A stretch of 64,000 nt of DNA from a virus. Below the pieces are notes generated by a model. The model ran no database searches. It worked only from the letters and a program-made list of their open reading frames with translations, and had not been told where the DNA came from. Positions 1-64,000 of the stretch are shown in pieces (positions within the stretch are counted from its first letter, which is position 1; the number at the start of each line of letters is the position of its first letter). Made by a program: the position numbers and the translations under genes. The stretch covers positions 15,214 through 79,213 of the IMG/VR virus record IMGVR_UViG_3300032093_000074; one strand, written 5' to 3'.

Positions 1-1
1 T

Positions 2-340
2 GACAACACCGGGGATAGCCGTGCAACCGTCCTCATCATTGATGGGACCCGTGTCAACGATGTCCGAATCTACGACGACGAAATCACCCCATGCTTGAAA
101 AACAGGATGGGGACAGGAGGCAACAACGTGCCACTCATACAGGAGCAAGAAATGCAAGTACGCAGACTCACCCCCGTCGAATGTGAACGACTCATGGGAT
201 GGCCCGACAACCACACACTCCCCCGAGCAGACGGCAAAACAAACAGCGACACCACCCGCTACAAAATGTGCGGCAACGGAGTCGCATCACCAGTAGCCCA
301 ATGGATAGCAGAACAAATCAACAATGCAGAACATCTGTGA
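2..340 (+). CDS. DNA (cytosine-5) methyltransferase, C-terminal part (truncated by window edge)
   Basis: Frame open from base 2; RRLTPVECERLMGWPD and RYKMCGNGV match C5-MTase motifs IX and X. Confidence 0.85.
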   Translation, partial: DNTGDSRATVLIIDGTRVNDVRIYDDEITPCLKNRMGTGGNNVPLIQEQEMQVRRLTPVECERLMGWPDNHTLPRADGKTNSDTTRYKMCGNGVASPVAQWIAEQINNAEHL

Positions 341-460
341 CCATTGCGGAACCGTCAACCTCGCCCTCACAACCTGGACACGGCAACAAATCGAAGGATG
401 CGAATGCGGATGCCACCAAGCACAGGCATACCGGATAGCGAAAAAAACCAAATCAAAGAA

Positions 461-736
461 ATGGAAAAAATGAGAAACAAAAACTGGAGAAACGAAGCAG
501 CATGCCGCGGGGTGGACATCGCCATCTTCTACCAAGGGCGAGGAAGCGGACCCCGCATGTACGACAAAGCCCGAGAATACTGCAACCAATGCCCAGTCCT
601 AGCTGACTGTTTCGAGTTCATCATGGAAATAGAACTAGACCCACACAACCACCGCTGCGGAATGTTCGCAGGACTCACCCCCAAGCAACGTGCCGCATAC
701 CAAGCACAAAGAGACACCAATGTTTCTGCCTCTTAA
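461..736 (+). CDS. whiB: WhiB-family transcription factor
   Basis: W..AAC...IFY...AREYCNQCPVLADC...GMFAGLTPKQR: four-Cys WhiB pattern. Confidence 0.9.
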   Translation: MEKMRNKNWRNEAACRGVDIAIFYQGRGSGPRMYDKAREYCNQCPVLADCFEFIMEIELDPHNHRCGMFAGLTPKQRAAYQAQRDTNVSAS

Positions 737-974
737 ATGGATGAGCGAAGCAGCATGTGTCGGTGCCCCAACAGAAATCTTCTTCCCCGAAATCAACGGT
801 GGCAACACCGAAGAAGGCTGGGTTGAAGCCCGAAAATACTGCGCTGAATGCACCGTCCGAAAAGAATGTTTGGCGCTAGTCCAACAATGGGAAAGCCCGG
901 ACGTCCGCCGCAACGGAATGTGGGGCGGGATGACACCAACCGAACGTGACAGGCATTTCTCCCGCAAAAGATGA
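720..974 (+). CDS. whiB: WhiB-family transcription factor (second, tandem)
   Basis: WMSEAAC...IFFP...CAECTVRKEC...GMWGGMTPTER. Confidence 0.92.
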   Translation: MFLPLKWMSEAACVGAPTEIFFPEINGGNTEEGWVEARKYCAECTVRKECLALVQQWESPDVRRNGMWGGMTPTERDRHFSRKR

Positions 975-1252
975 CGCACGAAGGCGTCGGATGTTGGCGC
1001 ACGGACCCGTCCCATTGCAAACAGGGCCGGTTGGGGAATGCAATAGCCTGCGCTCAACTGCCAGGAAGGGGATACCGACAGGAGCGCAGGCTACGAAGAA
1101 GACTCTACAAGGTTCGAAGCTATCTGCGCAACACTCCACGCCTAACCCCAACAACAATACAGTCAGACGGCAACCCGCATCCCGCAACCGCCGCTAACGC
1201 AGCTTGGCGGGACCCATGCGGATACGCACCCGCCAACGCCCCCCACGGTTGA
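971..1252 (+). CDS. hypothetical protein
   Basis: ATGA overlap with upstream whiB; no motif recognised. Confidence 0.5.
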   Translation: MTHEGVGCWRTDPSHCKQGRLGNAIACAQLPGRGYRQERRLRRRLYKVRSYLRNTPRLTPTTIQSDGNPHPATAANAAWRDPCGYAPANAPHG

Positions 1253-1344
1253 CCGGTTCGAACATGCGGACCCAACCAAAACACTTGAACCGAACCGAAC
1301 CGCCGAAACACTACGAAAACAACACGGCGGGACCGGGCACGGGG

Positions 1345-1380
1345 CAAAAGCAGATGGCGGACCTTTCGGCCCGCCACCTC
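1345..1380 (-). terminator. probable terminator of the leftward early operon
   Basis: Minus strand AGGTGGCGGGCC-GAAA-GGTCCGCCATCT followed by GCTTTT, between convergent genes. Confidence 0.55.
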
Positions 1381-1415
1381 CCCAACATGCTTGACGACAG
1401 ATAAGGCGTCAGATG

Positions 1416-1691
1416 TCATCCGCCCACCTGTATTTCCCACTCGGCCACCAAAGCAGCCACCGCTATACGTTGCGTATCGGGGCGTGAAGACAAAACCAGC
1501 GGGGAATATTCAGACACGGCTACCCGCACGGACCCGTCCGACTCACCGAAACAAATACCCCGTGCCCACCTCTCCACATATTCGACGACAGGGGCAGGGA
1601 CCTTCCCACGGCGAACCCCCCGATTGTCCGCCAAGACAACAACCTCCGCATAAGCGGTGCCCAAGTCACATTTGAGGAGATATGTTTTCAT
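1416..1691 (-). CDS. hypothetical early protein
   Basis: MKTYLLKC...; overlaps stop of upstream gene. Confidence 0.65.
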   Translation of the reverse strand: MKTYLLKCDLGTAYAEVVVLADNRGVRRGKVPAPVVEYVERWARGICFGESDGSVRVAVSEYSPLVLSSRPDTQRIAVAALVAEWEIQVGG

Positions 1692-1861
1692 CTCGGCACC
1701 CGTGCAGCCAGCAGGACCGCCGTCCAAAGACGGTCAGAGTCGGGGGCATTGTCGACGGCGTGCCAATCCTCCGCCGTCCAAAGTGAAGTATTGACAACAA
1801 CGAAGCGCCCAGGAGTGGCATCCCCAAAAGTGCCGTCGTCGGTAAAGAATGTCAAAGACAT
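1688..1861 (-). CDS. hypothetical early protein
   Basis: MSLTFFTDDG...; RBS-like GAAAGGG upstream. Confidence 0.7.
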   Translation of the reverse strand: MSLTFFTDDGTFGDATPGRFVVVNTSLWTAEDWHAVDNAPDSDRLWTAVLLAARVPR

Positions 1862-1904
1862 ATGAACCCTTTCTATGTTTAACCTTCCGGCACGGTGCCG
1901 AAAA

Positions 1905-1956
1905 GTAGCGGACGGGGTGGGAATCGAACCCACCGAAGGCACCAACGCCCCCGCCC
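1905..1956 (-). ncRNA. anticodon-less tRNA-like element 1
   Basis: Minus strand GGGCGGG / GGCGTTGGTGCC / TTCG / GTGGG-TTCGATT-CCCAC / CCCGTCC-G: 7-bp acceptor-like stem, D-like hairpin, canonical 5-bp plus 7-nt T-arm. Confidence 0.7.
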
Positions 1957-1963
1957 TGTAGGA

Positions 1964-2188
1964 CTATCGCCGTCCCGCCATCATCAAAGTGAACGCACCC
2001 CCCAACATTCCAAGACCCGCAGGCAGGCCCCACCCTTCAGACTCGCCCGCAGCGTACGCAACAAACGCCCCGCAGACGGTGGCAAGGGCGAACATGGCCC
2101 GCCACCGCCCGCCGATACGTTCACGCTCCGCCCATTGCTCCGCCGTAAACGTGCGTGAAGGCGTCTCACGGTAATGCCCCCGCATCAC
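1964..2188 (-). CDS. small membrane protein
   Basis: Two hydrophobic stretches; coupled to upstream gene. Confidence 0.65.
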   Translation of the reverse strand: MMRGHYRETPSRTFTAEQWAERERIGGRWRAMFALATVCGAFVAYAAGESEGWGLPAGLGMLGGAFTLMMAGRR

Positions 2189-2565
2189 TCGGCCCCCCTG
2201 TAGCTGTCACGCTCCGCCGCATCCATAGCGGACCATAGGCCCGCCTGCACGCCACGGAGTGCCCGCATAGCCTCCGCCTTGGTGGAACCCAAATAGCCCG
2301 AACCCAAACGGAGCGGGTCGAAGTGTGCCGTGCGGTATTTGTCCCCGCCGGAACCATTCAACCGCCACGCCCGCCCATACGTCACCGAGCCTTCATCTAA
2401 AACCAAATGGGGGAACCGGTAACGGCTGTCCGCCAAATGTTCCGGCATAGGCTCCGCAGAATCGGCGGACCACTCGCCCCCCTCCAATATCCCTAGCGCC
2501 TTGCACATTCTTTCAATATCGGCCGCAAGCTTGCGCAGGTCCCCTACTGTCACTCTCTCAGACAT
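2185..2565 (-). CDS. hypothetical early protein
   Basis: ATG with GAAGGGG RBS; 126 aa. Confidence 0.75.
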   Translation of the reverse strand: MSERVTVGDLRKLAADIERMCKALGILEGGEWSADSAEPMPEHLADSRYRFPHLVLDEGSVTYGRAWRLNGSGGDKYRTAHFDPLRLGSGYLGSTKAEAMRALRGVQAGLWSAMDAAERDSYRGAE

Positions 2566-2611
2566 TCTTTACCCCTTCATTATGTTCAACCCCCCCGCCC
2601 CATGCGGGGAG

Positions 2612-2659
2612 GTAGCGGACGGCGGGGGAATCGAACCCCCGCAAGGCACCTGCCCGCCC
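2612..2659 (-). ncRNA. anticodon-less tRNA-like element 2
   Basis: Minus strand GGGCGG / GCAGGTGC / CTTG / CGGGGG-TTCGATT-CCCCCG / CCGTCC-GCTAC; same 3' tail as element 1. Confidence 0.7.
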
Positions 2660-2665
2660 CACCTT

Positions 2666-3289
2666 CTAGCGCTTCGGTTGACGCTGGGGCATCAGAACCC
2701 CTACGAACCGGTGCGGACCTTGCACCGACTCAACCCGTGTCGGTTTCGTATCGTGAACCGCCACCATCACCGCCCCGTCGGTTTTGCCGGCGAAAACCTG
2801 GGCAGACTTGAAAAGGTCCGCCATGTGGCCCCCGTTAAAACATGCGGGGAGTGTCGGCGGGTTGTCTGCCATTGCAAGAATCGAAGCGCAGTTAGGCGAC
2901 TCACCCCACAAAAGCGGGAGAGTGCAGGACGCTTTGAAAGTGGAAAGAGCCACGAACCCTTCCGATTCATCCACCGCAAAACCTACCGGCGTGTCACGCT
3001 TTTCCGGATTCTTTAAAGCAGCTTTCACGAAGGCGCTCAGAGTCTTCACCGCATCGGCGGGCAAAACCATAGAACCGTTACGGTTCATAAAAGCATCGTG
3101 CGCCGATGTCTCTAGTTCTACTGAATGCAGACGGTACGAATCGGTAGCCCACACTCTCGCCGTCTCTGCTGGATGCATCTCAAAGTGAAGCGCATTCAAC
3201 ATGGGCCGATTCTTTTCCGAAGACATGGCAGGCGTGACCGCTCCCAAAATGTCGGACAGTAGCCCCGCCCGAAAATCGATAACCAACAT
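2666..3289 (-). CDS. DNA polymerase III beta-clamp-like protein (about two of the three DnaN domains)
   Basis: RPMLNAL...WATDSYRL...VLPADAV...FNGGHM...GVLMPQR resemble DnaN central and C-terminal motifs. Confidence 0.75.
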   Translation of the reverse strand: MLVIDFRAGLLSDILGAVTPAMSSEKNRPMLNALHFEMHPAETARVWATDSYRLHSVELETSAHDAFMNRNGSMVLPADAVKTLSAFVKAALKNPEKRDTPVGFAVDESEGFVALSTFKASCTLPLLWGESPNCASILAMADNPPTLPACFNGGHMADLFKSAQVFAGKTDGAVMVAVHDTKPTRVESVQGPHRFVGVLMPQRQPKR

Positions 3290-3333
3290 TGTTAACCCCT
3301 TTACTTTCATGTAGTGCCCACGGTGGGCACCGT

Positions 3334-3373
3334 CCCTGTCCCGAATCGAATCGGCACGCCCAAGGCGACAGGG
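3334..3373 (-). ncRNA. anticodon-less tRNA-like element 3 (variant)
   Basis: Minus strand CCCTGTC / GCCTTGGGC / GTG / CCGA-TTCGAT-TCGG / GACAGGG. Confidence 0.55.
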
Positions 3374-3511
3374 GGAGCGGGTCTGTTATTCGGCAGTGAA
3401 CCCTACCGAATCCCCACACGATGCGCACACGGTAGCGGGTGCATCACCGTGACACCCATCCCATCCACCGTAAATGGCTCCTGTATCGGCCACTCATTGC
3501 CGACACCCCCA

Positions 3512-3540
3512 ACAATACCGAATAGTCGGACTATTGACAA
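3512..3540 (-). promoter_or_regulatory. SigA-like early promoter with palindromic spacer
   Basis: TTGTCA-17-TATTGT on minus strand; inverted repeat AATAGTC-G-GACTATT at 3521-3535. Confidence 0.65.
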
Positions 3541-4197
3541 GGGGGAAATAGCAAATATTCCCCACCCCAAAAACCAGGATTTTGCCCCCCAAGATTCGAA
3601 CCCCCCACCCTCCCGCACCCCCACCTGCCTGCCTTCCCACCTTGTAGGCGCACCTTCCCGAAACATACGCACCCCCTCCGCCGGTACCTTTCTGATTGTT
3701 GCCGTCCCCGTGTCCCCCGCTACCTGTGCCCGCCTGCCTTTTGTTTCGGACCCGCCCTGCCTGTCCCCGTTGCCTGTCTGCCGGAGCGCTCGGGCTGCAC
3801 ACGCAACCGGCCAAGTGCCGAGGCACCCCCCTGCCAATATACTTATTATCGGTTCTGTATGTGTTCACACTAGGTTTGGTATCAACGAAGTTGATACCCT
3901 GGGGGGTTTGTGGTTGGTTTTGTGGTGTTGTATTGCTTGGTCGAGTTTGTATTAGTGGGTTTTGTATTAGCTTGCGGGCGTGACGGCTGTCACGTGGTTG
4001 GGTGGCCGGGGTGTCGAACATGCGGCTTATTGGCAGAAAAAGAAAAAGTTGCCAAAAAGAAAAAGGTTGTATCCGACCCGGCGTTGTCGGCCAGCCTGCT
4101 TTGTTGCATCCTGGTAGCAACCGAGCTTGCGAGGGCGGTAGCCAGCGGCATTCATGCTGTTCGGCTTGCGTCTTGCCCGCTGGAACAGCAGACAGGC

Positions 4198-4463
4198 TTC
4201 TGCTCCCCCCACGCTTCGACACTCTTTTGAGAGCATCCGGTGGCCGTTAGCTATCTTCAAGCCGACACCGTACAAATCCTTTTTCTCCCCCTCGACGTAT
4301 CTGTTGCGCTACCGTTCTATGTCTCGGTACTAGGTTCTTCAACAGGCGTTTTTTGCATGGGAGGGCGGTCCCCGTTTCCGGCCATATACACCCTTCCCAC
4401 CTCCATGCTCTGCGATGGGGTCCGGGTCATGCTTGCCCTGTCGCTTCCCAGCGAGGGGGACTT
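4198..4463 (-). ncRNA. candidate structured ncRNA, copy A (homologue at 50592-50851)
   Basis: Colinear conserved blocks with the B copy (41-nt identity 4354-4394 = 50740-50780), covarying stems, G.U pairs and a GAAA tetraloop that favour the minus strand. Confidence 0.75.
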
Positions 4464-4536
4464 ACTCGATTAGATGACCGACACTTGAGACGTAAGCCAG
4501 ATGGCTGTCACAGAGGTGCCGGTCGTACCGACATTG

Positions 4537-4567
4537 ATAGTAGCAGAACCGTATGGTATGTTGTCAA
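4537..4567 (-). promoter_or_regulatory. promoter reading into ncRNA copy A
   Basis: TTGACA-19-TACTAT with TGn extended -10; spacer is long. Confidence 0.55.
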
Positions 4568-4573
4568 CTACAC

Positions 4574-6550
4574 ATGGGGACTAGACGGATAGTTTCAGAC
4601 GCAGACAAAGCCCGCTACTGGGCTGCACGACAGTCCGGCATGTCACAGAAAGATGCCTCCAGAATCGCAGGCATCCACTTCAACACCGCCTCCAACTGGG
4701 AAAAGAAACGCTCCGAAACAAAAGCAGCTCTAGAACTAGCACAAGTTGAAGGGAAACAACACCGCAAAAATCAGGGTGGGAACCAAAACGATTCAATGAA
4801 ACTGTTGGCAGACTCACTCGAACTGCCCCCAGCTATACCCCACGACCGGCTCTGCCCCGAAGCAAAACGAGGGTTGGAGGACTTCGACTTTTTCAGAACC
4901 TACTATTTGGGGCGTGTCCCATCCCCTTGGCAGGTTGAAGCCGCATACAAGATTGTTCAATATCTAGAATCCCCTGAGAAAGAGTTTTTGGTGCTGAACG
5001 TCGCACCAGGCGCAGGCAAATCCACCCTATTCCACGATGTTGCTGTGTGGTGCATCGTCCGAAACCGTGCGATTCGAGTCCTCTACGGCTCTATCTCCCA
5101 AAACCTTGCGAAAATGTATTCAAGACGTATCCGAGACACGTTGGAACGCCCAACAGCTTTGGAACCCGACCCCGAACTGGTGAAGAAGGGGCTGGCAGTC
5201 AACGCTAAAGGCTGCCTATCTCTTGACTATGGCAGGTTCAAACCGGCATCGACAGGTGCTTTGTGGAGGGCAGATGAGTTCATTGTGGAACAGGACATTG
5301 TGGGCAACCTTGACAACAAGGAACCGACAGTCCGAGCGTACGGTATTGACGCCGAGTTCATCGGTCACCGAGCAGATTTGTGTCTTTTCGATGACGTTGC
5401 CTCTACAGAGAACGCCCGAGAATCAACTGCCCGAGACAAACTGTTGGAACGTTGGGATTCGATGGCGGAAGCCCGAGTTGACCCAGGCGGTCTGCTTGCC
5501 GTCATCGGACAGCGGTTGGGGCCGGGCGACCTGTACGCACATTGCCTATCTAAAGTCACATATGATGACGACGACTACGAATATGATGGTTCAGACGTAG
5601 AAAACCCGGAGGATATCCGTGCGGAACCCACTAAAAGGTCCAAATATCATCACATCATCTATCAGGCGTATTACCCCGAGCTTGATACGGGCAAAGAATC
5701 TCGTAGTGTTTCTGCCCTACCGTTTCCGAAAGGACCCCTTCTAGACCCTGTACGTCTTTCTTGGAAAGATTTGTCGTACATCAAATACTCTAACCCCACC
5801 ACTTTCAGGGTTGTGTACCAGCAGGAGGATGCGGCTGACGAATCCTATTTGGTGACACGCACCATGCTGACCGGTGGGATGGGCGACGACGGGGTTCTCT
5901 ACCAGGGCTGTATCGACAATGACCGGATGCCGGGGCAAATACCGTACGGGTTGGCCCCCCCGATTATTTCTATTGTCTCAGTAGACCCGTCACCCACCCA
6001 GTTTTGGGCTTTGACATGGATGCTGTACCAGCCTGACACCAACCTGTACCACATCATCGACGTTGAACGAACCAAACTGACTGCTGAAGGATTGTTGGGG
6101 TTCAACACAACCACCGGTGTGTATAGCGGGATGATGGAGGAATGGCAGAACCGGTCATGGTCTTTGGGGTATCCGATATCGCATTGGGTGGTGGAAATCA
6201 ACGCCGCCCAGCGGTTCCTGCTCGCCCACGACTTCATCCGCAAATGGCAGTCTTTGCATGGGGTGAACGTGGTCCCGCACACCACTTCTAGAAACAAGCT
6301 TGACGAAAACCTAGGTGTGGAGGCTCTGCTCCCCCCGTTGGTGCGTACCGGCGCTATGCGGTTCCCGTCGATGCGGGGCAACTGGAAGACGATGGCTGCG
6401 GTTGACGAACTATGCAAGTGGACCCGTGACAAAAAGAACGGCACCGACATTGTGATGAGTCTTTGGATGGGTGTACTCAACCTGCCGAACCTGACCCAAA
6501 CGAAGGCTCCGCCCCGTCTGTGGCGTCCGTCGTGGATGCTTGAACGCTGA
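4574..6550 (+). CDS. terminase large subunit with N-terminal HTH (phage A)
   Basis: Walker A APGAGKST, Walker B LCLFDD, nuclease VSVDPS and C-terminal DIVM; directly upstream of portal. Confidence 0.9.
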   Translation: MGTRRIVSDADKARYWAARQSGMSQKDASRIAGIHFNTASNWEKKRSETKAALELAQVEGKQHRKNQGGNQNDSMKLLADSLELPPAIPHDRLCPEAKRGLEDFDFFRTYYLGRVPSPWQVEAAYKIVQYLESPEKEFLVLNVAPGAGKSTLFHDVAVWCIVRNRAIRVLYGSISQNLAKMYSRRIRDTLERPTALEPDPELVKKGLAVNAKGCLSLDYGRFKPASTGALWRADEFIVEQDIVGNLDNKEPTVRAYGIDAEFIGHRADLCLFDDVASTENARESTARDKLLERWDSMAEARVDPGGLLAVIGQRLGPGDLYAHCLSKVTYDDDDYEYDGSDVENPEDIRAEPTKRSKYHHIIYQAYYPELDTGKESRSVSALPFPKGPLLDPVRLSWKDLSYIKYSNPTTFRVVYQQEDAADESYLVTRTMLTGGMGDDGVLYQGCIDNDRMPGQIPYGLAPPIISIVSVDPSPTQFWALTWMLYQPDTNLYHIIDVERTKLTAEGLLGFNTTTGVYSGMMEEWQNRSWSLGYPISHWVVEINAAQRFLLAHDFIRKWQSLHGVNVVPHTTSRNKLDENLGVEALLPPLVRTGAMRFPSMRGNWKTMAAVDELCKWTRDKKNGTDIVMSLWMGVLNLPNLTQTKAPPRLWRPSWMLER

Positions 6551-6591
6551 TTGTGTTACATTAAACAGCGAACCCGTCTCTAAGGAGTGTC

Positions 6592-6990
6592 ATGGCCGCT
6601 AAAAAGATGCCCGCAAAAAAGGTTGCAGCAAAAAAGTCTGCTGGACCGGTGAATCCGATTATTTCGGAAATCAAGAAAGCCATTGAAAAGGAAGGCGGTT
6701 TCCCCCGCTCTAAAGGCAAGAGCCGCAAAGAATATGTGCAGTCTGTCCAGGACGAAGGTTACGCTGGCGAAGTGAAGGTTGGGAACAAGTATTTTTCTGG
6801 TACTTCCAACCTTGTGCAACTTGCATACAAAGAGGTTGCAGGCAAGAAGTGGGACAGCATGAACAACTACTACAAAGCCACCGGCACGAAGCCTAAGAAG
6901 ATGTCTGCTGAACAAAACAAGCAGTTCCAAGCTGAACGTGCATACACCGGCAAGTCGGGTTCGGCAACAAAGAAGAAGCCTAAGAAGTAG
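6592..6990 (+). CDS. Lys-rich hypothetical protein
   Basis: AAGGAG RBS; AAKK/PAKK-rich termini. Confidence 0.75.
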   Translation: MAAKKMPAKKVAAKKSAGPVNPIISEIKKAIEKEGGFPRSKGKSRKEYVQSVQDEGYAGEVKVGNKYFSGTSNLVQLAYKEVAGKKWDSMNNYYKATGTKPKKMSAEQNKQFQAERAYTGKSGSATKKKPKK

Positions 6991-6993
6991 TTG

Positions 6994-8823
6994 ATGCGCA
7001 CAGTTGAAGAAATCCTTGCCATCTACCGTGAACGGTTCGATGCCCAAGGACCCATCTTGCAGCAGATGCGGGAGGTACGCACCCTCGCCAACGGCGATAT
7101 TGTTGTACCGCTCAACGAACTGGACCGGTCTGCACGTTCATCTGTAGCCAACCTTTTGGTTCAAGGGTTGGACCAGATGAGTATGCGTGTCGCCTCCACC
7201 ATGCCGGTCCCATATTTCCCTGCTATGCGGGAAGGCAACGACCGGAGCATGAAACTTGCCCGTGAACGCAAGAAAGCAATGCTGTCTATTTGGGACCAAA
7301 ACAGGTTGTCGCAAAAAATGCGCCGCCGTGCCCGCCACCTGCTCGCATATTCTTCAGCGCCAGTTTTCATCAAACCCAACTTTGATAAGCGTCTCCCCGA
7401 ATGGCATCTCCGCAACCCGCTCGACACGTTCGCAGCACCACAAGTAGACCTAGACAACCCTGTCCCCGACGACGTTATCTTCACCTACAACCGCACCTAC
7501 AAGTGGCTGATGAGCAACTACGGCTCCGTACTGAACGGTGTTCTGCGTGTCGGTGAACCCCGCCCCGACGACATGTTCACGATTCTTGAATATGTTTGCG
7601 CCAACGAGATTGTCACCGCCGTTGTTGGCACCGACAAAGACCGCAACCAGGTCACCGGCCAAAACTATGCTGGTGCAAAAATCGTTGAGATAGAACGAAT
7701 CCCGAACCGCACCGGTATGCCTCTAGTGGTTGTACCGCAACGCATCACGCTCGACCGCCCACACGGACAGTTTGATGGTCTGCTCGGCATGTACTACACC
7801 CGTGCAAGGTTGCAGGCACTTACCGAAATCGCTATCGAACGGGGCATCTTCCCCGACGAATATCTTATCGCCCGCCCAGGTGAGAACCCTGAAGTGATTC
7901 AGATTGCCGACGGCAAAACCGGACAGTTGGGTGTGGTCAAGGGTGGCGACATTCAGCAGTTGCAACAGAACCCAGGGTATAAGACAGATGTTGCGTTGGA
8001 CCGTTTGGAACGTCAGGAACGTCTAGAGGGTGCTATCCCGGCAGAGTTCGGTGGCGAATCCGGTTCAAATATTCGTACAGGTCGCCGCGGCGACTCCATC
8101 CTGTCCGCAACCGTAGATTTCCGTGTACAAGAATCCCAAGAAATTTTCGCAGCAGCACTCATTGAAGAAGACAAGATTGCTATTGCGCTCGAAAAAACGT
8201 ATTGGGGTAACAACGCCAAATCGTTCTTTATCCCCGGTATGGGCGGTGGCGTGAAAGACTACACACCTAACAAACTGTGGGAAACCGATTTCCACTATGT
8301 CGCATATTCGGCGGCAGGTTCCGATGTGAACAGTCTTATTGTTGGACTCGGCCAGCGTCTCGGCACCGGCCTCATGTCTAAAGAATCTGCCCGTGAAGCC
8401 GACCCGCTCATCTCCGACCCCGAGTTGGAACGTGACCGCATCGTCGCTGAAGGAATCGAATCGGCGCTTCTCGCATCCATCCAATCACAGGCTGCTGACC
8501 CGAACGGGCCGTACCAGCCGGAAGATTTGGCATACATCGCCATGCTGGTGCAAACCAACAAGATGTCGTTGCCTGAAGCGATTCAGGACGCTCAACGCCG
8601 TGCGCAGGAACGTCAAGCTGCGGAAGCCCCGCAGGGCGCACCCGAAACGATGCCAGGTTTGTCACCGGCAGGTATGGGCATGGAGCAACCTGTTGCACAG
8701 GCCGGTCCGCCCGACATCCAAGGTTTGTTGGCAAGTTTGCAAGGCGGTGGTGGCGCTGGTGCTGCCGCACCCCCAGGAACACCGGGTTCTGTTCTCAGTC
8801 TCGCAGGGAGGCTAGGTGGCTAA
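6994..8823 (+). CDS. portal protein (phage A)
   Basis: ~610 aa after TerL, low-complexity Q/G/P C-terminal tail typical of podovirus-like portals. Confidence 0.8.
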   Translation: MRTVEEILAIYRERFDAQGPILQQMREVRTLANGDIVVPLNELDRSARSSVANLLVQGLDQMSMRVASTMPVPYFPAMREGNDRSMKLARERKKAMLSIWDQNRLSQKMRRRARHLLAYSSAPVFIKPNFDKRLPEWHLRNPLDTFAAPQVDLDNPVPDDVIFTYNRTYKWLMSNYGSVLNGVLRVGEPRPDDMFTILEYVCANEIVTAVVGTDKDRNQVTGQNYAGAKIVEIERIPNRTGMPLVVVPQRITLDRPHGQFDGLLGMYYTRARLQALTEIAIERGIFPDEYLIARPGENPEVIQIADGKTGQLGVVKGGDIQQLQQNPGYKTDVALDRLERQERLEGAIPAEFGGESGSNIRTGRRGDSILSATVDFRVQESQEIFAAALIEEDKIAIALEKTYWGNNAKSFFIPGMGGGVKDYTPNKLWETDFHYVAYSAAGSDVNSLIVGLGQRLGTGLMSKESAREADPLISDPELERDRIVAEGIESALLASIQSQAADPNGPYQPEDLAYIAMLVQTNKMSLPEAIQDAQRRAQERQAAEAPQGAPETMPGLSPAGMGMEQPVAQAGPPDIQGLLASLQGGGGAGAAAPPGTPGSVLSLAGRLGG

Positions 8824-9205
8824 GCAATATTCGAACCGCACCGATTTGCGTGACCCAACCCGCAAAGTTGCAAAAATGGCTGCACCCAACCAAACGTATG
8901 GTGAAGCCGGTAAACAGATGGCTGGGCAACGTGCCGTCCCTGTCGCCCCCCAGCCAACTACTGTCGCCCCGACACGCCCTGCACCGGCACCAGGTTCAAT
9001 GGGTGCGTTTGACCGCCCCACCGAGTTCCCTGATGAACCGTTGACAGCAGGCGTAGATTTTGGCGCAGGTATGGGTTCCCGTGCCGCAGGAATCAAACCG
9101 ACAATGCAGTTGGGCGACCCCGTGTTGCAAGAACTGCTCGCCCTCTACCGTTCGTACCCTAACGACGATTTGGCAAACCTTATTTCTGCGATGGTTGAAA
9201 GGTAA
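8816..9205 (+). CDS. hypothetical virion-module protein
   Basis: Overlaps portal stop; operon context. Confidence 0.7.
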   Translation: MAKQYSNRTDLRDPTRKVAKMAAPNQTYGEAGKQMAGQRAVPVAPQPTTVAPTRPAPAPGSMGAFDRPTEFPDEPLTAGVDFGAGMGSRAAGIKPTMQLGDPVLQELLALYRSYPNDDLANLISAMVER

Positions 9206-9208
9206 CCC

Positions 9209-12200
9209 GTGGCGTTTCGCATAGCCCCAGACGAGGAAGAAGCAATCCTTCGGGGGATGAGAAGGGAAGCGGAATCCAAAAACCAAATCCGCACCAATAT
9301 CCGCCCCGAAACTTCAGACAAAATCTCTGAACTTCACAAGAAATATCCGTGGCTTTCCCCCGGTGTTTTGCTTGCCGCATCTAAAGGCAATGTGTCGCAA
9401 GAACTTTTGGATGCGATGTCTGCCTCTATCGCTACGATGGCGAACGAGGACCCCGATAAGGCGAACGGTAAAGATAAAGGCAACTGGTTTAGTAGTGCTG
9501 TGAAAGGTGCGACACGTTTGACGTTCGCAGCTTTTGACACATCTAAAGAACTGTTTCAAAACATTGTTGCCAAAACCCCTATCCCTGTCGCAACAGAATA
9601 TGTTGGGGCGAAAGTCCAGCAGGCAACCGGTCAAACTGAGGCAGGTTACGGCGGTCCGAAAGCTTCCGATATTGCGATAGTGAACGATGCCGCTTCACGG
9701 CAAGGCGAAGGCGGTTTCGGAGAGTTCATCGGCTCAACCACTTTGGCGTCTCTTGCCCGCAACTGGGAGAATCAAGGTAGCGGATATTTTGTGTCCGAAA
9801 ACATTGTGCAGGAACAGCGGGAACGTGCCAAAAAGTTTCGTGGCACAACCCAAGGAGGCCACGCATGGACCCCTGGCCGCGGGTTCGCTGGCATGGTTTT
9901 CAACGAGGACAGTTACGCATACAACCTGATGTCAGGTTTCGTTGACGGGGCTGTCGCAGTCAAAATCCCTGTCGCCCCAGGTGTCGCTTTCGGGTTGACG
10001 AAAGTCAGCGAACTCGCCGCAGCTGACGACGCCGGAGATGTTTTGAGGCAGGCTGGCCGTGTCGCAGACACTCTGCAAGGCCGTGGGCAGGTCATCAAAA
10101 TATCGGACATGACTGGCGAAGAACTGCGTGAGGCTCGACGCTTGGCAGGTTTGGTTGGCGACACGGTAGATGTTGAACAAGCCAACGCTTTCCTCGGCAC
10201 CCGTGCCGGTCGCCGTCTTGTTGAACGTCTTGTAGACGCAAACACCACAGACGACGTTCGACGGCTTTTGGGACGCAACCTGTATGCAGACACGGTAAAA
10301 CAGTTGCGTGACGCCAAAAACGAGTTTGAGGTGCAAGCAGTTTTGGCCGACGTTTTGGGCAAACCGCAGGCAGGTTTGGCAAGCACTAAAGGCGTTAAAG
10401 GTGTCAAAAAGGTTGCTTTATCTAACGCCCGCAGGTTGAAGATGATGGAGTCTTTAGACACTCAGGTCGGGTTGAAAATCAAACGTGGACTCGGCTACAA
10501 ACCTGGGCGCATGTTTGACATGTCTTCCACCAACCCTGCCGACGTTCGACGCACTTTGAACCAAATAGATGACTGGGCTAAAACCACGTTAATGGACGAG
10601 GAAACCCGTCGCACGTTGCTAGACAAGGCTGTTGATGCGATGGTTGGGGACACCGCTACCCCCACCGCCCGTAAAGCGTTCAAAGAAGAATTTGAGCAAA
10701 TCGCTGTTGATTCTTTGGTGAAAAATAGCAATGTTGACAAAAATGTTGCTGCTGTTGTTTTGCTGACTATGCCCACAAGAATGAAAAAGGTCACCAAATG
10801 GGCGCTCGGCCCTGACGGTGTGCCGGACGACGCAGGGTTTCTTAAGAATGCGACACGGGTAGGCGACGACGTTGTTGACGACGCATCTTTCGGTGGGGCG
10901 ATGCTGAGTTCTGAACTCGCAGATGTCATTGTAGAGATGCCGGACCCACGGCAGGTTCGAGCAATCAGTAACCGCTTCAACAAGATTTGGCGGTACAAGC
11001 CAAAAGATGTTGGCCCGTTGAAGGACGCAAACCTTGAAAGACTTGCGAAGGCTGGCACGTTGCGTCCCCCGTTTTCAGCGGTGATGTGGGCGCAAGACAA
11101 ACTGTTCCGCCGACTCATCTTGATGACCGGTGGCTATTCGGTGCGCAACCTTACCGAAGCCCAACTCCGCATCGCTTTGTCTTACCGAAACGTGGAAGGC
11201 GTTTTTGACCACCCCGCATCATGGCTTGGCTGGGCCACCCACAAAAAGGGCGCTTTCGACATCACCGGCGAAGCGTTTGACTACAACACTCTTACCGACA
11301 ATATGCGCACATTCCGTGAAGCGGTGCAGGCAGAAAACTTCACAGACTTCGGTGACCCCACTATCGCTTACCGTCGAGGAAAAAGAATCGGCTACTTTGA
11401 CGAGGTTGACCGCACCGACCCCCAGCAGTTCGACTTGGTTGTTGAGGCGCACGGTGACCAAATCGGGTTGCTTAACGCCGACCCTGTAGCCCGCCGTGTT
11501 GCTGGCGGGGCAACAGACGAAGAAATCCTTGTGTTTCTGCGCACCGACCCTGAAGGTAAGGCTTGGTTCCGTAACCAGCAGGACTATCACATTAACGGTC
11601 GTCCAACATTTGAAAAGACAACCCGTGGCTACAAGCATGTCGGCAACCAGCAAGTTGACCTGAATGTTGAAGAAAACCTTTTGCTTCACATCAAAGAGAT
11701 TCGCACCCGAATCGAATACCAAACTGGTGGCGATACCCGCCTAAAGAACGTCATCGCCCAAGGCCAGTTGCCTGTTGAAACGGTTGTTATCGCTAACCAA
11801 ACTGTTGCTGGGCGACCTCTCGGTGCGCTTATCAACAAAAACGATGAGGGCCAAGCCCTCATGCTGGAATACAAGGTCCCTGGAAGCAACCGTCCAGGCA
11901 CCCGACAGGTTCGAGTTCAGTCGGTGGACGAAGCAACCGGCGAAGCGGTTGTAGTCCCATTCGCTTTTGAAAGAGGCGAAGCAAGCCTTGACCTTCGCAA
12001 ACTGCTGGAAGCAGACGACGTTTACTACAACCCGAAACTCACAGAAATCCTGCCACATGAGATTCGAGTTGATTCTTTGAAGGAACGCCCGTGGGACGCT
12101 GGGTGGGACGATATGACCGACAGAGCGTTCGCTTTCCTTTACGGCAAACCTTCCCGCTACTTGGACCGGTCACCGCTGTTCCGCCAGTTCTACTACAGCA

Positions 12201-13996
12201 TGGCTATAGACCAGTTGCTCACCTCACTAAGCATCGACGACGCAATCCGTTTGCACGACAACATTGTGGAATCCGCCGCAAAAGTGGGACGCAAACCCGA
12301 GTTTTATTTGGGTGACAAGAAACGCTGGCAACGCATCCAAGACGCCAAAGACGGCAAACTCCCTATGCAGGGCACATTGACTTTAGAAGAAGTAGACGAC
12401 TTTGCTAAAGGTCAGGCTTTGGACGAACTCAAAGGTTTGCTTTACGACGCCAGCAACGTGCGAAACTCTATGGACGCCGCCCGAGTCGTGTTCCCGTTCG
12501 CTAACGCTTTCGTAGAGTTCTACAAATCTATTGGCCGTGCCTACACAATGCCGACGCTGACCGGTGTCCCTCTGCCAAACCTAAAGTCTCTCCGCAAAAC
12601 CCAGTTGGTTGTTGACGGCGGGCGTGATGCAGACCCAGACGGTGACGGTCGAGGGTACTTCTTTGTGGACCCCGAAACACAGGAATGGTCATTCACCTAC
12701 CCAGGCTCAGGGTTTATTACTAAAAGCCTACTGGGTTTGACAGCCCCTCTGACCGCCCCTATCGCTGGCGCTTTGCAAGGTGTCGGGTTGAGCGAAGGCG
12801 ACTTTTTCGGTTTGAAAACTAACCCAGGTTTGGGGCCGGTAGTTAACGTCCCAGCATCCTTCATGTTTTCAAAGGTTCTCCCCGACACAGATTTTGTTCG
12901 GTCTGTAGAAAAGTTTTTTCTCCCATTCGGCAAAACCGAGTTCACCACAGAAACAGGTGGGGTTGCTTCCGGGGTTGTCAAATCTTTTCTCCCAGCTTGG
13001 TCCACCAAAATCATGTCAGCGGTGTTTGACGACCCGCAAAGCCTTACCGCTTTTGGCAACGCCGCATTCGAAACCCGCCAAGCGTTGCTTGCTACCGGCG
13101 AATACGACTTGAACAACTTTGAATCCATGAAACAGTTGGAGGAAGACACCAACTACAAGGCCCGCTGGTTGACGGTTATTCGTGCAGCAGGCCAGTTCAC
13201 CGGTCCTTCCCGCCCAAGTTCAGAGTTCAAAACCAAGGTGATGGACGGCGATGTCTACATCAACCAAGCCATCGCAGACCTTCGTCGTTGGCAGTTGGAA
13301 GATTATGATTCTGCAATCTTGCGGTTCTTGGACACATACGGAGACGACTTTTGGGCATATCTCGCTCGCAAAACTTCTACCGGAGAGTTTGAAGCATTGG
13401 GCACCAGCGCCGACTTCGGTTCATGGGAACGAGACAACCCCGATTTTCTTCGAGAGTTCCCGAACGTCGCATCATATTTCGCCCCTGTCGGAACCGGCTT
13501 TGACTATTTTGTCTACACCGGCCAAATCGGTAAAGGTATGCGCCGCCGAGAAACTAACAAGGCATCGTTTAACGCAGCCCAATACTATGTGGTTGGTGCG
13601 CAGATGCGTCTCGCCAACAAGCTCATCGGAGACAACCCGACCCCTGAGCAAGAAGAAGAACTAGACGCATACCGTAAAGCCCTCGAATCCGATTACCCTG
13701 GGGCAAAATCGTATCCTTTCAACCCCAACAAACTACCCAACCAAATTGAGGCTTTATACAGCGCTGCTTTCGTATCAAGCATGGACGGCAACCCTGTAGC
13801 GGAAGGCACCCGCCTCTATCTGCAACAGCGGACCAACGTCTTGGCGCAGGTTGAATCAACCGGTCAAGGTTTGGGTGCTAAAAAGAACCTTGAATACCGC
13901 AACCTTTTGCGGGCTTCAGCAAACATTATTATTGAAGAATACCCAGAGTTTGAACGTCTTTGGGAACGTGTACTTTCTAGAGAACTGGACCGCTGA
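9209..13996 (+). CDS. large internal virion/ejection-type protein (1595 aa)
   Basis: Size and position in virion operon; no tail-tube or assembly-chaperone genes seen. Confidence 0.65.
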   Translation: MAFRIAPDEEEAILRGMRREAESKNQIRTNIRPETSDKISELHKKYPWLSPGVLLAASKGNVSQELLDAMSASIATMANEDPDKANGKDKGNWFSSAVKGATRLTFAAFDTSKELFQNIVAKTPIPVATEYVGAKVQQATGQTEAGYGGPKASDIAIVNDAASRQGEGGFGEFIGSTTLASLARNWENQGSGYFVSENIVQEQRERAKKFRGTTQGGHAWTPGRGFAGMVFNEDSYAYNLMSGFVDGAVAVKIPVAPGVAFGLTKVSELAAADDAGDVLRQAGRVADTLQGRGQVIKISDMTGEELREARRLAGLVGDTVDVEQANAFLGTRAGRRLVERLVDANTTDDVRRLLGRNLYADTVKQLRDAKNEFEVQAVLADVLGKPQAGLASTKGVKGVKKVALSNARRLKMMESLDTQVGLKIKRGLGYKPGRMFDMSSTNPADVRRTLNQIDDWAKTTLMDEETRRTLLDKAVDAMVGDTATPTARKAFKEEFEQIAVDSLVKNSNVDKNVAAVVLLTMPTRMKKVTKWALGPDGVPDDAGFLKNATRVGDDVVDDASFGGAMLSSELADVIVEMPDPRQVRAISNRFNKIWRYKPKDVGPLKDANLERLAKAGTLRPPFSAVMWAQDKLFRRLILMTGGYSVRNLTEAQLRIALSYRNVEGVFDHPASWLGWATHKKGAFDITGEAFDYNTLTDNMRTFREAVQAENFTDFGDPTIAYRRGKRIGYFDEVDRTDPQQFDLVVEAHGDQIGLLNADPVARRVAGGATDEEILVFLRTDPEGKAWFRNQQDYHINGRPTFEKTTRGYKHVGNQQVDLNVEENLLLHIKEIRTRIEYQTGGDTRLKNVIAQGQLPVETVVIANQTVAGRPLGALINKNDEGQALMLEYKVPGSNRPGTRQVRVQSVDEATGEAVVVPFAFERGEASLDLRKLLEADDVYYNPKLTEILPHEIRVDSLKERPWDAGWDDMTDRAFAFLYGKPSRYLDRSPLFRQFYYSMAIDQLLTSLSIDDAIRLHDNIVESAAKVGRKPEFYLGDKKRWQRIQDAKDGKLPMQGTLTLEEVDDFAKGQALDELKGLLYDASNVRNSMDAARVVFPFANAFVEFYKSIGRAYTMPTLTGVPLPNLKSLRKTQLVVDGGRDADPDGDGRGYFFVDPETQEWSFTYPGSGFITKSLLGLTAPLTAPIAGALQGVGLSEGDFFGLKTNPGLGPVVNVPASFMFSKVLPDTDFVRSVEKFFLPFGKTEFTTETGGVASGVVKSFLPAWSTKIMSAVFDDPQSLTAFGNAAFETRQALLATGEYDLNNFESMKQLEEDTNYKARWLTVIRAAGQFTGPSRPSSEFKTKVMDGDVYINQAIADLRRWQLEDYDSAILRFLDTYGDDFWAYLARKTSTGEFEALGTSADFGSWERDNPDFLREFPNVASYFAPVGTGFDYFVYTGQIGKGMRRRETNKASFNAAQYYVVGAQMRLANKLIGDNPTPEQEEELDAYRKALESDYPGAKSYPFNPNKLPNQIEALYSAAFVSSMDGNPVAEGTRLYLQQRTNVLAQVESTGQGLGAKKNLEYRNLLRASANIIIEEYPEFERLWERVLSRELDR

Positions 13997-14778
13997 TGGC
14001 AGAAAAAAACATTGAAGAAGTAGACGCCCTACCCGCAAACCGTCCGGCAGGCACCCGCCTTGAATACAAGGGTGGCGAATGGGTGTTTGACGGCGCTGAA
14101 TGGCTCCGTGGACAAGATTGGGATGCGCTCACCCCGCAACAAAAAAATGAACGAATCTCTGCCGCTTTCCAAGCAAACGTGGACGCTGCAGGAAACAACG
14201 ATTTGTATGACCCGAACGACGAAGAAAAGGTCCGGGCCGAACTGTTGAGACTGAAACCTGTGGAACGGGAGAACGTCTTGAAAAAACTGTACGAAGCCGG
14301 ACAGTACGGCGGGTCTTCTAGAGGGAACGGTTTCAACCCCGCAGATATCTCTGCTTTTTCCAGCCTTCTATGGTATGCAAACTATAAAAAGAAAGATTTC
14401 AAATCTGCTCTTATCGATTATGAGCGGGACTTTGCGAAACGCCCCGACCTTCTGCAAGGGGTTGGTCGCAAACCGCCACGGCAGGTCACAAACACCGACG
14501 AGATTCGAGCCGTGTTCAACAAGACAGCCCAAAACATGTTGGGGCGCAAACTCCCCGACAATGTTGCGGAACAGTTCGTTCGCACCATCCAAACCCAGCA
14601 GGCCACATTCCAGCAACAGTTGGCTACCCAGTCAGGCGGGACTCTCATGCAACCGGCAGATGTCGGGTTGTCTGCGGAGAAGCAGATTGAGGAACGTTTC
14701 CAAGAAGAACTGCGGGTGCAGAACGCTGCGACGTTTGCGGGTACTATGGACCAAATGATTAAAGGTTTGGCACAATGA
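13996..14778 (+). CDS. putative internal virion protein
   Basis: TGATG coupling; virion operon. Confidence 0.6.
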   Translation: MAEKNIEEVDALPANRPAGTRLEYKGGEWVFDGAEWLRGQDWDALTPQQKNERISAAFQANVDAAGNNDLYDPNDEEKVRAELLRLKPVERENVLKKLYEAGQYGGSSRGNGFNPADISAFSSLLWYANYKKKDFKSALIDYERDFAKRPDLLQGVGRKPPRQVTNTDEIRAVFNKTAQNMLGRKLPDNVAEQFVRTIQTQQATFQQQLATQSGGTLMQPADVGLSAEKQIEERFQEELRVQNAATFAGTMDQMIKGLAQ

Positions 14779-15803
14779 GCGATACAGGACCGGCACTTGA
14801 CCCCCGTGAACAGATGCTTGTTTCCCAAGCAGATAAAACAGCCCAAGAAAAATCTTCTCGGGATGCTGCGGCTCGGCAAAAAAAGGAGGCTGAAGCCGCC
14901 AAAAAAGCCGAGACAGAGAAACGCCGGAAGGCTCGCCAAACCGCCCAGCAGGAACGCCAAGCCGCCAAAACCGCTCGATGGGAACAAACCTTCCAAACCC
15001 AATATCCGCAGTATGCGTGGATGTTCACCGAGTTGGACCGCACCAAATATGCTGACGTATTCAACCTTTTCAACAAGGCTGTAGACCCGAAGACAGGTTA
15101 CACGGCGGACCGTTTCCAAACAGAGTTCGCAGCGACATCCTGGTACCGTGAAATCCAGTCGTCCAACAAGATTCAAGAAATCCGTGACACAGTTGGGACA
15201 CTCGACTGGGACGCTGGGAGCCTCTCCAAGTTTGTGACCCGTGCAGTCGGCCAAGGCTGGTCCGGCGACCAACTCGGGCAGGAAGCCTATAAAGAGATTT
15301 TTGCTAAAGGACTCAACAACCAGTACATCAACCAAAAAGCGGTTGAACAGATTCGCAAAACCGCACCGTATCTGCGTTACCAAAACGCCGCTAAATCGTA
15401 TTTTACGACACTCCCCGAAGACAAGATTCAACGTGTCCTCACCGGGGCTTTGACTGAGGAAGACGTTCTTGCCAGTCTGCGTGAATCAACAAAACTGAAA
15501 TACAGCCATCTGTCGGCGGCTATCGACGCCGGTCAAACCTTGGAAGATTTGTCTGCTGACTACAAGAAGACTGCGGCAGGATTGTTGGAACGCAACGAAA
15601 ACGACATTGACATGACCAGCCCCGATTTTGAGGTTGCGCTCGCCTACACGGATGGTTCCACTAAGCGCATGTTGACAACCGGCGAATGGGCAAAACTGTT
15701 GAGAACAGACAAAAGGTATGGTTGGGAACGTACCGAGCAGGCCCGTGAAATCGGGTCACGCATCGCCACCAATATTGTTCAGCAGTTCCAGAGAGGATTC
15801 TGA
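14775..15803 (+). CDS. putative internal virion protein
   Basis: ATGA coupling; helical composition. Confidence 0.6.
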   Translation: MSDTGPALDPREQMLVSQADKTAQEKSSRDAAARQKKEAEAAKKAETEKRRKARQTAQQERQAAKTARWEQTFQTQYPQYAWMFTELDRTKYADVFNLFNKAVDPKTGYTADRFQTEFAATSWYREIQSSNKIQEIRDTVGTLDWDAGSLSKFVTRAVGQGWSGDQLGQEAYKEIFAKGLNNQYINQKAVEQIRKTAPYLRYQNAAKSYFTTLPEDKIQRVLTGALTEEDVLASLRESTKLKYSHLSAAIDAGQTLEDLSADYKKTAAGLLERNENDIDMTSPDFEVALAYTDGSTKRMLTTGEWAKLLRTDKRYGWERTEQAREIGSRIATNIVQQFQRGF

Positions 15804-16870
15804 TGGCCGCCGCACGACGCCGAGTAACACAACCATCCCCAAGCACCGGTGTCACCGATGTCAACTGGGATATGCTCCCAGCAGATGTTGTGGCACAGGT
15901 CACAGGACAGCCTGTTGCACAACCAATAAACCCTGCCCTGCCCCCTGTAGAACCGTCTTTTGAACCAACCACCCCCGCCCCAGGCGACCAAAACCTGCCT
16001 GCTGCTATCACCGACCCAAACGACACCCTCACCAACCGCATCCTCACCGGCCTTCGTGGGTTCGGTATCGGGGACGCCACCTTCGCATCCGAGATAGCGA
16101 CAGCGATAGCGGACGGTCGGCTCAACGAAAACTCGGGCAGTTTCCTAGACGATGTTGGTGTGGTCCTCTCCGAATCCACCTACCTCAAAACCCGCTTCCC
16201 AGCGAACGTCACCCGCAAACAAGCAGGTCTACAACCGTTGCCACTCTCCGAAATCCTAGGGCTGGAGAACGGCTACATCACCGCTATGCAAGCTGCGAAC
16301 CTGCCCGCAGGTTTCTACGACGACCCCCAAACAGATTTGCAGAACCTCATCGCCCGCAACGTATCGGTCGCTGAAGTCCAGCGTCGAATCAACCAAGGCT
16401 ATTCAGCGGTACGCAACGCCGACCCCGAGATTCGTCGCCAGTTCAAAGAACTGTACGGGGTGGACGACGGCACTCTTGCAGCCTACTTTTTGGACCCTGT
16501 ACGGATGGAAGCCCAACTCACCAGCCAAATGGAATCCGCCCAGCTCGCCGCTGAAGCCCGCCGTGTCGCAGACATGCAACTCACCACAGCCCAGGCTGAA
16601 GCGTTGCAACAGGCAGGAATCTCCACCGCTGCAGCCCGTGAAGGGTTCGGCGCTATCAGCGAACAGCAAGGACTGTTCCAAGGACAGATGGCCGGTGAGC
16701 AGGCGATTAGCACCGAGGAACAGATTGCGGGCACATTCGGCACATCTGCTGCGGCAGCGCAACGCATCGCCCAACGCCGACGCCAACGCCAAGCCGCATT
16801 CGAAACCGGTGGCGGATTCTCCCAAGTCAACCAGTACGGCATCTCAGGTTTGGGAACCGCCGCACAATAA
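15803..16870 (+). CDS. putative internal virion protein
   Basis: Coupled; A/Q-rich C-terminus. Confidence 0.6.
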   Translation: MAAARRRVTQPSPSTGVTDVNWDMLPADVVAQVTGQPVAQPINPALPPVEPSFEPTTPAPGDQNLPAAITDPNDTLTNRILTGLRGFGIGDATFASEIATAIADGRLNENSGSFLDDVGVVLSESTYLKTRFPANVTRKQAGLQPLPLSEILGLENGYITAMQAANLPAGFYDDPQTDLQNLIARNVSVAEVQRRINQGYSAVRNADPEIRRQFKELYGVDDGTLAAYFLDPVRMEAQLTSQMESAQLAAEARRVADMQLTTAQAEALQQAGISTAAAREGFGAISEQQGLFQGQMAGEQAISTEEQIAGTFGTSAAAAQRIAQRRRQRQAAFETGGGFSQVNQYGISGLGTAAQ

Positions 16871-16883
16871 CCACGGTAAGTGG

Positions 16884-16912
16884 TTGACAAAACACAGACG
16901 TTCCATTACTGT
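16884..16912 (+). promoter_or_regulatory. SigA-like promoter for scaffold/capsid genes (A)
   Basis: TTGACA-17-TACTGT. Confidence 0.75.
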
Positions 16913-17041
16913 AACTTTCTGAGGCCGAGTGCCGGAACCCACGGGTAGCCCCCGTAACCGTGGCGTACATATCGGGGTGTAACCAACAAAGCAGCCACCC
17001 GAGTCCTCCGCTTGGGTGTGGGCAGAAACGGAGAGTGCCAT

Positions 17042-17500
17042 ATGTCAAATTTCGAGGATTTCGATTCGGAAGACGACGACCAGCAAACTGAAACCAACCC
17101 CATGCGGGCGAGGATGAAGCAACTGGAGAAAGAGAACCGTGAATACAAGAAGGTTCTAGCCGAAACACAGCAGGCTGCTAAAGAGCTTGCTTTCGTGAAA
17201 GCCGGAATCAACTTGGATAACCCGATGGCAAAATATTTTGTCAAAGGCTACGACGGTGAACTCACCCCGGAAGCAATCAGAGCAGCTGGCGAAGAAGCAC
17301 AGTTGATTACACCCCAAACAACGGTGATGGACAGCGACAGGCAAGGCTGGCAGACAACCAACAGGATTGCTGCCGGAAGCGAAACCGCCCCACCGCCCCC
17401 GTCTTGGGCTGCTCGAATCAACGAAGCTAACTCCGAATCGGAACTTATTGCGATTTTTGCAGAGGCACAAGCACAAGGATTAGACCTCAACAACCTCTGA
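17042..17500 (+). CDS. capsid scaffolding protein (A)
   Basis: Acidic N-terminus, coiled coil, immediately before capsid gene. Confidence 0.7.
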   Translation: MSNFEDFDSEDDDQQTETNPMRARMKQLEKENREYKKVLAETQQAAKELAFVKAGINLDNPMAKYFVKGYDGELTPEAIRAAGEEAQLITPQTTVMDSDRQGWQTTNRIAAGSETAPPPPSWAARINEANSESELIAIFAEAQAQGLDLNNL

Positions 17501-17516
17501 ATAGGAGAACACCCCA

Positions 17517-18497
17517 ATGGCTGATTATTACGCAGCAGAAACCGGCACCGCAAACCTCTCAACCGACCAGATTGCGTTTGAGAAACTTGCGTACTTCGCC
17601 CTTCGCCCCGAAATGTACTACGACCAGTTCGCAGACGTTCAGGCAACCAACGCCACCAACCCTGGCGCATCCATCAAGTTCACCATTTTCGCAGACCTTG
17701 CTGAAGCCACCACCGAACTCGGTGAGGCTGAGGATGTCACCCCTGTCGCCATGAGCGACTCGCAGGTGACGGTCACCCTGCGTGAATACGGTAACGCTAC
17801 GGTCACCACCGCCAAGCTCCGTGCCTCGTCGTTCCTGCCGGTTGACCCGGTGGCTGCGAACGCTGTCGGATACAACGCCGGTATCTCGATTGACTCGATT
17901 TGCCGCAACGTGCTTCAGGCCGGTGACAACGTGATTTACGCTACGGGCGGTGCAACCGACCCGTCGAGCCGTACCACAATCAACACCGACGACCTGTTGG
18001 TGGCGAACGATGTTCGTCGTGTTGTGGCCCAGCTCCGTGGCGCAAACGTCCCCACCCTCGGCGGTTCGTACGTCGGCTTCATCCACCCGGATGTGTCCTA
18101 CGACTTCCGTAGCAACACCGACGCCGCCGCATGGCGTACCCCGGCGAACTACGTCAACCCCGAAGGCATCTACAACGGTGAAATCGGAATGTTTGAAGGA
18201 GTCCGCTTCATGGAGTCGTCCCGTGCCCCGAAGTTTGTGGACGCATCCAACAACTCCGGTTCGTCCGGCACGATTGACGTCTACGGCACCCTCATCATGG
18301 GCCGTCAGGCTCTTGCCAAGGGCGTGTCGCTCGGCGGCGAGTACGGCGCACAGCCGACCATCGTGTACGGCACCGTCACCGACTTGCTGAAGCGTTTCCG
18401 CCCGGTTGGTTGGAAGCACTTCGTCGGCTACGGCGTGTTCCGTCAGGAAGCCCTGCGCCGCATCGAGTCGGCATCCAGCATCGGCACCAACGCCTAG
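17517..18497 (+). CDS. major capsid protein, N4-gp56-like (A)
   Basis: 326 aa; TLREYG, YVGFIHPDV, GEIGMFEGVRF, DLLKRFRPVGWK motifs; strong codon bias. Confidence 0.9.
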   Translation: MADYYAAETGTANLSTDQIAFEKLAYFALRPEMYYDQFADVQATNATNPGASIKFTIFADLAEATTELGEAEDVTPVAMSDSQVTVTLREYGNATVTTAKLRASSFLPVDPVAANAVGYNAGISIDSICRNVLQAGDNVIYATGGATDPSSRTTINTDDLLVANDVRRVVAQLRGANVPTLGGSYVGFIHPDVSYDFRSNTDAAAWRTPANYVNPEGIYNGEIGMFEGVRFMESSRAPKFVDASNNSGSSGTIDVYGTLIMGRQALAKGVSLGGEYGAQPTIVYGTVTDLLKRFRPVGWKHFVGYGVFRQEALRRIESASSIGTNA

Positions 18498-18518
18498 TCC
18501 TACCGACAAGGAAGCATT

Positions 18519-18555
18519 GCCCTCTCCGACTTGCGTCGGAGGGGGCTTTTGCTTT
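18519..18555 (+). terminator. terminator after capsid gene
   Basis: GCCCTCTCCGAC-TTGC-GTCGGAGGGGGC followed by TTTT. Confidence 0.75.
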
Positions 18556-18597
18556 ATGGTGCCATCGGACGTTGTTGGAGAACTACGGTCCAACTGG

Positions 18598-18646
18598 TAA
18601 TAAAAACCCCTCGTCACTTACTGTTTCGGGGGGTTTTTGTTATTAT
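18598..18646. terminator. bidirectional terminator-like hairpin
   Basis: TAATAAAAACCCCTCG...CGGGGGGTTTTTGTTATTA. Confidence 0.6.
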
Positions 18647-18652
18647 CTGCAC

Positions 18653-18907
18653 ATGGCTGTTTTTCGCCCACCCACAGACCCTTTCGTAACTTTTGATGAT
18701 GGTTCGGGGGAAGGCATTTTTTCGTATTTGAACGGCTGGCCTCGGGGCCGGAACGTGTTCAAAATGACGGACGGCTCGTTTCAGGAATCGGAACCGAGCG
18801 ACCCTTCAACTATCGCCCACACCTACCACGGCGGGCATATCCATGAGTTGACCGCCCAAGAGGAAGCGGACCTTATCGCCGCGGGCTACGGCGACTACAT
18901 TGAGTGA
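18653..18907 (+). CDS. hypothetical protein
   Basis: MAVFRPPTDP...; plausible start within a longer track ORF. Confidence 0.65.
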   Translation: MAVFRPPTDPFVTFDDGSGEGIFSYLNGWPRGRNVFKMTDGSFQESEPSDPSTIAHTYHGGHIHELTAQEEADLIAAGYGDYIE

Positions 18908-18934
18908 CACGCAGAAACGTAGGGGTTTGACAAT

Positions 18935-19222
18935 ATGAAACACGCAGAAGTGCATCCCAGCCTTGACGTTGACGGCTGTTTCGGGTGCAAGGTGGCTGGT
19001 GTCCGTATGGGGTTCAACACGACAACCACCCGTGGGGCGAAGGTTGCTGAGGTAAACCAGCGGGAGAAAGGCTGGGGGAAAGACATGCCAGCCTATAAAC
19101 GTCTCCGCCAGCAAGGGTTGCAACCGAGACAGATAGATGGTTCGGCGCTGTTGGAGTCCCGAGCTACTGAACGGTGGCAGATAGAGGGCGCACCGGTAGC
19201 AACCCCGACACCGGTCGAATGA
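18935..19222 (+). CDS. hypothetical protein (H...CxxC motif)
   Basis: HAEVHP...GCFGCK. Confidence 0.7.
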   Translation: MKHAEVHPSLDVDGCFGCKVAGVRMGFNTTTTRGAKVAEVNQREKGWGKDMPAYKRLRQQGLQPRQIDGSALLESRATERWQIEGAPVATPTPVE

Positions 19223-20286
19223 ACCACCAAAACTGGGTCGGGCACAACGACCCGAAACTTGGCTACGGTTCGATGCTGGACGGTTTCAAAACCGCTGCAC
19301 CGAAAACGGTTGTGTTTACAGACAAGGCTTCTGTGTCGGTGCATATGCAGGTGCCGGAAGCGGTGAAAGGGTGGTGGCGTGACGCCCACCGAGTCCTGTT
19401 TACGATGTGGGAAACAGACACGATGCCGGACCGGTTCAAACCGTGGCTCAACCAGTTTGACCAAATCCTTGTCCCATGCGAAGACAATGTTGAACTGTTC
19501 AGCCCGTACCATCCGGTTGTCCGCCATGTCCCGTTGGGGGTGGACACAAAGTTTTGGTGCGCCCAACCGAAACAACCAGGGCCGTATCGGTTCCATGCTG
19601 GGGGGTCTTTGTGGAAGCGTAAAGGCTTAGATGTGGTTGTGCAAGCGTTCAAAAACCTGCGGTTGGCTGACGCCGAACTACATATCAAAGCGGCACCCCA
19701 CGCATTTGACGCCCCGACAGGCCGGCTGGGGGACAACATTTTTGTGAACCGGAACTGGATGACCCGCACCGAACAACGGGACTGGTACGCCCAAGCTGAC
19801 TGTTTTGTAGCCCCAGCCCGAGGCGAAGGGTTCGGGTTGATGCCTCTCCAAGCTATCTCTATGGGCATCCCCACTATCGTTTCGGCTAGCACCGGTCAGA
19901 AACAGTTTGCGCATCTAGCTACAGGTGTGGTCGGGTGCAGAAAATCTAGGGCAGAAACTTGCGGTCACTGGGATGAACCTAGCCTTGCCGAGTTGGAGGA
20001 ACAGATGATGCGCCACTACACGGACCGGCTAACGGTGCCGAGCGGGGTTCAACAGTTTTCGTGGACGGCTTCAACCAAGAAACTTGTCGCAGCGGTACCT
20101 AAAGGCGACGTTTTGGACACCGACGAGTGGGTGTTGCCGGAGGTGGATGTCCGGGTGAAAGCGTTGCGGACCGTGAATGCGACTGTCGGGAAAGAAACGT
20201 ATCGGTTCAAAACGGGGGAGGAAGGCAAAGTTCCGCTCGGGGTTTTTGAAGTATTATCAGGGTCAGGAGCTTTGGAGGTTCTATGA
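19219..20286 (+). CDS. glycosyltransferase, GT-B fold (GT4-like)
   Basis: WKRKGLD and EGFGLMPLQAISMGIPTIV motifs. Confidence 0.85.
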   Translation: MNHQNWVGHNDPKLGYGSMLDGFKTAAPKTVVFTDKASVSVHMQVPEAVKGWWRDAHRVLFTMWETDTMPDRFKPWLNQFDQILVPCEDNVELFSPYHPVVRHVPLGVDTKFWCAQPKQPGPYRFHAGGSLWKRKGLDVVVQAFKNLRLADAELHIKAAPHAFDAPTGRLGDNIFVNRNWMTRTEQRDWYAQADCFVAPARGEGFGLMPLQAISMGIPTIVSASTGQKQFAHLATGVVGCRKSRAETCGHWDEPSLAELEEQMMRHYTDRLTVPSGVQQFSWTASTKKLVAAVPKGDVLDTDEWVLPEVDVRVKALRTVNATVGKETYRFKTGEEGKVPLGVFEVLSGSGALEVL

Positions 20287-20555
20287 CTATCGAATATCGG
20301 GGCGAAAAGTTCGCCGGTTACAACAAGCCGAAACGGACACCGAACGCCAACAAATCTCATGCTGTCTTAGCCAAGGAGGGCAGCAAGGTGAAGTTGATTC
20401 GTTTCGGTCAGCAGGGTGTGTCTGGTTCCCCGAAGAAGGCTGGGGAATCTGAGGCGTACCGGAAGCGTCGTGAATCGTTCAAGGCCCGCCACGCTTCGAA
20501 CATCGCCAAGGGCAAGATGTCTGCGGCTTACTGGGCTGACAAAGTAAAGTGGTAA
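20283..20555 (+). CDS. small basic conserved phage protein
   Basis: KLIRFGQQG...SFKARH...SAAYWADKVKW pattern seen in many aquatic phages; function unknown. Confidence 0.7.
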   Translation: MTIEYRGEKFAGYNKPKRTPNANKSHAVLAKEGSKVKLIRFGQQGVSGSPKKAGESEAYRKRRESFKARHASNIAKGKMSAAYWADKVKW

Positions 20556-20567
20556 GGTACTAGAGAT

Positions 20568-20909
20568 ATGGCTGCTCCCGCTAAACAAGACTTGACTATC
20601 GTTCGTGGTGACACCGAGATTGTCGACGTGACCCTCACCACCGATGGGTCTACCCCTATCAATATCACGGGCCGCACCTATGCCTCGCAGATGCGTACCA
20701 CCCCCGACATTGCTGCTATCGCCATTACGGGTACTTGCACGATTGTGGACGGCGCAGCAGGCGAGATGCGTGTCACGTTTTCTGCTACGGACACCGCTGA
20801 CCTTGACCCAGGCTACCTGTATTGGGACTTGCAGGAAACGGCTGGCAGCACGGTTTCCACGATTCTTGCTGGGACTGTCACCGTTCTTGCCGATGTAACG
20901 AGGCTGTAG
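20568..20909 (+). CDS. Ig/BppU-N-like virion protein
   Basis: IVRGDT...YWDLQ...TILAG...ADVTR; homologous to 61363-61713. Confidence 0.65.
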   Translation: MAAPAKQDLTIVRGDTEIVDVTLTTDGSTPINITGRTYASQMRTTPDIAAIAITGTCTIVDGAAGEMRVTFSATDTADLDPGYLYWDLQETAGSTVSTILAGTVTVLADVTRL

Positions 20910-20910
20910 C

Positions 20911-22251
20911 ATGACCACTACTCAGGTGGTTGTCGCTGTCGAAAGCGAACCAGTTACCCTCACGAAAACTGGCAACACCTATTTGGTTTCTTTGGCTGAC
21001 CCTGCTGTTCCGGTTGAGGTTGGTACGAAGGTTACGATTATTGCGTCTGAGAACACGGGGCCTCAGGGTGTGCAGGGACCGCAGGGCGCTACTGGTGCTA
21101 CCGGCTCGCAGGGTTTCACGGGCGCTCAGGGCGCTCAGGGGCCTCAGGGCGCACAAGGTACGCAGGGTCCACAAGGTACGCAAGGTACGCAAGGTACACA
21201 AGGACCCCAGGGTGCGCAGGGTTCGACAGGGCCACAGGGTTCTACCGGCGCTCAGGGACCTCAGGGGGCGCAGGGAGATATCGGCCCGCAAGGTTTGACC
21301 GGCCCGCAAGGTTCTACCGGAGCAACAGGCGCACAAGGCGACATCGGACCCCAAGGAGCGCAAGGCCCGCAAGGTACGCAAGGCCCGCAGGGGGCACAAG
21401 GCCCGCAAGGTGATGTGGGGCCTCAAGGCGCTACCGGCCCCCAAGGACCTCAAGGTGTACAAGGCCCACAAGGAACAACAGGAGCGCAAGGCCCGCAAGG
21501 TTCGGATGGGCAGTCGGCAAGTTTCTACGACTACCTAGCCAAAACGTCGCTCATCGGCGGCGACCCGCTGTCTGGGTTCATCATCTGGAACAGCGCCACC
21601 CAATCTGCCGCAACACAAATCAACGTCAGCCACACCGACCAAGACGGCTACGACATTGACATCTTCTTGGCGACAATCAAAGCCAACGACACAATCATTC
21701 TCCAAGACAAGTCTCTGCACACGAACTACCAGAAATGGACTGTCTCGTCGGCCCCTGTCGTGCAGGTTGACTACATCGAGATTCCCGTCACGCTCGTTAC
21801 TTCGACGTACAGTTTCCCGAACAACCAGCCGATGCTGTTTGTCATCTCGGCTATCGGTGCCCAAGGCCCGCAAGGTGCACAGGGTGCTACTGGCCCGCAG
21901 GGAGCGCAGGGTGCTACTGGTTCGCAGGGTCCTCAGGGTGACATCGGCCCGCAGGGGGCGCAGGGACCTCAGGGTGCAACAGGTCCTCAGGGACCACAAG
22001 GAGATATCGGCCCTCAAGGTGCTACAGGTCCCCAAGGTTCGACTGGTGCTACTGGTGCCCAAGGCCCGCAGGGACCGCAAGGTTTCACCACTTTGTCTGC
22101 TGCTACCGATGTCGCTATCTCGTCCCCGTTGACGGGTCAGGCCCTTGTGTACAATCAAACCCTGAGCAAATGGGTGAACACGACAGCATCCACCGACCCG
22201 ATGAACGACTCGAAGTTCACGGCGATTATCACGACAGATGTAGGAGCATGA
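20911..22251 (+). CDS. collagen-like tail fibre/whisker protein (copy 1)
   Basis: Two long G-X-Y (GPQ/GAQ/GAT) tracts around a globular insert. Confidence 0.9.
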
Positions 22252-22667
22252 CATGGCTGTAGGCGACAGGACTGAGAAACGGCTTGTCGGGCCGGTTGCT
22301 TTGACGAACGCTAATGCTTCGGTTGGTTCGGCTGTGCCTTCGGCAAGGGTGTGGGTTATCAAGCAGTTCGCTATCTGCAACACGGATGGTTCGGACAGAG
22401 TGTTTTATTTGGCGGTGGGGTCGGCTGCGACGGCTGCGAACCGGATTTTTTCTGCGTTGCCGATTGCTGCGGGTGACACGATTATTTGGGATACGGCGTT
22501 GACGATGACGGCGACTGAGCAGTTGTTCGGGTATGCGGATACTGGGTCGGTTGTGACTGTGACTGCTGTGGGTTGGGAGAAGGAAGTCTAGTGGGGGTTT
22601 CTAACGGTATTGGCGGCACTATCGGGGCGTTGCCTCCTGGTGTTGTGATGCCGTATGCGGGTCCTTC
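21228..22667 (+). repeat. long direct repeat, copy 1 (matches 62561-64000; probably extends further right)
   Basis: Near-identical sequence at offset 41,333 with scattered substitutions. Confidence 0.95.
22253..22591 (+). CDS. virion structural protein (copy 1)
   Basis: 112 aa, beta-rich; differs by 2 aa from 63586-63924. Confidence 0.8.
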   Translation: MAVGDRTEKRLVGPVALTNANASVGSAVPSARVWVIKQFAICNTDGSDRVFYLAVGSAATAANRIFSALPIAAGDTIIWDTALTMTATEQLFGYADTGSVVTVTAVGWEKEV

Positions 22668-23226
22668 TGCTCCTGCGAACTGGTTGTTGTGTGGCGGGCA
22701 GGCGGTGTCTCGCACGGATTATGGCTCGTTGTTTGCTGTTATTGGGACAACGTATGGTTCAGGCGATGGCTCGACCACGTTCAATGTTCCTGACCTTCGT
22801 GGTCGTGTTGTTGCTGGCGAAGACGACATGGGTGGGACTGCCGCCAACCGTTTGACTTCAGGTGGTTCCGGTATTACGGGGACAACATTGGGGGCTAGTG
22901 GTGGTGCCCAAACGCATACGCTGACCTCGGCAGAGATGCCAAGCCATACGCACGTTCAAGATTCGCACAACCACACCCAAAACGCCCATAGCCACGGACC
23001 AGGAAACGAAACAAGATTCGTCACTAACAGCGGGCAACTTATTGCCGGTTTGACTGCGGGGAACGCTCTGTACAGCCCATTTAATGCTTCCACATCAACA
23101 GCAAACGCAACAGCAACCAACATTGCTACTACCGCAACTAACCAAAACACGGGTGGCGGTGGGGCGCACAACAACGTGCAGCCGACGATGGTTATGAACT
23201 ACATCATTAAAGCGAGCAACTACTGA
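22591..23226 (+). CDS. phage tail-collar domain protein
   Basis: PPGVVMPYAG..AP.NWLLC.GQAVSRTDY..LFAVIGTTYG.GDGSTTFNVPDLRGR. Confidence 0.9.
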   Translation: MGVSNGIGGTIGALPPGVVMPYAGPSAPANWLLCGGQAVSRTDYGSLFAVIGTTYGSGDGSTTFNVPDLRGRVVAGEDDMGGTAANRLTSGGSGITGTTLGASGGAQTHTLTSAEMPSHTHVQDSHNHTQNAHSHGPGNETRFVTNSGQLIAGLTAGNALYSPFNASTSTANATATNIATTATNQNTGGGGAHNNVQPTMVMNYIIKASNY

Positions 23227-23951
23227 TGCCCATCTCTAACTATGTTCCGACCTCTGCGATTGCCCGTCCTGGGGTGTGCACCAGCACGACTCGTCCTGCC
23301 AGCCCTTTTGAGGGGCAGGTTATTTATGAGACTGACACGGACCTGATTCGGGTGTGGACTGGTGCGTTGTGGGAAATCGTTATCAACACAACAAAAACGT
23401 ATGCGAATGAAGCAGCCCGTAACGCTGCAATCCCGACTCCGTACGAGGGCTTGGAAGTGTATTTGACAGCACCTACTGCCCCTGCTGCTACGGGTGGTTC
23501 TACGTTTATCCCTGCTGGCATCAAGACTGTGTATGACGGGTCTAACTGGGTATGCGTAACCGAGGTGTCTGCCCGAACCGACACGTCAGGCACAGTTGAT
23601 GTGAACCCTTGGGTTGCTCTCACGGGTGGTGGTACGGCTCCTACTGTCACGCTCACGACGGGGACAAAGGCGTTGGTTACCTTGCAATCACGGGTTGTTT
23701 GTTCCGTCACATCAACGCAGTTGTTTTACCTTGGCGTTGTCGTTACGGGAGCAAGCACAATCGGTGTCAATAGTTATTGGTCAACAGGCAGACCGTCGTC
23801 AAATACCAGTGACCAGTATATTAATGGGAGTTTTATTGTGACAGGTTTGACCCCTGGCTCTAACACATTTGGTATTCAATATGGGCGCACCAATGTTGGT
23901 GGTGCTGTTACTTTTGCTGACCGACAGATTACGGCTGTGGGGTTGTTGTGA
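23226..23951 (+). CDS. minor tail/fibre protein
   Basis: N-terminal PGVCTSTTRP...GQVIYETDT module; T/G/S-rich. Confidence 0.75.
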   Translation: MPISNYVPTSAIARPGVCTSTTRPASPFEGQVIYETDTDLIRVWTGALWEIVINTTKTYANEAARNAAIPTPYEGLEVYLTAPTAPAATGGSTFIPAGIKTVYDGSNWVCVTEVSARTDTSGTVDVNPWVALTGGGTAPTVTLTTGTKALVTLQSRVVCSVTSTQLFYLGVVVTGASTIGVNSYWSTGRPSSNTSDQYINGSFIVTGLTPGSNTFGIQYGRTNVGGAVTFADRQITAVGLL

Positions 23952-24637
23952 GTATTTCGTCGTCTGCTACAGGGCTAAAGCCTGGGGTTTGCACCTCGAC
24001 CACCCGACCCACCAACCCGTACCTCGGACAGATTATCTACGAGACTGACACGGGCTATCTGCGGGTGTGGGACGGGGCAAACTGGGACTATCTTAGCCAG
24101 AAGCAAGACGACACCGTTGGTCTTGGACCTGTCGGCGGCTTGGTGTATATCAACACGCTCACACTTTCCAGCGTGGCTACAGGGTCAATCAACTCCGTTT
24201 TCAGTTCCACATACCAAAACTACCGCCTCGTCATTCGGTCAGGAGCGGCAAGCGCAAACACGGCGCTTTTCATCCAGTTCCGAGCCGGGGCCACCGCCTA
24301 CACCACAGCCGACCAAGACTATGGCTTAGTGGGAATCAACATGGCGACCGGCGCAGCCGACAACGCATCCAGCGGCACAGCCGTAGGAATGTACATCGGC
24401 AACGTGCCAACCACAGCCGGACGGCACCTAGCAATCGTTGATATTACAAACCCATTTGAAACAACCTTCACCGTCTCATCCATTGACGCAATCTTCCAAG
24501 ACTCCGGTGGCGCTCTTTCTAGAAGGGGCGGCGGGATAGTGCCAACCAGCACAAGTTACGATGGCTTTCAAATCACAACAAACGGAGCGCCGACCGTTTC
24601 AACCGTGTGCCGCATTTACGGTTACCGCAACTCGTGA
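23948..24637 (+). CDS. minor tail/fibre protein
   Basis: Same N-terminal module; VFSSTYQNYR...IYGYRN C-terminal domain. Confidence 0.75.
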   Translation: MSISSSATGLKPGVCTSTTRPTNPYLGQIIYETDTGYLRVWDGANWDYLSQKQDDTVGLGPVGGLVYINTLTLSSVATGSINSVFSSTYQNYRLVIRSGAASANTALFIQFRAGATAYTTADQDYGLVGINMATGAADNASSGTAVGMYIGNVPTTAGRHLAIVDITNPFETTFTVSSIDAIFQDSGGALSRRGGGIVPTSTSYDGFQITTNGAPTVSTVCRIYGYRNS

Positions 24638-25437
24638 TTTCTGTAATCACCTGCACCTATAACACCCCACCAGACGTACTCGCCCGCACCTGGGCCTCCC
24701 TCAAAAACCAAACCCACACAGACTGGGAATGGGTCATCCTCGACGACAGCCCAGGCTGGGAAACCCACCGCCAACTCTACGGATACTGCGCCGACGAACG
24801 CTACCAAATCCGCATCTACCGGCCCCACACCCCCAGCAACGGCAACATCGGAGCCGTCAAACACGATGCCTTCATGCTCGGCAGAGGCGAACTCCTAGTC
24901 GAACTAGACCACGACGACGAGTTGACCCCCGACGCACTCACCACCATCCAACAATACGCAGACAAAGTACCCTACTCAGGCTTCTTCTACTCCGACTGGT
25001 GCGAAATCCTCCCAGACGGACAATCAGGCCGCTACCCCGACGGCTGGGCCTTCGGATACGGCGACCACTACTGGGACGAAACCCACCAAGTCTGGGCAAT
25101 GAAAGCCCCCGAAATCAACCGCACCACCCTCTCCCACATCGTCTCAGCCCCCAACCATGTACGAGTCTGGCGCAGCGATGTCTACCACCGGCTCGGAGGA
25201 CACAACCCAGACCTCCCCATAGCCGACGACTACGAACTCTGCGTACGCACAGCCCTCGCCACCCGCATGACCCACATCCCCAAAATGCTGTACAAGCAAC
25301 ACATCGGGAACCACACCGCCCAACGCCAACGCAACGGCCTGATACAACAACTTGTCGCCGAGATCAGCTCGACCCATGCAGCTGACATCGCCCAGATATA
25401 CCGCGATGTAGAGACGCCGGCCCCCTCAAAAGAGTAG
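24634..25437 (+). CDS. glycosyltransferase, GT-A fold (GT2-like)
   Basis: ISVITCTYN, WEWVILDDS, ELDHDD, ADDYEL. Confidence 0.9.
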   Translation: MISVITCTYNTPPDVLARTWASLKNQTHTDWEWVILDDSPGWETHRQLYGYCADERYQIRIYRPHTPSNGNIGAVKHDAFMLGRGELLVELDHDDELTPDALTTIQQYADKVPYSGFFYSDWCEILPDGQSGRYPDGWAFGYGDHYWDETHQVWAMKAPEINRTTLSHIVSAPNHVRVWRSDVYHRLGGHNPDLPIADDYELCVRTALATRMTHIPKMLYKQHIGNHTAQRQRNGLIQQLVAEISSTHAADIAQIYRDVETPAPSKE

Positions 25438-25447
25438 ACTCCGACCC

Positions 25448-26071
25448 ATGAACCGTGGCGAGCTCCGCACCGAAATCAAAAACCGGTTAGCGATCCCCTC
25501 CTCCGGCGACGGACTCATCACCGACACCGTCGTCAACCAGGCGATCACCGACGCCCTGAACGTCATGGTCACCACCCGAGACTGGCCGTGGCTTGTCGCC
25601 AGCCAACAACTCGCCTTCCCCGCCAACATCAACTCTGCCGAACTGCCCTGCGACTTCGTCCGAGCGAAAGAGCTTGTCGTCAACGGCCAACCCGTCCCAT
25701 ACGTCGACCTCAACCAGTTCATCAACACCGCCGACTACTCCGGCTGGCCCTACCAGTGGACAATCGTCGGCAACCAGGTGCAGATATCGCCGACATCGAG
25801 CCAAATGATTCTGGCGACCATGTACTACTACAAGACCGAACCCGAAATGACCGTAGATTCTCAAGAACCGGTCATGCCAGGCTTCCTCCACCAGTGGATC
25901 GTCGCCTACGGAGCGTACCTGTGCGCCCTACGCCGGCAAGACGAGGGCCGCGCAGCTGTCTACATGGCCCAATCCAACGATCTGATGAACCGGATGCGGG
26001 ACGATGTCCGACGCAAAACTGGCCGGAAGATCCAAGTCGCGCCCCGCGTCTCCTACGCTAACTGGCAGTAA
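25448..26071 (+). CDS. head-tail adaptor / tail tubular protein A-like (B)
   Basis: ~200 aa, INQA...WPW...LP.DF...YY...P; podovirus gene order. Confidence 0.7.
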   Translation: MNRGELRTEIKNRLAIPSSGDGLITDTVVNQAITDALNVMVTTRDWPWLVASQQLAFPANINSAELPCDFVRAKELVVNGQPVPYVDLNQFINTADYSGWPYQWTIVGNQVQISPTSSQMILATMYYYKTEPEMTVDSQEPVMPGFLHQWIVAYGAYLCALRRQDEGRAAVYMAQSNDLMNRMRDDVRRKTGRKIQVAPRVSYANWQ

Positions 26072-27708
26072 TGGCTACCCGCATCGTCGAATGGGACGAC
26101 TTCACGGGCGGCTTCTATGTTGGGCCGTCAGCTACGAAGCAGCCCCGCAACACGTTCACCGGCGACAACGTGGCGGTCGCTATGGACGACGCGACCCTGA
26201 TCCCGATGTACGAGCCAACGCAGCTCACCCTGACCGGCACCGACACCGCCTCGGGCCTGATAAACAACACTGGCCTCACTGAGATCAGCAAGCCGGCCTG
26301 CTTGGACCGGATGATGGTGTTCACCGCCAAAACCGCGTCAGTTGCCTACCTGTATGCGATCAACACCGAGACTAGCGCCGTCACCCGTTTCACCCTCACG
26401 CTGGCAGGCAGCGTTGCCGATTTTGTTATCTCCACCCCAGTAATGATTAACAAACTGGGGAGCACCAACATTGACATCTACGTTCCTGGCGACCTCAACC
26501 GGATCATGCTTGTCGGCATTGGTGGAACCGGCACATTTGGCACCCAAGTCAACGTTGACATCACTGCGCTCATGACCGCGACCGGCCAAACGAGGCTCAC
26601 CAACCTTGTCATTTGGGGAGCCCGGATGATCGGCTGGACAACCTCCGCATACCTGTTCTTCAGCGGAGCAGCAGCTTTCAGCACCACATGGGCGGCCACG
26701 AACTACATCATCATCGGATACGCCGAAGATTCCATCTCGACAATCACTGCCCGCAACTACGACCTGATCGTCGGCAAACCCTCCGGCTGGTTCTCCGTCA
26801 CCGGCGTCCTCTCCTACTCGGCAGCAGTACGCCAGATCAACAACGGCCTCGGCGTCATCCCCACCGACCCCGTCGCCGAATGGAACAACAGCGTCGTATT
26901 CAACGCTGACACCGGCACCGTCAACTACCCCGTCAACCTGTACACCGTCAACGGGGCCCGCGTCACCCCCATGATGTTCCAACGCTTCAGCACGTTGACC
27001 CAAGAGCTCAACATGTCCAAAGGCCCCCTCGGAACATTGCAGGTTTGCCTCACCAACCAAGACTCGTCGACCGCGCTGTCCGGCAGAATGTGGCTTCTCA
27101 ACCAGCAAAACCGTTGGACGAAAACGCAGATCCCGAACGTCACTGGCATCACCCCAGCGACCGGCACACTGTCCTACTACCCAGGCCTCGCCTACGTTTC
27201 GCGGAGCACCGTCTCCATCCAACGCCCCATCCTTGTCATGCAGGTCAGCAAAACTACAGCAGGGGCACTCAAGGTCGGCGTCCACACCGTCAAGCTCCCC
27301 ACCTTTGAACCAGGCCAGACAGCATCCCGCGCCCCGTCAACCGCTACCGCGCTCCTATCCGACTTCAGTTCGCAGGTCCCGATCACCGTCAAAGACGTAT
27401 TCGTGGAAGTAGAAGTAGTCGAGCTGGAAACTGCTAGCGCCTACACAGCGGCCAGTTCCGTCGCGGTACGCACCAACATGAAATATCCCATTGGGGACCT
27501 TGCCGTATCGGTCGGTGACGTGTCGTCTACCAACATGACGACATCCATCACCAATAGCGACATCCCAGGCACCGGCACCCGTTTCATGGGCCGTGTCTAC
27601 CGTTTCAGGCCCGACAACCCTGGCTACGGCTACGGGATCGAGATCCAGATCACGTTCTCCGGCGTCAAGGTCCGGCGCGTCATGGCCGTCATTGAGGAAT
27701 ACAAGTGA
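26071..27708 (+). CDS. tail nozzle / head-stabilisation protein-like (B)
   Basis: DFTGG start, beta-rich 545 aa, follows adaptor. Confidence 0.65.
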   Translation: MATRIVEWDDFTGGFYVGPSATKQPRNTFTGDNVAVAMDDATLIPMYEPTQLTLTGTDTASGLINNTGLTEISKPACLDRMMVFTAKTASVAYLYAINTETSAVTRFTLTLAGSVADFVISTPVMINKLGSTNIDIYVPGDLNRIMLVGIGGTGTFGTQVNVDITALMTATGQTRLTNLVIWGARMIGWTTSAYLFFSGAAAFSTTWAATNYIIIGYAEDSISTITARNYDLIVGKPSGWFSVTGVLSYSAAVRQINNGLGVIPTDPVAEWNNSVVFNADTGTVNYPVNLYTVNGARVTPMMFQRFSTLTQELNMSKGPLGTLQVCLTNQDSSTALSGRMWLLNQQNRWTKTQIPNVTGITPATGTLSYYPGLAYVSRSTVSIQRPILVMQVSKTTAGALKVGVHTVKLPTFEPGQTASRAPSTATALLSDFSSQVPITVKDVFVEVEVVELETASAYTAASSVAVRTNMKYPIGDLAVSVGDVSSTNMTTSITNSDIPGTGTRFMGRVYRFRPDNPGYGYGIEIQITFSGVKVRRVMAVIEEYK

Positions 27709-28436
27709 CCGAAAGGTTCAACGCCAACTCCGAAGGCACCAACATCAGTTCGTCGGGCATTGGCCCCGCAGGCTCTGGCAGCAGCCTTGTCGCGTTGGGC
27801 CTCGGCCAAGGGCCAGGGCAGACCGCCAACAATCAGGAAAACAACCAGTTCGCCCAGTTTGAGTACCCGATTAAATGGGATGACGTCGCTAACGCCCTCG
27901 GCCGGCTCGGCGAGAAACAGAAGGTTGACGAGTTACTGGACGACATGTCGACCCGCGACCGCGTGTTGGAGGACTTTCTCAACACCAACGTAGTGAATGG
28001 TATTGTCGCAGGATCGCGGGTGACCATTGACCGAGCCGCAGGCGTCGTCACAATCACCGCCACCGATCAGATCGCAGCTCTCGGCGCATGGACAACTTTC
28101 ACGCCAGGCCTCACTGGGCAGCTCGGCGGCGTCGCCACGATCACAAACAACGCATCGGCTTACATCAAGCTTGGGTCCATTGTCATTGCGCGGGCATCCT
28201 TCACAGCAACGTTTGCTGTAGCGCAATACCCCACAACGATGACGAACTTCCCGTTCAGCATCAAAGCAGCCGGCGCAGCAGGCACAACCATCGGCACAGG
28301 CTACTCCCGTTTTGACATCACCATGTTTGCGCCAGCATCAGCAAGCACCACCGCCTCAATCACAATCAACCCCGGCACACCGTCAAACCAGCTCGTTTGG
28401 AACACGACAGCAATCACCACCTACGAAGCCGCTTAG
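27705..28436 (+). CDS. minor tail protein
   Basis: WTTFTP...YIKLG...YEAA fibre-tip-like C-terminus. Confidence 0.6.
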   Translation: MTERFNANSEGTNISSSGIGPAGSGSSLVALGLGQGPGQTANNQENNQFAQFEYPIKWDDVANALGRLGEKQKVDELLDDMSTRDRVLEDFLNTNVVNGIVAGSRVTIDRAAGVVTITATDQIAALGAWTTFTPGLTGQLGGVATITNNASAYIKLGSIVIARASFTATFAVAQYPTTMTNFPFSIKAAGAAGTTIGTGYSRFDITMFAPASASTTASITINPGTPSNQLVWNTTAITTYEAA

Positions 28437-28476
28437 CCCGTAGAAAAGTCCTCGCCTTTGTGCAACGATTACCCCC

Positions 28477-28707
28477 ATGTTGTTCAGGACAGCCTTCGTT
28501 GCCATCCTTTTCGCCGCCATCCTCGTCGCCTGCGGTGACCGCTACCGCTACCCCTGCCAAGACCCTGCTAACGCCAACACCCCAGCCTGCGCCGGCCTCG
28601 TCATCGCCCCGCCAACCACCTGCCCTACCCCGACCACGCTCCGCACCAAAAACAAGGCACTAGGCGTCACCGGCAGCACCATCTACGGGCCCGCAGCACC
28701 ATGCTGA
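28477..28707 (+). CDS. putative lipoprotein in lysis cassette
   Basis: Signal peptide ending LVAC (lipobox), YRYPCQDP. Confidence 0.65.
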   Translation: MLFRTAFVAILFAAILVACGDRYRYPCQDPANANTPACAGLVIAPPTTCPTPTTLRTKNKALGVTGSTIYGPAAPC

Positions 28708-28985
28708 ACCGCGACCGAACCCGCCTCACCCCCGAGGATCTCAACGCTCGACTCCGATTCGCAGTCGGCCTCACCCTCGCCGGAGTCCTCGCCTTCACAA
28801 TGGGCGCTGTGCTCTACTCGTTGATCTACGTTACGCAGCCAATGGAGCAAAGCCCCAACGACAAAGCGTTCTTCGATCTCATCACCCCGATAGCCACGTT
28901 CCTCGTAGGCACCCTGTCAGGCGTGATGGTCGCTGGCAATAACAACCGGAAGGACAAAACCAATGAAACTGACAGCAGCACATAA
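28701..28985 (+). CDS. two-TM membrane protein (lysis cassette)
   Basis: Two hydrophobic helices. Confidence 0.65.
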   Translation: MLNRDRTRLTPEDLNARLRFAVGLTLAGVLAFTMGAVLYSLIYVTQPMEQSPNDKAFFDLITPIATFLVGTLSGVMVAGNNNRKDKTNETDSST

Positions 28986-29169
28986 AGCCCTAGTGGCCTC
29001 CTACGCCCGATCCGTAGTCGGAGCTGGCGTCGCCGCCTACATCGCTTCCGGCCAAGACTGGAAAGCCGCCCTCAACGCCCTGTGGGCTGCCGCGCTGCCA
29101 GTCATCATGCGCTACCTGAACCCCGCCGACACCGCGTTCGGAAAGGGCTCAGCCAATGGCAACGGGTAA
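28963..29169 (+). CDS. putative holin
   Basis: SYARS...RYLNP.D.AFG small membrane protein directly before endolysin. Confidence 0.65.
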   Translation: MKLTAAHKALVASYARSVVGAGVAAYIASGQDWKAALNALWAAALPVIMRYLNPADTAFGKGSANGNG

Positions 29170-29749
29170 GCAGCCGCTGCGTCGCAAACTCCGGCTCGCC
29201 GTCGGGAAAAACAAAGGCATCCCAGCCCGGAGCCTTGTCATCCCAAAAGAGTTAGAAAAATACCCGAGAGGCGAAATCCCCGAGGAATACCTGAAGAAAG
29301 TCAAAACCGGCGGGAAGCTCTACCACCACGCCGCCGACGCCTTCAACAACATGTACGACCATGCGATGTCCGAAGGGATCAAGTTCCGTAACATCGGCGA
29401 CTACCGCCCCAAAGCCCAAGTCGAGGCCCTGTTTCTTCAGCGGTACAGCCTCAAAGATCAGGGACGCAAACCGCAGATCACTCGCAAATACCAAGGCAAA
29501 ACATGGTATTTGAAGCCTGGCATGGCCCCGTCTGCGTCACCCGATAGCGGAAGCCCCCACGATGTCGGCGTCGCCATTGACCTCGGCGAAGACAAGAAAG
29601 GCCAGCTGGTGCCCCTCACCGAAAAGGCCCGCCTCTGGTTGTGCGCCAACGCCCCGGCTTACGGCTTCACACTTCAAAGCCTGCCCTACCTAGACAACGG
29701 GCAAGCCAACCCCGAACACGAATGGTGGCATTGGCAGTGGGCGAAATGA
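29156..29749 (+). CDS. endolysin, M15 (VanY-like) zinc peptidase
   Basis: YRP...SPH..G.AID...HEWWHW. Confidence 0.85.
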   Translation: MATGKQPLRRKLRLAVGKNKGIPARSLVIPKELEKYPRGEIPEEYLKKVKTGGKLYHHAADAFNNMYDHAMSEGIKFRNIGDYRPKAQVEALFLQRYSLKDQGRKPQITRKYQGKTWYLKPGMAPSASPDSGSPHDVGVAIDLGEDKKGQLVPLTEKARLWLCANAPAYGFTLQSLPYLDNGQANPEHEWWHWQWAK

Positions 29750-29997
29750 ACGCCGCATGGTCTGCTATTGTAGTAGCAGTCATAGGCGGCCCCCTGATGT
29801 GGCTGTTGTATCGCTTGGATAGGCGCAACACTCAGCAACACGGCGAGTCAATCAAAATCATCCAAGAGGTTCAACGCGACGTGAAAGACGTAAAAGGCGA
29901 CATGCACGACGTCAAAGCTGACGTACGCGATTTGAAGTCTGACGTGCGACGCCTCGACAAAACCGTCAAGCCCACCAGGATCAAGAAAACCGCCTGA
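29746..29997 (+). CDS. membrane-anchored coiled-coil protein
   Basis: N-terminal TM then DVK/DVR heptad-like repeats. Confidence 0.65.
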   Translation: MNAAWSAIVVAVIGGPLMWLLYRLDRRNTQQHGESIKIIQEVQRDVKDVKGDMHDVKADVRDLKSDVRRLDKTVKPTRIKKTA

Positions 29998-30794
29998 TGT
30001 CCGCGTCGTCCGACTACCTCGCCGCGCTGGAAAAGCTTGCCAAAGACAGCTACGACGCTAAGCAGGCGCAGCTCGCCCAGCAGCTCAAAGCCGGCGCTTC
30101 AGGCACGTTCGCCAAAGACGAATCCGGTAAGACCACCTACACCCCTGGCACCACCGGCGTCCTTGACGTCGGGTACCAGCGTGGCAAAGAACGGCTGTCA
30201 GCAGGCGCGGAAGCAGCAGGGATGCTCCGTTCGGGGCAGGCAGCTGTCGGTCAGCAGAACCTCGCCGGCGACTACTACCAGTCGGTCATGGACCTGTACA
30301 ACCAGATCGCAGGCCAAGAGGCGACGAACACCGCCGACTACAACAAGCAGCTCGCCGACTACCGGATCAAGTACGGCACCGTCCCCGAACCCGCTCGGGA
30401 TACAACCGCCGACAGCGGCAACCGCATGACACTGCCGCCAGGCACATCGACCGCGATGCCGGCCCCGTCGTTCACCCCAGCGACACAGGCACAGGCCCCT
30501 GGCGTCAACAAGGCTACGCGCACCGGCGTCAACCTTGACCAGCAGGTCGGGGCAACCTTGTTCGGGTCACAGGGCCCTTACAGCACTGGCGACGCGACAG
30601 TCCAGCAGGCGATCAACGACGTATTCAGCGGCCGCACAATGGCCCCTGCTCCCGCCCCTGCCCCACGTCCTGCCGCTCCGCGCACACCGACGCCACCCAA
30701 AGCGCCAACGGCCCCCAAGCCACCCACACCACCGAAGCCACCGACACCGCCCAAGCCCCCAGCAGCTAAAACCCCAGCAAAGAAGCTCCGCTAA
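29997..30794 (+). CDS. putative ejection/internal virion protein, Pro-rich tail
   Basis: A/Q-rich; PTPPK repeats at C-terminus. Confidence 0.6.
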   Translation: MSASSDYLAALEKLAKDSYDAKQAQLAQQLKAGASGTFAKDESGKTTYTPGTTGVLDVGYQRGKERLSAGAEAAGMLRSGQAAVGQQNLAGDYYQSVMDLYNQIAGQEATNTADYNKQLADYRIKYGTVPEPARDTTADSGNRMTLPPGTSTAMPAPSFTPATQAQAPGVNKATRTGVNLDQQVGATLFGSQGPYSTGDATVQQAINDVFSGRTMAPAPAPAPRPAAPRTPTPPKAPTAPKPPTPPKPPTPPKPPAAKTPAKKLR

Positions 30795-31279
30795 TGGCAT
30801 TTAACCCTTTGACGAACCTCGCCGAAACCGGCGTAGCTAACTTGAAGCGCCGGCGCGGCGAAGTTGGTGGCATCGCAGAAGCGGTCAACCCGACGCTCCG
30901 TGGCATTGAAACCGCATCAGGCATGGTCCCTGGCGCAAACGTGCTGCAAGCCAACTTGCGGAATGTAGACGCGCTTGCCCCACAGCAGGCGTATATGGAG
31001 TCGCAGGCCTCAAGCCTGCCGAACTACGTCAACGCTGCCCGCGCCTACCAAAAGTTCTTGGAAGACGAAGCTGAGAAGAAACGCAAAGCGGGGAGCGGCA
31101 GCGGCGATGGTGTGGGCGGTATGGGCATGACCGGCAACGAACAGCCAGACTTCAACCTGCCAGATCCAACCGACTACATGGCGGTTATAAACGCGATCAT
31201 TGACGCTCGCCGACGCCTTGGAACCGGACGCCGCTCAACATACACTCCCTCAACCTCACGAATGGCGAGCGAATACTGA
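30794..31279 (+). CDS. putative internal virion protein
   Basis: TAATG coupling. Confidence 0.6.
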   Translation: MAFNPLTNLAETGVANLKRRRGEVGGIAEAVNPTLRGIETASGMVPGANVLQANLRNVDALAPQQAYMESQASSLPNYVNAARAYQKFLEDEAEKKRKAGSGSGDGVGGMGMTGNEQPDFNLPDPTDYMAVINAIIDARRRLGTGRRSTYTPSTSRMASEY

Positions 31280-32487
31280 TGGTTATTTCACGGCAGAAAC
31301 TGATCGAGAAGGCAACAGGCGCAGCCCCCGTCGAACCCGAATCACCGTTGGCGAGCCCATATGGCAAAGCCCTGCTCAACACTCTCCCGACACCGGCGTC
31401 GTACACCGACTTCCTTGGCGCAACAAACCTCGCCACCCCAGCCCCGATGGGCCAAGGCCTGTCCAGCAAGGGCAAGTACGGCGGCTTCTACACCACCAGC
31501 GACCTTGAAACAGCGATCAGAGGCGAGGCAGAACAACGCAACGCGGCGTCTAACGCTTGGGCCGAGAGCCTGCGTAACCTTGCGGCCAAGGCAACCGGCA
31601 CGTCCCGCCAAACAGGGCGGAATCGGTACATGGCCGAGGACATCGGCGAGCTCGGCGGGTACGCACGGGAAGTGTTCCCCACCAGCCTGCGGGCCCCAGC
31701 AAAAGCCTTGTTCGGAGGCTACGACGCGCCTGAACAGACGATGGCACCAGCCGAACGACGCGCAGAAGAACAGACATACGGCGCACTCGCAGGCGAAACC
31801 CTGCGCCAGAAAGTGGGCGCGGAAGAAACAGCTTCAATGGTCGAGGACACCCCGATGTCCGTCTACGCACGGGCCGTGGCCACCCAACGCTACGGCATGA
31901 ACCCCGCACTGGCCGCCGGCATCTTCGGCACCGAATATGACGTGGAATCTGCAAAGGCGCTCCGCGACCAGCAAGCTTTGCAGTCTGGATTCGTGGACTA
32001 CGCCGAGTACGAGCGGGTCATGCAAGAACAAGAAGCTGCCGAAGAAGACGTACTTGACCGCGCACTGGGGACAGGCGATGTCGGTTCAATCGACGCCGCG
32101 ATGGCAGAATACGACCTGGAACCAGCGCAGTTGCCGAAACAAGCCCGTGATTTGTATTACTTGGGCAAGTCTTCGCAAGCCCTCGGCTTTAGTGCCTCCA
32201 GGTTGCCGACGGAAACGGGCATGACCCCCGACGAAATCTACGCAACGATTGCCGACCCCAACCTGGGCCCACAACTCCAGCTCGACCTTGACGAAATCCA
32301 GGCCCTTATCAACGATGGCGACGACGCCGGTGCTTACAATTACGTCGACACCCGAATCCGCGACGCGCAAACGGAACCTATTGGGCGCATCCTTAGCGCC
32401 TACGTCACCCGCATCCTTAAATCAGCTCGGAACCCAGCCCAAAGTGCGTTGCAATTGCAGCGTACAGGACGCCTCATCGGCAAGTAA
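31279..32487 (+). CDS. putative internal virion protein
   Basis: TGATG coupling; 402 aa. Confidence 0.6.
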   Translation: MVISRQKLIEKATGAAPVEPESPLASPYGKALLNTLPTPASYTDFLGATNLATPAPMGQGLSSKGKYGGFYTTSDLETAIRGEAEQRNAASNAWAESLRNLAAKATGTSRQTGRNRYMAEDIGELGGYAREVFPTSLRAPAKALFGGYDAPEQTMAPAERRAEEQTYGALAGETLRQKVGAEETASMVEDTPMSVYARAVATQRYGMNPALAAGIFGTEYDVESAKALRDQQALQSGFVDYAEYERVMQEQEAAEEDVLDRALGTGDVGSIDAAMAEYDLEPAQLPKQARDLYYLGKSSQALGFSASRLPTETGMTPDEIYATIADPNLGPQLQLDLDEIQALINDGDDAGAYNYVDTRIRDAQTEPIGRILSAYVTRILKSARNPAQSALQLQRTGRLIGK

Positions 32488-32496
32488 AGTCTACGC

Positions 32497-35400
32497 ATGG
32501 CCCAGTACACGCCGCCCCCCACCGCCCTGCCTGTTGGGCCGGAAGGGGGGAAAGGTAAGAAGCGTCTTAAGCCTCTGACCACTGGCCCCGCCGCCCCGCC
32601 AGCACAACCAGTCACCACGGTCCCAACGGTCCCTGGGTCTGCGCCACAGTTGCGGCCACCAGTTGCCCCCGCAAAAAAAGAAGACGAAGGCGAATGGTCT
32701 TGGGAAAATGTTGGCAAAGCTTTCAGTCCACAGAAATCTGCCGACTTCTTGGCCAACGCCATTATTGCGGCCCCCGCAGCTGTCTTCGGCCTTGGCACGG
32801 GGCTGTTCAAGGGCGGGGATAAAAAAGGGACAGAAGGCGGCAGCCTGTCGATCCCAACAAAGGTCTTCCAAGCTCTTTTGGGGACGTCCTTCGGTCCCAT
32901 CGCTTTAAGCGAAACTGGCGAAGAATACTCCGAATCTCTTGCTAATACTTTTACTGGCAAAAATATCCGTCTTGCTGGGCAAGCGATCAAACGCGGCGAA
33001 ACACCGCTCCCATACCTTATGGAAGACGCAGGTAACGCTGCGATTGTTTTGGGCGGTACAGGAGCCGTGCTGAAGGGAGCTAGCGCCGGCGGCCGCATTT
33101 CGGCAGCAGGGGCTGCCCGTCTCAATCGTGTTGGCGCAAAGGTCAGCAAGGCAGCCAATGTTGCTGACTGGATTGGCGATGCCCCGATTCGTTTGCCCAT
33201 CGAAGCAGTCAGCAAATCCGTTAGCACAGCGGGCAAATACGGGCGTTACAAAGCTAATAATCTCCGCGCCGAAGCAGCCCGGCGCGAGGCGCTTGACCCG
33301 ATGGACCCCGAGGTCATGAGCAAACGAGCAAAAGCGAACCGGCTTGAAGCCCGTTGGGGTAAAGAAATTGATCGTGGCGGGATAGTGACCGTCGTAACCC
33401 AAAAGTTGCTTGGCACCGGCGTTGGCAGGGCTGTCCTTAGAGCGAACAAAAACGGCACAAAGATCGTTCGTGAAATGACTGAAGTAGCGGACAAGCCCTT
33501 GTTTTGGGAAGACCTCGGGCCAATGACGCCCGAAGAAAATCAAGCAGTCTTCGCAATCATCAATGGCCGGGCTGCGCTGATTGAGGAAGTCGCCCAACGA
33601 ACCGGGCAAAGCGTTGAGTACATCGCCGAAATTGGGCGGTACAACTTCGAGCCAGGCTATTCGTTGACGCCAGCAGGGGCCCGCATGGCATCCGATTATC
33701 TCAATGGCCGCCTGTCCCCCCAGCAAAGTTCACGCATCCAGGATGCTGCCCAAAAAGTGTCGGCACGTTTGGAAATCCAAACCGAGCAGGCCCGTGGGGG
33801 GTATGGCCGCAAAACCCCACTGACCCCTTCGTACGATATTCCGTTCCCTAGCCCCGACAAGTTCGCGGATGCGATGGCCCGCATTGGTCGCTCCGACGTA
33901 GCAGAAGAAATCGGGGCGTTGTATGAATCAGGCTTCTTCAGCGATCTCCAAGATCCGCGTGTCATTGAATACATGAGGGCCCGAGTTGAGGCAGCGCCAG
34001 AATCCGTGGCCCTTGACTCGACGCTGTACCCACCCAAAGAGCGCAACAACGTCGAGTTTTACAAACGCGTCCGAGAGGCCCTACTCGCTCAAGGCGAAGC
34101 GACTATTGCTGGCTTCCCCCGGCCGCCAGGCGACATGGGCGGCCCGTCAACGGGTGTCCCGCCGCAAGACTTTTATACAACCAACAAATATCCTGGCGAC
34201 CTCGTTCGGACCCCAGCACAGAACATCAAACGCAGTATCAAAATCTTGGAGCGTTTGCGTGGCAAGAATCGCAAACTGGCCGAACAGATTGTCGACGCCG
34301 AGCTGCGTATCCGCAAGCTTGAGTTCATAGTCATCAAAGCCCAATACAAAATCGGGCAGCTTGCCGGCTACTACACCGACGCTGACGGCAACCTCGTCAG
34401 CCCGGATTCCCCGGAAGCCACCAACTATGTGCCTGGCATGTTGGAAAAACTCCAAGCCGAACGCAATCGGCTCAAAGCAATCGACGACGAAATGCGGGCT
34501 ACGCAATCCGACAGCACTGTCGTCAACGGGGTCATTGTCAACCGCGAACTTGTAGAAGAAAATCTTGCTGTCGTCGAAGATGGCATTGCTGCTGTTGAGG
34601 CTGGCATTGCGGAGCTCGAAGACCAAATCGACACCGCAACCGCAGAAATCGACGCCGAAGAAGGCCGCCAGATCGACGCTGGTGACCAGCTCGATGAAGC
34701 GGGGGAGAACCCTGATGAGATCATCGCGGCGGCCAAAGCCGACGTTGAAGAAATCCCTGGCGACCCGGACGCCTACTCCGAACTAGCTCCGACCGACGAG
34801 CAGATCGCCGCGCTGCAAGATGAAATCCTCGACTTGGAATCGGCGATCAGCACGAACGTGGTCGACCTGCGAAAACTCGACATAGAGATCACTAACGCCA
34901 AGCTCACCCGTGATGACGCCAGCAAAACGGTTGAACCGGAAACCTTGGCCGCAGCCCCGGCAGCCGAAGGCTTCATTTCCGCTGACCAACTACTTGCGAT
35001 TCTTGAAAAGGCTGTCGCAGATAAAACGCTTCCAGCAGAAGTCATCGACGACGTCAAACAACATCTCGACACAACCTATGTAGCCCCGACAAAAGACAAA
35101 GAGATTGCCAAAGCAGCAGACGAGGTCCTGTTGTCTGCAAAAAACGGCGGGTACAGAAACTCCGGCGGCTACCCCGCATTGGTTTCTAACGTCAATGGCG
35201 AACTTTGGTTCAGTAACGGCTACATGGCAACGAAAATCCCCGGTGGCTCCAAAGCAGCAGAACTGTTCAAAGAACCTGGCAGGTACACCGACCCGTGGGG
35301 ACAGACCCTCGGGTTCAAAACTGTCGGCGGCCGCACAACTATGGAGCGCACGATAGGCGACACGACCTATCGCATCGAAGAAAACGTCGTTGGCAAAACT

Positions 35401-38400
35401 AAAGACGGCAAAGACAAGAAAAAATACACGTTGTCGCAACTCGACGCGGACGGAAATGTCGTTGCGGGGACGCAGCAGACGTACGGTTCTTTCAGTGCAG
35501 CGAAGGACGCGGCCCCCAAAGCCCCAACGTCCGAAGGCCCAGACTTCCAAAAGCTCATTGACCTGGCTAAAAAAGCCAAAACAGACAAACAGCCCCCTGC
35601 GAAGATCGAAGGCCAACGTATTGCAACGGTTACGTTGGACGGCAAGCCCACGCAAATAACATTCGTGTTTTTGCGACGGCCGGACGGCCAGCTTATGTTC
35701 GCCGACCAGCAACAGTTCAACGTCGTGTATAAGGCCGGCGACACTGTTCACCTCCCGATAGAAGACAAAGCGTCGATCATCATCAAGCGGGATGGCAACA
35801 TTATCGGCTTGGTGATGCCGTTCCGCAACCAAGAGCTATTCACCAAGGTTGAGAACCCGCTGTCGCCGGACACAATCGCAACTCAAATCGTCCGAGAAGG
35901 CAACCTCCCTGATGACATTGTCGCGGCATTGTCAAGGACAGCTGAAGGCCCACGTTTGGCAGAACCAAAAGCAGTTGGAGCCACCGATGCCGAAATAGCT
36001 GCTTTGGAACAAAAGATCGCCGACCTTGAACAAATCAGGACTAACCTCGTCGCCGATACAGTCAGCCTGCGCGATGCCCTCGACCAGACTCGCTCCGAAC
36101 TTGAAATCATGCGCGAGGAAGCTGCTGCGGCAACGCAAATACAGGGTGCGTTAGCGCCGCGCCTAAAGCCTGTCGAAGCACCTACCGACGTTAGAATCGC
36201 GGAAGCCCAGGCCCGCGTCGACCAACTAAAGCAGGATCTCGACGCTAAAGAAGCGGCCGCAGTAGAAGCGCAAAAGAAAGCTGATAACCTAGCCAACCTC
36301 AGCGACGAGGAAGGCCTCAGCGTTGCAGAACGCCAAAAGCGGCTAGCCAAGAGTGTCAAAGCCGACAACGCTGCAAAAAAGCTAGAAAATGCTGCTGACG
36401 AGGCTTGGGTAACGCACCGTGACGCAGTTGCCGAACTTGAGGCGTTGAAAGCAGGAAGCGCCGCCGGCCCTGTTGGGCCGCCACAAGGGTTTGTGCAAGT
36501 TGATTCGGTAATCGCGGGCACCGAGTTGCCTGAAGCATTGGACCCACCAGCACTCGAATCAACCGGGCCTGCTCCTAGCGCCCTCAACGAATCCGACTGG
36601 ACCAAGATCGACGACAACAACTGGTCGATCAACACTGGCTATCGTTCGTACCTAGCCACGCGCCGCCAAGTCGGTACGACGAAAGCCGGCAAACCCCAAT
36701 ACCGCTTCATACTTAAGCGTTACGGCAGCGACGGCCTGCCCATCGAATCGACAGCGCAAGAGTTCACGAACTTCAAACAGGCCCGCAAGGTTGTCGACGA
36801 AGGCCTGCAATATGACCTAGCAAACCCCGTCGCGGAACGGCCAATCTTCCGGCCAGGCCGCGAGCTCACAGCCGGCAGCGGCAATGTCCTGTCTACGGCA
36901 CCCGAATTGATCCGCGCCGAACAAAAACTTGCGTCAGGAATCCAACGCCTAAAAAGCCTGGAACGTACCAAAGAGCGTGCGACCGCCAAGGTCGACAAAC
37001 TCCGCGTCGACCAGGCAGCTCGTCGCGCCCGACTCAGCCTTCTTACCTCGGCTGAAGTGCGAGCCGAAGCTCGCCTCGGGAAAGAAATCGTCACCCAGCC
37101 GGATGTCGCCGTTACGGGCCAAGGTCCAACCGGCCGCGTGTTCATCGGCCAAGAAACAGGGGCCCCAAGTGTTGCAAGGCCGCTGTCGGAATCAGGAGTC
37201 CCCGTTGCTCCTGGAGAAGGTTTCCCAGCGATGCTTCGGCCGACAGCGCAGACTGTCCGTTTCGTCGACGAGACAACTCGCCAGATCAATGAGGTTGAAG
37301 CTGCACAGGGCGCAGCCATCGAGGATCGCACTCGCAATGTTGATGTGGTTGTCCAATCAATCGATGCAGCGAACCTGCGCCGGAGGACACAGTTGCCGCC
37401 AGGGTTGCCCCTCCGTTCCGCGCTCAACATGCCCCGTGCTGAAGGTCAACCATTTATTGGCAGCCAATATGCCCCCGCCGGCCGCCCCACCAACCGGACG
37501 CAAGGTGCAATCGTCGAGATCCAGGAAGGCTTGATCGGCGACACAAAGGCAAGTAGCGAATACTTCCGCGAAGGAACTACTGAAGAAATCTACGATCCGA
37601 TTGTCCTCGCCAACCGTCTCGTTGCCGAACAAATGAACCTCGACATGACCGAAGCCTTCCGGTCACTGATGCGTTCAGCTATCACAGTCAACGCAGAGGA
37701 ACTGCTCGGGCGTGACGTTGTGCAAAACCTGCGTAAGGAAGCATACGACCGTGCCTACAGCTGGGCTGGCGGCCGGCCGGCCACCCCCGAGGGTGTTGCT
37801 GCGTATGCCGAAGGGCTGCCGAACCGCGCTGCTGTTGCCGCACGAAAAGAAGCAGAAATCTATGGCGACCTCATCAACAAGGAAATGGAAAAGCAAGGCT
37901 TTGTCACGCTGCCGCTAACTGGGCGCATCGAACGCGGTGTGCCGACCTACGAAATCGACGAAAGCACACCTTACCTTCCTAAATACACCCGTGAGCGCGT
38001 CATGCGGAAAGCGACCGTCTACAACCCTGATGACATGGGCATCTATTTGAGGACTGCTTCGCGCGTTACGACCGGCTTCAAAAATCTGACATTGCCATTT
38101 TCGTTCCAATGGCAAATCGGCGACATCCTCGGCATTTTCATTTCGGCTGCCGTGTCTGGCGTTAACCCGCTAACACTTGGCAACTACATGGTCGACTCGC
38201 TGCGGGCTAACTACGGTGGCCCGAACGCAACGCGCGGCGAAATAATCCGCAACGTTTTCCGCGAAGCTGACAAACGGGGCACCACGCGCATTGGCGAAAT
38301 CCTTGCCGAATCGGGCCTCCAGGACGTCGGCCTTCGCATTGGCGAACAACAACGCCTGCGTGGGTACCGTGACGCACCCGAGCGGATGACAGTTCCCCAG

Positions 38401-39465
38401 CAGTTTTTACGGGATTACACGCCAAACATCAAAGGCGACTTTAATGTCGGCGACATCATCCCAACCTGGCGCAAAGGGATGTACCGCGTCAACGAAGCGA
38501 TCAACCGCGTCGGCCGTCACGCGTTTTTCCTTGCCAAGTTCCAAGAAGCCATTGACGGGTACAACGCCCGCAACGGGACGAGTCTGACTGCCGAAAGTGC
38601 GCTTGAGGCGGGGCTCCACGAAAAGCCCGGCCCCATCCGTGATGCCTTTGAAGATACTGTCGACAGCGCAAACGACGTCATGGGTGACTGGATGGGGTTG
38701 TCACCGCGCGAACGTAAGTACATCCTGCCGAACGCCACCTTTTACGCATGGATCAAACACATCCACAAGCTGTTCCTAAAAGTCGCCAAGGAAAACCCGA
38801 GTGCGATCAAGTGGTACGTCTATTTGGGCAACTTTGCATACGACCCCGATACCGACCCGTTTGACCTGTACACCGACAAAATCTCTTTGCCTGGCGGTTT
38901 CCTGGCCGGCAGCAACTTCATGAACCCGTTTGCCGACGTAGTCGGCGGCCCGATTGGCCGCGCCATTGTGAAGGGCGACCCATCGTCACTCCTGTCCCCA
39001 CTGTCCCCACTTCCCCGCATCCTGGGAGCAGGATTCCTTGGTGAAAACTTGCCACGACTCAAGGATGTGTCGAGGCCCTACGGGACGGGATCGGTTGGGT
39101 CCACCGGGACCGAGCGCAACACGATGTTGTTCCGTCGTCCCGAAGAACTACTGGGCTTCTCGTTGCAACAGTTCCCCATCGCCACCCGAGTCTTGGACAT
39201 TCTGCCCACTGGCACCATCCCAGGGACAAATATCCAAACCGGCCCATACCAACGATACGACACCGGCCAGGCGCGGCTGCGGCCAGGCACTTTGGACATG
39301 GTGCCCAAAGCCGGTGGGCGCGCCGTTGCAGCAGCTCGTCTTCTTGGCCTGCCCTTCCTGCCCACGGCGACAAGGCAGCAAATGTCTGACATCGAACGCA
39401 CCGCTAAGGAACGCTTGGTCGCGTTCGAAGAAGCACAAAAACGTGCCAAAGCACTCCAGGGGTAA
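32497..39465 (+). CDS. giant multidomain internal virion/ejection protein (2322 aa)
   Basis: Last of the ejection-type cluster; coiled coils flanking inserted globular domains. Confidence 0.7.
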   Translation: MAQYTPPPTALPVGPEGGKGKKRLKPLTTGPAAPPAQPVTTVPTVPGSAPQLRPPVAPAKKEDEGEWSWENVGKAFSPQKSADFLANAIIAAPAAVFGLGTGLFKGGDKKGTEGGSLSIPTKVFQALLGTSFGPIALSETGEEYSESLANTFTGKNIRLAGQAIKRGETPLPYLMEDAGNAAIVLGGTGAVLKGASAGGRISAAGAARLNRVGAKVSKAANVADWIGDAPIRLPIEAVSKSVSTAGKYGRYKANNLRAEAARREALDPMDPEVMSKRAKANRLEARWGKEIDRGGIVTVVTQKLLGTGVGRAVLRANKNGTKIVREMTEVADKPLFWEDLGPMTPEENQAVFAIINGRAALIEEVAQRTGQSVEYIAEIGRYNFEPGYSLTPAGARMASDYLNGRLSPQQSSRIQDAAQKVSARLEIQTEQARGGYGRKTPLTPSYDIPFPSPDKFADAMARIGRSDVAEEIGALYESGFFSDLQDPRVIEYMRARVEAAPESVALDSTLYPPKERNNVEFYKRVREALLAQGEATIAGFPRPPGDMGGPSTGVPPQDFYTTNKYPGDLVRTPAQNIKRSIKILERLRGKNRKLAEQIVDAELRIRKLEFIVIKAQYKIGQLAGYYTDADGNLVSPDSPEATNYVPGMLEKLQAERNRLKAIDDEMRATQSDSTVVNGVIVNRELVEENLAVVEDGIAAVEAGIAELEDQIDTATAEIDAEEGRQIDAGDQLDEAGENPDEIIAAAKADVEEIPGDPDAYSELAPTDEQIAALQDEILDLESAISTNVVDLRKLDIEITNAKLTRDDASKTVEPETLAAAPAAEGFISADQLLAILEKAVADKTLPAEVIDDVKQHLDTTYVAPTKDKEIAKAADEVLLSAKNGGYRNSGGYPALVSNVNGELWFSNGYMATKIPGGSKAAELFKEPGRYTDPWGQTLGFKTVGGRTTMERTIGDTTYRIEENVVGKTKDGKDKKKYTLSQLDADGNVVAGTQQTYGSFSAAKDAAPKAPTSEGPDFQKLIDLAKKAKTDKQPPAKIEGQRIATVTLDGKPTQITFVFLRRPDGQLMFADQQQFNVVYKAGDTVHLPIEDKASIIIKRDGNIIGLVMPFRNQELFTKVENPLSPDTIATQIVREGNLPDDIVAALSRTAEGPRLAEPKAVGATDAEIAALEQKIADLEQIRTNLVADTVSLRDALDQTRSELEIMREEAAAATQIQGALAPRLKPVEAPTDVRIAEAQARVDQLKQDLDAKEAAAVEAQKKADNLANLSDEEGLSVAERQKRLAKSVKADNAAKKLENAADEAWVTHRDAVAELEALKAGSAAGPVGPPQGFVQVDSVIAGTELPEALDPPALESTGPAPSALNESDWTKIDDNNWSINTGYRSYLATRRQVGTTKAGKPQYRFILKRYGSDGLPIESTAQEFTNFKQARKVVDEGLQYDLANPVAERPIFRPGRELTAGSGNVLSTAPELIRAEQKLASGIQRLKSLERTKERATAKVDKLRVDQAARRARLSLLTSAEVRAEARLGKEIVTQPDVAVTGQGPTGRVFIGQETGAPSVARPLSESGVPVAPGEGFPAMLRPTAQTVRFVDETTRQINEVEAAQGAAIEDRTRNVDVVVQSIDAANLRRRTQLPPGLPLRSALNMPRAEGQPFIGSQYAPAGRPTNRTQGAIVEIQEGLIGDTKASSEYFREGTTEEIYDPIVLANRLVAEQMNLDMTEAFRSLMRSAITVNAEELLGRDVVQNLRKEAYDRAYSWAGGRPATPEGVAAYAEGLPNRAAVAARKEAEIYGDLINKEMEKQGFVTLPLTGRIERGVPTYEIDESTPYLPKYTRERVMRKATVYNPDDMGIYLRTASRVTTGFKNLTLPFSFQWQIGDILGIFISAAVSGVNPLTLGNYMVDSLRANYGGPNATRGEIIRNVFREADKRGTTRIGEILAESGLQDVGLRIGEQQRLRGYRDAPERMTVPQQFLRDYTPNIKGDFNVGDIIPTWRKGMYRVNEAINRVGRHAFFLAKFQEAIDGYNARNGTSLTAESALEAGLHEKPGPIRDAFEDTVDSANDVMGDWMGLSPRERKYILPNATFYAWIKHIHKLFLKVAKENPSAIKWYVYLGNFAYDPDTDPFDLYTDKISLPGGFLAGSNFMNPFADVVGGPIGRAIVKGDPSSLLSPLSPLPRILGAGFLGENLPRLKDVSRPYGTGSVGSTGTERNTMLFRRPEELLGFSLQQFPIATRVLDILPTGTIPGTNIQTGPYQRYDTGQARLRPGTLDMVPKAGGRAVAAARLLGLPFLPTATRQQMSDIERTAKERLVAFEEAQKRAKALQG

Positions 39466-39490
39466 CCGGATCGCGGTCGAGCTGGCCCTT

Positions 39491-39970
39491 ATGGGCCGTC
39501 GCCCCACCAGCCTGAACCAGGAACGCACTAGGCATTACCGTGTCCGAGCTGAGGATACGAAATGGTGGCGCGAAGGGTTTTGTTGGGCGGCCGTTGAAGC
39601 TGGGATGCCCCACCTGGAAGCAGCTGAGATCATTGTCCAGCCGGTGCTGAACACCCGCAACTGGCAGGACACGGCGGCCTGTTTCCCGTCTGCGAAGGCA
39701 GCTATTGACGGGTTGATTGACGCGAATGTTTTGGATGACGACACCCCAGACATTATCCCTACCATCACATTCAAGCGCCCTATACTTGGCAAGCAGGCAG
39801 GACTACGATTGACGATTATTGCGCTACCAGAAAGGGTGCCAGGTGAAGAAAGCATTTTGGGATACTCCGAGCCCCAAGGGGAAATCGCAGCCTCTCACAC
39901 CCACACAAAAGCTGGCGGCAAAGAAGCGAGCCGCCGACGCCGGCCGGCCGTATCCGAACCTCGTAGATAA
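39491..39970 (+). CDS. RusA-like Holliday junction resolvase
   Basis: PTSLN...QDTAAC...KAAIDGL..ANVLDDD; start codon uncertain. Confidence 0.7.
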   Translation: MGRRPTSLNQERTRHYRVRAEDTKWWREGFCWAAVEAGMPHLEAAEIIVQPVLNTRNWQDTAACFPSAKAAIDGLIDANVLDDDTPDIIPTITFKRPILGKQAGLRLTIIALPERVPGEESILGYSEPQGEIAASHTHTKAGGKEASRRRRPAVSEPRR

Positions 39971-39988
39971 CGCATGGGCAGGTAAACA

Positions 39989-40180
39989 ATGAAGCCAATC
40001 CAACAACTTGCACAAGCTAAGGCGAAAAAGGGCAAGACCCCGCCCAAGCCGTTAGGCCCGCTTCAAACGTTGCCTGAGGGCACGAAGAAGCGAGAAGCAA
40101 AGGCATACCCACTTTTGCCGAACCCATATTCATACCAACATCGAAAGTCAAGTGCTCGGATAAAGATGGTCGATAGATGA
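39989..40180 (+). CDS. small basic protein
   Basis: MKPIQQLAQAKAKK...; coupled to next ORF. Confidence 0.6.
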   Translation: MKPIQQLAQAKAKKGKTPPKPLGPLQTLPEGTKKREAKAYPLLPNPYSYQHRKSSARIKMVDR

Positions 40181-40347
40181 CTCCTGCTAAGAAACTTGCG
40201 GCCAAGATGGCCAAGAAGAAGGCTTACGACCGTCACGAAGAAGGCGAGTCCAAGTACACCGAGCGTGAAGAAACCCGCATGGAAAACAAGGGCTGGTCAG
40301 AGGAACGCTCCGAACGTCGCGCCCATAGGCTGTCCAAGAGGCGCTGA
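40177..40347 (+). CDS. small charged protein (not in ORF track, 56 aa)
   Basis: MTPAKKLAAKMAKKKAYDRHEEG...; ATGA and TGATG overlaps on both sides. Confidence 0.7.
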   Translation: MTPAKKLAAKMAKKKAYDRHEEGESKYTEREETRMENKGWSEERSERRAHRLSKRR

Positions 40348-40616
40348 TGGCATCGCCAGCGTGGCAACGTAGCGAAGGCAAAAACCCTGAAGGTGGGCTG
40401 AACGCTAAGGGGCGGGCCTCGTACAACCGTGCCACTGGGGGCAAGTTGAAGCCGCCGGTGTCCAAGAAGCAGGCCTCGTCGTCGCCTGCGGCAGCTGCCC
40501 GACGCCGGTCTTTCTGCGCCCGTATGGAGGGGATGAAGCGCCTGTTGACGTCCGAGAAAACGAAACGTGATCCCGATAGCCGGATCAACAAAGCCCTACG
40601 CAAGTGGGATTGTTGA
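40347..40616 (+). CDS. small basic conserved phage protein
   Basis: WQRSEGKNPEGGLNAKGRASY...RRSFCARM...ALRKWDC pattern common in aquatic phages. Confidence 0.75.
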   Translation: MASPAWQRSEGKNPEGGLNAKGRASYNRATGGKLKPPVSKKQASSSPAAAARRRSFCARMEGMKRLLTSEKTKRDPDSRINKALRKWDC

Positions 40617-42169
40617 TGGCGGCCGACCCGACGAAGCAACTGGCCGAGAAGAAAGCCAAGAAAAGCCAGCTCGCTGTTGGTGTCCCCGAGCCTGAGACTG
40701 CCCCTGAGAGGGGGTGGGGCTGGTTCGGTGACTTTGTTGGCGATCTGAAAGACGCTGTGACGAATCCTGTGGCGACGGCCAAGCAGATGCCAGGCGAGTT
40801 TCGTCGCACGTTTATTGACCCGATCTACGGCCTCGGCGAGTCGGTCAACCCGTTGGTTAAGCAGAGCCCGATGGAGCGGGTGAACAAGGCTGCCGGCGGT
40901 CTACTTACGGCTGCGGATTTGTTGACGCCGGCGATACCCGAAGGAGCTATTGCTAACCAGGCGACGCGTAAAATAGCTGGGGCCGTTGACGACATCGGTC
41001 TGAACGCCCCAGCGATCCGACCCGTGATAAGCCCGTCTGGGCTTGAGTTCCCCCGAAACTCGGCGACGACGCGATACGAGAGTGCGATGAAAGATTTGGC
41101 GCGGGTCTACGGAAACCGTAGTGCCGTCCCAAGTATCCAGGTGCAGGGCAGCCAGATTCCAAAGATTTTGTCGGCTGGGCAATACGCTCCAGGGTTAGAC
41201 CCCACATCTGGTTATATCGGGCTAGCTAACAGGTTGGCCGCAGAAAAGGGTGTTGACGCGAGGTCTGGCTATGCCGCGATCCGAAACGAGCTGGAACAAA
41301 GTTTGGGCGGCCCCGTATATGGGCACATTAGAAACCCCCTCGACGTGCAGACTGCCAGCCAATACCGGACGCCCCGAGCGTTTATGAACGCAGAAGAAGG
41401 CATGTCAAAACAGGCTATAGATGATTACTGGCGCGACTTCGCGGCTCAGGGCATTTTTGATTTCACTCCTAAGCCAGGCGCAACAGTCACCCCAGGTGAC
41501 AGCTACATGATGTTCCGTAGATTTGATGACATCGGGCGCAAAAGTGATTTCCCTAAAATAGTCCAGCCCTATGACCCATCGTTGCCGCCGATTGCCTACA
41601 ACGTCCCAACCCCAGAGGTGTACCAAAAACCGCTGCGTGATATAGGCGAGTATTTTGCGGAAAAAGCCGGCGCGTCACGGCTGCCGTATGCCGAAATTCA
41701 AACGCCGCCAGTTGACGTTGCCGATATGCAAAGGCTTACCGTTATACGCGACGCCAATGAAATGACCCCCACATACGCCCCAGCCACAGAGCAGATGGGC
41801 ATGCGCCTCCGTCGCCAGAACGCTATGCAAACATTGGCAGCTAATAGGGCGCTGGCCGCTCAGGCCCGGGCAGCTGGACTGGACGTAGTCACGGGGCAAA
41901 CAAAACGTGGGTCGGCAATGCTGACAGAGCGGAATCTTGAGCAGCTGCGCGAGAAACCTGGTTTTATGGATTTGTTGATGGAGGAGTTTTTTATTCCAGA
42001 TCGACAAGCCCTTGACTTGGTAGATGAGGACCGGTACCGGGCTCAGCTACGCACGATGGCGCAGGAAATTGCGCGTCAGCGTCGTAGCCAACTAGCGGCC
42101 CGCGCAGCTGTCGCCCCAGAACGCGGGGCAAACGATTTGTTCCTAGCGCGGGAAAAGGATATCGCCTAA
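40616..42169 (+). CDS. hypothetical protein with possible DUF3626-like (ART-like) domain
   Basis: Ordered motifs IL..G.Y, PVYG, T.T.GDS, Y.E.Q. Confidence 0.5.
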   Translation: MAADPTKQLAEKKAKKSQLAVGVPEPETAPERGWGWFGDFVGDLKDAVTNPVATAKQMPGEFRRTFIDPIYGLGESVNPLVKQSPMERVNKAAGGLLTAADLLTPAIPEGAIANQATRKIAGAVDDIGLNAPAIRPVISPSGLEFPRNSATTRYESAMKDLARVYGNRSAVPSIQVQGSQIPKILSAGQYAPGLDPTSGYIGLANRLAAEKGVDARSGYAAIRNELEQSLGGPVYGHIRNPLDVQTASQYRTPRAFMNAEEGMSKQAIDDYWRDFAAQGIFDFTPKPGATVTPGDSYMMFRRFDDIGRKSDFPKIVQPYDPSLPPIAYNVPTPEVYQKPLRDIGEYFAEKAGASRLPYAEIQTPPVDVADMQRLTVIRDANEMTPTYAPATEQMGMRLRRQNAMQTLAANRALAAQARAAGLDVVTGQTKRGSAMLTERNLEQLREKPGFMDLLMEEFFIPDRQALDLVDEDRYRAQLRTMAQEIARQRRSQLAARAAVAPERGANDLFLAREKDIA

Positions 42170-42243
42170 CCCTTAAGGTTGTATTGAGGGTTGTTGCCGA
42201 CTAGGGTAGTCGGAACATATCCGTAGACGCTTGGGAGCCGTAC

Positions 42244-42432
42244 ATGGGAACCACGAAAGAGTTTGAATACGGCGATGCCGTGAAGGTCAAAGGCCTGCAT
42301 GGAGAGTTCGTCGTCCACAGCAAGAACCAGGACGGTTCATATTCGATTTATGGGGGGACGGTAAGTCACCGTCAGTTCAGGGATATCTATCCCGACCGGC
42401 TTACGCCGATCAAACGAAAGGAACGCCCATGA
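42244..42432 (+). CDS. small SH3-like hypothetical protein
   Basis: GDAVKVKGLHGEF...FR..YPDRL; GGAG RBS. Confidence 0.6.
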   Translation: MGTTKEFEYGDAVKVKGLHGEFVVHSKNQDGSYSIYGGTVSHRQFRDIYPDRLTPIKRKERP

Positions 42433-42848
42433 AGAAGATTCTCGTCGCCGCCTTTGCGGCCATGTCCTTGACCGCCAGCCCCGTCGGAGCGACCGAGTGG
42501 CGCTGCCCCAAATGGCACAAGCTCGCGCTTGACGTCGGGTTCAAACGGTCGGATCTCAAGACCCTTGACTACATTTTGTGGCGTGAGAGCCGATGCCGGC
42601 CAGAAGCCAAGGGCTACAACAAGCGGGCCGACGGCAGTGTCTGGTCGACCGACCTTGGGCTCAGCCAAATTAATAATTACAGCTGGGTTACCTACCTTCG
42701 GAACCTCGGGATCATCAAGCACTCCGAGGACCTGTTACACCCACGCACTAACTTGCGAGCTGCGAAAGCCTTGTATGACTACTCAAAGTCCAAGGGCTAC
42801 TCACCGTGGCACCAATGGAGAATCAGTAGTAGCACATACCGAGGGTAA
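42429..42848 (+). CDS. secreted lytic transglycosylase (SLT-like)
   Basis: Signal peptide; RESRC, DLGLSQIN, NLRAAKALY. Confidence 0.8.
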   Translation: MKKILVAAFAAMSLTASPVGATEWRCPKWHKLALDVGFKRSDLKTLDYILWRESRCRPEAKGYNKRADGSVWSTDLGLSQINNYSWVTYLRNLGIIKHSEDLLHPRTNLRAAKALYDYSKSKGYSPWHQWRISSSTYRG

Positions 42849-42877
42849 TGTGGTATAGTAGAATCATGGAGGATCAA

Positions 42878-43402
42878 ATGACCACAGAAATTGAGAAAAC
42901 AACATTCGGTGTCGCCACAGGTGGCACCCCCGAGATCGTCAAAGTGTTCAACCGAGCACTCCTTGACGCTGACGAACTGCGCCAAGAGCTCGCAGACGCC
43001 GGTGACTACACGTCACTCGCCTACGGCCTCGTCGCGTTCAAAGACCTCAAAGCGAACCTGGACATCCTGGTCCGCGCAATCGAGGACGACGTAGCTGCCC
43101 ACCTGCCAGCAAAGAAACACACCATTGAAGGACTCGGCACCTTTGAGCGCCGATCCACCACGTCACGCAAATGGGACTCCGAAGGCCTCATGCAGTACAT
43201 GGTGCGCGACGTCCTTGACCCCGACCGCACTGGTGAAGTCAACTACGACCGCATCTGGGATCTGATCGAGGCCCTCAAAGCCGTGCTGCCCCTCACCGCG
43301 TCGCTTGGCTGGCGTGTCACCGCACTCAAAGAGCTCGGCATGCCCGTGGACAACTTCGCCGAAACAACCTACGGCCGTCAAACAATCTCGGTGGTGAAGT
43401 GA
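42878..43402 (+). CDS. hypothetical protein (recombination module)
   Basis: GGAGG RBS; TGnTATAGT upstream; precedes RecT-like gene. Confidence 0.7.
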   Translation: MTTEIEKTTFGVATGGTPEIVKVFNRALLDADELRQELADAGDYTSLAYGLVAFKDLKANLDILVRAIEDDVAAHLPAKKHTIEGLGTFERRSTTSRKWDSEGLMQYMVRDVLDPDRTGEVNYDRIWDLIEALKAVLPLTASLGWRVTALKELGMPVDNFAETTYGRQTISVVK

Positions 43403-44331
43403 TGAGCGACGTAGAACTGTACGAACACACATGGAAACTCGCCCAACGTGTCAACCAGACACCGTTCGTGCCGAAGTCCATGATGGGCAAACCCGAACAC
43501 GTCCTAGCCTGTGTGCTGTACGGGCGGGAGATCGGGCTCGGCCCAATGCAGGCGCTGAACAGCATCCACGTCATTGAAGGTCGCGCCGCTGCCAGCCCCG
43601 AACTGATGCGAGCACTCGTCGCCAAAGCCGGCCACCGCATCGACATCACCGAAAACACCAACGACGCATGCACCATGAAAGGCAGCCGGCAGGACACCGG
43701 CGCTGAAGCCGTGGTGCGCTGGTCAATGGACGACGCGAAGGCCGCAGGGCTGACGCACAAAGACAACTGGAAAAAGTATCCGCGAGCCATGCTGGCCGCG
43801 CGAGCGACAAGCGAACTGTGTCGCCTGCTTTTCCCAGACGTGATCGCTGGGCTTTCCTACACCCCTGAGGAGGTGGAAAGCATCTCTAACGAGAGGACCG
43901 TGACCCCGTCTCGCCAAGAGATCCAGGAAAGCCCAGCACCGACCGACGAACTGATCGTTGACGCTGTTATCGTGGCCGAGACGGATCAGTCCGTTGTGCA
44001 AGTGGAGGATGGGCCCGAGGTACCTGGGGAGGACATCGCGGGCCCATCCGAAACTGACCCAACCGAAGCCGCGCTGGAGCTCCTGATGGAAGCGTTCCCC
44101 GGCAGTGAGCTCGTTGAAACCGGCGAACCAGTCGCCGAGGCTGAGCTGGTCGATAGCAAAACCGCTGACGAACGACGCAAAGAGATGAAAGCGTGGGGCA
44201 ACTGGAACCGCATCCGTGCCGTAGCAATGCCCATTGCCCGAGGCGAAGGCATGGCCGTCCCACAGAACGTAGACGAGTTCATCAACAACCACACCCTGTA
44301 CACCCTCGTCGCAAAGCAGCTGAGCCGATGA
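43399..44331 (+). CDS. RecT-like single-strand annealing protein
   Basis: GREIGLGPMQALNSIHVIEGR, NWKKYPRAMLAARA...FPDVIAGL.YTPEE. Confidence 0.85.
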   Translation: MMSDVELYEHTWKLAQRVNQTPFVPKSMMGKPEHVLACVLYGREIGLGPMQALNSIHVIEGRAAASPELMRALVAKAGHRIDITENTNDACTMKGSRQDTGAEAVVRWSMDDAKAAGLTHKDNWKKYPRAMLAARATSELCRLLFPDVIAGLSYTPEEVESISNERTVTPSRQEIQESPAPTDELIVDAVIVAETDQSVVQVEDGPEVPGEDIAGPSETDPTEAALELLMEAFPGSELVETGEPVAEAELVDSKTADERRKEMKAWGNWNRIRAVAMPIARGEGMAVPQNVDEFINNHTLYTLVAKQLSR

Positions 44332-44504
44332 TGCCGTTCGGATACGACATGTTCCAAGACCCCGACGTGGTCAAGGAAATGATGGACAACATCGCCAAGA
44401 TCATGAAACGCAACGGCGAGCTGTATGCGATGGTCGGCAAAATGGAACAAGAAATCGGCCAGCTAAGAATGGAGCTGTTACTTCGTGGCGACACACATAG
44501 CTGA
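44328..44504 (+). CDS. small coiled-coil protein
   Basis: Coupled start. Confidence 0.55.
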   Translation: MMPFGYDMFQDPDVVKEMMDNIAKIMKRNGELYAMVGKMEQEIGQLRMELLLRGDTHS

Positions 44505-45111
44505 CATCCCTCGACCCATGTACGCGTACGTCAACACGGCGTACCTGTACGACCATCACCCTGACCACATCGCGTCATGGCAAGAGTGCCTGATCTACGG
44601 CATCTCCGCTATCCCCAGCCGCGCGTGGGGCCTATCCATCCTGATGAACAACGGCGCGATGGTGCAACACCTGCCACCCCAAGCCGTATCGCTTCAAGGC
44701 CACAGCCAAGCCGGCGAGCTCGACCACTACCACGCACTGCCCGACCTGCAAGTCTGGTCATGCTACGGCTACGACTTCGCAGTCCACGAATACGACGCCC
44801 TGTCCGAACTGCGGTGCCGCGTCTACCTCGGTGACGGCACATGGGAACCTGGCCGCTACTGGTTCACCGCCGCGCCCTACGGCGACCACTACGCTCGCAC
44901 ACCCGACCAGCACAAGCATTTCAACTTCGTGTGGCTTGAGTGCGGCGCGCTCGCAGCCCTGCCGGGGAATCGAATGTTGATGAGCGACCCGAGTTTCACC
45001 CACCTGCCCCCCGAAGGGGTGCGGCCGGACTACAGGGTCAACACGCGCTACTGGTACCCCGAAGACCCGTGGCTAAAGTTCGATAAAACTATTACGGAGG
45101 TAACAGGATGA
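44485..45111 (+). CDS. conserved hypothetical phage protein
   Basis: His/Tyr/Trp-rich 208 aa; PDQHKH, PGNR. Confidence 0.7.
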   Translation: MATHIADIPRPMYAYVNTAYLYDHHPDHIASWQECLIYGISAIPSRAWGLSILMNNGAMVQHLPPQAVSLQGHSQAGELDHYHALPDLQVWSCYGYDFAVHEYDALSELRCRVYLGDGTWEPGRYWFTAAPYGDHYARTPDQHKHFNFVWLECGALAALPGNRMLMSDPSFTHLPPEGVRPDYRVNTRYWYPEDPWLKFDKTITEVTG

Positions 45112-45323
45112 ACCGCGAAGAATGGCTTGACTTTGGTTTCGACCACGGTTTTTGTAGCAGGCCCGTGTGTGCCGTGCACGACTGGCTCCCGTCTACAGCT
45201 GAAGAAGAACAAGACTTCTGCGAAGGCTTGGACCCGTGCATTGTGGCGATCCGTGTCTACCACGACGACGCTGAGAAGCAGGCGGTCGAAGACAACGATG
45301 GCATCCTTAAGAGTGGTAGCTGA
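45108..45323 (+). CDS. hypothetical protein
   Basis: C..PVC..HD...DPC motif; coupled. Confidence 0.65.
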   Translation: MNREEWLDFGFDHGFCSRPVCAVHDWLPSTAEEEQDFCEGLDPCIVAIRVYHDDAEKQAVEDNDGILKSGS

Positions 45324-45376
45324 TCGCCCACGATGGAGGACGCGAGCGACCAGCCGCGTCTAATCTACCCAATAGA

Positions 45377-45416
45377 AAAGCCCGAGTCCGGGGTCACACT
45401 TCGGACTCGGGCTTTA
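45377..45416. terminator. bidirectional terminator; loop carries GGGTCACAC
   Basis: AAAGCCCGAGTCCG...CGGACTCGGGCTTT between convergent genes. Confidence 0.75.
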
Positions 45417-45442
45417 CCGCGCTTGGGAGCGAGCGGAGACTA

Positions 45443-45706
45443 TCAGGGCAAGTGTGTGAAAGCAAGTTTGGGTGGCCGCTTGATTCCGTACACGGTGTGG
45501 CCCTTCGGTGTGTTCCTGGAGACAAAGTCGTAGCCCTGGGATTCGTAGCGCCGGCGCAGCCGTTTGCATCGGTGTTTGGCGATACTGCTGGAGGGGAACG
45601 ACCCGAGCGCGGCCCACTGCCCTACGTTCGCGTCAAGGAAGGCGACGAACTCAGCGGCCTTGGCTGAGGCTTCGCGGGGTGGCCGTTCGAGGATGAAGTC
45701 AGACAT
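45443..45706 (-). CDS. small hypothetical protein, divergent from early operon (possible regulator)
   Basis: MSDFILERPP...; only convincing minus-strand gene in B. Confidence 0.6.
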   Translation of the reverse strand: MSDFILERPPREASAKAAEFVAFLDANVGQWAALGSFPSSSIAKHRCKRLRRRYESQGYDFVSRNTPKGHTVYGIKRPPKLAFTHLP

Positions 45707-45731
45707 AGCTACGAGTTTAGTGCGCGAAGGG

Positions 45732-45811
45732 TTGCGCGTCGAGTTGGTTGGTGGTATTGTCGAACACGTCGCCAACCGGCGACACCTTCACAACCTCGAA
45801 AGGGTCACACC
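45732..45811 (+). promoter_or_regulatory. early cassette 1: promoter, 5' hairpin, GAAAGGGTCACACC start motif
   Basis: TTGCGC-17-TATTGT, hairpin GTCGCC-AACC-GGCGAC, motif then ATG. Confidence 0.7.
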
Positions 45812-46366
45812 ATGAGCGCATATTTAGTTAATCAAGACACCATCAACCTATTGGCGTCGGCCGCCCTCGATCCCATGTGGCGAGGCCACGGCGCGCACAC
45901 TTCCGGCGTCAGCGTCTACGCCGAGACAGGCCACCTCAAGTGCCACACCCGCGAGGCCCGCGACTTAGTGCGGCCTGATGGTTGGTCAAAGCGTTTTGAG
46001 GTCTTCGAGGCCACCTATTCCGACGGCGACACCTTGGCCCGCGAACTGGCGGCCGCTAACTATTTTTCGATGATCGCCCGCTACCCCAAAGAACATGACC
46101 TCGCCACCATGTACGAGTACGCCGCCGGCCACTCCTTCCAGCGCATTAGCGCGGCCGAGGCCACGCGCCTCGACGTGCTCGGGGCCATCAACTGCTACAG
46201 GTACCAAAGCTGCGAAGCGGGCGACGAATACGACCGACTTTGGGGCCGGTTCTGCCAGGCGCTAGAACGCCGCGTGGTGTCCGAGTTGCCTGGTGTTGGT
46301 TGGGAATACAAGCGCCCCGAGTCGGCCCCCGTGTCGATCTTCGAGCTGTCGCAGAAGGGCAAGTGA
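45812..46366 (+). CDS. hypothetical early protein
   Basis: N..S..ARY...CYRYQSCE pattern typical of phage early genes. Confidence 0.8.
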   Translation: MSAYLVNQDTINLLASAALDPMWRGHGAHTSGVSVYAETGHLKCHTREARDLVRPDGWSKRFEVFEATYSDGDTLARELAAANYFSMIARYPKEHDLATMYEYAAGHSFQRISAAEATRLDVLGAINCYRYQSCEAGDEYDRLWGRFCQALERRVVSELPGVGWEYKRPESAPVSIFELSQKGK

Positions 46367-46875
46367 TGAGGCCGACATTCACCCCCGAGCAACTCGACCA
46401 CCTGGCCGCCGGCGAAACTGTCGAGGCTGGCGGCGTGGCCTGGACCGTCAACACGTCGGGCGATGCCGATACGCAGCTTGCCGACTTCGATTGCTACGGC
46501 CGCGTCGAGTGGATTGGCCGCCGCCCCGAGATGCAGCGGCCCGCAGGGTTTAGCGGCCGCGCCGAAAAGATCCACACCGGCAGGGATGCTTACTGGTGGG
46601 AGCCGCCGGCAGACATCGCCCCCGCAGTGTGGCACAGTGACGCGCAGCTCCGACGCTCGTTGCGTCACAGTGTTTTAGACATTCTGGCGCATGGTTTCCA
46701 GATTGTGAGCCTGTCCGGCCGGCGGCGGTGCGAGTGTTGCGGCAGTGTGCGGGAGGTCACTGGGGCCGCGCTCGGCGGCGTCGATCCCTTCCCCGACGCC
46801 TCGTACCTGCGGGACATAATCCAGGACCTGGGCAGCATGGTCGACGTTCCCGAGACGGTGGCCGCAGCGCACTAA
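46366..46875 (+). CDS. hypothetical early protein
   Basis: TGATG coupling; CECCG. Confidence 0.7.
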   Translation: MRPTFTPEQLDHLAAGETVEAGGVAWTVNTSGDADTQLADFDCYGRVEWIGRRPEMQRPAGFSGRAEKIHTGRDAYWWEPPADIAPAVWHSDAQLRRSLRHSVLDILAHGFQIVSLSGRRRCECCGSVREVTGAALGGVDPFPDASYLRDIIQDLGSMVDVPETVAAAH

Positions 46876-46897
46876 CCTCGACAAAACTACCCAACCG

Positions 46898-46995
46898 AAA
46901 GAGGCCCGCCCGATCACTTGCGGCGGGCCTCTTTTCGTGTATCATCACACCACGCGCGGCAACGGGCCGCACGTTCACAGAAAGAGGGTCACACC
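46898..46995 (+). promoter_or_regulatory. early cassette 2: terminator hairpin, TATCAT, hairpin, GGGTCACACC
   Basis: AAGAGGCCCGCC...GGCGGGCCTCTTTT then TATCAT. Confidence 0.7.
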
Positions 46996-47658
46996 TTGAG
47001 AATAGTAGAAGTAACCAAGTACAAGGGCGGCCAGGGGGCAACACTTACCGCCGCCATGTTCGCGCTCGTCGCGCTCGAAGATTCCGGCCCGCTGGCCCAG
47101 GTGCTCATTGTGTCGGATTCGCTCGATATCTTTTCTGCCCTGGCGCTGCCCTCCCCCATTAACGGCAGCGGGGCCTACAGTAACGAGCGGCTGCACGTTG
47201 TGAAGGTCGACGACAAGGTGACGCGCAAAGAACTCGAAGACCTGGCCAAAGGGTTCGGCGCTTCGTATGTCGTCACTGACCTCGCCGAGATTATCCGAGA
47301 CGTGAAGAATAGCCGCCCGCTATGGAGGTCGAAAGACGTAGCGCACGAACTGGTGACAGTTTGCCGGCCCTGCTATATGGCCATTCGCTCGACGCTGGCG
47401 GCAAAGAATCCGAACATTCACCACCTGGTGACGTTCGAGGAAGAAGGGCGCGCGCTCACCGTAAAGGACCTGCACACCGTGACGCGGCCCAACCGGATCA
47501 CGGCGGCCAAGTGGGCCCCGACAGTGGCCCGCGCGCTCGATGCTGGCCTACTCCAGCACCGTAGGCCCGCCGAACTCGCCGGCCTGGAGGCTGGGGCCCG
47601 CACTACCTGGGCGGTCCTGGCACTGAAGGCGGCAGACTTGGCGGGGGCTTCGGCATGA
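46996..47658 (+). CDS. CpaE/TadZ/Ssd-like (MinD/ParA superfamily) degenerate ATPase
   Basis: KGGQGAT deviant Walker A; RPCYMAIR...EEGRAL...VARALDAGLL. Confidence 0.65.
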   Translation: MRIVEVTKYKGGQGATLTAAMFALVALEDSGPLAQVLIVSDSLDIFSALALPSPINGSGAYSNERLHVVKVDDKVTRKELEDLAKGFGASYVVTDLAEIIRDVKNSRPLWRSKDVAHELVTVCRPCYMAIRSTLAAKNPNIHHLVTFEEEGRALTVKDLHTVTRPNRITAAKWAPTVARALDAGLLQHRRPAELAGLEAGARTTWAVLALKAADLAGASA

Positions 47659-47930
47659 GCGAATACAACCGCATGACGCGCCGCGCGTTGCTCGACCACC
47701 TCGACAGTGTGGCGGCGGCCCTCCGAGAAAGTGACCGGCCCTCTGCCCTGGAGGTGGCTGCCCTTTGTGCTGCCATTGACCGCGCCGCGCTCGATCAAAT
47801 CCGCGACATACTCGCCCAACCTGACGCCGGCCTCGATTCCCTCGATGAGGTGGCCGAGGTCCTCGAACTGGCAGCGGAACAAAACTTACAAGCAGTCCGA
47901 GACGCGCGCCGAGGGGGTCCGACATGGTGA
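47655..47930 (+). CDS. hypothetical early protein
   Basis: Coupled. Confidence 0.65.
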   Translation: MSEYNRMTRRALLDHLDSVAAALRESDRPSALEVAALCAAIDRAALDQIRDILAQPDAGLDSLDEVAEVLELAAEQNLQAVRDARRGGPTW

Positions 47931-48319
47931 CGCCCTTTCAGGTGTGCCACTGCGGCGGCGCTCCAGGTATGCCGCACCCTTCGGCGTGCCCTTATCCGTA
48001 CTACGGAGACGTGCCGCGCCTGGTCGACGAGTGGCAGCGGGCTAGTGACGAGCGGGCCGAACACTTGGCCAGTGAGCGCGAACTAGCCGGCCTCGACGGG
48101 TTCGGGGAAGTGTTCGCCCTGGCTGCGGCCGAGCGGGCTGCGCTCCTGGTGCGACTGGTGCACCGTCATTTACTCGACGCGTACACGGCCGGCGAGGTGG
48201 TGACCGACGCCGGCGAGATCCTCGACCACCTGCGCGAGGTTCGCAAAGTGTCGCGCGAGTCGATGACCTACGCCCAGGCCTTCGAGTTCGAGAACGCAAC
48301 GCCGGCCCCCTGGCCGTAG
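47924..48319 (+). CDS. hypothetical early protein
   Basis: GAGGGGG RBS. Confidence 0.65.
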   Translation: MVTPFQVCHCGGAPGMPHPSACPYPYYGDVPRLVDEWQRASDERAEHLASERELAGLDGFGEVFALAAAERAALLVRLVHRHLLDAYTAGEVVTDAGEILDHLREVRKVSRESMTYAQAFEFENATPAPWP

Positions 48320-48329
48320 TGCTCGACGA

Positions 48330-48424
48330 TAAAGGCCCGCCAGGTATCCCCCGCCTGGCGGGCCTTTTCGCGTACTGTCACATGTGCCGCCGCTCCTGGC
48401 GGCCCGTAAGAAAGGGTCACACCA
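48330..48424 (+). promoter_or_regulatory. early cassette 3
   Basis: AAAGGCCCGCCAGG...CCTGGCGGGCCTTTT, TACTGT, hairpin, GAAAGGGTCACACC. Confidence 0.7.
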
Positions 48425-48661
48425 ATGAGAACACCACACGCCGCACCGTTCCCCGAAGGGTGCACACTGACGCCGCCCGAGTGCGAAGCCGTCGCCATTG
48501 TCGAGGCAGGTGCGCGCCATTACGAAGCCACGAAGAACGAGCCGGCCCCTACCTCGGCGCTCCTGGCCGTTGTCGTTGCCCTGGCCGGTTGCTTTGTGGT
48601 AATGTCCATCTTCACCGGCCGCACGTCGCGGCCCGTCACACCGAAAGGGTCACACCAATGA
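48425..48661 (+). CDS. small membrane protein
   Basis: Motif-associated ATG; one TM segment. Confidence 0.65.
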   Translation: MRTPHAAPFPEGCTLTPPECEAVAIVEAGARHYEATKNEPAPTSALLAVVVALAGCFVVMSIFTGRTSRPVTPKGSHQ

Positions 48662-49170
48662 GCAACGAAACAACAACCACCACCGGCACAGCTGCGGCCG
48701 CCGCGTTCATCGAGCTTGTCACCAAGTGCAGGGAAACACAGGCGGCCGAGATCGAAGGAGGCGGCCAGGCCGAGGCCTGGGCCATTCGGCCCGCGAGCCT
48801 GGGCACACTTACCGGCCACGAAGCAACGCTGGCGCGCACCGACGCCGACGTGTACAACCTCGTAGAGTCGATGAAGGCGCGCTACGTCACGAAGGCAGGC
48901 CACCCCGACGCGTTGGCCGGCGTGGTCCTCGTAACCTGGGGCTGGGCTGCCCCGCTCGACGAGGCGCGGCCCGAGCATGAGCAAGCGGCACCGAGCAAGC
49001 ACCCGCAGCGCCGCCGCGTACGCCTCATGGCGGCCGTCACTCAGGCCGGCCAGTCTGCCAGCCGCCTCGACTTCTTCGACGTCACGAGCGGCACGATGAC
49101 GGAGCGCATCGACGATGCCGGCGAAGCACGCGGCCCCCTGGCCGACGCCCTGGGGGAGATCTTCTACTAG
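48658..49170 (+). CDS. hypothetical early protein
   Basis: Motif-associated ATG; GWAAP...PSKHPQRRRVRL. Confidence 0.8.
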   Translation: MSNETTTTTGTAAAAAFIELVTKCRETQAAEIEGGGQAEAWAIRPASLGTLTGHEATLARTDADVYNLVESMKARYVTKAGHPDALAGVVLVTWGWAAPLDEARPEHEQAAPSKHPQRRRVRLMAAVTQAGQSASRLDFFDVTSGTMTERIDDAGEARGPLADALGEIFY

Positions 49171-49192
49171 CCCAGGCCTGCACCTACCTCGA

Positions 49193-49289
49193 CAAAGAGG
49201 CCCCGCGCTCGATGACAGGCGCGGGGCCTCTTTTCATGTATCATCACACGCGGCGGCAACAACGCCGCCCACACCGAAAGGGTCACACC
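49193..49289 (+). promoter_or_regulatory. early cassette 4
   Basis: AAAGAGGCCCCGCGC...GCGCGGGGCCTCTTTT, TATCAT, hairpin, GAAAGGGTCACACC. Confidence 0.7.
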
Positions 49290-49754
49290 ATGACAAACAA
49301 CCTCGACGCCAGCCCGCCGAACTACTCGGCCCAACACCTCGAAGAACTAGCCCGAGCCGCGAGGACCGGCGTACAGACACGCGCCGAAAGCAAATACCCG
49401 CACCTTTACCACCTCGTAGACATGGCCGAGCACTTCGCCTGGAGCATCCACGAAGCAGCCCAGGCCATGACAGATCCGGCCCAGGTCCAGGGCATTGACG
49501 TTTATTCTCGCCGCATGGTGAGCCTTCACATCACCCAGGCCCGCGATACTGCGGCAGTCCTGGCCGCCAACCTGGGGAACCTGTCACAGCACTTCGACGA
49601 GCCCGACGCACTCACCCAGTCCACGATTACGGCCGTCATCATCGACGCCGAAAAGGTCCTACTCGCCGCGCGCGAAGCACTCGGAGCCCGCCGGCGTATG
49701 GTCACCTGCCACCAGGCCCGCCGGCACCTCGACGCAAGCCAGGTGAGCAAGTGA
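49290..49754 (+). CDS. hypothetical early protein
   Basis: Motif-associated ATG. Confidence 0.7.
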   Translation: MTNNLDASPPNYSAQHLEELARAARTGVQTRAESKYPHLYHLVDMAEHFAWSIHEAAQAMTDPAQVQGIDVYSRRMVSLHITQARDTAAVLAANLGNLSQHFDEPDALTQSTITAVIIDAEKVLLAAREALGARRRMVTCHQARRHLDASQVSK

Positions 49755-49987
49755 ACCGCGCCCAGGCCCTCCAGGCCCTCGACGTGGCCCGCCTCCACCT
49801 CGACGGAATCGAACTAGACTTAGCAACACTCGTCGACCTAGTGAACCTGTCGGACCTCATGAAGACACCGGCCGCCACCCTCGACGAAGCACACCGCAGC
49901 CGCCTCGAAGCCATCGAGCGGGACCTAGCGGCAGCCCTCGACGCCACCAGGGAGGCCCGCACCAACCTCGACCAGGGCGAGCACTAA
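49751..49987 (+). CDS. hypothetical early protein
   Basis: GTGA coupling. Confidence 0.6.
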   Translation: MNRAQALQALDVARLHLDGIELDLATLVDLVNLSDLMKTPAATLDEAHRSRLEAIERDLAAALDATREARTNLDQGEH

Positions 49988-50591
49988 CCCAACCCGCCAG
50001 GCCCGCACCAGGGCAACACACCACGAAGGCCCCGCACCAGGAGAAACACCAGGCGCGGGGCCTTCCCCATTCCCGCCGCCACCTCGACAAGCGCCACCAG
50101 CGCCACCAGGCCGCCACCACAAAACACGCCAGGCCGGCACCCGCCGAAATAATCGAGCGGCCGCACAGTGTGAGCCACTTGGGCCCAGGTCGACGCCGGC
50201 CCGCTTTGCCCTGGCCTCCCCCGCCCACGCTCGACGCACCCGCCGGCCGCAGGAAGGAGAGGCACCCCACTCGACGGCCAGCCCGTGCCCGCACCCGCCC
50301 GCCGCGCGCCACCCCCCTCCCCATGGGGGGACCCCGTGGGGTACGTTGTATTACATCCTCCCGTACGTTTGGGTTGTAATTTTTTGGCCCTTGACTAGAT
50401 GCCCTGTGATGGTATTGCATCATGTTTGTTTTGCTCTTGAGGTGAGGGGTTGCCCAGGTTGTTTGGGGGTACTTGGGTGTGTTCGTTGCAGGTGTGCCCT
50501 CGATGCTTGTCAGCAAGGCCTTTGGGCCGCGCTAGCCCAACGAGCCGTAGGCGAGGCGGGAGTGTCCACGTCTCGTTCCTGTGACCCAGAT

Positions 50592-50851
50592 TTCTTGCTC
50601 CCCCCACGCTTTGACAGTCAAGCTGTCAGGTGGCCGTGGCATTTTTAGCCGACACCTGTTTGTTTCTTCTTTTACCCCTCGACGTATCTACCTGGGGGTC
50701 GTTCTTTGTCTCGTTACTAGACCTGCCAGGAGGCGTTTGTGCATGGGAGGGCGGTCCCCGTTTCCGGCCATATACACCCTCCTGCTTCCATGCTCTTTAT
50801 CGCAGGGTTCGGGTCGTGGGTGCCCCAGCTGCTTCCCAGCGCGGGGGACTT
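50592..50851 (-). ncRNA. candidate structured ncRNA, copy B (homologue at 4198-4463)
   Basis: Colinear with copy A; minus-strand 5' CCCCCGCGCT can pair with 3' AGCGTGGGGG. Confidence 0.75.
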
Positions 50852-50866
50852 GATCGGTTGGCCGCC

Positions 50867-50895
50867 ACTCTATAGGTGGGGTGTCTGTTTGTCAA
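50867..50895 (-). promoter_or_regulatory. promoter reading into ncRNA copy B
   Basis: TTGACA-17-TAGAGT on minus strand. Confidence 0.7.
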
Positions 50896-50945
50896 CCATA
50901 TTTTTGATTGCACCAATATGACAATGTGATGCTAACATAAAGTGT

Positions 50946-51221
50946 ATGGAAACTGAGAAGGTTGTTCCCCACGGGACATTGTACGGATACGCCGGTTTTG
51001 ACTGCCGATGCCAAGACTGCAAAGACGCGTCACGGGAATATGCACGGAAGTACCGATCAACGGCCTCCGGCCGCCAAGCATCAAGACGGTCAGCTTCCCG
51101 CAACAACTATGTACGCCAAGCTTCCCTCGCCTGGGTGCGGGCCAACCACCCCGAAGTGGTCGACATGTTCGTTGTTGAATGGGAAGAAAAAACTAGACAA
51201 CCCAACACAGATATGCAATAA
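50946..51221 (+). CDS. small Zn-binding protein
   Basis: HGT..GY....CRC..C motif frequent in actinophages. Confidence 0.7.
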   Translation: METEKVVPHGTLYGYAGFDCRCQDCKDASREYARKYRSTASGRQASRRSASRNNYVRQASLAWVRANHPEVVDMFVVEWEEKTRQPNTDMQ

Positions 51222-51279
51222 TGTCAAACATGCACAACGTTACTTATTCACACCACAACATGTTCCACGGGGAACAGTA

Positions 51280-51564
51280 ATGAGCAGACTTCCTTGGCCG
51301 TTTTCCCACGATGAAGGCCCATACCATTACGTTGCCCTCGGCAACGGCGAATACATCCGCGTCGTTTTCGCCGGCGACTACCAGGCATTGGAGGCAAAAC
51401 TCGTGGACTTTGAGGAAATGAGGGCCGCAGTTGAACGGGCCCGCAGCTACGGCGACGAATCCACCATGCGCGACCACATCGACGACCTGCTCCAGGAACG
51501 CAAAAGCCTCTACGAACAGATCCGGCAGCTCGAAGAACAGCTCCAGGCGGTGCGTGGTGAATGA
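51280..51564 (+). CDS. hypothetical coiled-coil protein
   Basis: MSRLPWP... Confidence 0.65.
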   Translation: MSRLPWPFSHDEGPYHYVALGNGEYIRVVFAGDYQALEAKLVDFEEMRAAVERARSYGDESTMRDHIDDLLQERKSLYEQIRQLEEQLQAVRGE

Positions 51565-51805
51565 CGACATTGTGACCCGACTACGGAACGAGTGCCAATG
51601 CTCCGACGATTGCAGGGCAGAAAATGACCCATGTATTTCTATGCGAGCCGCTGATGAGATTGAACGCCTAAGAACGCTGGCAGAAAGACTCTCCGTATCT
51701 GCTAGGCACATTGCATATGAGGAATATCCCGACACCGGTTTTGGCAAAGAGGCTGAAGCCGACTACCAAACATTTTGCGAGCTTTACAAAGGGTGGCGGC
51801 CATGA
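51557..51805 (+). CDS. hypothetical protein
   Basis: DDIVTRLR...AADEIERLR pattern. Confidence 0.65.
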   Translation: MNDDIVTRLRNECQCSDDCRAENDPCISMRAADEIERLRTLAERLSVSARHIAYEEYPDTGFGKEAEADYQTFCELYKGWRP

Positions 51806-52146
51806 GTGACCAGCCGATGTTGTGGGCCGAAGAACGATCCCGCTACTACAAAGCCCCCGAAAAGATGACCCGATGGTCCGACCCCGCGACCAGTTACGAA
51901 GCCGCCGCGTCCGTTGACCTCACCAAAGGCCAAAAAATCGTGATGCTTGCGTTCCGCAGCAAACGATCCATGACCGACGACGAGCTCATCGCCCAAGTCG
52001 CCCGCCTAGGGCTCAAACTGTCACCCTCCGGGTGCCGAAGCCGCCGCAAAGAACTGGTCGAAATGGGCCTGATCCGCGATTCCGGCGTCAAAGAACAAAC
52101 AGCAAGCCACAGATCCACAATAGTTTGGGAGATTGTCCAGCAATGA
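51802..52146 (+). CDS. winged-helix DNA-binding protein
   Basis: DPATSYEAA...TDDEL...SRRKELVEMGLIRDSG...VW. Confidence 0.75.
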   Translation: MSDQPMLWAEERSRYYKAPEKMTRWSDPATSYEAAASVDLTKGQKIVMLAFRSKRSMTDDELIAQVARLGLKLSPSGCRSRRKELVEMGLIRDSGVKEQTASHRSTIVWEIVQQ

Positions 52147-52532
52147 ACACCATTCACATCAACGGAAACCTCGGGAAAGACCCCGAACTGAAGTACAACA
52201 GCGCCGGAAACGCCATCTGCAAGCTGTCCGTAGCATCCCGATACAAGCCAAAAAGCGGAGAAGAAGAAACAACCTGGTTTACCGTCATCGCGTTCGGTGA
52301 TCTCGCCGAACATGTCGCCGAAAGCCTCAGCTCAGGCCTCCGAGTGTCCGTTTCGGGCCGGTTCCGTAAGCAAAAATGGGAGAAAAAAGATGGCACAATG
52401 GGGTACAGCGACGAAGTTATTGCCCAAGACATCTCCGTCGATCTCCGTTTCCAGACCGTTGAGGTACAAAAAGGCGGTCGCCCAGCACCAAAGCAGGCCC
52501 AAGCAGCATATGTCGACGAGGAACCCTTCTGA
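52143..52532 (+). CDS. ssb: single-stranded DNA-binding protein
   Basis: GNLGKDPELKY...TTWF..IAFGDLAE; acidic tail DEEPF. Confidence 0.95.
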   Translation: MNTIHINGNLGKDPELKYNSAGNAICKLSVASRYKPKSGEEETTWFTVIAFGDLAEHVAESLSSGLRVSVSGRFRKQKWEKKDGTMGYSDEVIAQDISVDLRFQTVEVQKGGRPAPKQAQAAYVDEEPF

Positions 52533-53265
52533 ACGCTCCGGCTGGTGGGCTGACGCCTCCTGCCGGGGCCTTGACGGGAACATTTGGTTCCCCGAAAAGC
52601 CGCAAGGCCGCGACTATTTTGCTCTTGCTCGCAAGTATTGCAACCTTTGCAAGGTTCGGGAAGCCTGCCTTGCAGAAGCTTTGGAGCTGGACGCCGACCA
52701 CGACCGATTTGGTATGTGGGGCGGCCATACTCCTAAGGAAAGGCAGCGGATACGCGAAACAGGCCGCCCAGATAGGGCTGTCAAAGTCACGATCAGCGTA
52801 CGCCGTGAGATCCTCACACCCGTCACTCGGAAAAAAGTGGCCAAGCAACCTCAGTTTCCACTAAGCACCGAGGCCCGCGACCCGCAAGACGTGATCCGCG
52901 TCTACGAACAACACAATCAGCCTGATCTAGGCGAAATCGCTCTCAAAAGAAAGCCAACCCTTATGGAAACCACCAAAATCCCGAAACAGACCCAGCTTCT
53001 CATGAATGTCACCCCCACATTGGGGGCGTCGCAGGTCACCGCACAGGCTGCCGCAGCGATGATAATGGCAGGATGGGAAGATCCGATGGATGCGCGTACA
53101 GCCGCAGCTCTTTTCATGGGGGCTTCCTATGTTGCAGAGTTGGCTCGCCAAGGCGTCGAGAGAGGCGCAATCACCCCCGCCGAAAACGCAGCGGTCCAGG
53201 GGGTTGCTGAGCTAGCTATGCGTGTCTGGAAGCACCACGCCACTAACGCAAACCCCAACACATAG
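52510..53265 (+). CDS. whiB: WhiB-family regulator with long C-terminal extension
   Basis: WWADASC...CNLCKVREAC...GMWGGHTPKER plus ~165 extra aa. Confidence 0.85.
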   Translation: MSTRNPSERSGWWADASCRGLDGNIWFPEKPQGRDYFALARKYCNLCKVREACLAEALELDADHDRFGMWGGHTPKERQRIRETGRPDRAVKVTISVRREILTPVTRKKVAKQPQFPLSTEARDPQDVIRVYEQHNQPDLGEIALKRKPTLMETTKIPKQTQLLMNVTPTLGASQVTAQAAAAMIMAGWEDPMDARTAAALFMGASYVAELARQGVERGAITPAENAAVQGVAELAMRVWKHHATNANPNT

Positions 53266-53293
53266 GGTACTATCACAGTAACACGGAGGTGTT

Positions 53294-53782
53294 ATGAGCG
53301 ATCACGAACAAGGCAGCGACTACCCGATTCCAGTCAACGAAATGGTTGCGTCGTACGAGTTCACGAAGGATGACAAGCCCAAAACCCGCAAAAAGGGCCG
53401 CCAAGAAGGCAAAGACCTGACTGTTGTGGACTCTAGCGAATATCGAGTACGGCAAGACCAGATCGCCAAACTTGGCCTGTCCAAGGTCATCAAAGGCATC
53501 GAACGCGACCAGCTGCCCGAGATCGCCCTGTCAATCATCGCAGATCACGGTTTGCGGGTCCTCGGCGGCGAATGGGAAGTCCGTACCGCTGAAGAAGCCA
53601 CCAAAATCGGCAAAGTCTGGCATGACATCTTCCGACTAGAAATGGGCGAACCGACCAGCATTTCGTCAAGCCAGGACTCGGAAAGCCCCGAGCAGCGCAA
53701 AACCCGCTTTGAGGAACTGAAACTCGAAGCGAAACGCCGTACCGAAGGCAACTTGCGGGCCATCGCCGGCGACGCCGGATGA
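53294..53782 (+). CDS. putative terminase small subunit (B)
   Basis: GGAGGT RBS; coupled directly to TerL. Confidence 0.6.
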   Translation: MSDHEQGSDYPIPVNEMVASYEFTKDDKPKTRKKGRQEGKDLTVVDSSEYRVRQDQIAKLGLSKVIKGIERDQLPEIALSIIADHGLRVLGGEWEVRTAEEATKIGKVWHDIFRLEMGEPTSISSSQDSESPEQRKTRFEELKLEAKRRTEGNLRAIAGDAG

Positions 53783-55380
53783 GCCAAGCAGTAGAGAAAA
53801 GCTTTCTCCTTACCGACAAGGAGTTCGCTTCACTGTCGGCAAGTGAACAGGCCGAATACCTTGAGCTCCTTGAAGAAGACCTCACTGCCTGGTCGTTGGC
53901 CGGCAACGAACGCCAATCCCGCGCCAACATCCTGCTCGGCAAAGTGGACTGGCTCCTGTACGGCGGTGCTGCTGGTGGAGGCAAATCTGAGCTGATTACC
54001 TACCACGCCCACGAACTGTCCATGAAATACCCGGGGCATCGCAGCCTTCTGATCCGAACGTCGCTCCCCGAGCTGCGCCGATCCCTGATTATCCGCACCC
54101 AGGTGCGGTACGCCCAGCTGAAAGCCAAAGCCCAGCTCCGGTCGATTGACAACATGAAGGCCTGGTGGTACGAAAACGGCTCGATCATCGAGTACGGCTA
54201 CTGCTCCCGCGACGAAGATGTCAGCCAGTTCATGTCAGCCGAATATGACTTTATTGCTTTTGACGAAGCGACCCAATTCTCGGCCTACCAAATGCTCATG
54301 ATCTCGGGCCGTCTGCGTACCAGCCGGAAACAGGCCGCCGCAGGAGTCCGAACCCACGTCATGTTCGCCACCAACCCAGGCGACAAAGGCCACCAGTTCC
54401 TCTACCAGATGCTTGTTACACCCACCCACTATGGTAAGAACGCGATTGTCTACGATGTCAGCAATGGCTTTGAAACCCCGGATATTGTCAGCGTTGTACC
54501 GCTGCCTGACGATCTTGACGAGCTGGCCGCCGTCGAAATCCCCCACGACCCCGACAACCACCTTGTCGTCGCGTTCGTGCCGTCAACCGTCATTGACAAC
54601 CCATTTATCGACCCGACGTACCGGAAACACCTTTCCATGCTGCCGGAGATCGAACGCCGGCAAAAGCTTCTAGGCGACTGGGATACGTTCACCGGCCAGT
54701 ATTTCAACGAGTTTGACCGTGGTATTCACGTCATAGAACCGTTCGCTATCCCCGCGACATGGCAACGCTACAGGGCAATCGACTTCGGTACAGCCAACCC
54801 GTTTTGCTGCCTGTGGGGTGCTTTAGACCCCTCAGACGGCACAATGTACATTTATCGCGAGGCCTACCAAAAGAACCTCACGACGGCCGAACAGGCCCGC
54901 CTAGTGAAGTCAATGAGCGTTGACGAGCACGGCAAAGGCGAAAGTATCTCCGTCACAGTCATTGACCCGTCCACGTTCTCCAACGTCGCCGGTTTGGGCA
55001 CCACGGTCGCAGCCCAATACAACACCCAAGGTGTCACCGTCACCCGCGCCAAAAACACCCGCATCGGCGGCTGGCAGAACGTCCGGCGCTACATGATGGC
55101 TCACCCCGTCGACGGTGTTGTCCGGCTCAAGATTTTCAACAACTGCCAGAACCTGATCCGCACCATGCCCCTTATGCGGCACGATCAAAGAAACCCTGAG
55201 GATTTGGACAGCCGCGACGAAGACCACGCCGTGGACGCGCTACGCTACTTGTTAGGGTGTAGACCATACGAACTCTCTAAACGCGACAAGAAACAGTACG
55301 CACCAGGCGCTGAAGGCCGCGTCCAAAAGTTCATGGAAAAGCTCGACAAGCAATCAAAACGAAAAAATATATGGAGGTAA
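53779..55380 (+). CDS. terminase large subunit (B)
   Basis: YGGAAGGGKS, FDEATQF, ATNPG, AIDFG, DHAVDALRY. Confidence 0.95.
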   Translation: MSQAVEKSFLLTDKEFASLSASEQAEYLELLEEDLTAWSLAGNERQSRANILLGKVDWLLYGGAAGGGKSELITYHAHELSMKYPGHRSLLIRTSLPELRRSLIIRTQVRYAQLKAKAQLRSIDNMKAWWYENGSIIEYGYCSRDEDVSQFMSAEYDFIAFDEATQFSAYQMLMISGRLRTSRKQAAAGVRTHVMFATNPGDKGHQFLYQMLVTPTHYGKNAIVYDVSNGFETPDIVSVVPLPDDLDELAAVEIPHDPDNHLVVAFVPSTVIDNPFIDPTYRKHLSMLPEIERRQKLLGDWDTFTGQYFNEFDRGIHVIEPFAIPATWQRYRAIDFGTANPFCCLWGALDPSDGTMYIYREAYQKNLTTAEQARLVKSMSVDEHGKGESISVTVIDPSTFSNVAGLGTTVAAQYNTQGVTVTRAKNTRIGGWQNVRRYMMAHPVDGVVRLKIFNNCQNLIRTMPLMRHDQRNPEDLDSRDEDHAVDALRYLLGCRPYELSKRDKKQYAPGAEGRVQKFMEKLDKQSKRKNIWR

Positions 55381-55381
55381 C

Positions 55382-55804
55382 ATGCTTGTAGTATCGCATT
55401 ACAACTATCTGCCTGGGGCTTGCGCCCTGTGCCGATCCAGCAACCTGCCAGCAGTAGACACCTACGTTGACTTGGACTGGCCGAACAGCGCCGACAACCC
55501 CAACCCGTCAGCGAACCACCGGCTCTACATCTGCGCCGACTGCTGCATCCACCTCGCCGACATGGTCAAAGAATCCCGAGGCATGGAAATCAAACCGGCA
55601 CAGCATTACACCCTTCTGCAAAGCTTGAATCAAGAGCTCGCCAACACCAACGCGGCCATCGCCCAGCGAGTCCATGAGCTAGAGAAAGCTTTGACGGTCG
55701 TCCAGTCGGTCAACACCACCCCGATCATCGTGGAAGAAAGCCCCGTCGTAGACATGACCGGCTTTGAAGTTGTGCCACCACCCAAGCCGAAAGGTAAGAA
55801 GTGA
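55382..55804 (+). CDS. hypothetical Zn-finger/coiled-coil protein
   Basis: CALC...CADC; GGAGGT RBS. Confidence 0.7.
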   Translation: MLVVSHYNYLPGACALCRSSNLPAVDTYVDLDWPNSADNPNPSANHRLYICADCCIHLADMVKESRGMEIKPAQHYTLLQSLNQELANTNAAIAQRVHELEKALTVVQSVNTTPIIVEESPVVDMTGFEVVPPPKPKGKK

Positions 55805-56016
55805 TCTGGCTCGCCCTCATCGCCGTCGCCAACGTCGCCCTGTCAGCGTACCTGGTGTACGAAAACAGGAAACTGACCTACGCGGCCATCGCCCGCCACG
55901 CCGGCGACATCGCAGTCATTGAGCGCGGCCAAAAGGCAAGCAAAAAGGCTCCTGAAACGGAGAAAGAAAAGACGTACCATACATGGCGCAACCCAAATGA
56001 AGGAGTAGGCCCGTGA
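55801..56016 (+). CDS. small membrane protein
   Basis: N-terminal TM; coupled. Confidence 0.6.
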   Translation: MIWLALIAVANVALSAYLVYENRKLTYAAIARHAGDIAVIERGQKASKKAPETEKEKTYHTWRNPNEGVGP

Positions 56017-58025
56017 CCTGGATGCCGCCCGAGCCAGCAAAAATCTTAAACATGTGGCTAGACGCAGATTCGTATCTCGTCAAAGAACGCCGCGACTACT
56101 GGCTGAACGGCTCCTACTACCTCGGCCAGCAATGGATTTGGTGGGATGCGTCCCGCAACATCATGCAGGATTTGGATTACCGCACCGAAGCAGAAAAGGA
56201 CAGCCGGATCACCGTAGACAAATACGGTCCCCGCGTCTCGTCGCTGCTCGCCCGCCTGATCCGTGGCGAACTGAGCTTTGAAGTCCAACCCCAAGGCACC
56301 GACGACGCCTCGATGCGCCGCCAGCGTTTGCAGGAGCAGCTGCTCATCGCCGAACAACACGAACGCGACTGGGAACTAACCCGCGAAATGGCAGTCCTCC
56401 AGACACTTTTTGGTGGCGCTACCGGCGTCGCAGTTGAATGGGACCCCGAGCTGGGCGACGACTTCTACACCGACATGCAGACCGGCGTCAACATCCCGAC
56501 CGGTGGAGTGCGCCTCACCCCGCTCGGCATCAACGAGTTCACCCTAGAACCAGGCACCCAAGACCCCGCCGATTCCCGTTGGTGGATCAAAGCGACAAGC
56601 CTGCCACCGGATCAGGTGAAAGAACGCTACAACCTTGACTGGACCCCAACCCCCGACGCTGACGCGGTGCTCACCAGCCGCGCCCGCTCGATCCTTATGC
56701 GCCGCCCAGGCAACCAGCCTCCGCGCACCACAATGGTCTACGTCTACTGCGAACGCCCAACCGCGACCACCCCTGGCTGCATTGTCCACGTTGTCAACAA
56801 CAAAGTGGTGCTCCAAAACGATGCGTGGCCATACCCGTTCCCGCATCTGAACCTTGTGCTGTTCCGGCAGAAGAAGATCCCGAACACTTGGGTCGGCCAC
56901 ACGTTGTGCACCCCAGCCCGCGACATCCAGTACGCATACAACCGTGCCCGTTCAACGATCATGGAACACATGCGGAAAGCTGCCAATGCCCGACTCATGA
57001 TCCCGTCAGGCTCGGTAGACGACGCCGACATCATCACCGTCGACCCCGGCGACACGCTGGAATACAACGCTGAGCTCGGCGAACCGCACTGGCAGACCGC
57101 CCCGGACGTCCCGCGTTGGATCTCCAACGAGGCCGCCGCGTTGGAAATGGAGCTTGACGACATCTTCCACACCCACTCCGTTAGCCGTGGTCAGGCCCCT
57201 GGCGACCGCAACTCGGGCCTCGCCCTGTCGTTGCTGGCCGAAAAGGACGACACCCCGCTCGGGCCGATGGCCCGTGACCAGGCAAAAGGTTGGGGAATGA
57301 TTGGAACCATGACACTTATGCTGTATCGTATGAACGCGGATGTCACTGGCATCCAGCGCAAATCTACGATCATCAACGAGTACGGGCAGCCGCTCGACAT
57401 CTCATGGGGAGCAGAGGACATTGATGAAAAACCGAAAGTTGTGGTACCACTGGACGCCACAAGCCCTCGCAGCAAACTGGCAACACAGTCGATTCTCACA
57501 TCGCTTGCAGACCGTTTCCCGCAGGCTTTCCAGAACATTGACCCGCTTGCTATGGCAAAGATGCTCGACCTCCCAGATCCCAAGGGCTACCTCGCTCAGG
57601 TTGACCCTGACGCTTCTAAAGCTCAATGGGAAAATGGCCTTCTTATGCAGGCTGTCCCAGTGGTCCCCGAGGATTTTGACGTACATGATGTCCACATCAA
57701 TATCCACAACCGCGAACGGAAATCCCCAGCCTACGAACTTGCTGACCCTGCCGTCAAGGAAATTATTGATCTACATATTCAAGCCCACCAACGAATGTTG
57801 ATGGGAGACACGCAGGCCGCGCTTGACGCACAGGCCGCAATGATGTCCGGCCAGCAGCCCACTGCTAGCCAGGCAATGACCCTGGCTGGTGGGCTGTCGG
57901 GGCAGGCTGCTGAGCAGCTTGTTGGCTCCCAGCCAGGGTTCTCTAGCGCAGTACCACAACAGCAAACTGCCCCCACGCCGGAAGCGGGCGGGCAGGAATC
58001 ATTACCCATAGGAGGAATGGAATGA
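56013..58025 (+). CDS. portal protein, P22-like (B)
   Basis: 670 aa after TerL; YYLGQQW, RDIQYAYN, DVHDVHINIH. Confidence 0.85.
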   Translation: MTWMPPEPAKILNMWLDADSYLVKERRDYWLNGSYYLGQQWIWWDASRNIMQDLDYRTEAEKDSRITVDKYGPRVSSLLARLIRGELSFEVQPQGTDDASMRRQRLQEQLLIAEQHERDWELTREMAVLQTLFGGATGVAVEWDPELGDDFYTDMQTGVNIPTGGVRLTPLGINEFTLEPGTQDPADSRWWIKATSLPPDQVKERYNLDWTPTPDADAVLTSRARSILMRRPGNQPPRTTMVYVYCERPTATTPGCIVHVVNNKVVLQNDAWPYPFPHLNLVLFRQKKIPNTWVGHTLCTPARDIQYAYNRARSTIMEHMRKAANARLMIPSGSVDDADIITVDPGDTLEYNAELGEPHWQTAPDVPRWISNEAAALEMELDDIFHTHSVSRGQAPGDRNSGLALSLLAEKDDTPLGPMARDQAKGWGMIGTMTLMLYRMNADVTGIQRKSTIINEYGQPLDISWGAEDIDEKPKVVVPLDATSPRSKLATQSILTSLADRFPQAFQNIDPLAMAKMLDLPDPKGYLAQVDPDASKAQWENGLLMQAVPVVPEDFDVHDVHINIHNRERKSPAYELADPAVKEIIDLHIQAHQRMLMGDTQAALDAQAAMMSGQQPTASQAMTLAGGLSGQAAEQLVGSQPGFSSAVPQQQTAPTPEAGGQESLPIGGME

Positions 58026-58774
58026 GCGACGCACCCGATTTTGGGGCCGGAGAAGGCCTTGATTTTTCAGCGGAAATAGCAGAAACAGCACCGGAAACCG
58101 GCGAAAGTTCAGAACAGGTCAACTGGGAAGAACGGTACCGTTCCGAAGTGCAGGACCGTATCCGCGAACGGGAGCGTTACAAGCCGATCCGACAGGTATT
58201 TGACCGTATGCACCCCGACGACGCGAACGCCGTACAGCAGTTCGCCTCAGCATGGGCCGCCGGCGATCAGGAAGCCGCGATCCAATGGATGGTCGATAAC
58301 GCCCGCACCCTCGCCGGCGACAACTTCAACCGCTACATCAGCCCACAGCAGCAGGCTGCCCAAAACGCTGTCGCCAGCAACGCTGTAGCGCAAGGCCAAG
58401 CTGCCGGCATGACCCCCGAGCAGATCCAAGGCCTCGTCCAGCAGCAGATCGCCCAATACCAGGAGCAGCAGGACATCGCCCGTTATCAAGGCGAGATCGA
58501 GCAGACGATCCGTGGCCTCGGACTTGAACCCGAAACCCCGCTCGCCCACGCTTTGATCCTGAACGCAACCAAGCGTGACGATCTGGACATCACCGCCGCA
58601 TGGCAGGAAATGGAAGGCGAAATCCTCCGCGAAGCACAAGCCATCGTGGAACGTCGCCGAGGCGCAGCAGCGTCCATGCCGACCGCGTCGCCCAACGGCA
58701 TGTCGTCAGTAGTGACACCTGGATCAAGCCCCCGCGACCGCGCAATGGCCCGCCTCCAACAGCAAGGCCTCTGA
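58022..58774 (+). CDS. scaffolding protein (B)
   Basis: Acidic, Q-rich helical protein between portal and capsid. Confidence 0.75.
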   Translation: MSDAPDFGAGEGLDFSAEIAETAPETGESSEQVNWEERYRSEVQDRIRERERYKPIRQVFDRMHPDDANAVQQFASAWAAGDQEAAIQWMVDNARTLAGDNFNRYISPQQQAAQNAVASNAVAQGQAAGMTPEQIQGLVQQQIAQYQEQQDIARYQGEIEQTIRGLGLEPETPLAHALILNATKRDDLDITAAWQEMEGEILREAQAIVERRRGAAASMPTASPNGMSSVVTPGSSPRDRAMARLQQQGL

Positions 58775-58780
58775 CACTCA

Positions 58781-58808
58781 TTGACAGGTGGTTATCAACC
58801 ACTACACT
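58781..58808 (+). promoter_or_regulatory. capsid promoter with palindromic spacer (B)
   Basis: TTGACA-16-TACACT; GTGGTT-ATC-AACCAC in spacer. Confidence 0.65.
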
Positions 58809-58961
58809 GAGAGTTGCAGACCGGATGGGCTGCGCCACATAATCGCTAGTTTTGCCCTCGGGGACCCGAGATATGTTGCCTAGGCGGGAAGCCAAAGCAG
58901 CAGCAGAATGATTGCGGAAACCTTATTCCCATCACTCTTTTCTCAAGAAAGGTAACCAACC

Positions 58962-60230
58962 ATGCCAGCAACACTGTCCACGGTTGATGCAATCCTCAAG
59001 GACGATTACAAGGATTACATCGACCAGCTCAACAACGCCTTGTTTCTCACCTCGCAGGTCGAGACTCGCAAGGACACCGTCGTCGGTCGTATCGCCCGCC
59101 ACGCCATCCACCTCGGACGCTCGTCCGGTGTCGGTGCTCGCGCGGAAGGTGGCACACTCCCGACGGCAAGCAACCAGGCTTACGCCACAGTCCCGGTTCC
59201 CGTACGCTACGTCTACGGACGTATCCAGCTTTCGGGTCCCACCATCCGTCAGGCCGTAACTGACCGTGGTGCCTTCATTGACGCGCTTGATGCCGAAATG
59301 AGCGGCATCCGTAACGACGCCATGAAGGATGTCAACCGTCAGCTTTGGGGCCAGTCAAACGGCGTCATCGCACAGTGCGGCACCACCACCACCTCGACCA
59401 CAGTCGTTTTGGCGTCGAACACCGGCTCTGCCGCGCTTCGTCAGCTGTTCAACGACGGCGGCATGGTTGTGGACATCGGCACCGTGGCATCGCCGACGAC
59501 CGTTGCATCGGCCCGTACCGTCACCTCGGTGGACACGTCCAACAAGACGATGGTCATCTCCGGCGGCACCATTTCGACCACCTCCAGCCACTTCGTGTTC
59601 CGCACGGGTGCCGGCGGCGCATCGAACAACAGCGGTGCACCTGGCGACGGCCAGATCGAACTCACCGGCGTCCAGACCATTGTGTCGGACAGCGCCGTGT
59701 TGCACACGATCAACCCGTCAAGCCAGCCCAACTGGAAGGCCTACGTCAACAGCAACGGCGGCACTAACCGTGCCATCTCCGAAACCTTGTTGACTGGCTC
59801 GATCATGAAGGGCCTCACCAACTCCGGCAAGAAGGTCAACCTTCTCGTCTCGGCAGAAGGTGTCCACATGGCGGTTGCCAACCTGTTGCTCTCGCTGAAG
59901 CGCAACATGGAGCAGACCGAGCTCAAGGGCGGCTACGCCGGCATCCAATACTTCTCCCCGTCGGTTTCCGGCAAGGGCGATGAGGGTCCGACCGTGCTGT
60001 ACTGCGACTTCGACTGCCCGAGCAACAGCATCTACGGCATCCACACCGACTCGCTGGTTCTCCACCAGGTCGGCGACGGATGGCAGTTCATGGACATGGA
60101 CGGAGCGGTGATGAACCGTAAGCCTGACCTCGACGCATACGAGGCCACGCTCTACTCCTACATGGAGCTGGCCTGCAAGCAGCGCAACACCCACTTTGCC
60201 ATCAAGGACATCACCGAGGTGTCGATCTAA
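58962..60230 (+). CDS. major capsid protein (B)
   Basis: 422 aa after scaffold; AILKDDY, EGGTLP, strong codon bias; no visible similarity to capsid A. Confidence 0.85.
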   Translation: MPATLSTVDAILKDDYKDYIDQLNNALFLTSQVETRKDTVVGRIARHAIHLGRSSGVGARAEGGTLPTASNQAYATVPVPVRYVYGRIQLSGPTIRQAVTDRGAFIDALDAEMSGIRNDAMKDVNRQLWGQSNGVIAQCGTTTTSTTVVLASNTGSAALRQLFNDGGMVVDIGTVASPTTVASARTVTSVDTSNKTMVISGGTISTTSSHFVFRTGAGGASNNSGAPGDGQIELTGVQTIVSDSAVLHTINPSSQPNWKAYVNSNGGTNRAISETLLTGSIMKGLTNSGKKVNLLVSAEGVHMAVANLLLSLKRNMEQTELKGGYAGIQYFSPSVSGKGDEGPTVLYCDFDCPSNSIYGIHTDSLVLHQVGDGWQFMDMDGAVMNRKPDLDAYEATLYSYMELACKQRNTHFAIKDITEVSI

Positions 60231-60231
60231 C

Positions 60232-60552
60232 ATGGCAGCGTCGGTCAGCATCACAACTGGCCCGGAGGTCCCGGGCAACCGCAAGATTGTCATCGGTACG
60301 GTTACGTTCGACAGTTCGTACCCGACCGGTGGTGAAGCAATCTCGCTGGTTGACCTGGGCCTTACACGCCTTGATTCGCTGTTCGTGAACCCCAACAACG
60401 GCTACCAGCCGGTCTGGGACGGTTCGCTGACAGCACCAAAGATCAAGATGTTTTGGGTGGATACAACCACAGACGGAGCCCCGCAGGTCGAAGTGACCGC
60501 GACAACGAACCTCTCGACGGCCACAGTGTCGTTCTTGGCGTTCGGGGCCTAA
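60232..60552 (+). CDS. putative head decoration protein
   Basis: FDSSYPTGGE; follows capsid gene. Confidence 0.6.
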   Translation: MAASVSITTGPEVPGNRKIVIGTVTFDSSYPTGGEAISLVDLGLTRLDSLFVNPNNGYQPVWDGSLTAPKIKMFWVDTTTDGAPQVEVTATTNLSTATVSFLAFGA

Positions 60553-60559
60553 CCAATCT

Positions 60560-60597
60560 GATCCGGCAGGCGGTTCACGCACCCCGCCTGCCGGATC
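60560..60597 (+). terminator. strong hairpin after capsid/decoration genes
   Basis: GATCCGGCAGGCGG...CCGCCTGCCGGATC; no clear U-tract. Confidence 0.5.
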
Positions 60598-60616
60598 GCC
60601 CCCATTTAGGAGGACC

Positions 60617-61051
60617 ATGAGGGCAGCACCCGAATACACCCAGTACGCAGAAATCACCACCGACGTCTACGACATTGCCCGTCGTATCCGCGAAGGTGAC
60701 GAGTCTGGGTGGCGCGGAGATCCCACCGCTGCACTCATGTTCAACCAGTTCACCAACAAGTTTGAAGTGTGGATGGAGGACGGTATGCGCCAGCCGTATA
60801 TCGCCGCCACTTCAGATCGTTGCGACCACACCCTGCTTGTCAAACTCGTTGAGGGCGACTGGCAGAAAGGCAAGCAGCTCCTTGAGGAACTACAGAAGAA
60901 AAACCATCAGGCTCACGCAGCCCGCTTAGACGCACAAGCCGACCAACGCGCCGAACTCGCAGACAAGCTGCATTGGGCGATCATGAAAGATGTCGGCCAC
61001 CTCGAAGGCGGCACCCACCGCCACACCTCGTTCTACACGAAAGGCAAATAA
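60617..61051 (+). CDS. hypothetical protein
   Basis: AGGAGG RBS. Confidence 0.75.
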   Translation: MRAAPEYTQYAEITTDVYDIARRIREGDESGWRGDPTAALMFNQFTNKFEVWMEDGMRQPYIAATSDRCDHTLLVKLVEGDWQKGKQLLEELQKKNHQAHAARLDAQADQRAELADKLHWAIMKDVGHLEGGTHRHTSFYTKGK

Positions 61052-61353
61052 TGGCCACCTACACAGTCACCCAGTCCAAAACGATCACGCTGGTGTCCGG
61101 CCAGGTGGACACCGTCACCCTTAACGGCACTGGTGTCACGATCCGCGTTTCGTCGGACTCGACCACTGTCCCCGTGTCGTTCACTGTTTCGCAGGCACTC
61201 AACACGCCGGCAACACCCACCGACAAAGGCGACAACTGCTACGTCGTGCTCAGCTCAGCCGCGCCAGTAGAAATCCCGTGGACCGGCAACTCGGCCAAAG
61301 TCAGCGTCATTGCTACAGGGACCCCTACTGTAAATATCGCGCTCATCGGCTAA
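61051..61353 (+). CDS. beta-rich virion protein
   Basis: TAATG coupling; T/V-rich. Confidence 0.65.
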   Translation: MATYTVTQSKTITLVSGQVDTVTLNGTGVTIRVSSDSTTVPVSFTVSQALNTPATPTDKGDNCYVVLSSAAPVEIPWTGNSAKVSVIATGTPTVNIALIG

Positions 61354-61362
61354 AGTTCCCGC

Positions 61363-61713
61363 ATGGCCAAGCCAGGCAAAATCTGCCCCGAACTATCGCT
61401 CGTCCGAGGCGACACCCAAAACTTCCCGTTCACGATCACCGACGGGACAAACCCGATCAACATCGCCGGCTACACGTTCGCCATGCAGCTGCGCGTCACC
61501 CCAGACGCAAGCACCTCTATCGCATTTACTTGCTCGATTACGGACGCGGCGGCAGGGAAGATGACATGCACCCTGTCGTCTACTGACGCGGTGAACCTTG
61601 TCGCTGACACGTCCTACTACTACGACGTCCAAATGATTGACACGTCCAGTAACAAAACAACGATCATTTCGGGGATCACCCAGCCAATCATTGCTGACGT
61701 AACGAGGCCATAA
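61363..61713 (+). CDS. Ig/BppU-N-like virion protein
   Basis: LVRGDT...YYDVQ...ADVTR; homologous to 20568-20909. Confidence 0.65.
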
Positions 61714-63584
61714 TGGCAAACGACGGGATTTCGGTCGTCATCACGAACACGCCGATCTCGGCAACTATCGTTGAGCAGTCCATCATCGCAGCCCCAGGCA
61801 TCGGCGCAATCAACGAACAAGTAGTTATTCTTGAACAGCCCGAGATCCTTGTTGCAGGGACTGGGGCTCTCGGCCCCGTCGGCCCACAAGGCCCGCCTGG
61901 GCCTCAAGGTGGTGGCGGGGCGCTCGGATATTACGGCTCGTTCTACTCGACCCAAGATCAGACCGTCGCAGTCATCAACCAGGCGACGCCGATGACCCTC
62001 AACCTCACCGCTGAAGCCAGCGGGGTTTCCATTGTTGGCGGGTCGCGGATCACATTTGCTGTCGCCGGCACCTACGATCTTCAGTTTTCAGCTCAGCTCC
62101 ACAACCGGGGCGGCGGCGGTTCGGGCGATACAGTCGATATTTGGCTCGCCAAGAACGGCACCGCTATCGCCGAATCCGCAACCAGAGTCGTTGTCGCAAA
62201 CGGCAAATACAACGTCCCAGCATGGGACTTCATGTTGACTGTCGCAGCTGGCGACTACCTAGAGCTTGTTTGGACAACAGACAACCTCAACATTGTCCTG
62301 GAACACAACGCGGCGGCCAGCCCTGTGCCGGCGATCCCGTCGCTAATCGTCACCGTCATGCAGGTGATGAACACCCAGCTAGGCCCGCAGGGAGCTCAGG
62401 GAGCCCAAGGAGCTCAGGGAGCCACTGGGCCGCAGGGAGCACAAGGAGCTCAAGGAGCGCAGGGCGTACAGGGCCCGCAGGGAGCGACAGGTTCTCAAGG
62501 CCCCCAAGGCGATATCGGCCCGCAAGGTGCTCAAGGTTCGCAAGGTCCACAAGGTGCCACAGGGCCACAAGGCCCTACCGGCGCTCAGGGACCGCAAGGG
62601 CCTCAGGGAGATGTCGGCCCGCAAGGAGTAGCTGGCCCACAAGGATCGACCGGAGCAACAGGCGCACAGGGAGACATCGGACCCCAAGGTACGCAAGGCC
62701 CGCAAGGTACGCAAGGCCCGCAGGGGGCACAAGGCCCGCAAGGTGATGTGGGGCCTCAAGGCGCTACCGGACCACAAGGACCCCAAGGTGCCCAAGGCCC
62801 ACAAGGAACAACAGGAGCGCAAGGCCCGCAAGGTTCGGATGGGCAGTCGGCAAGTTTCTATGACTACCTAGCCAAAACGTCGCTTATCGGCGGCGACCCG
62901 CTGTCTGGGTTCATCATTTGGAACAGCGCCAGCCAGTCTTTCGCAACACAAATCAACGTCAGCCACACCGACCAAGACGGCTACGACATTGACATCTTCT
63001 TGGCGACAATCAAAGCCAACGACACAATCATTCTCCAAGACAAGTCTTTGCACACGAACTACCAGAAATGGACTGTCTCGTCGGCCCCTGTCGTGCAGAC
63101 GGACTACATCGAGATTCCCGTCACCCTTGTCACTTCGACGTACAGTTTCCCGAACAACCAGCCGATGCTGTTCGTCATCTCGGCTATCGGTGCTCAAGGC
63201 CCGCAGGGTCCACAGGGTGCTACTGGCCCGCAGGGAGCGCAAGGCGCTACTGGTTCGCAGGGTCCCCAGGGTGACATCGGCCCGCAGGGGGCGCAGGGGC
63301 CTCAGGGTCCCCAGGGGACGCAAGGCCCGCAAGGAGCCACTGGAAGCCAGGGTGCTACAGGTCCCCAAGGTTCGACGGGTGCTACTGGAGCGCAAGGCCC
63401 CCAGGGACCGCAAGGTTTCACTACCTTGTCTGCTGCTACCGATGTCGCTATCTCAGGCCCTCAGACGGGCCAAGCCCTTGTGTACAATGCGACGTTGAGC
63501 AAATGGGTGAACACGACAGCATCCACCGACCCGATGAACGACTCGAAGTTCACGGCGATTATCACGACAGATGTAGGAGCATGA
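61713..63584 (+). CDS. collagen-like tail fibre/whisker protein (copy 2, extra N-terminal domain)
   Basis: G-X-Y tracts; extra YYGSFYST...YDLQFSAQ...PSLIVTV domain. Confidence 0.9.
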
Positions 63585-63585
63585 C

Positions 63586-63924
63586 ATGGCTGTAGGCGAC
63601 AGGACTGAGAAACGGCTTGTCGGGCCGGTTGCTTTGACGAACGCTAACGCTTCGGTCGGTTCGGCTGTGCCTTCGGCAAGGGTGTGGGTTATCAAGCAGT
63701 TCGCTATCTGCAACACGGATGGTTCGGACAGAATCTTTTATTTGGCGGTGGGGTCGGCTGCGACGGCTGCGAACCGGATTTTTTCTGCGTTGCCGATTGC
63801 TGGTGGTGACACGATTATTTGGGATACGGCGTTGACGATGACGGCGACTGAGCAGTTGTTCGGGTATGCGGATACTGGGTCGGTTGTGACTGTGACTGCT
63901 GTGGGTTGGGAGAAGGAAGTCTGA
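63586..63924 (+). CDS. virion structural protein (copy 2)
   Basis: Near-identical to 22253-22591. Confidence 0.8.
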   Translation: MAVGDRTEKRLVGPVALTNANASVGSAVPSARVWVIKQFAICNTDGSDRIFYLAVGSAATAANRIFSALPIAGGDTIIWDTALTMTATEQLFGYADTGSVVTVTAVGWEKEV

Positions 63925-64000
63925 TGGGGGTTTCTAACGGTATTGGCGGCACTATCGGGGCGTTGCCTCCTGGTGTTGTGATGCCGTATGCGGGTCCTTC
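63924..64000 (+). CDS. tail-collar protein, 5' fragment (copy 2)
   Basis: MGVSNGIGGTIGALPPGVVMPYAGP matches the 22591 gene. Confidence 0.8.
   Translation, partial: MGVSNGIGGTIGALPPGVVMPYAGP

What the first reader, a model, noticed from the sequence alone, without database searches (positions are those of the whole stretch)
4198..4567. Promoter-driven ~265-nt structured RNA conserved in both phages (second copy 50592-50895)
Seen: the two phages have visibly different TerL, portal and capsid genes, yet share this non-coding element colinearly. Shared blocks are TGCTCCCCCCACGCTT, GGTGGCCGT, AGCCGACACC, CCCCTCGACGTATCT, a 41-nt identical block and GCTTCCCAGCGnGGGGGACTT. The variable parts keep their pairing (minus strand): hairpin GATGCTCT-CAAA-AGAGTGTC in A versus TGACAG-CTTGA-CTGTCA in B, and stem GTTG/CAAC in A versus CCTGG/CCAGG in B. 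G.U wobbles and a CCG-GAAA-CGG tetraloop work on the minus strand. Each copy has a TTGACA promoter reading into it, divergent from the rightward genes that lead to the terminase. The 5' C-run can pair with either the 3' G6 tract or an internal CGAGGGG, suggesting alternative folds. Inference: a functional phage ncRNA that I cannot assign to a known family.
Basis: partly seen in the sequence, partly recalled or inferred. Interest (0 to 1): 0.92.

Follow-up and report, generated by a model that had tools for sequence, protein, structure and literature searches.

The report
New folded RNA gene of lake phages
The flagged stretch is a real gene for an intricately folded, knotted RNA of about 270 bases that matches no catalogued RNA family. 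It is carried once per genome by hundreds of uncultured freshwater phages, probably of Actinobacteria, and what it does is still unknown.

Summary

- **Family size.** A covariance model built here finds 81 matches among IMG/VR viral loci and 79 of 80 tested metagenome contigs.
- **Structure.** Nine helices plus one pseudoknot are supported. On a structure-blind alignment 88% of cells pair, against 75% shuffled and 29-45% slid, and 40 of 56 pairs change on both sides. About 60 junction nucleotides are near-invariant.
- **Strand and promoter.** G.U pairs outnumber A.C 204 to 60, and the loops are GNRA. A conserved TTGACA-17-TGnTAnnnT promoter ends 13-16 nt before the RNA.
- **Databases.** No match in Rfam 15, cultured phages (INPHARED) or 151 Actinomycetota genomes.
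- **Distribution.** One copy per near-complete 38-43 kb genome, beside two unrelated terminase modules. Complete relatives with a similar terminase lack it, so it is accessory.

My best reading is a stand-alone, trans-acting RNA that binds a conserved, probably host, partner or is catalytic. Primer, packaging-RNA and leader readings are weaker. The 3' end and the function are unresolved. Two other first-reader notes cover this same DNA; the scan found none on other DNA.

The parts
4537..4567 (-). Promoter of copy A: -35 TTGACA (4567-4562), 19-nt spacer, -10 TACTAT (4542-4537)
   Evidence: Read and found by my scan. The tool scan missed it because it allows only 16-18 nt spacers. Member L051 has the same arrangement.
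4465..4530 (-). Copy-A-specific 5' leader of about 65 nt between the presumed start site and the conserved core
   Evidence: In most members the -10 ends 13-16 nt before the core. In copy A and L051 it ends 72 nt before. The start site has not been mapped.
4201..4464 (-). Conserved RNA core, copy A
   Evidence: Covariance-model hit at 4188-4464, 212 bits, E 1e-57. Exact blocks.
4436..4459 (-). P1 hairpin with GGGA (GNRA) loop
   Evidence: Coordinates. Pairs covary. Some members have another hairpin here (CCGC-AAA-GCGG), and compact members have none.
4390..4427 (-). P2 (ACCC/GGGU) enclosing P3 (CCCAU/GUGGG). The P3 loop carries GCAUGG (4408-4403), the 5' strand of pseudoknot PK1.
   Evidence: P3 is 94-99% paired, and all 5 pairs change on both sides.
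4355..4360 (-). 3' strand of pseudoknot PK1 (CCAUGC), pairing with the P3 loop
   Evidence: At least 10 distinct complementary versions exist, for example UGACAGAU/AUCUGUCA, GAUGAAUA/UAUUCAUC and UGACAAUGGG/CCCAUUGUCA. 22 of 43 distinct sequences beat 95% of loop shuffles. On the structure-blind alignment it is 96% paired.
4367..4383 (-). P4: GG-CCG-GAAA-CGG-(GGA bulge)-CC, a GNRA hairpin
   Evidence: The inner stem is 100% paired with compensated changes, and the outer pairs covary (GA/UC, G.U).
4289..4365 (-). P5 (CCCUC 4365-4361 with GAGGG 4293-4289) enclosing P5a (ACG/CGU) and the variable P8 arm (4301-4345)
   Evidence: P5 versions include GACCUC/GAGGUC, ACUCC/GGAGU, AUCCCUC/GAGGGAU and ACCUCU/AGAGGU. 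P5a covaries as GAG/CUC and CUG/CAG. P8 is 91-95% paired.
4218..4270 (-). 3' domain: P10-P11 (GGUGUCGGCU...ACGGCCACC, 4238-4270) and the variable hairpin P12 (4218-4237)
   Evidence: The closing pair of P10 covaries (A-U, C-G, G-C, U-A). The inner nucleotides are invariant in 76 of 76 sequences, so their pairing cannot be tested. All six P12 pairs change on both sides.
4203..4216 (-). Invariant 3' tail AAGCGUGGGGGGAG, with no partner found
   Evidence: No closing helix with the 5' leader or the 3' extension.
4114..4143 (-). Conserved imperfect hairpin in the 3' trailer (GCUACCGCCCUCGC...GCUCGGUUGCUACC)
   Evidence: It recurs in many members, and others have a plain GC hairpin flanked by CGC...CUUGC. 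Whether it belongs to the transcript is unknown.
4037..4064 (-). Twin U5CU5 tracts (AAAAAGAAAAA twice on the plus strand)
   Evidence: Present 80-250 nt after the core in roughly a quarter of members. Not a canonical terminator by the tool or by my scan.
3850..4020 (-). C/A-rich, G-poor tract in the RNA sense, ending at an abrupt skew switch near 3850
   Evidence: The pattern holds across the family.
50867..50895 (-). Promoter of copy B: TTGACA-17-TAGAGT
   Evidence: 10 of 12 matches. The -10 ends 14 nt before the core.
50596..50852 (-). Conserved RNA core, copy B (P1 50823-50847, P2/P3 50776-50814, P4 50753-50769, P10-11 50628-50657, P12 50613-50627, tail 50596-50611)
   Evidence: Covariance-model hit at 50583-50852, 224 bits, E 6e-61. 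Coordinates.
4553..6550 (+). Divergent neighbour of copy A: large terminase with an N-terminal HTH
   Evidence: phrog_38 E 4e-62 and a weak HTH_3 match.
53779..55380 (+). Large terminase of the unrelated packaging module next to copy B
   Evidence: Terminase_3, Terminase_6N and Terminase_6C.

Best explanation
This is a separately transcribed gene for a compactly folded, pseudoknotted RNA and the founding member of an uncatalogued family. The family is carried once per genome by uncultured freshwater phages of about 40 kb that encode WhiB, so probably actinophages.

**Shown.** The fold, the coding strand, a conserved host-type (sigma-70-like, extended -10) promoter placed 13-16 nt before the core, and one copy per genome. 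The RNA also sits beside two unrelated packaging modules and is absent from complete close relatives.

**Inferred.** Host RNA polymerase transcribes it without phage factors, so probably early. The RNA folds on its own: two GNRA loops, one pseudoknot, and about 60 near-invariant nucleotides in junctions and the 3' tail. It acts in trans as an accessory 'RNA moron', either by binding a partner that is the same in all these phages, most simply a conserved host macromolecule, or by catalysis.

I put about 0.93 on 'real stand-alone structured RNA gene' and about 0.4 on 'trans-acting on a conserved, probably host, partner'. The figure below is for the whole statement.
For: **Structure.**
- Structure-blind MAFFT alignment A2: 88.1% of cells paired against 74.8% shuffled and 29-45% slid; 40 of 56 pairs change on both sides; 0 of 500 shuffles reach this.
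- Replicated on model-fitted alignments of 63 viral sequences and 76 metagenome sequences.
- Pseudoknot PK1 has at least 10 distinct complementary versions.

**Strand.** G.U/U.G 204 against A.C/C.A 60, and GNRA loops.

**Promoter.** Conserved TTGACA-like -35, about 17 nt, then TGnTAnnnT, at a fixed distance.

**Not coding.**

**Independent of the packaging machinery.** The same RNA lies next to TerL cluster 0 with its portal, and next to the cluster 3/7/4 module. The downstream side is variable, and a few members sit in other contexts.

**Accessory.**
- One copy in each of five genomes that are 97-100% complete.
- None in 10 loci with 64-66% identical TerL, even with filters off.
- None anywhere in a 100%-complete genome with direct terminal repeats, nor in a 90%-complete relative.

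**No obligate phage protein partner.** No protein cluster is present in all 8 genomes with the RNA and absent from the 3 without it.

**Not a leader.** Downstream ORFs are variable and often on the opposite strand.

**Host link.** Three WhiB-domain ORFs in the window. whiB is the accepted marker of actinophages (PMC6802176).
Against: - No transcript has been seen, because no RNA run holds this DNA.
- The 3' end is undefined. Canonical intrinsic terminators are rare downstream, 4 of 61 members.
- No partner, ligand or substrate is identified, so 'host-directed' rests only on conservation across different phage modules and on the accessory distribution.
- The RNA almost always sits in the same long non-coding region near the packaging genes, together with other conserved DNA blocks. 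A role in cis at a genome end or origin is therefore not excluded.
- The comparison of genomes with and without the RNA had only three genomes without it, and used blastp sensitivity only.
Confidence: 0.5

Rival explanations
1. The RNA works in cis in replication. Its transcript, or the act of transcribing it, primes or activates an origin in the adjacent non-coding region. This would resemble ColE1 RNA II or T4/T7 promoter-origins. It is also the idea of another first-reader note on this window.
For: - The RNA is transcribed into a 0.6-0.9 kb non-coding region (3310-4200; about 49990-50595, where the 219-aa minus-strand ORF looks spurious).
- An abrupt local skew switch lies about 350 nt past the G-run, and a similar pattern recurs across the family.
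- DnaA-box-like TGTGGACAA words cluster 50-230 nt after the core in about 17 of 60 members, some as tandem pairs.
- The searched ORFs of unit A gave only RecT-like, RusA-like and ferredoxin-like matches, with no polymerase, primase, helicase or initiator. A clamp-like ORF lies just left of copy A.
- The core ends in an invariant G6-7 run, and many relatives have a C5-6 run (CGGCAGACCCCCGGTT) 135-345 nt further on.
Against: - Complete and near-complete relatives with the same terminase lineage have no copy.
- The window's own two copies have no DnaA-like box and no CGGCAGACCCCC box.
- The trailer is C-rich and G-poor in the RNA sense, the opposite of what favours stable R-loops (established knowledge).
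- The skew switch is explained more simply as the boundary between the leftward RNA unit and rightward genes, because sense strands in this record are C-rich throughout.
- There is no genome-wide V-shaped skew.
- About 60 invariant unpaired nucleotides and a pseudoknotted core are not what primer RNAs need.
Confidence: 0.12
2. It is a packaging RNA, or a cos- or pac-associated RNA: a phi29 pRNA-like component of the packaging motor or of terminase recognition.
For: It sits beside the terminase-portal module in nearly all members and is transcribed away from it. This mirrors the position of the pRNA gene at the left end of phi29 (from memory). Conserved GC-rich boxes that could be cos lie 135-345 nt downstream in many relatives. 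TerL cluster 0 has a fused N-terminal HTH and no separate small terminase was recognised.
Against: - Near-identical RNAs accompany two unrelated TerL and portal sets, so the RNA does not co-evolve with the motor.
- Relatives with 64-66% identical TerL lack it altogether.
- The promoter is a host-type constitutive or early promoter rather than a late one (inference).
- There is no Rfam pRNA match.
- Contigs run through the putative cos boxes, so no physical end is shown.
Confidence: 0.07
3. It is a cis-regulatory leader for leftward genes: a processive antiterminator like HK022 put, or a riboswitch.
For: It follows its promoter directly. In the window, minus-strand ORFs (the clamp-like 2666-3310 and 2185-2565) lie downstream of copy A. 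Other agents in this scan proposed put-like roles for other phage RNAs near terminases.
Against: Downstream ORFs are not conserved and are often on the opposite strand. About 900 nt of non-coding DNA separates copy A from the next minus-strand ORF. Copy B has no credible co-oriented ORF downstream. No expression platform or start codon adjoins the invariant tail.
Confidence: 0.07
4. The conservation acts on the DNA, as a terminase, cos or protein-binding site, or on a small protein, and there is no functional RNA.
For: Several blocks are invariant, and the element sits where cosB-like sites would be expected.
Against: Forty or more pairs carry compensatory double changes. G.U is tolerated but A.C is not. 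Helix arms vary in length. Frames are inconsistent and lengths are not multiples of 3.
Confidence: 0.03

Closest known systems
GOLLD (RF01998) and ROOL (RF03087): large ornate RNAs of phages and prophages
   Same: Stand-alone, phage-borne non-coding RNAs with many covarying helices, pseudoknots, GNRA loops and highly conserved junctions. Their function is unknown, and they were found mainly in metagenomes, including lakes. Cryo-EM shows that GOLLD and ROOL form RNA-only multimers (bioRxiv 10.1101/2024.12.08.627333, listed).
   Different: There is no sequence or model similarity. This RNA is 150-280 nt rather than 500-800 nt. It occurs in WhiB-encoding freshwater phages, always near the packaging genes. 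Multimerisation was not tested.
phi29 pRNA (packaging RNA)
   Same: A phage RNA with its own promoter, encoded next to the packaging end of the genome and transcribed away from the structural genes (position from memory).
   Different: No model match. pRNA belongs to protein-primed phi29-like phages whose ATPase lacks a terminase nuclease. Here the phages have classical large terminases of two kinds. The RNA is independent of which kind is present, and it is dispensable in relatives.
ColE1 RNA II (replication primer)
   Same: A promoter-driven folded RNA transcribed towards a non-coding region. A G-run in the RNA and a C-run in the DNA downstream recall the RNA II hybrid-formation mechanism (from memory).
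   Different: No antisense RNA I partner or origin has been shown. The trailer is G-poor. The RNA is absent from complete relatives. Conservation is far higher than primers need.
HK022 putL/putR antiterminator RNAs
   Same: Phage RNAs placed immediately after a promoter and acting as folded RNA.
   Different: put RNAs are two hairpins of about 70 nt that act in cis on the operon they lead. Here there is no conserved co-oriented operon.
Candidate structured RNAs mined from IMG/VR (PMC10690425)
   Same: The same data source. That survey reports 14 candidates upstream of large-terminase genes.
   Different: Those candidates are 29-151 nt long (mean 67) and are described as cis-regulatory. No text supplement is held, so I could not check whether any of them is a fragment of this RNA.

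Membership tests
Any Rfam 15 family (4227 models, including GOLLD, ROOL, HEARO, pRNA, raiA, 6S, RNase P, tmRNA, group I/II introns and riboswitches) | Covariance-model match at the family's gathering score | tested here: not met
   No match in the whole window at gathering score. At E<=10 over 3900-4700, only two chance hits lying outside the element.
tRNA / tmRNA | Cloverleaf, or tRNA-like domain with a tag reading frame | tested here: not met
   ARAGORN finds none in the window.
phi29-type pRNA | Co-occurrence and co-variation with a specific packaging motor (connector plus gp16-type ATPase) | tested here: not met
   The RNA occurs with two unrelated TerL and portal modules and is missing from relatives with 64-66% identical TerL.
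phi29-type pRNA | Intermolecular loop-loop complementarity that gives ring multimers | not tested
   No suitable test was run. The invariant GGCC in the 3' domain is self-complementary, but that is only a lead.
Riboswitch or cis-leader RNA | A conserved downstream gene in the same orientation, with an adjoining expression platform | tested here: not met
   Downstream ORFs are variable and often opposite. No start codon or terminator adjoins the tail.
ColE1-like primer RNA | An origin at a fixed distance downstream, and indispensability for the replicon | tested here: inconclusive
   Conserved downstream blocks and a skew switch exist, but complete relatives lack the RNA.
Large ornate phage ncRNAs (as a kind, not a family) | Stand-alone transcript, many covarying helices with pseudoknots, phage-borne, no coding potential | tested here: met
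   The transcript itself has not been observed.

The most novel reading that the evidence does not exclude
The RNA is a new class of catalytic RNA, or of RNA-only or RNP machine. On this reading, lytic freshwater actinophages express it early to disable or exploit a conserved host function such as translation, RNA turnover or an immune nuclease. The invariant junctions and the exposed G-rich tail would form the active or binding site.
Probability: 0.15. Interest if true: 0.93.

Novelty: new variant of a known kind. Interest (0 to 1): 0.74.

Why it matters
Large RNAs with this much invariant, unpaired sequence around covarying helices are usually ribozymes, ligand sensors or the cores of RNA-protein machines, and few such classes are known from phages. 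This one is abundant: hundreds of copies in lake metagenomes from several studies. It is compact, with a minimal form of about 150 nt and a full form of about 270 nt, and it has natural structural variants. That makes it tractable for probing, cryo-EM and pull-downs.

Because it is accessory and independent of the virion module, it is a candidate for a host-takeover or counter-defence function carried out by RNA. That would be a new theme for actinophages. There is also a practical consequence: its conserved blocks are branch points that break or mis-join phage assemblies, as this 79-kb record probably shows.

Tried and rejected
- **Long-range helix GUGGCCG/CGGCCAC.** Rejected. Members with GUGACCG keep CGGCCAC, while the local P4 pairs compensate.
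- **3' G-run pairing with the C-run after P4, or with the 5' C-run.** Rejected. Both C-runs have other partners that covary, P5 and P1.
- **A helix closing the 5' leader onto the 3' trailer.** 3 of 54 members at p<=0.05, which is chance.
- **Trailer CUUGC pairing with the J1/2 segment GCAAG.** J1/2 variants are not compensated.
- **'Twin boxes' that change together**, as reported for another phage RNA in this scan. Copy A repeats ACCGCCCUC, but the trailer copy stays constant while the core copy varies between members.
- **16S rRNA mimicry by the tail AAAGCGUGGGG...** A lead from memory only, with no SSU match at E<=10. Not pursued.
- **Cultured-phage relatives.** blastn against INPHARED found nothing.
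- **Bacterial copies.**
  - The 101 hits of the 17-mer in GTDB genomes are chance, since nhmmer finds no real match.
  - The covariance model finds nothing in 3 plus 151 Actinomycetota genomes; this is a sample, not proof of absence.
- **Expression.** No RNA holder is listed for this DNA.
- **Canonical terminators downstream.** 4 of 61 members in sense and 6 of 61 in antisense.
- **Gene-content comparison, 8 genomes with the RNA against 3 without.** No gene tracks the RNA. The clusters specific to genomes without it include a metallophosphoesterase-like protein (my reading of its motifs), and an analogue also occurs in genomes with the RNA.
- **Supplement of PMC10690425.** Not held, so overlap with its candidates is untested.
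- **Single-sequence folding.** Uninformative, z-scores -1.0 and -2.5.

Full report
**What is in the window.**
- The window is bases 15214-79213 of a 79,213-bp IMG/VR virus record.
- They share exactly the blocks listed, including a 41-nt identical run at 4354-4394 and 50740-50780.
- A covariance model finds these two copies and no others in the window.
- Copy A lies divergently upstream of a 665-aa large terminase with an N-terminal HTH (phrog_38) followed by a portal.
- Copy B lies upstream of a different module: a WhiB-fusion protein, a 162-aa ORF with no family match and a 533-aa Terminase_3/6 protein.

**It is a large family.**
- The 17-mer at the heart of the 41-nt block hit 27 viral contigs, nearly all of which align over 40-280 nt.
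- A two-block pattern from the 3' domain hit more than 116 viral contigs.
- A 26-base three-block pattern hit more than 115 metagenome contigs.
- Model R1 matched 81 places in viral loci and 79 of 80 tested metagenome loci.
- No contig is longer than about 43 kb.
- Independent lake and freshwater runs from several studies, 2017-2025, hold the window's sequence.
- Three ORFs in the window carry the WhiB domain, the usual marker of actinophages (PMC6802176).
- Nothing similar is in Rfam 15, in 50,697 cultured-phage records or in 154 Actinomycetota genomes.
- The 101 hits of the 17-mer in GTDB genomes are chance.

**Structure (helix names are mine).** Reading the minus strand 5' to 3':
1. CAAG.
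2. P1, a hairpin with a GNRA-type GGGA loop. Some members have a different hairpin here and compact members have none.
3. The joining segment GCAAGCA.
4. P2, which encloses P3. The loop of P3 pairs with the segment after P4, forming pseudoknot PK1.
5. P4, GG-CCG-GNRA-CGG with a GGA bulge.
6. P5, the C-rich strand right after P4 paired with GAGGG about 70-100 nt later. P5 encloses P5a (ACG/CGU) and the length-variable arm P8.
7. An A-rich linker.
8. The invariant 3' domain P10-P11, GGUGUCGGCU...ACGGCCACC.
9. The variable hairpin P12.
10. The invariant tail AAGCGUGGGGGG(AG).

On the MAFFT alignment A2, which knows nothing of structure, 88.1% of cells pair. The shuffled figure is 74.8% and the slid figures are 29-45%. 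40 of 56 pairs change on both sides. Model-fitted alignments of 63 viral and 76 metagenome sequences give the same picture, although such alignments lean towards the model. PK1 occurs in at least ten different complementary spellings.

Type II members and compact type III members of about 150-180 nt keep P3, P4 and the 3' domain. Type II members also keep PK1 as UUGCA/UGCAA, but I found no PK1 partner in the compact form. The inner pairs of P10-P11 never vary, so their pairing is assumed rather than shown.

**Strand, promoter, ends.**
- G.U/U.G pairs outnumber A.C/C.A by 204 to 60, and the tetraloops read GNRA only on this strand.
- In most of about 55 distinct upstream regions, a TTGACA-like -35, a spacer of about 17 nt and an extended -10 (TGnTAnnnT) end 13-16 nt before CAAG. 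The tool finds TTGACA-17-TAGAGT for copy B.
- Copy A, like L051, has its promoter 72 nt upstream, which adds a leader.
- Canonical intrinsic terminators are rare downstream, 4 of 61 members (none in the window).
- Instead the RNA-sense strand stays C-rich and G-poor for 150-400 nt and then the skew flips.
- Sense strands in this record are C-rich generally. I therefore read the flip as the end of the leftward unit, possibly with Rho-dependent termination. That is an inference, and the 3' end is open.
- The element is not coding.

**Genomic logic.**
- The upstream neighbour, on the opposite strand, is almost always the packaging module, of either of two unrelated types. The downstream side is a mosaic of small ORFs on either strand.
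- Five genomes that are 97-100% complete, 38-43 kb in size, carry one copy each.
- Ten loci whose TerL is 64-66% identical have no copy within 0.9-3 kb, even with filters off.
- A 100%-complete relative with direct terminal repeats, and a 90%-complete one, have none anywhere.
- No phage protein tracks the RNA among 8 genomes with it and 3 without.

The RNA is therefore an accessory, self-contained module with its own promoter. Its sequence is held constant while the virion genes around it change. That pattern fits a product that meets the same partner in every phage, most simply a host component, or that is catalytic. It fits poorly with a structural part of the packaging motor or an indispensable replication element.

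**The rivals.** Another first-reader note on this window proposed an R-loop primer aimed at the skew switch. The switch is real. Some relatives have actinobacterial DnaA-box-like words (TGTGGACAA; consensus from memory) clustered 50-230 nt after the core. Many have a conserved CGGCAGACCCCCGGTT box 135-345 nt downstream. The ORFs I searched in unit A gave only RecT-like, RusA-like and ferredoxin-like matches, with no recognised replication initiator, and a clamp-like ORF lies just left of copy A.

Against this, the window's own copies lack both the DnaA-like boxes and the CGGCAGACCCCC box, the trailer is G-poor, there is no genome-wide skew pattern, and complete relatives do without the RNA. 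I keep this reading at about 0.12. The packaging-RNA and leader readings are lower, for the reasons given under rival explanations.

**The record itself.** Relatives of 38-43 kb have one copy each, yet this 79-kb record has two copies 46.4 kb apart beside different packaging modules. In two independent runs, contigs stop at 4365 inside the 41-nt block, and one loose end continues as copy B's sequence. In a third run, a 962-nt contig spans 3647-4608 without a difference. The conserved RNA is thus a branch point in assembly graphs. The record is probably a concatenation of two phages rather than one genome. This does not affect the RNA finding, which rests on more than 150 other sequences.

**Verdict.** This is a genuine and abundant structured RNA family that matched nothing in Rfam, cultured-phage records or the literature I could search. 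Its function is unknown. Its closest analogues in kind are the orphan ornate phage RNAs such as GOLLD and ROOL. Prior partial cataloguing among the short IMG/VR candidates of PMC10690425 could not be checked.

Noticed in passing
whole record; window 4354-4394 and 50740-50780: The 79-kb 'complete' record probably joins two phage genomes of about 40-46 kb through the conserved RNA. Relatives of 38-43 kb carry one copy each. Independent assemblies break at 4365 inside the identical block, with a loose end that reads as copy B.
   Followed up: partly
relatives, 135-345 nt after the RNA core (e.g. L010, L040, L063, L115); not in the window's copies: A conserved box CGGCAGACCCCCGGTT(G), preceded by an AT-rich TATA-like word and a G-run that can pair with the C-run. 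It could be a cos site, a second promoter with a leader hairpin, or another element.
   Followed up: partly
relatives L022, L036, L047, L048, L099, L128 and others, 50-230 nt after the core: Words matching TGTGGACAA/TTGTCCACA, which I recall as the actinobacterial DnaA-box consensus, some as tandem pairs. They are several-fold denser here than in the structural genes. About 17 of 60 members have them; the window's copies do not.
   Followed up: partly
window 4037-4064 and 4114-4143: Twin AAAAAGAAAAA tracts (U5CU5 in the RNA sense) 15-17 nt apart, and an imperfect hairpin with conserved flanks (ACCGCCCUCGC...GCUCGGUUGC). Both recur in many relatives. They are neither a canonical terminator nor explained.
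   Followed up: partly
window 3400-4050: Abrupt local composition switch near 3850. Plus-strand GC skew goes from -0.55 to +0.57, with short repeats (ttgtattag) in the G/T-rich part.
   Followed up: partly
window 3494-4222 (-) and 49857-50516 (-): The long minus-strand ORFs downstream of both RNA copies have low-complexity, R/G/W/P-rich translations and no family match. They are probably not genes, which leaves 0.6-0.9 kb non-coding regions.
   Followed up: partly
window 32497-39465 (+) and 9209-13996 (+): Two giant ORFs of 2322 and 1595 aa. Neither has a Pfam match, and the 2322-aa one also has no PHROG match.
   Followed up: no
L258, L259, L260, L278 (relatives without the RNA), about 100-350 nt upstream of TerL: A different conserved stretch of about 250 nt occupies the place of the RNA (GGGGCGGCCTCAGTCGGTCGAGCAAACGCTCCCGGCTGGGGCCGC...). 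It overlaps a 153-aa minus-strand ORF. Whether it is coding or another RNA was not decided.
   Followed up: no
window 4534-4562 (+): A promoter-like TTGATA-17-TATGTT with an upstream TG overlaps the annotated start of the terminase ORF. The real start may be the ATG at about 4574, giving a near-leaderless mRNA, which is common in Actinobacteria.
   Followed up: no

Follow-up and report, generated by a model that had tools for sequence, protein, structure and literature searches.

What the conserved element at positions 49,988 to 50,895 encodes, and what it does for the phages that carry it, is the question raised by this locus. The window analyzed here, to which all positions refer, is a stretch of 64,000 nucleotides comprising bases 15214-79213 of the 79,213-bp IMG/VR virus record IMGVR_UViG_3300032093_000074. 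The data fit a record composed of two phage genomes. Two differing large terminases (TerL) are encoded in the window, at 4553-6550 in the phage referred to as A and at 53779-55380 in the other phage, B; the RNA motif occurs twice in this two-phage record, compared with once in each of 24 related records; and independent Logan contigs branch at a 30-mer (50751-50780) that is common to both copies of the motif. An earlier note on this DNA had proposed that the element specifies a leftward RNA that primes replication through an R-loop, or that serves in packaging, and that is aimed at a switch in strand composition.

The two copies of the element share 74% identity, with perfectly conserved blocks interleaved with unalignable stretches. 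The conserved core of copy B, supported by pair covariation and a GNRA loop, lies on the minus strand at 50596-50862. It is preceded by a promoter at 50867-50895 (minus strand; -35 box TTGACA, 17-nt spacer, -10 box TAGAGT), which scored 10 of 12 matches in a promoter scan and from which transcription is expected to start near 50860. Around this copy, the scan returned two promoter-like sites, compared with 0.2 expected. Copy A, also on the minus strand (4201-4530), consists of a leader of about 50 nt followed by the conserved core. Its candidate promoter, at 4537-4567 of the minus strand (TTGACA, 19-nt spacer, TACTAT), overlaps the TerL start region and represents our own reading; the long spacer kept the promoter scan from calling it, and its CTGCTA-type -10 context is the family pattern. 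Inspection of the alignments revealed a TAnnnT -10 box and a TTGaca-like -35 box, spaced by 16-18 nt, in most family members.

The conserved core of the RNA ends with GCGUGGGGGGAGCA, which is seen on the plus strand as TGCTCCCCCCACGC at 50596-50609 in B and contains the C6 run at 4205-4210 in A. The core is about 270 nt long and, with its tail, the predicted transcript is roughly 400-550 nt. In B, the core is followed by a 3′ extension (50400-50595, minus strand) that is G-poor in the RNA sense and contains partly conserved motifs in the alignment (CAAC-CGAGC...GCGGTAGCC on the plus strand); no canonical terminator was found within it. In A, the 3′ end of the RNA is probably formed by an element at 4028-4100 of the minus strand, roughly 143 nt beyond the G-run and with some 200 nt still separating it from the skew switch described below, in which a hairpin (-10.2 kcal/mol, with a U tract) is followed by two CUUUUUCUUUUU tracts, corresponding to A5GA5G repeats on the plus strand. 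The A5GA5G repeat of this terminator-like element recurs in many members of the alignment.

Four lines of evidence identify the minus strand as the RNA strand. A GNRA tetraloop, with the loop sequences GAAA, GGAA, GUAA, GGGA, and GAGA, was found in 51 of 51 sampled members, exclusively in the minus-strand reading; the stem beneath it occurs in seven variants among these members, and the plus-strand complement matches no known loop motif. For the type 1 RNA, the RNAalifold energy was -107.8 on the minus strand, compared with -85.9 on the plus strand. The proposed structure contains 117 G-U cells versus 35 A-C cells, and the promoter in B lies upstream of the core on this same strand. The leftward transcription claimed in the earlier note is thus supported.

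From 5′ to 3′, the RNA was predicted to consist of the H1 hairpin, the two-part stem H2, the GNRA hairpin H4, H6 and H5, a purine-rich linker, H7, H8, and AAGCGUGGGGGG. The H7 stem is formed by GGUGUCGGCU...ACGGCCACC, H8 is a variable hairpin, and AAGCGUGGGGGG, at the 3′ end of the core, is invariant. In addition, the loop of H2 pairs with a strand beyond the GNRA hairpin to form a pseudoknot (H3), for which covariation was observed in five of five pairs (e.g., GCAUG/CAUGC, GACAG/CUGUC, and GAUGAAUA/UAUUCAUC). The type 1 structure was evaluated on an alignment of 25 sequences with 54 proposed pairs, using shuffles and slid partners as controls. Paired cells amounted to 93.1%, compared with 83.1% for shuffles and 31-45% for slid partners; 27 of the 54 pairs had changed on both sides, and none of 500 shuffles matched the real alignment on any measure. 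The H8 hairpin was present in 64 different sequences. A second RNA subtype differs from type 1 in its central domain but retains the GNRA hairpin and the 3′ domain; compensatory changes were observed in 29 of its 56 pairs.

The G-run of the type 1 RNA probably pairs internally with a pyrimidine tract (helix 8), 98% of the cells being compatible with such a model; as the G-run never varies, covariation gives no proof of this pairing. Two other candidate pairings were rejected: that of CACG, in the 5′ part of the core, with CGUG near the G-run, which places A opposite G in 9 of 25 sequences, and one between the 5′ AAGUCC and the tail that follows the G-run, which shows no covariation. Single-sequence folding was uninformative (z-scores of -0.45 and -0.08).

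As judged from sequence, the element is almost certainly a gene for a large, highly structured non-coding RNA, present in one copy per phage and transcribed from the minus strand by the host RNA polymerase, using a sigma-70/sigmaA-type promoter. The contrary reading, that there is no RNA gene and that the region is either recognized as DNA (a cos, pac, or ori region with DNA hairpins) or encodes a small protein, is very improbable. The region is indeed non-coding, lies beside a packaging gene, and contains invariant blocks, and mechanical ORFs of 81-90 aa overlap it. However, this reading is contradicted by the strand-specific GNRA loop in 51 of 51 members, the G-U excess, the covarying pseudoknot, and the dedicated promoter, and a coding frame is ruled out because the indels of 1, 2, 4, and 5 nt between copies A and B break every frame.

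The RNA family is carried by uncultured freshwater actinobacterial phages of two lineages. A 19-base two-block pattern taken from the element was found in more than 117 IMG/VR contigs. At least 93 of these contigs have a correctly spaced G-run block as well, and they represent 80 distinct sequences. Searches against Rfam 15 gave no match at the gathering score in the whole window; a cmscan of 49900-51000 at E-values up to 10 returned two noise matches, a weak one to C4 (E 3.7) that falls within 49988-50311 and one to snoR121, and a tRNA/tmRNA search found none. Neither blastn nor megablast matched the RNA to any of the 50,697 cultured-phage records of INPHARED, and the full motif was absent among the 120 matches listed in a genome-collection pattern scan. 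No RNA run is among the sequencing runs listed as carrying the stretch, and no functional description of the RNA family was found in the literature. A 2023 catalogue describes more than 10,000 candidate viral RNAs and mentions 14 located upstream of a putative large terminase (PMC10690425). The family matches no curated family and could be one of those 14 computationally listed candidates.

Beyond the G-run, the RNA unit runs toward an abrupt change in plus-strand composition, which the earlier note had placed near 3850 in A and 50340 in B, and which was measured at about 3850 and about 50350, respectively. In B, the GC skew is -0.17 to -0.34 up to 50349 and +0.20 to +0.40 at 50350-50499, and the GC content at the switch falls from 0.77 to 0.45; in A, the skew is -0.26 to -0.60 up to 3849 and +0.48 to +0.63 at 3850-4049. 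On the far side of the switch in B lies the C/A-rich non-coding tail of a rightward gene block (49988-50311, plus strand), with a GC-rich hairpin at 50019-50071. The core was correctly said to end in its G-tract before the switch, and the stated positions and distances held, the distance being 260 nt in B and 355-380 nt in A. When 80 unique members were compared with the G-run as the reference point, the plus strand was rich in G/T between -50 and -300 and in C/A between -450 and -900; the skew switch is thus a family-wide trait.

The skew switch was shown to be the far end of the leftward RNA unit, where it coincides with a conserved, single-copy composite DNA site. This site, which is new here and had gone unseen in the earlier note, bears out the claim that the RNA is aimed at something functional at the switch. 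It combines a G:C run with an AT-rich box and an 11-13-mer specific to the lineage, and the GC content at composite sites drops to 0.45-0.50. The alpha-type site of B (50312-50388) contains C6 at 50312-50317, G6 at 50325-50330, GTATTAC at 50348-50354, and CCCGTACGTTTGG at 50360-50372, followed by A2T6GG; the same layout (C6...G6-ACCCC, an AT box with GTATTAC, CCCGTACGTTTGG, and A2T6GG) is found in eight other alpha members. The beta-type site of A (3816-3874) contains TGCCGAGGC at 3816-3824, C6 at 3826-3831, the AT box at 3843-3848, and TTCACACTAGG at 3864-3874. The general beta layout consists of GGGGG-TNTGCCGAGGC, a run of G or C, an AT box ending in GTATTA, a spacing of 17-18 nt, and TCACTCTTTTG, which takes the form TTCACACTAGG in A and might be read as boxA-like.

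The motifs of both the alpha and the beta sites occur once each in the window, and a reading of TCACTCTTTTG/TTCACACTAGG as a repeated phage-polymerase promoter was rejected on the grounds of this single occurrence. Nearly all members with enough flanking sequence have their composite site at a distance of 150-450 nt on the downstream side of the G-run, and the RNA is always oriented toward it. The distal homopolymer run, as read on the template (plus) strand, is C6 in both A and B and a G-run in about two-thirds of the listed beta-type sites, as counted by eye.

The rightward operon that contains the large terminase gene is always on the side of the RNA opposite to the composite site. TerL lies 0.25-4 kb downstream in 65 of the 66 members with enough flank, and is often directly adjacent to the RNA gene and divergent from it; besides TerL and portal, the RNA has no conserved phage protein neighbor. 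The A-type TerL resembles that of T7 and has a weak HTH match at its N terminus, and the B-type TerL belongs to the PBSX family. Alpha sites were found with the PBSX-type (B-type) terminase in six of six cases and beta sites with the T7-type (A-type) terminase in 37 of 38, with no crosses, so that 43 of 44 scorable members agree. Rough RNA subtypes, in contrast, occur with both terminase types. The site type therefore tracks the terminase type and the RNA type does not, a correlation that may be confounded by lineage. In B, 2.9 kb of early-type small genes (encoding an HTH protein, SSB, and a WhiB-domain protein) are located between the RNA and TerL, and in A no small-terminase ORF is present in that interval.

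The gene content of these phages bears on how they replicate. It had been claimed that B encodes no recognizable polymerase, primase, helicase, or integrase, and this stood: DNA_pol_A, DNA_pol_B, DnaB_C, Prim-Pol, Toprim_2, and Phage_integrase were detected in none of 25 records, comprising the present one and 24 related to it; 15 of the 25 are at least 90% complete. Fold tests covered part of the B ORFs, and a cryptic initiator is thus possible; a phmmer search against the PDB returned nothing for the 2322-aa and 521-aa proteins of B. The only replication-related proteins in the records are SSB, RecT, or a YqaJ-like exonuclease. RecT was found in 7 of the 25 records; B has RecT and SSB (52143-52436), as the earlier inventory of its genes had stated, but the RusA-like protein of that inventory was not detected in B. 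A encodes a YqaJ-like exonuclease and a clamp-like protein. The anticipated anticorrelation between the element and primase or initiator genes holds in that all six families are missing from the 25 records, but these represent two related lineages, so that the anticorrelation counts as one or two events. The idea of a parABS plasmid prophage was rejected, since none of the 25 records gave a Pfam match to ParB_N, or one to CbiA/ParA above the cut-off. In B, the sole lead was a divergent MinD/ParA-like one.

The best single guess for the function of the RNA, and a tentative one, is that of a replication-origin RNA of a looser kind than that of ColE1. The RNA and the composite site would together form one cis-acting 'genome-start' module, in which transcription of the folded RNA toward the AT box would start DNA replication using host enzymes only, by a mechanism that differs from ColE1 priming in the strict sense, in which the G-run of the RNA pairs with a C-run of the template. 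An origin is favored because of the fixed geometry of RNA and site, the AT box that the sites have in common, the absence of phage replication proteins from either lineage, and the mycobacteriophage precedent discussed below. That the RNA is common to both lineages, despite their differing terminases, fits a need that both have in common. DnaA-box-like 9-mers (TTGTCCACA, with up to one mismatch) occur at 1.00/kb in the 500 nt downstream of the G-run, compared with 0.23/kb elsewhere, an enrichment that stems in part from a conserved RNA-tail motif. The bin from -250 to 0 holds 31 matches, and exact pairs occur in some members; A and B themselves contain no such 9-mer at up to one mismatch.

Several observations count against an origin. 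Phage A and about 17-25 of 68 members have a hairpin with a U-tract located 100-145 nt beyond the G-run, and no such signal was found in B; in A and about a quarter of the members, such terminator-like hairpins would stop the RNA before it reaches the site. The C/A-rich RNA downstream of the G-run is poor R-loop material, which disfavors stable R-loops, and the distal homopolymer run may be on either strand. Tracking of the terminase type by the site type would be expected of a packaging or terminus site, whereas an origin read by the host need not show it. Finally, the single-stranded blocks that stay near-invariant from phage to phage suggest a conserved partner, for which a primer has no obvious need.

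In the ColE1 plasmid, RNA II is transcribed by the host polymerase, and its G-run pairs with the template C-run near the origin; priming requires RNase H and DNA polymerase I, and copy number is under the control of the antisense RNA I. The phage RNA resembles RNA II in being a predicted host-polymerase transcript of several hundred nucleotides, with an obligatory fold and an internal G-run, that is directed toward a downstream AT-rich site, and in belonging to a replicon without an encoded initiator (here, none was recognized). Where ColE1 would call for a promoter-driven RNA heading toward the origin, the phage locus offers a promoter, the appropriate direction, and, as no more than a candidate origin, an AT-rich single-copy site at 150-450 nt past the G-run. 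However, there is no homology between the two RNAs, no RNA I-like antisense partner was noticed in an unsystematic look, and ColE1 is a plasmid, whereas the phages have genomes of 35-45 kb and are apparently lytic. Moreover, the ColE1-like R-loop, as it had originally been put forward for this locus, did not withstand the analysis: the G-run probably has its pairing partner within the RNA, the distal run varies in strand between members and is not consistently a template C-run, terminator-like signals intervene before the site in many members, and the RNA farther downstream contains little G.

Promoters directed at AT-rich DNA near the genome ends or origin are also known from T7, with its phiOL/phiOR promoters and concatemer-junction pause, and from the oriF/oriG R-loop origins of T4. 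Transcription serves replication initiation in these phages and, in T7, concatemer processing as well. The A-type TerL is itself T7-like. T7 and T4, however, use short unstructured transcripts together with phage polymerases or helicase loaders, whereas here a conserved 270-nt fold is located between promoter and site, and the host polymerase is implied.

Another parallel is provided by cluster A mycobacteriophages. In those with non-RepA parABS systems, a transcribed non-coding region was found to be necessary and sufficient for prophage replication (PMC7157519), so that an RNA-based origin already has a precedent among actinophages. The cluster A origin RNAs (Wetzel et al. 2020, PMC7157519) are likewise actinobacteriophage non-coding RNAs of about 400-500 nt, transcribed opposite to the flanking genes in genomes without repA. 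They adjoin parABS and serve a plasmid prophage, and their deletion leaves lytic growth normal (PMC7157519); the RNA described here, in contrast, adjoins the terminase operon, in records in which Pfam detected neither ParB nor ParA. The invariant blocks of the present family are absent from the Alma ori region, and the 50,697 phage records gave no blastn match. If the phage RNA does act at an origin, it would define the first sequence- and structure-defined RNA-based origin family for apparently lytic dsDNA phages of 35-45 kb without replication proteins, and would offer a candidate minimal replicon for freshwater Actinobacteria, which are poor in genetic tools.

Instead of acting at an origin, the RNA might be a host-directed or otherwise trans-acting 'ornate' RNA, for instance one that acts as a decoy for, or inhibits, a conserved host machine or defence system, or one that self-assembles in the manner of ROOL and GOLLD. 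The host RNA polymerase would produce such an RNA first, and it would neighbor the terminus site only incidentally, owing to a large non-coding gap at the map start. Such a role is possible, if on the unlikely side. GGUGUCGGCU, ACGGCCACC, AAGCGUGGGGGG, and the GNRA context are near-invariant even though terminase, portal, and left-hand genes differ, which argues for a partner conserved outside the phage, and the strong host-type promoter, the complex fold with pseudoknot and tetraloop, and the restriction of conserved protein neighbors to TerL and portal are all consistent with it. GOLLD and ROOL are large 'ornate' phage-associated RNAs of unknown function (PMC12286853). The present RNA is similarly large, heavily base-paired, phage-borne, and widespread in environmental sequence, and has tertiary-contact motifs, but it measures about 270-450 nt rather than 580-800 nt, has no Rfam match, and occupies a fixed genome place beside a unique DNA site. 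The fixed orientation and the constant linkage to the composite site are left unexplained by a host-directed role, for which no partner emerged and no Rfam likeness was seen, even at E-values up to 10. A further possibility is a cis-antisense RNA or transcriptional insulator: the leftward RNA and its convergent promoter would restrain or time rightward read-through into the terminase and structural operon. P22 sar and lambda oop/paQ are the relevant comparators. TerL start codons lie about 10-100 nt from the RNA promoter in many members, and the rightward promoter must therefore lie upstream, across the RNA gene; the AT box, with its fixed 17-18-nt spacing to TCACTCTTTTG, resembles a rightward promoter or leader element, and in B the RNA converges on the preceding rightward genes. 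Nevertheless, the promoter scan called none in the rightward direction at the site of A or that of B, and antisense action does not require an elaborate fold of 270 nt that is invariant in sequence and includes a pseudoknot; this function is considered distinctly unlikely.

A role in packaging, the second possibility raised in the earlier note, is doubtful. The composite site would then be a pac, cos, or terminal-repeat boundary, at which the RNA, or RNA polymerase moving toward the site like T7 RNA polymerase at the concatemer junction, helps the terminase to find or process the genome end; in beta-type phages, the RNA might replace the missing small terminase. Such a role is consistent with the agreement of site and terminase types in 43 of 44 scorable members, with the position of TerL at 0.25-4 kb in 65 of 66 members and its direct adjacency in many, and with phage A, in which the T7-like TerL has the weak N-terminal HTH match and no small-terminase ORF separates it from the RNA. 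The RNA, however, does not follow the terminase: nearly the same RNA accompanies two unrelated sets of terminase and portal (T7-type and PBSX-type), and in B the 2.9 kb of early-type genes (HTH, SSB, WhiB) separates it from TerL, and its promoter is of an early host type. As would suit a terminus, 15 of 93 contigs end within the 25-600 nt that follow the G-run, compared with 2 of 93 on the other side, but no common end sequence was found among the contig starts left of the RNA. This enrichment may be an assembly effect, because Logan contigs break at the 30-mer common to A and B. In four DNA runs, the Logan contigs showed no pile-up of ends, and the region 47000-54000 is covered without a break by one contig of 24.9 kb. 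The pRNA of phi29, which conserves its fold rather than its sequence, forms a ring on the portal via loop-loop pairing, in a phage with a protein-primed family B polymerase. The present RNA is likewise a structured phage RNA near a possible genome end, transcribed outward, and some of the phages have no small terminase beside TerL. The pRNA-defining features that were tested were nevertheless absent: there is no Rfam pRNA match, DNA_pol_B was found in 0 of 25 records and with it no protein-primed polymerase, TerL is a full-size T7-type or PBSX-type protein, the RNA sequence is strongly conserved, and two packaging machineries are involved. A packaging or terminus role thus fits the site, whereas the indifference of the RNA to the terminase type speaks against a pRNA-like partner. 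It is improbable that both functions are combined, with the RNA being a stand-in for a small terminase or pac-recognition factor that is tethered or hybridized beside the site, marks the end for both terminases, and also primes the first replication.

Should packaging or a host-directed activity prove to be the function, rather than the favored replication origin, the RNA would represent a new large class of phage RNA, with a pseudoknot, a GNRA loop, and near-invariant single-stranded blocks, for which approximately 80 distinct natural variants are ready for structural work. Either way, the 'start' of these uncultured genomes can be placed by the fixed landmark that the RNA and the composite site provide. 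Palindromic tetramers in loops of the RNA were noticed by eye.

Short sequence elements of two kinds were found past the conserved RNA, on the side of the composite site, a single-copy site at the skew switch. In phage A, where the RNA lies at 4201-4530 (minus strand) and the composite site at 3816-3874, the sequence A5GA5G occurs twice on the plus strand at 4028-4062. The same pair is present at the equivalent place in many of the other loci that carry the RNA, such as L003, L041, L053, L064, and L085; over A and these loci, 4-7 nt separate the copies. The pair is a conserved sequence motif, more than the U-rich tail of a terminator, and it could bind a protein or bend the DNA in the stretch that separates the RNA from the composite site. 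Paired actinobacterial DnaA-box 9-mers (TTGTCCACA), exact or near-exact, were observed in loci L018, L056, L086, L073, and L009. These pairs lie 60-170 nt past the G-run that ends the conserved core of the RNA, on either strand and with a spacing of 9-50 nt within the pair; such pairs are absent from RNA copies A and B of the window.

The large terminase of phage A (TerL, 4553-6550) and its homologues in more than 50 loci are T7-type enzymes of 655-666 aa. They carry about 100 additional N-terminal residues with a weak HTH_3 match at residues 27-56, and no small-terminase gene was found adjoining the TerL gene of A. The extension may represent a fused DNA-recognition domain. In phage B, the SSB gene (52143-52436; Pfam E = 2e-25) sits in the group of small genes that separates the RNA from the WhiB and TerL genes. 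The language-model features of an early protein of B (46996-47658) placed it near actinobacterial MinD/ParA/CbiA-type ATPases (score 0.94-0.95); the protein has no Pfam match, and ParB was also not found. The giant ORFs of B (32497-39465; 2322 aa) and A (9209-13996; 1595 aa) gave no sequence match in Pfam, PHROG, or PDB. Their products are presumably either virion components of podovirus-like particles or proteins that such particles eject; an adaptor of SU10 type and a portal of P22/SU10 type are also present.

The window also contains two 84-nt direct repeats on the minus strand (1874-1957 and 2581-2664; 74% mutual identity). ARAGORN called no tRNA at either repeat; both nevertheless resemble a tRNA's 3′ half, comprising the T-arm and acceptor strand.

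A 45-nt block is near-identical in RNA copies B (50736-50780) and A (4350-4394), and independent de Bruijn contigs (Logan, run X1) stop or fork within it, at 50751-50780. Where phages co-occur, conserved RNA blocks of this kind can lead metagenome assemblies to join wrongly or to break, and this block may have contributed to the chimeric appearance of the 79-kb record. Comparison of positions 47000-54000 with sequencing runs X2 and X6-X12, whose samples bear the label “fungus metagenome”, revealed phage B DNA at 100% identity in a 24.9-kb contig. The samples so labelled may simply be the origin of this record; freshwater metagenomes likewise contain phage B DNA.
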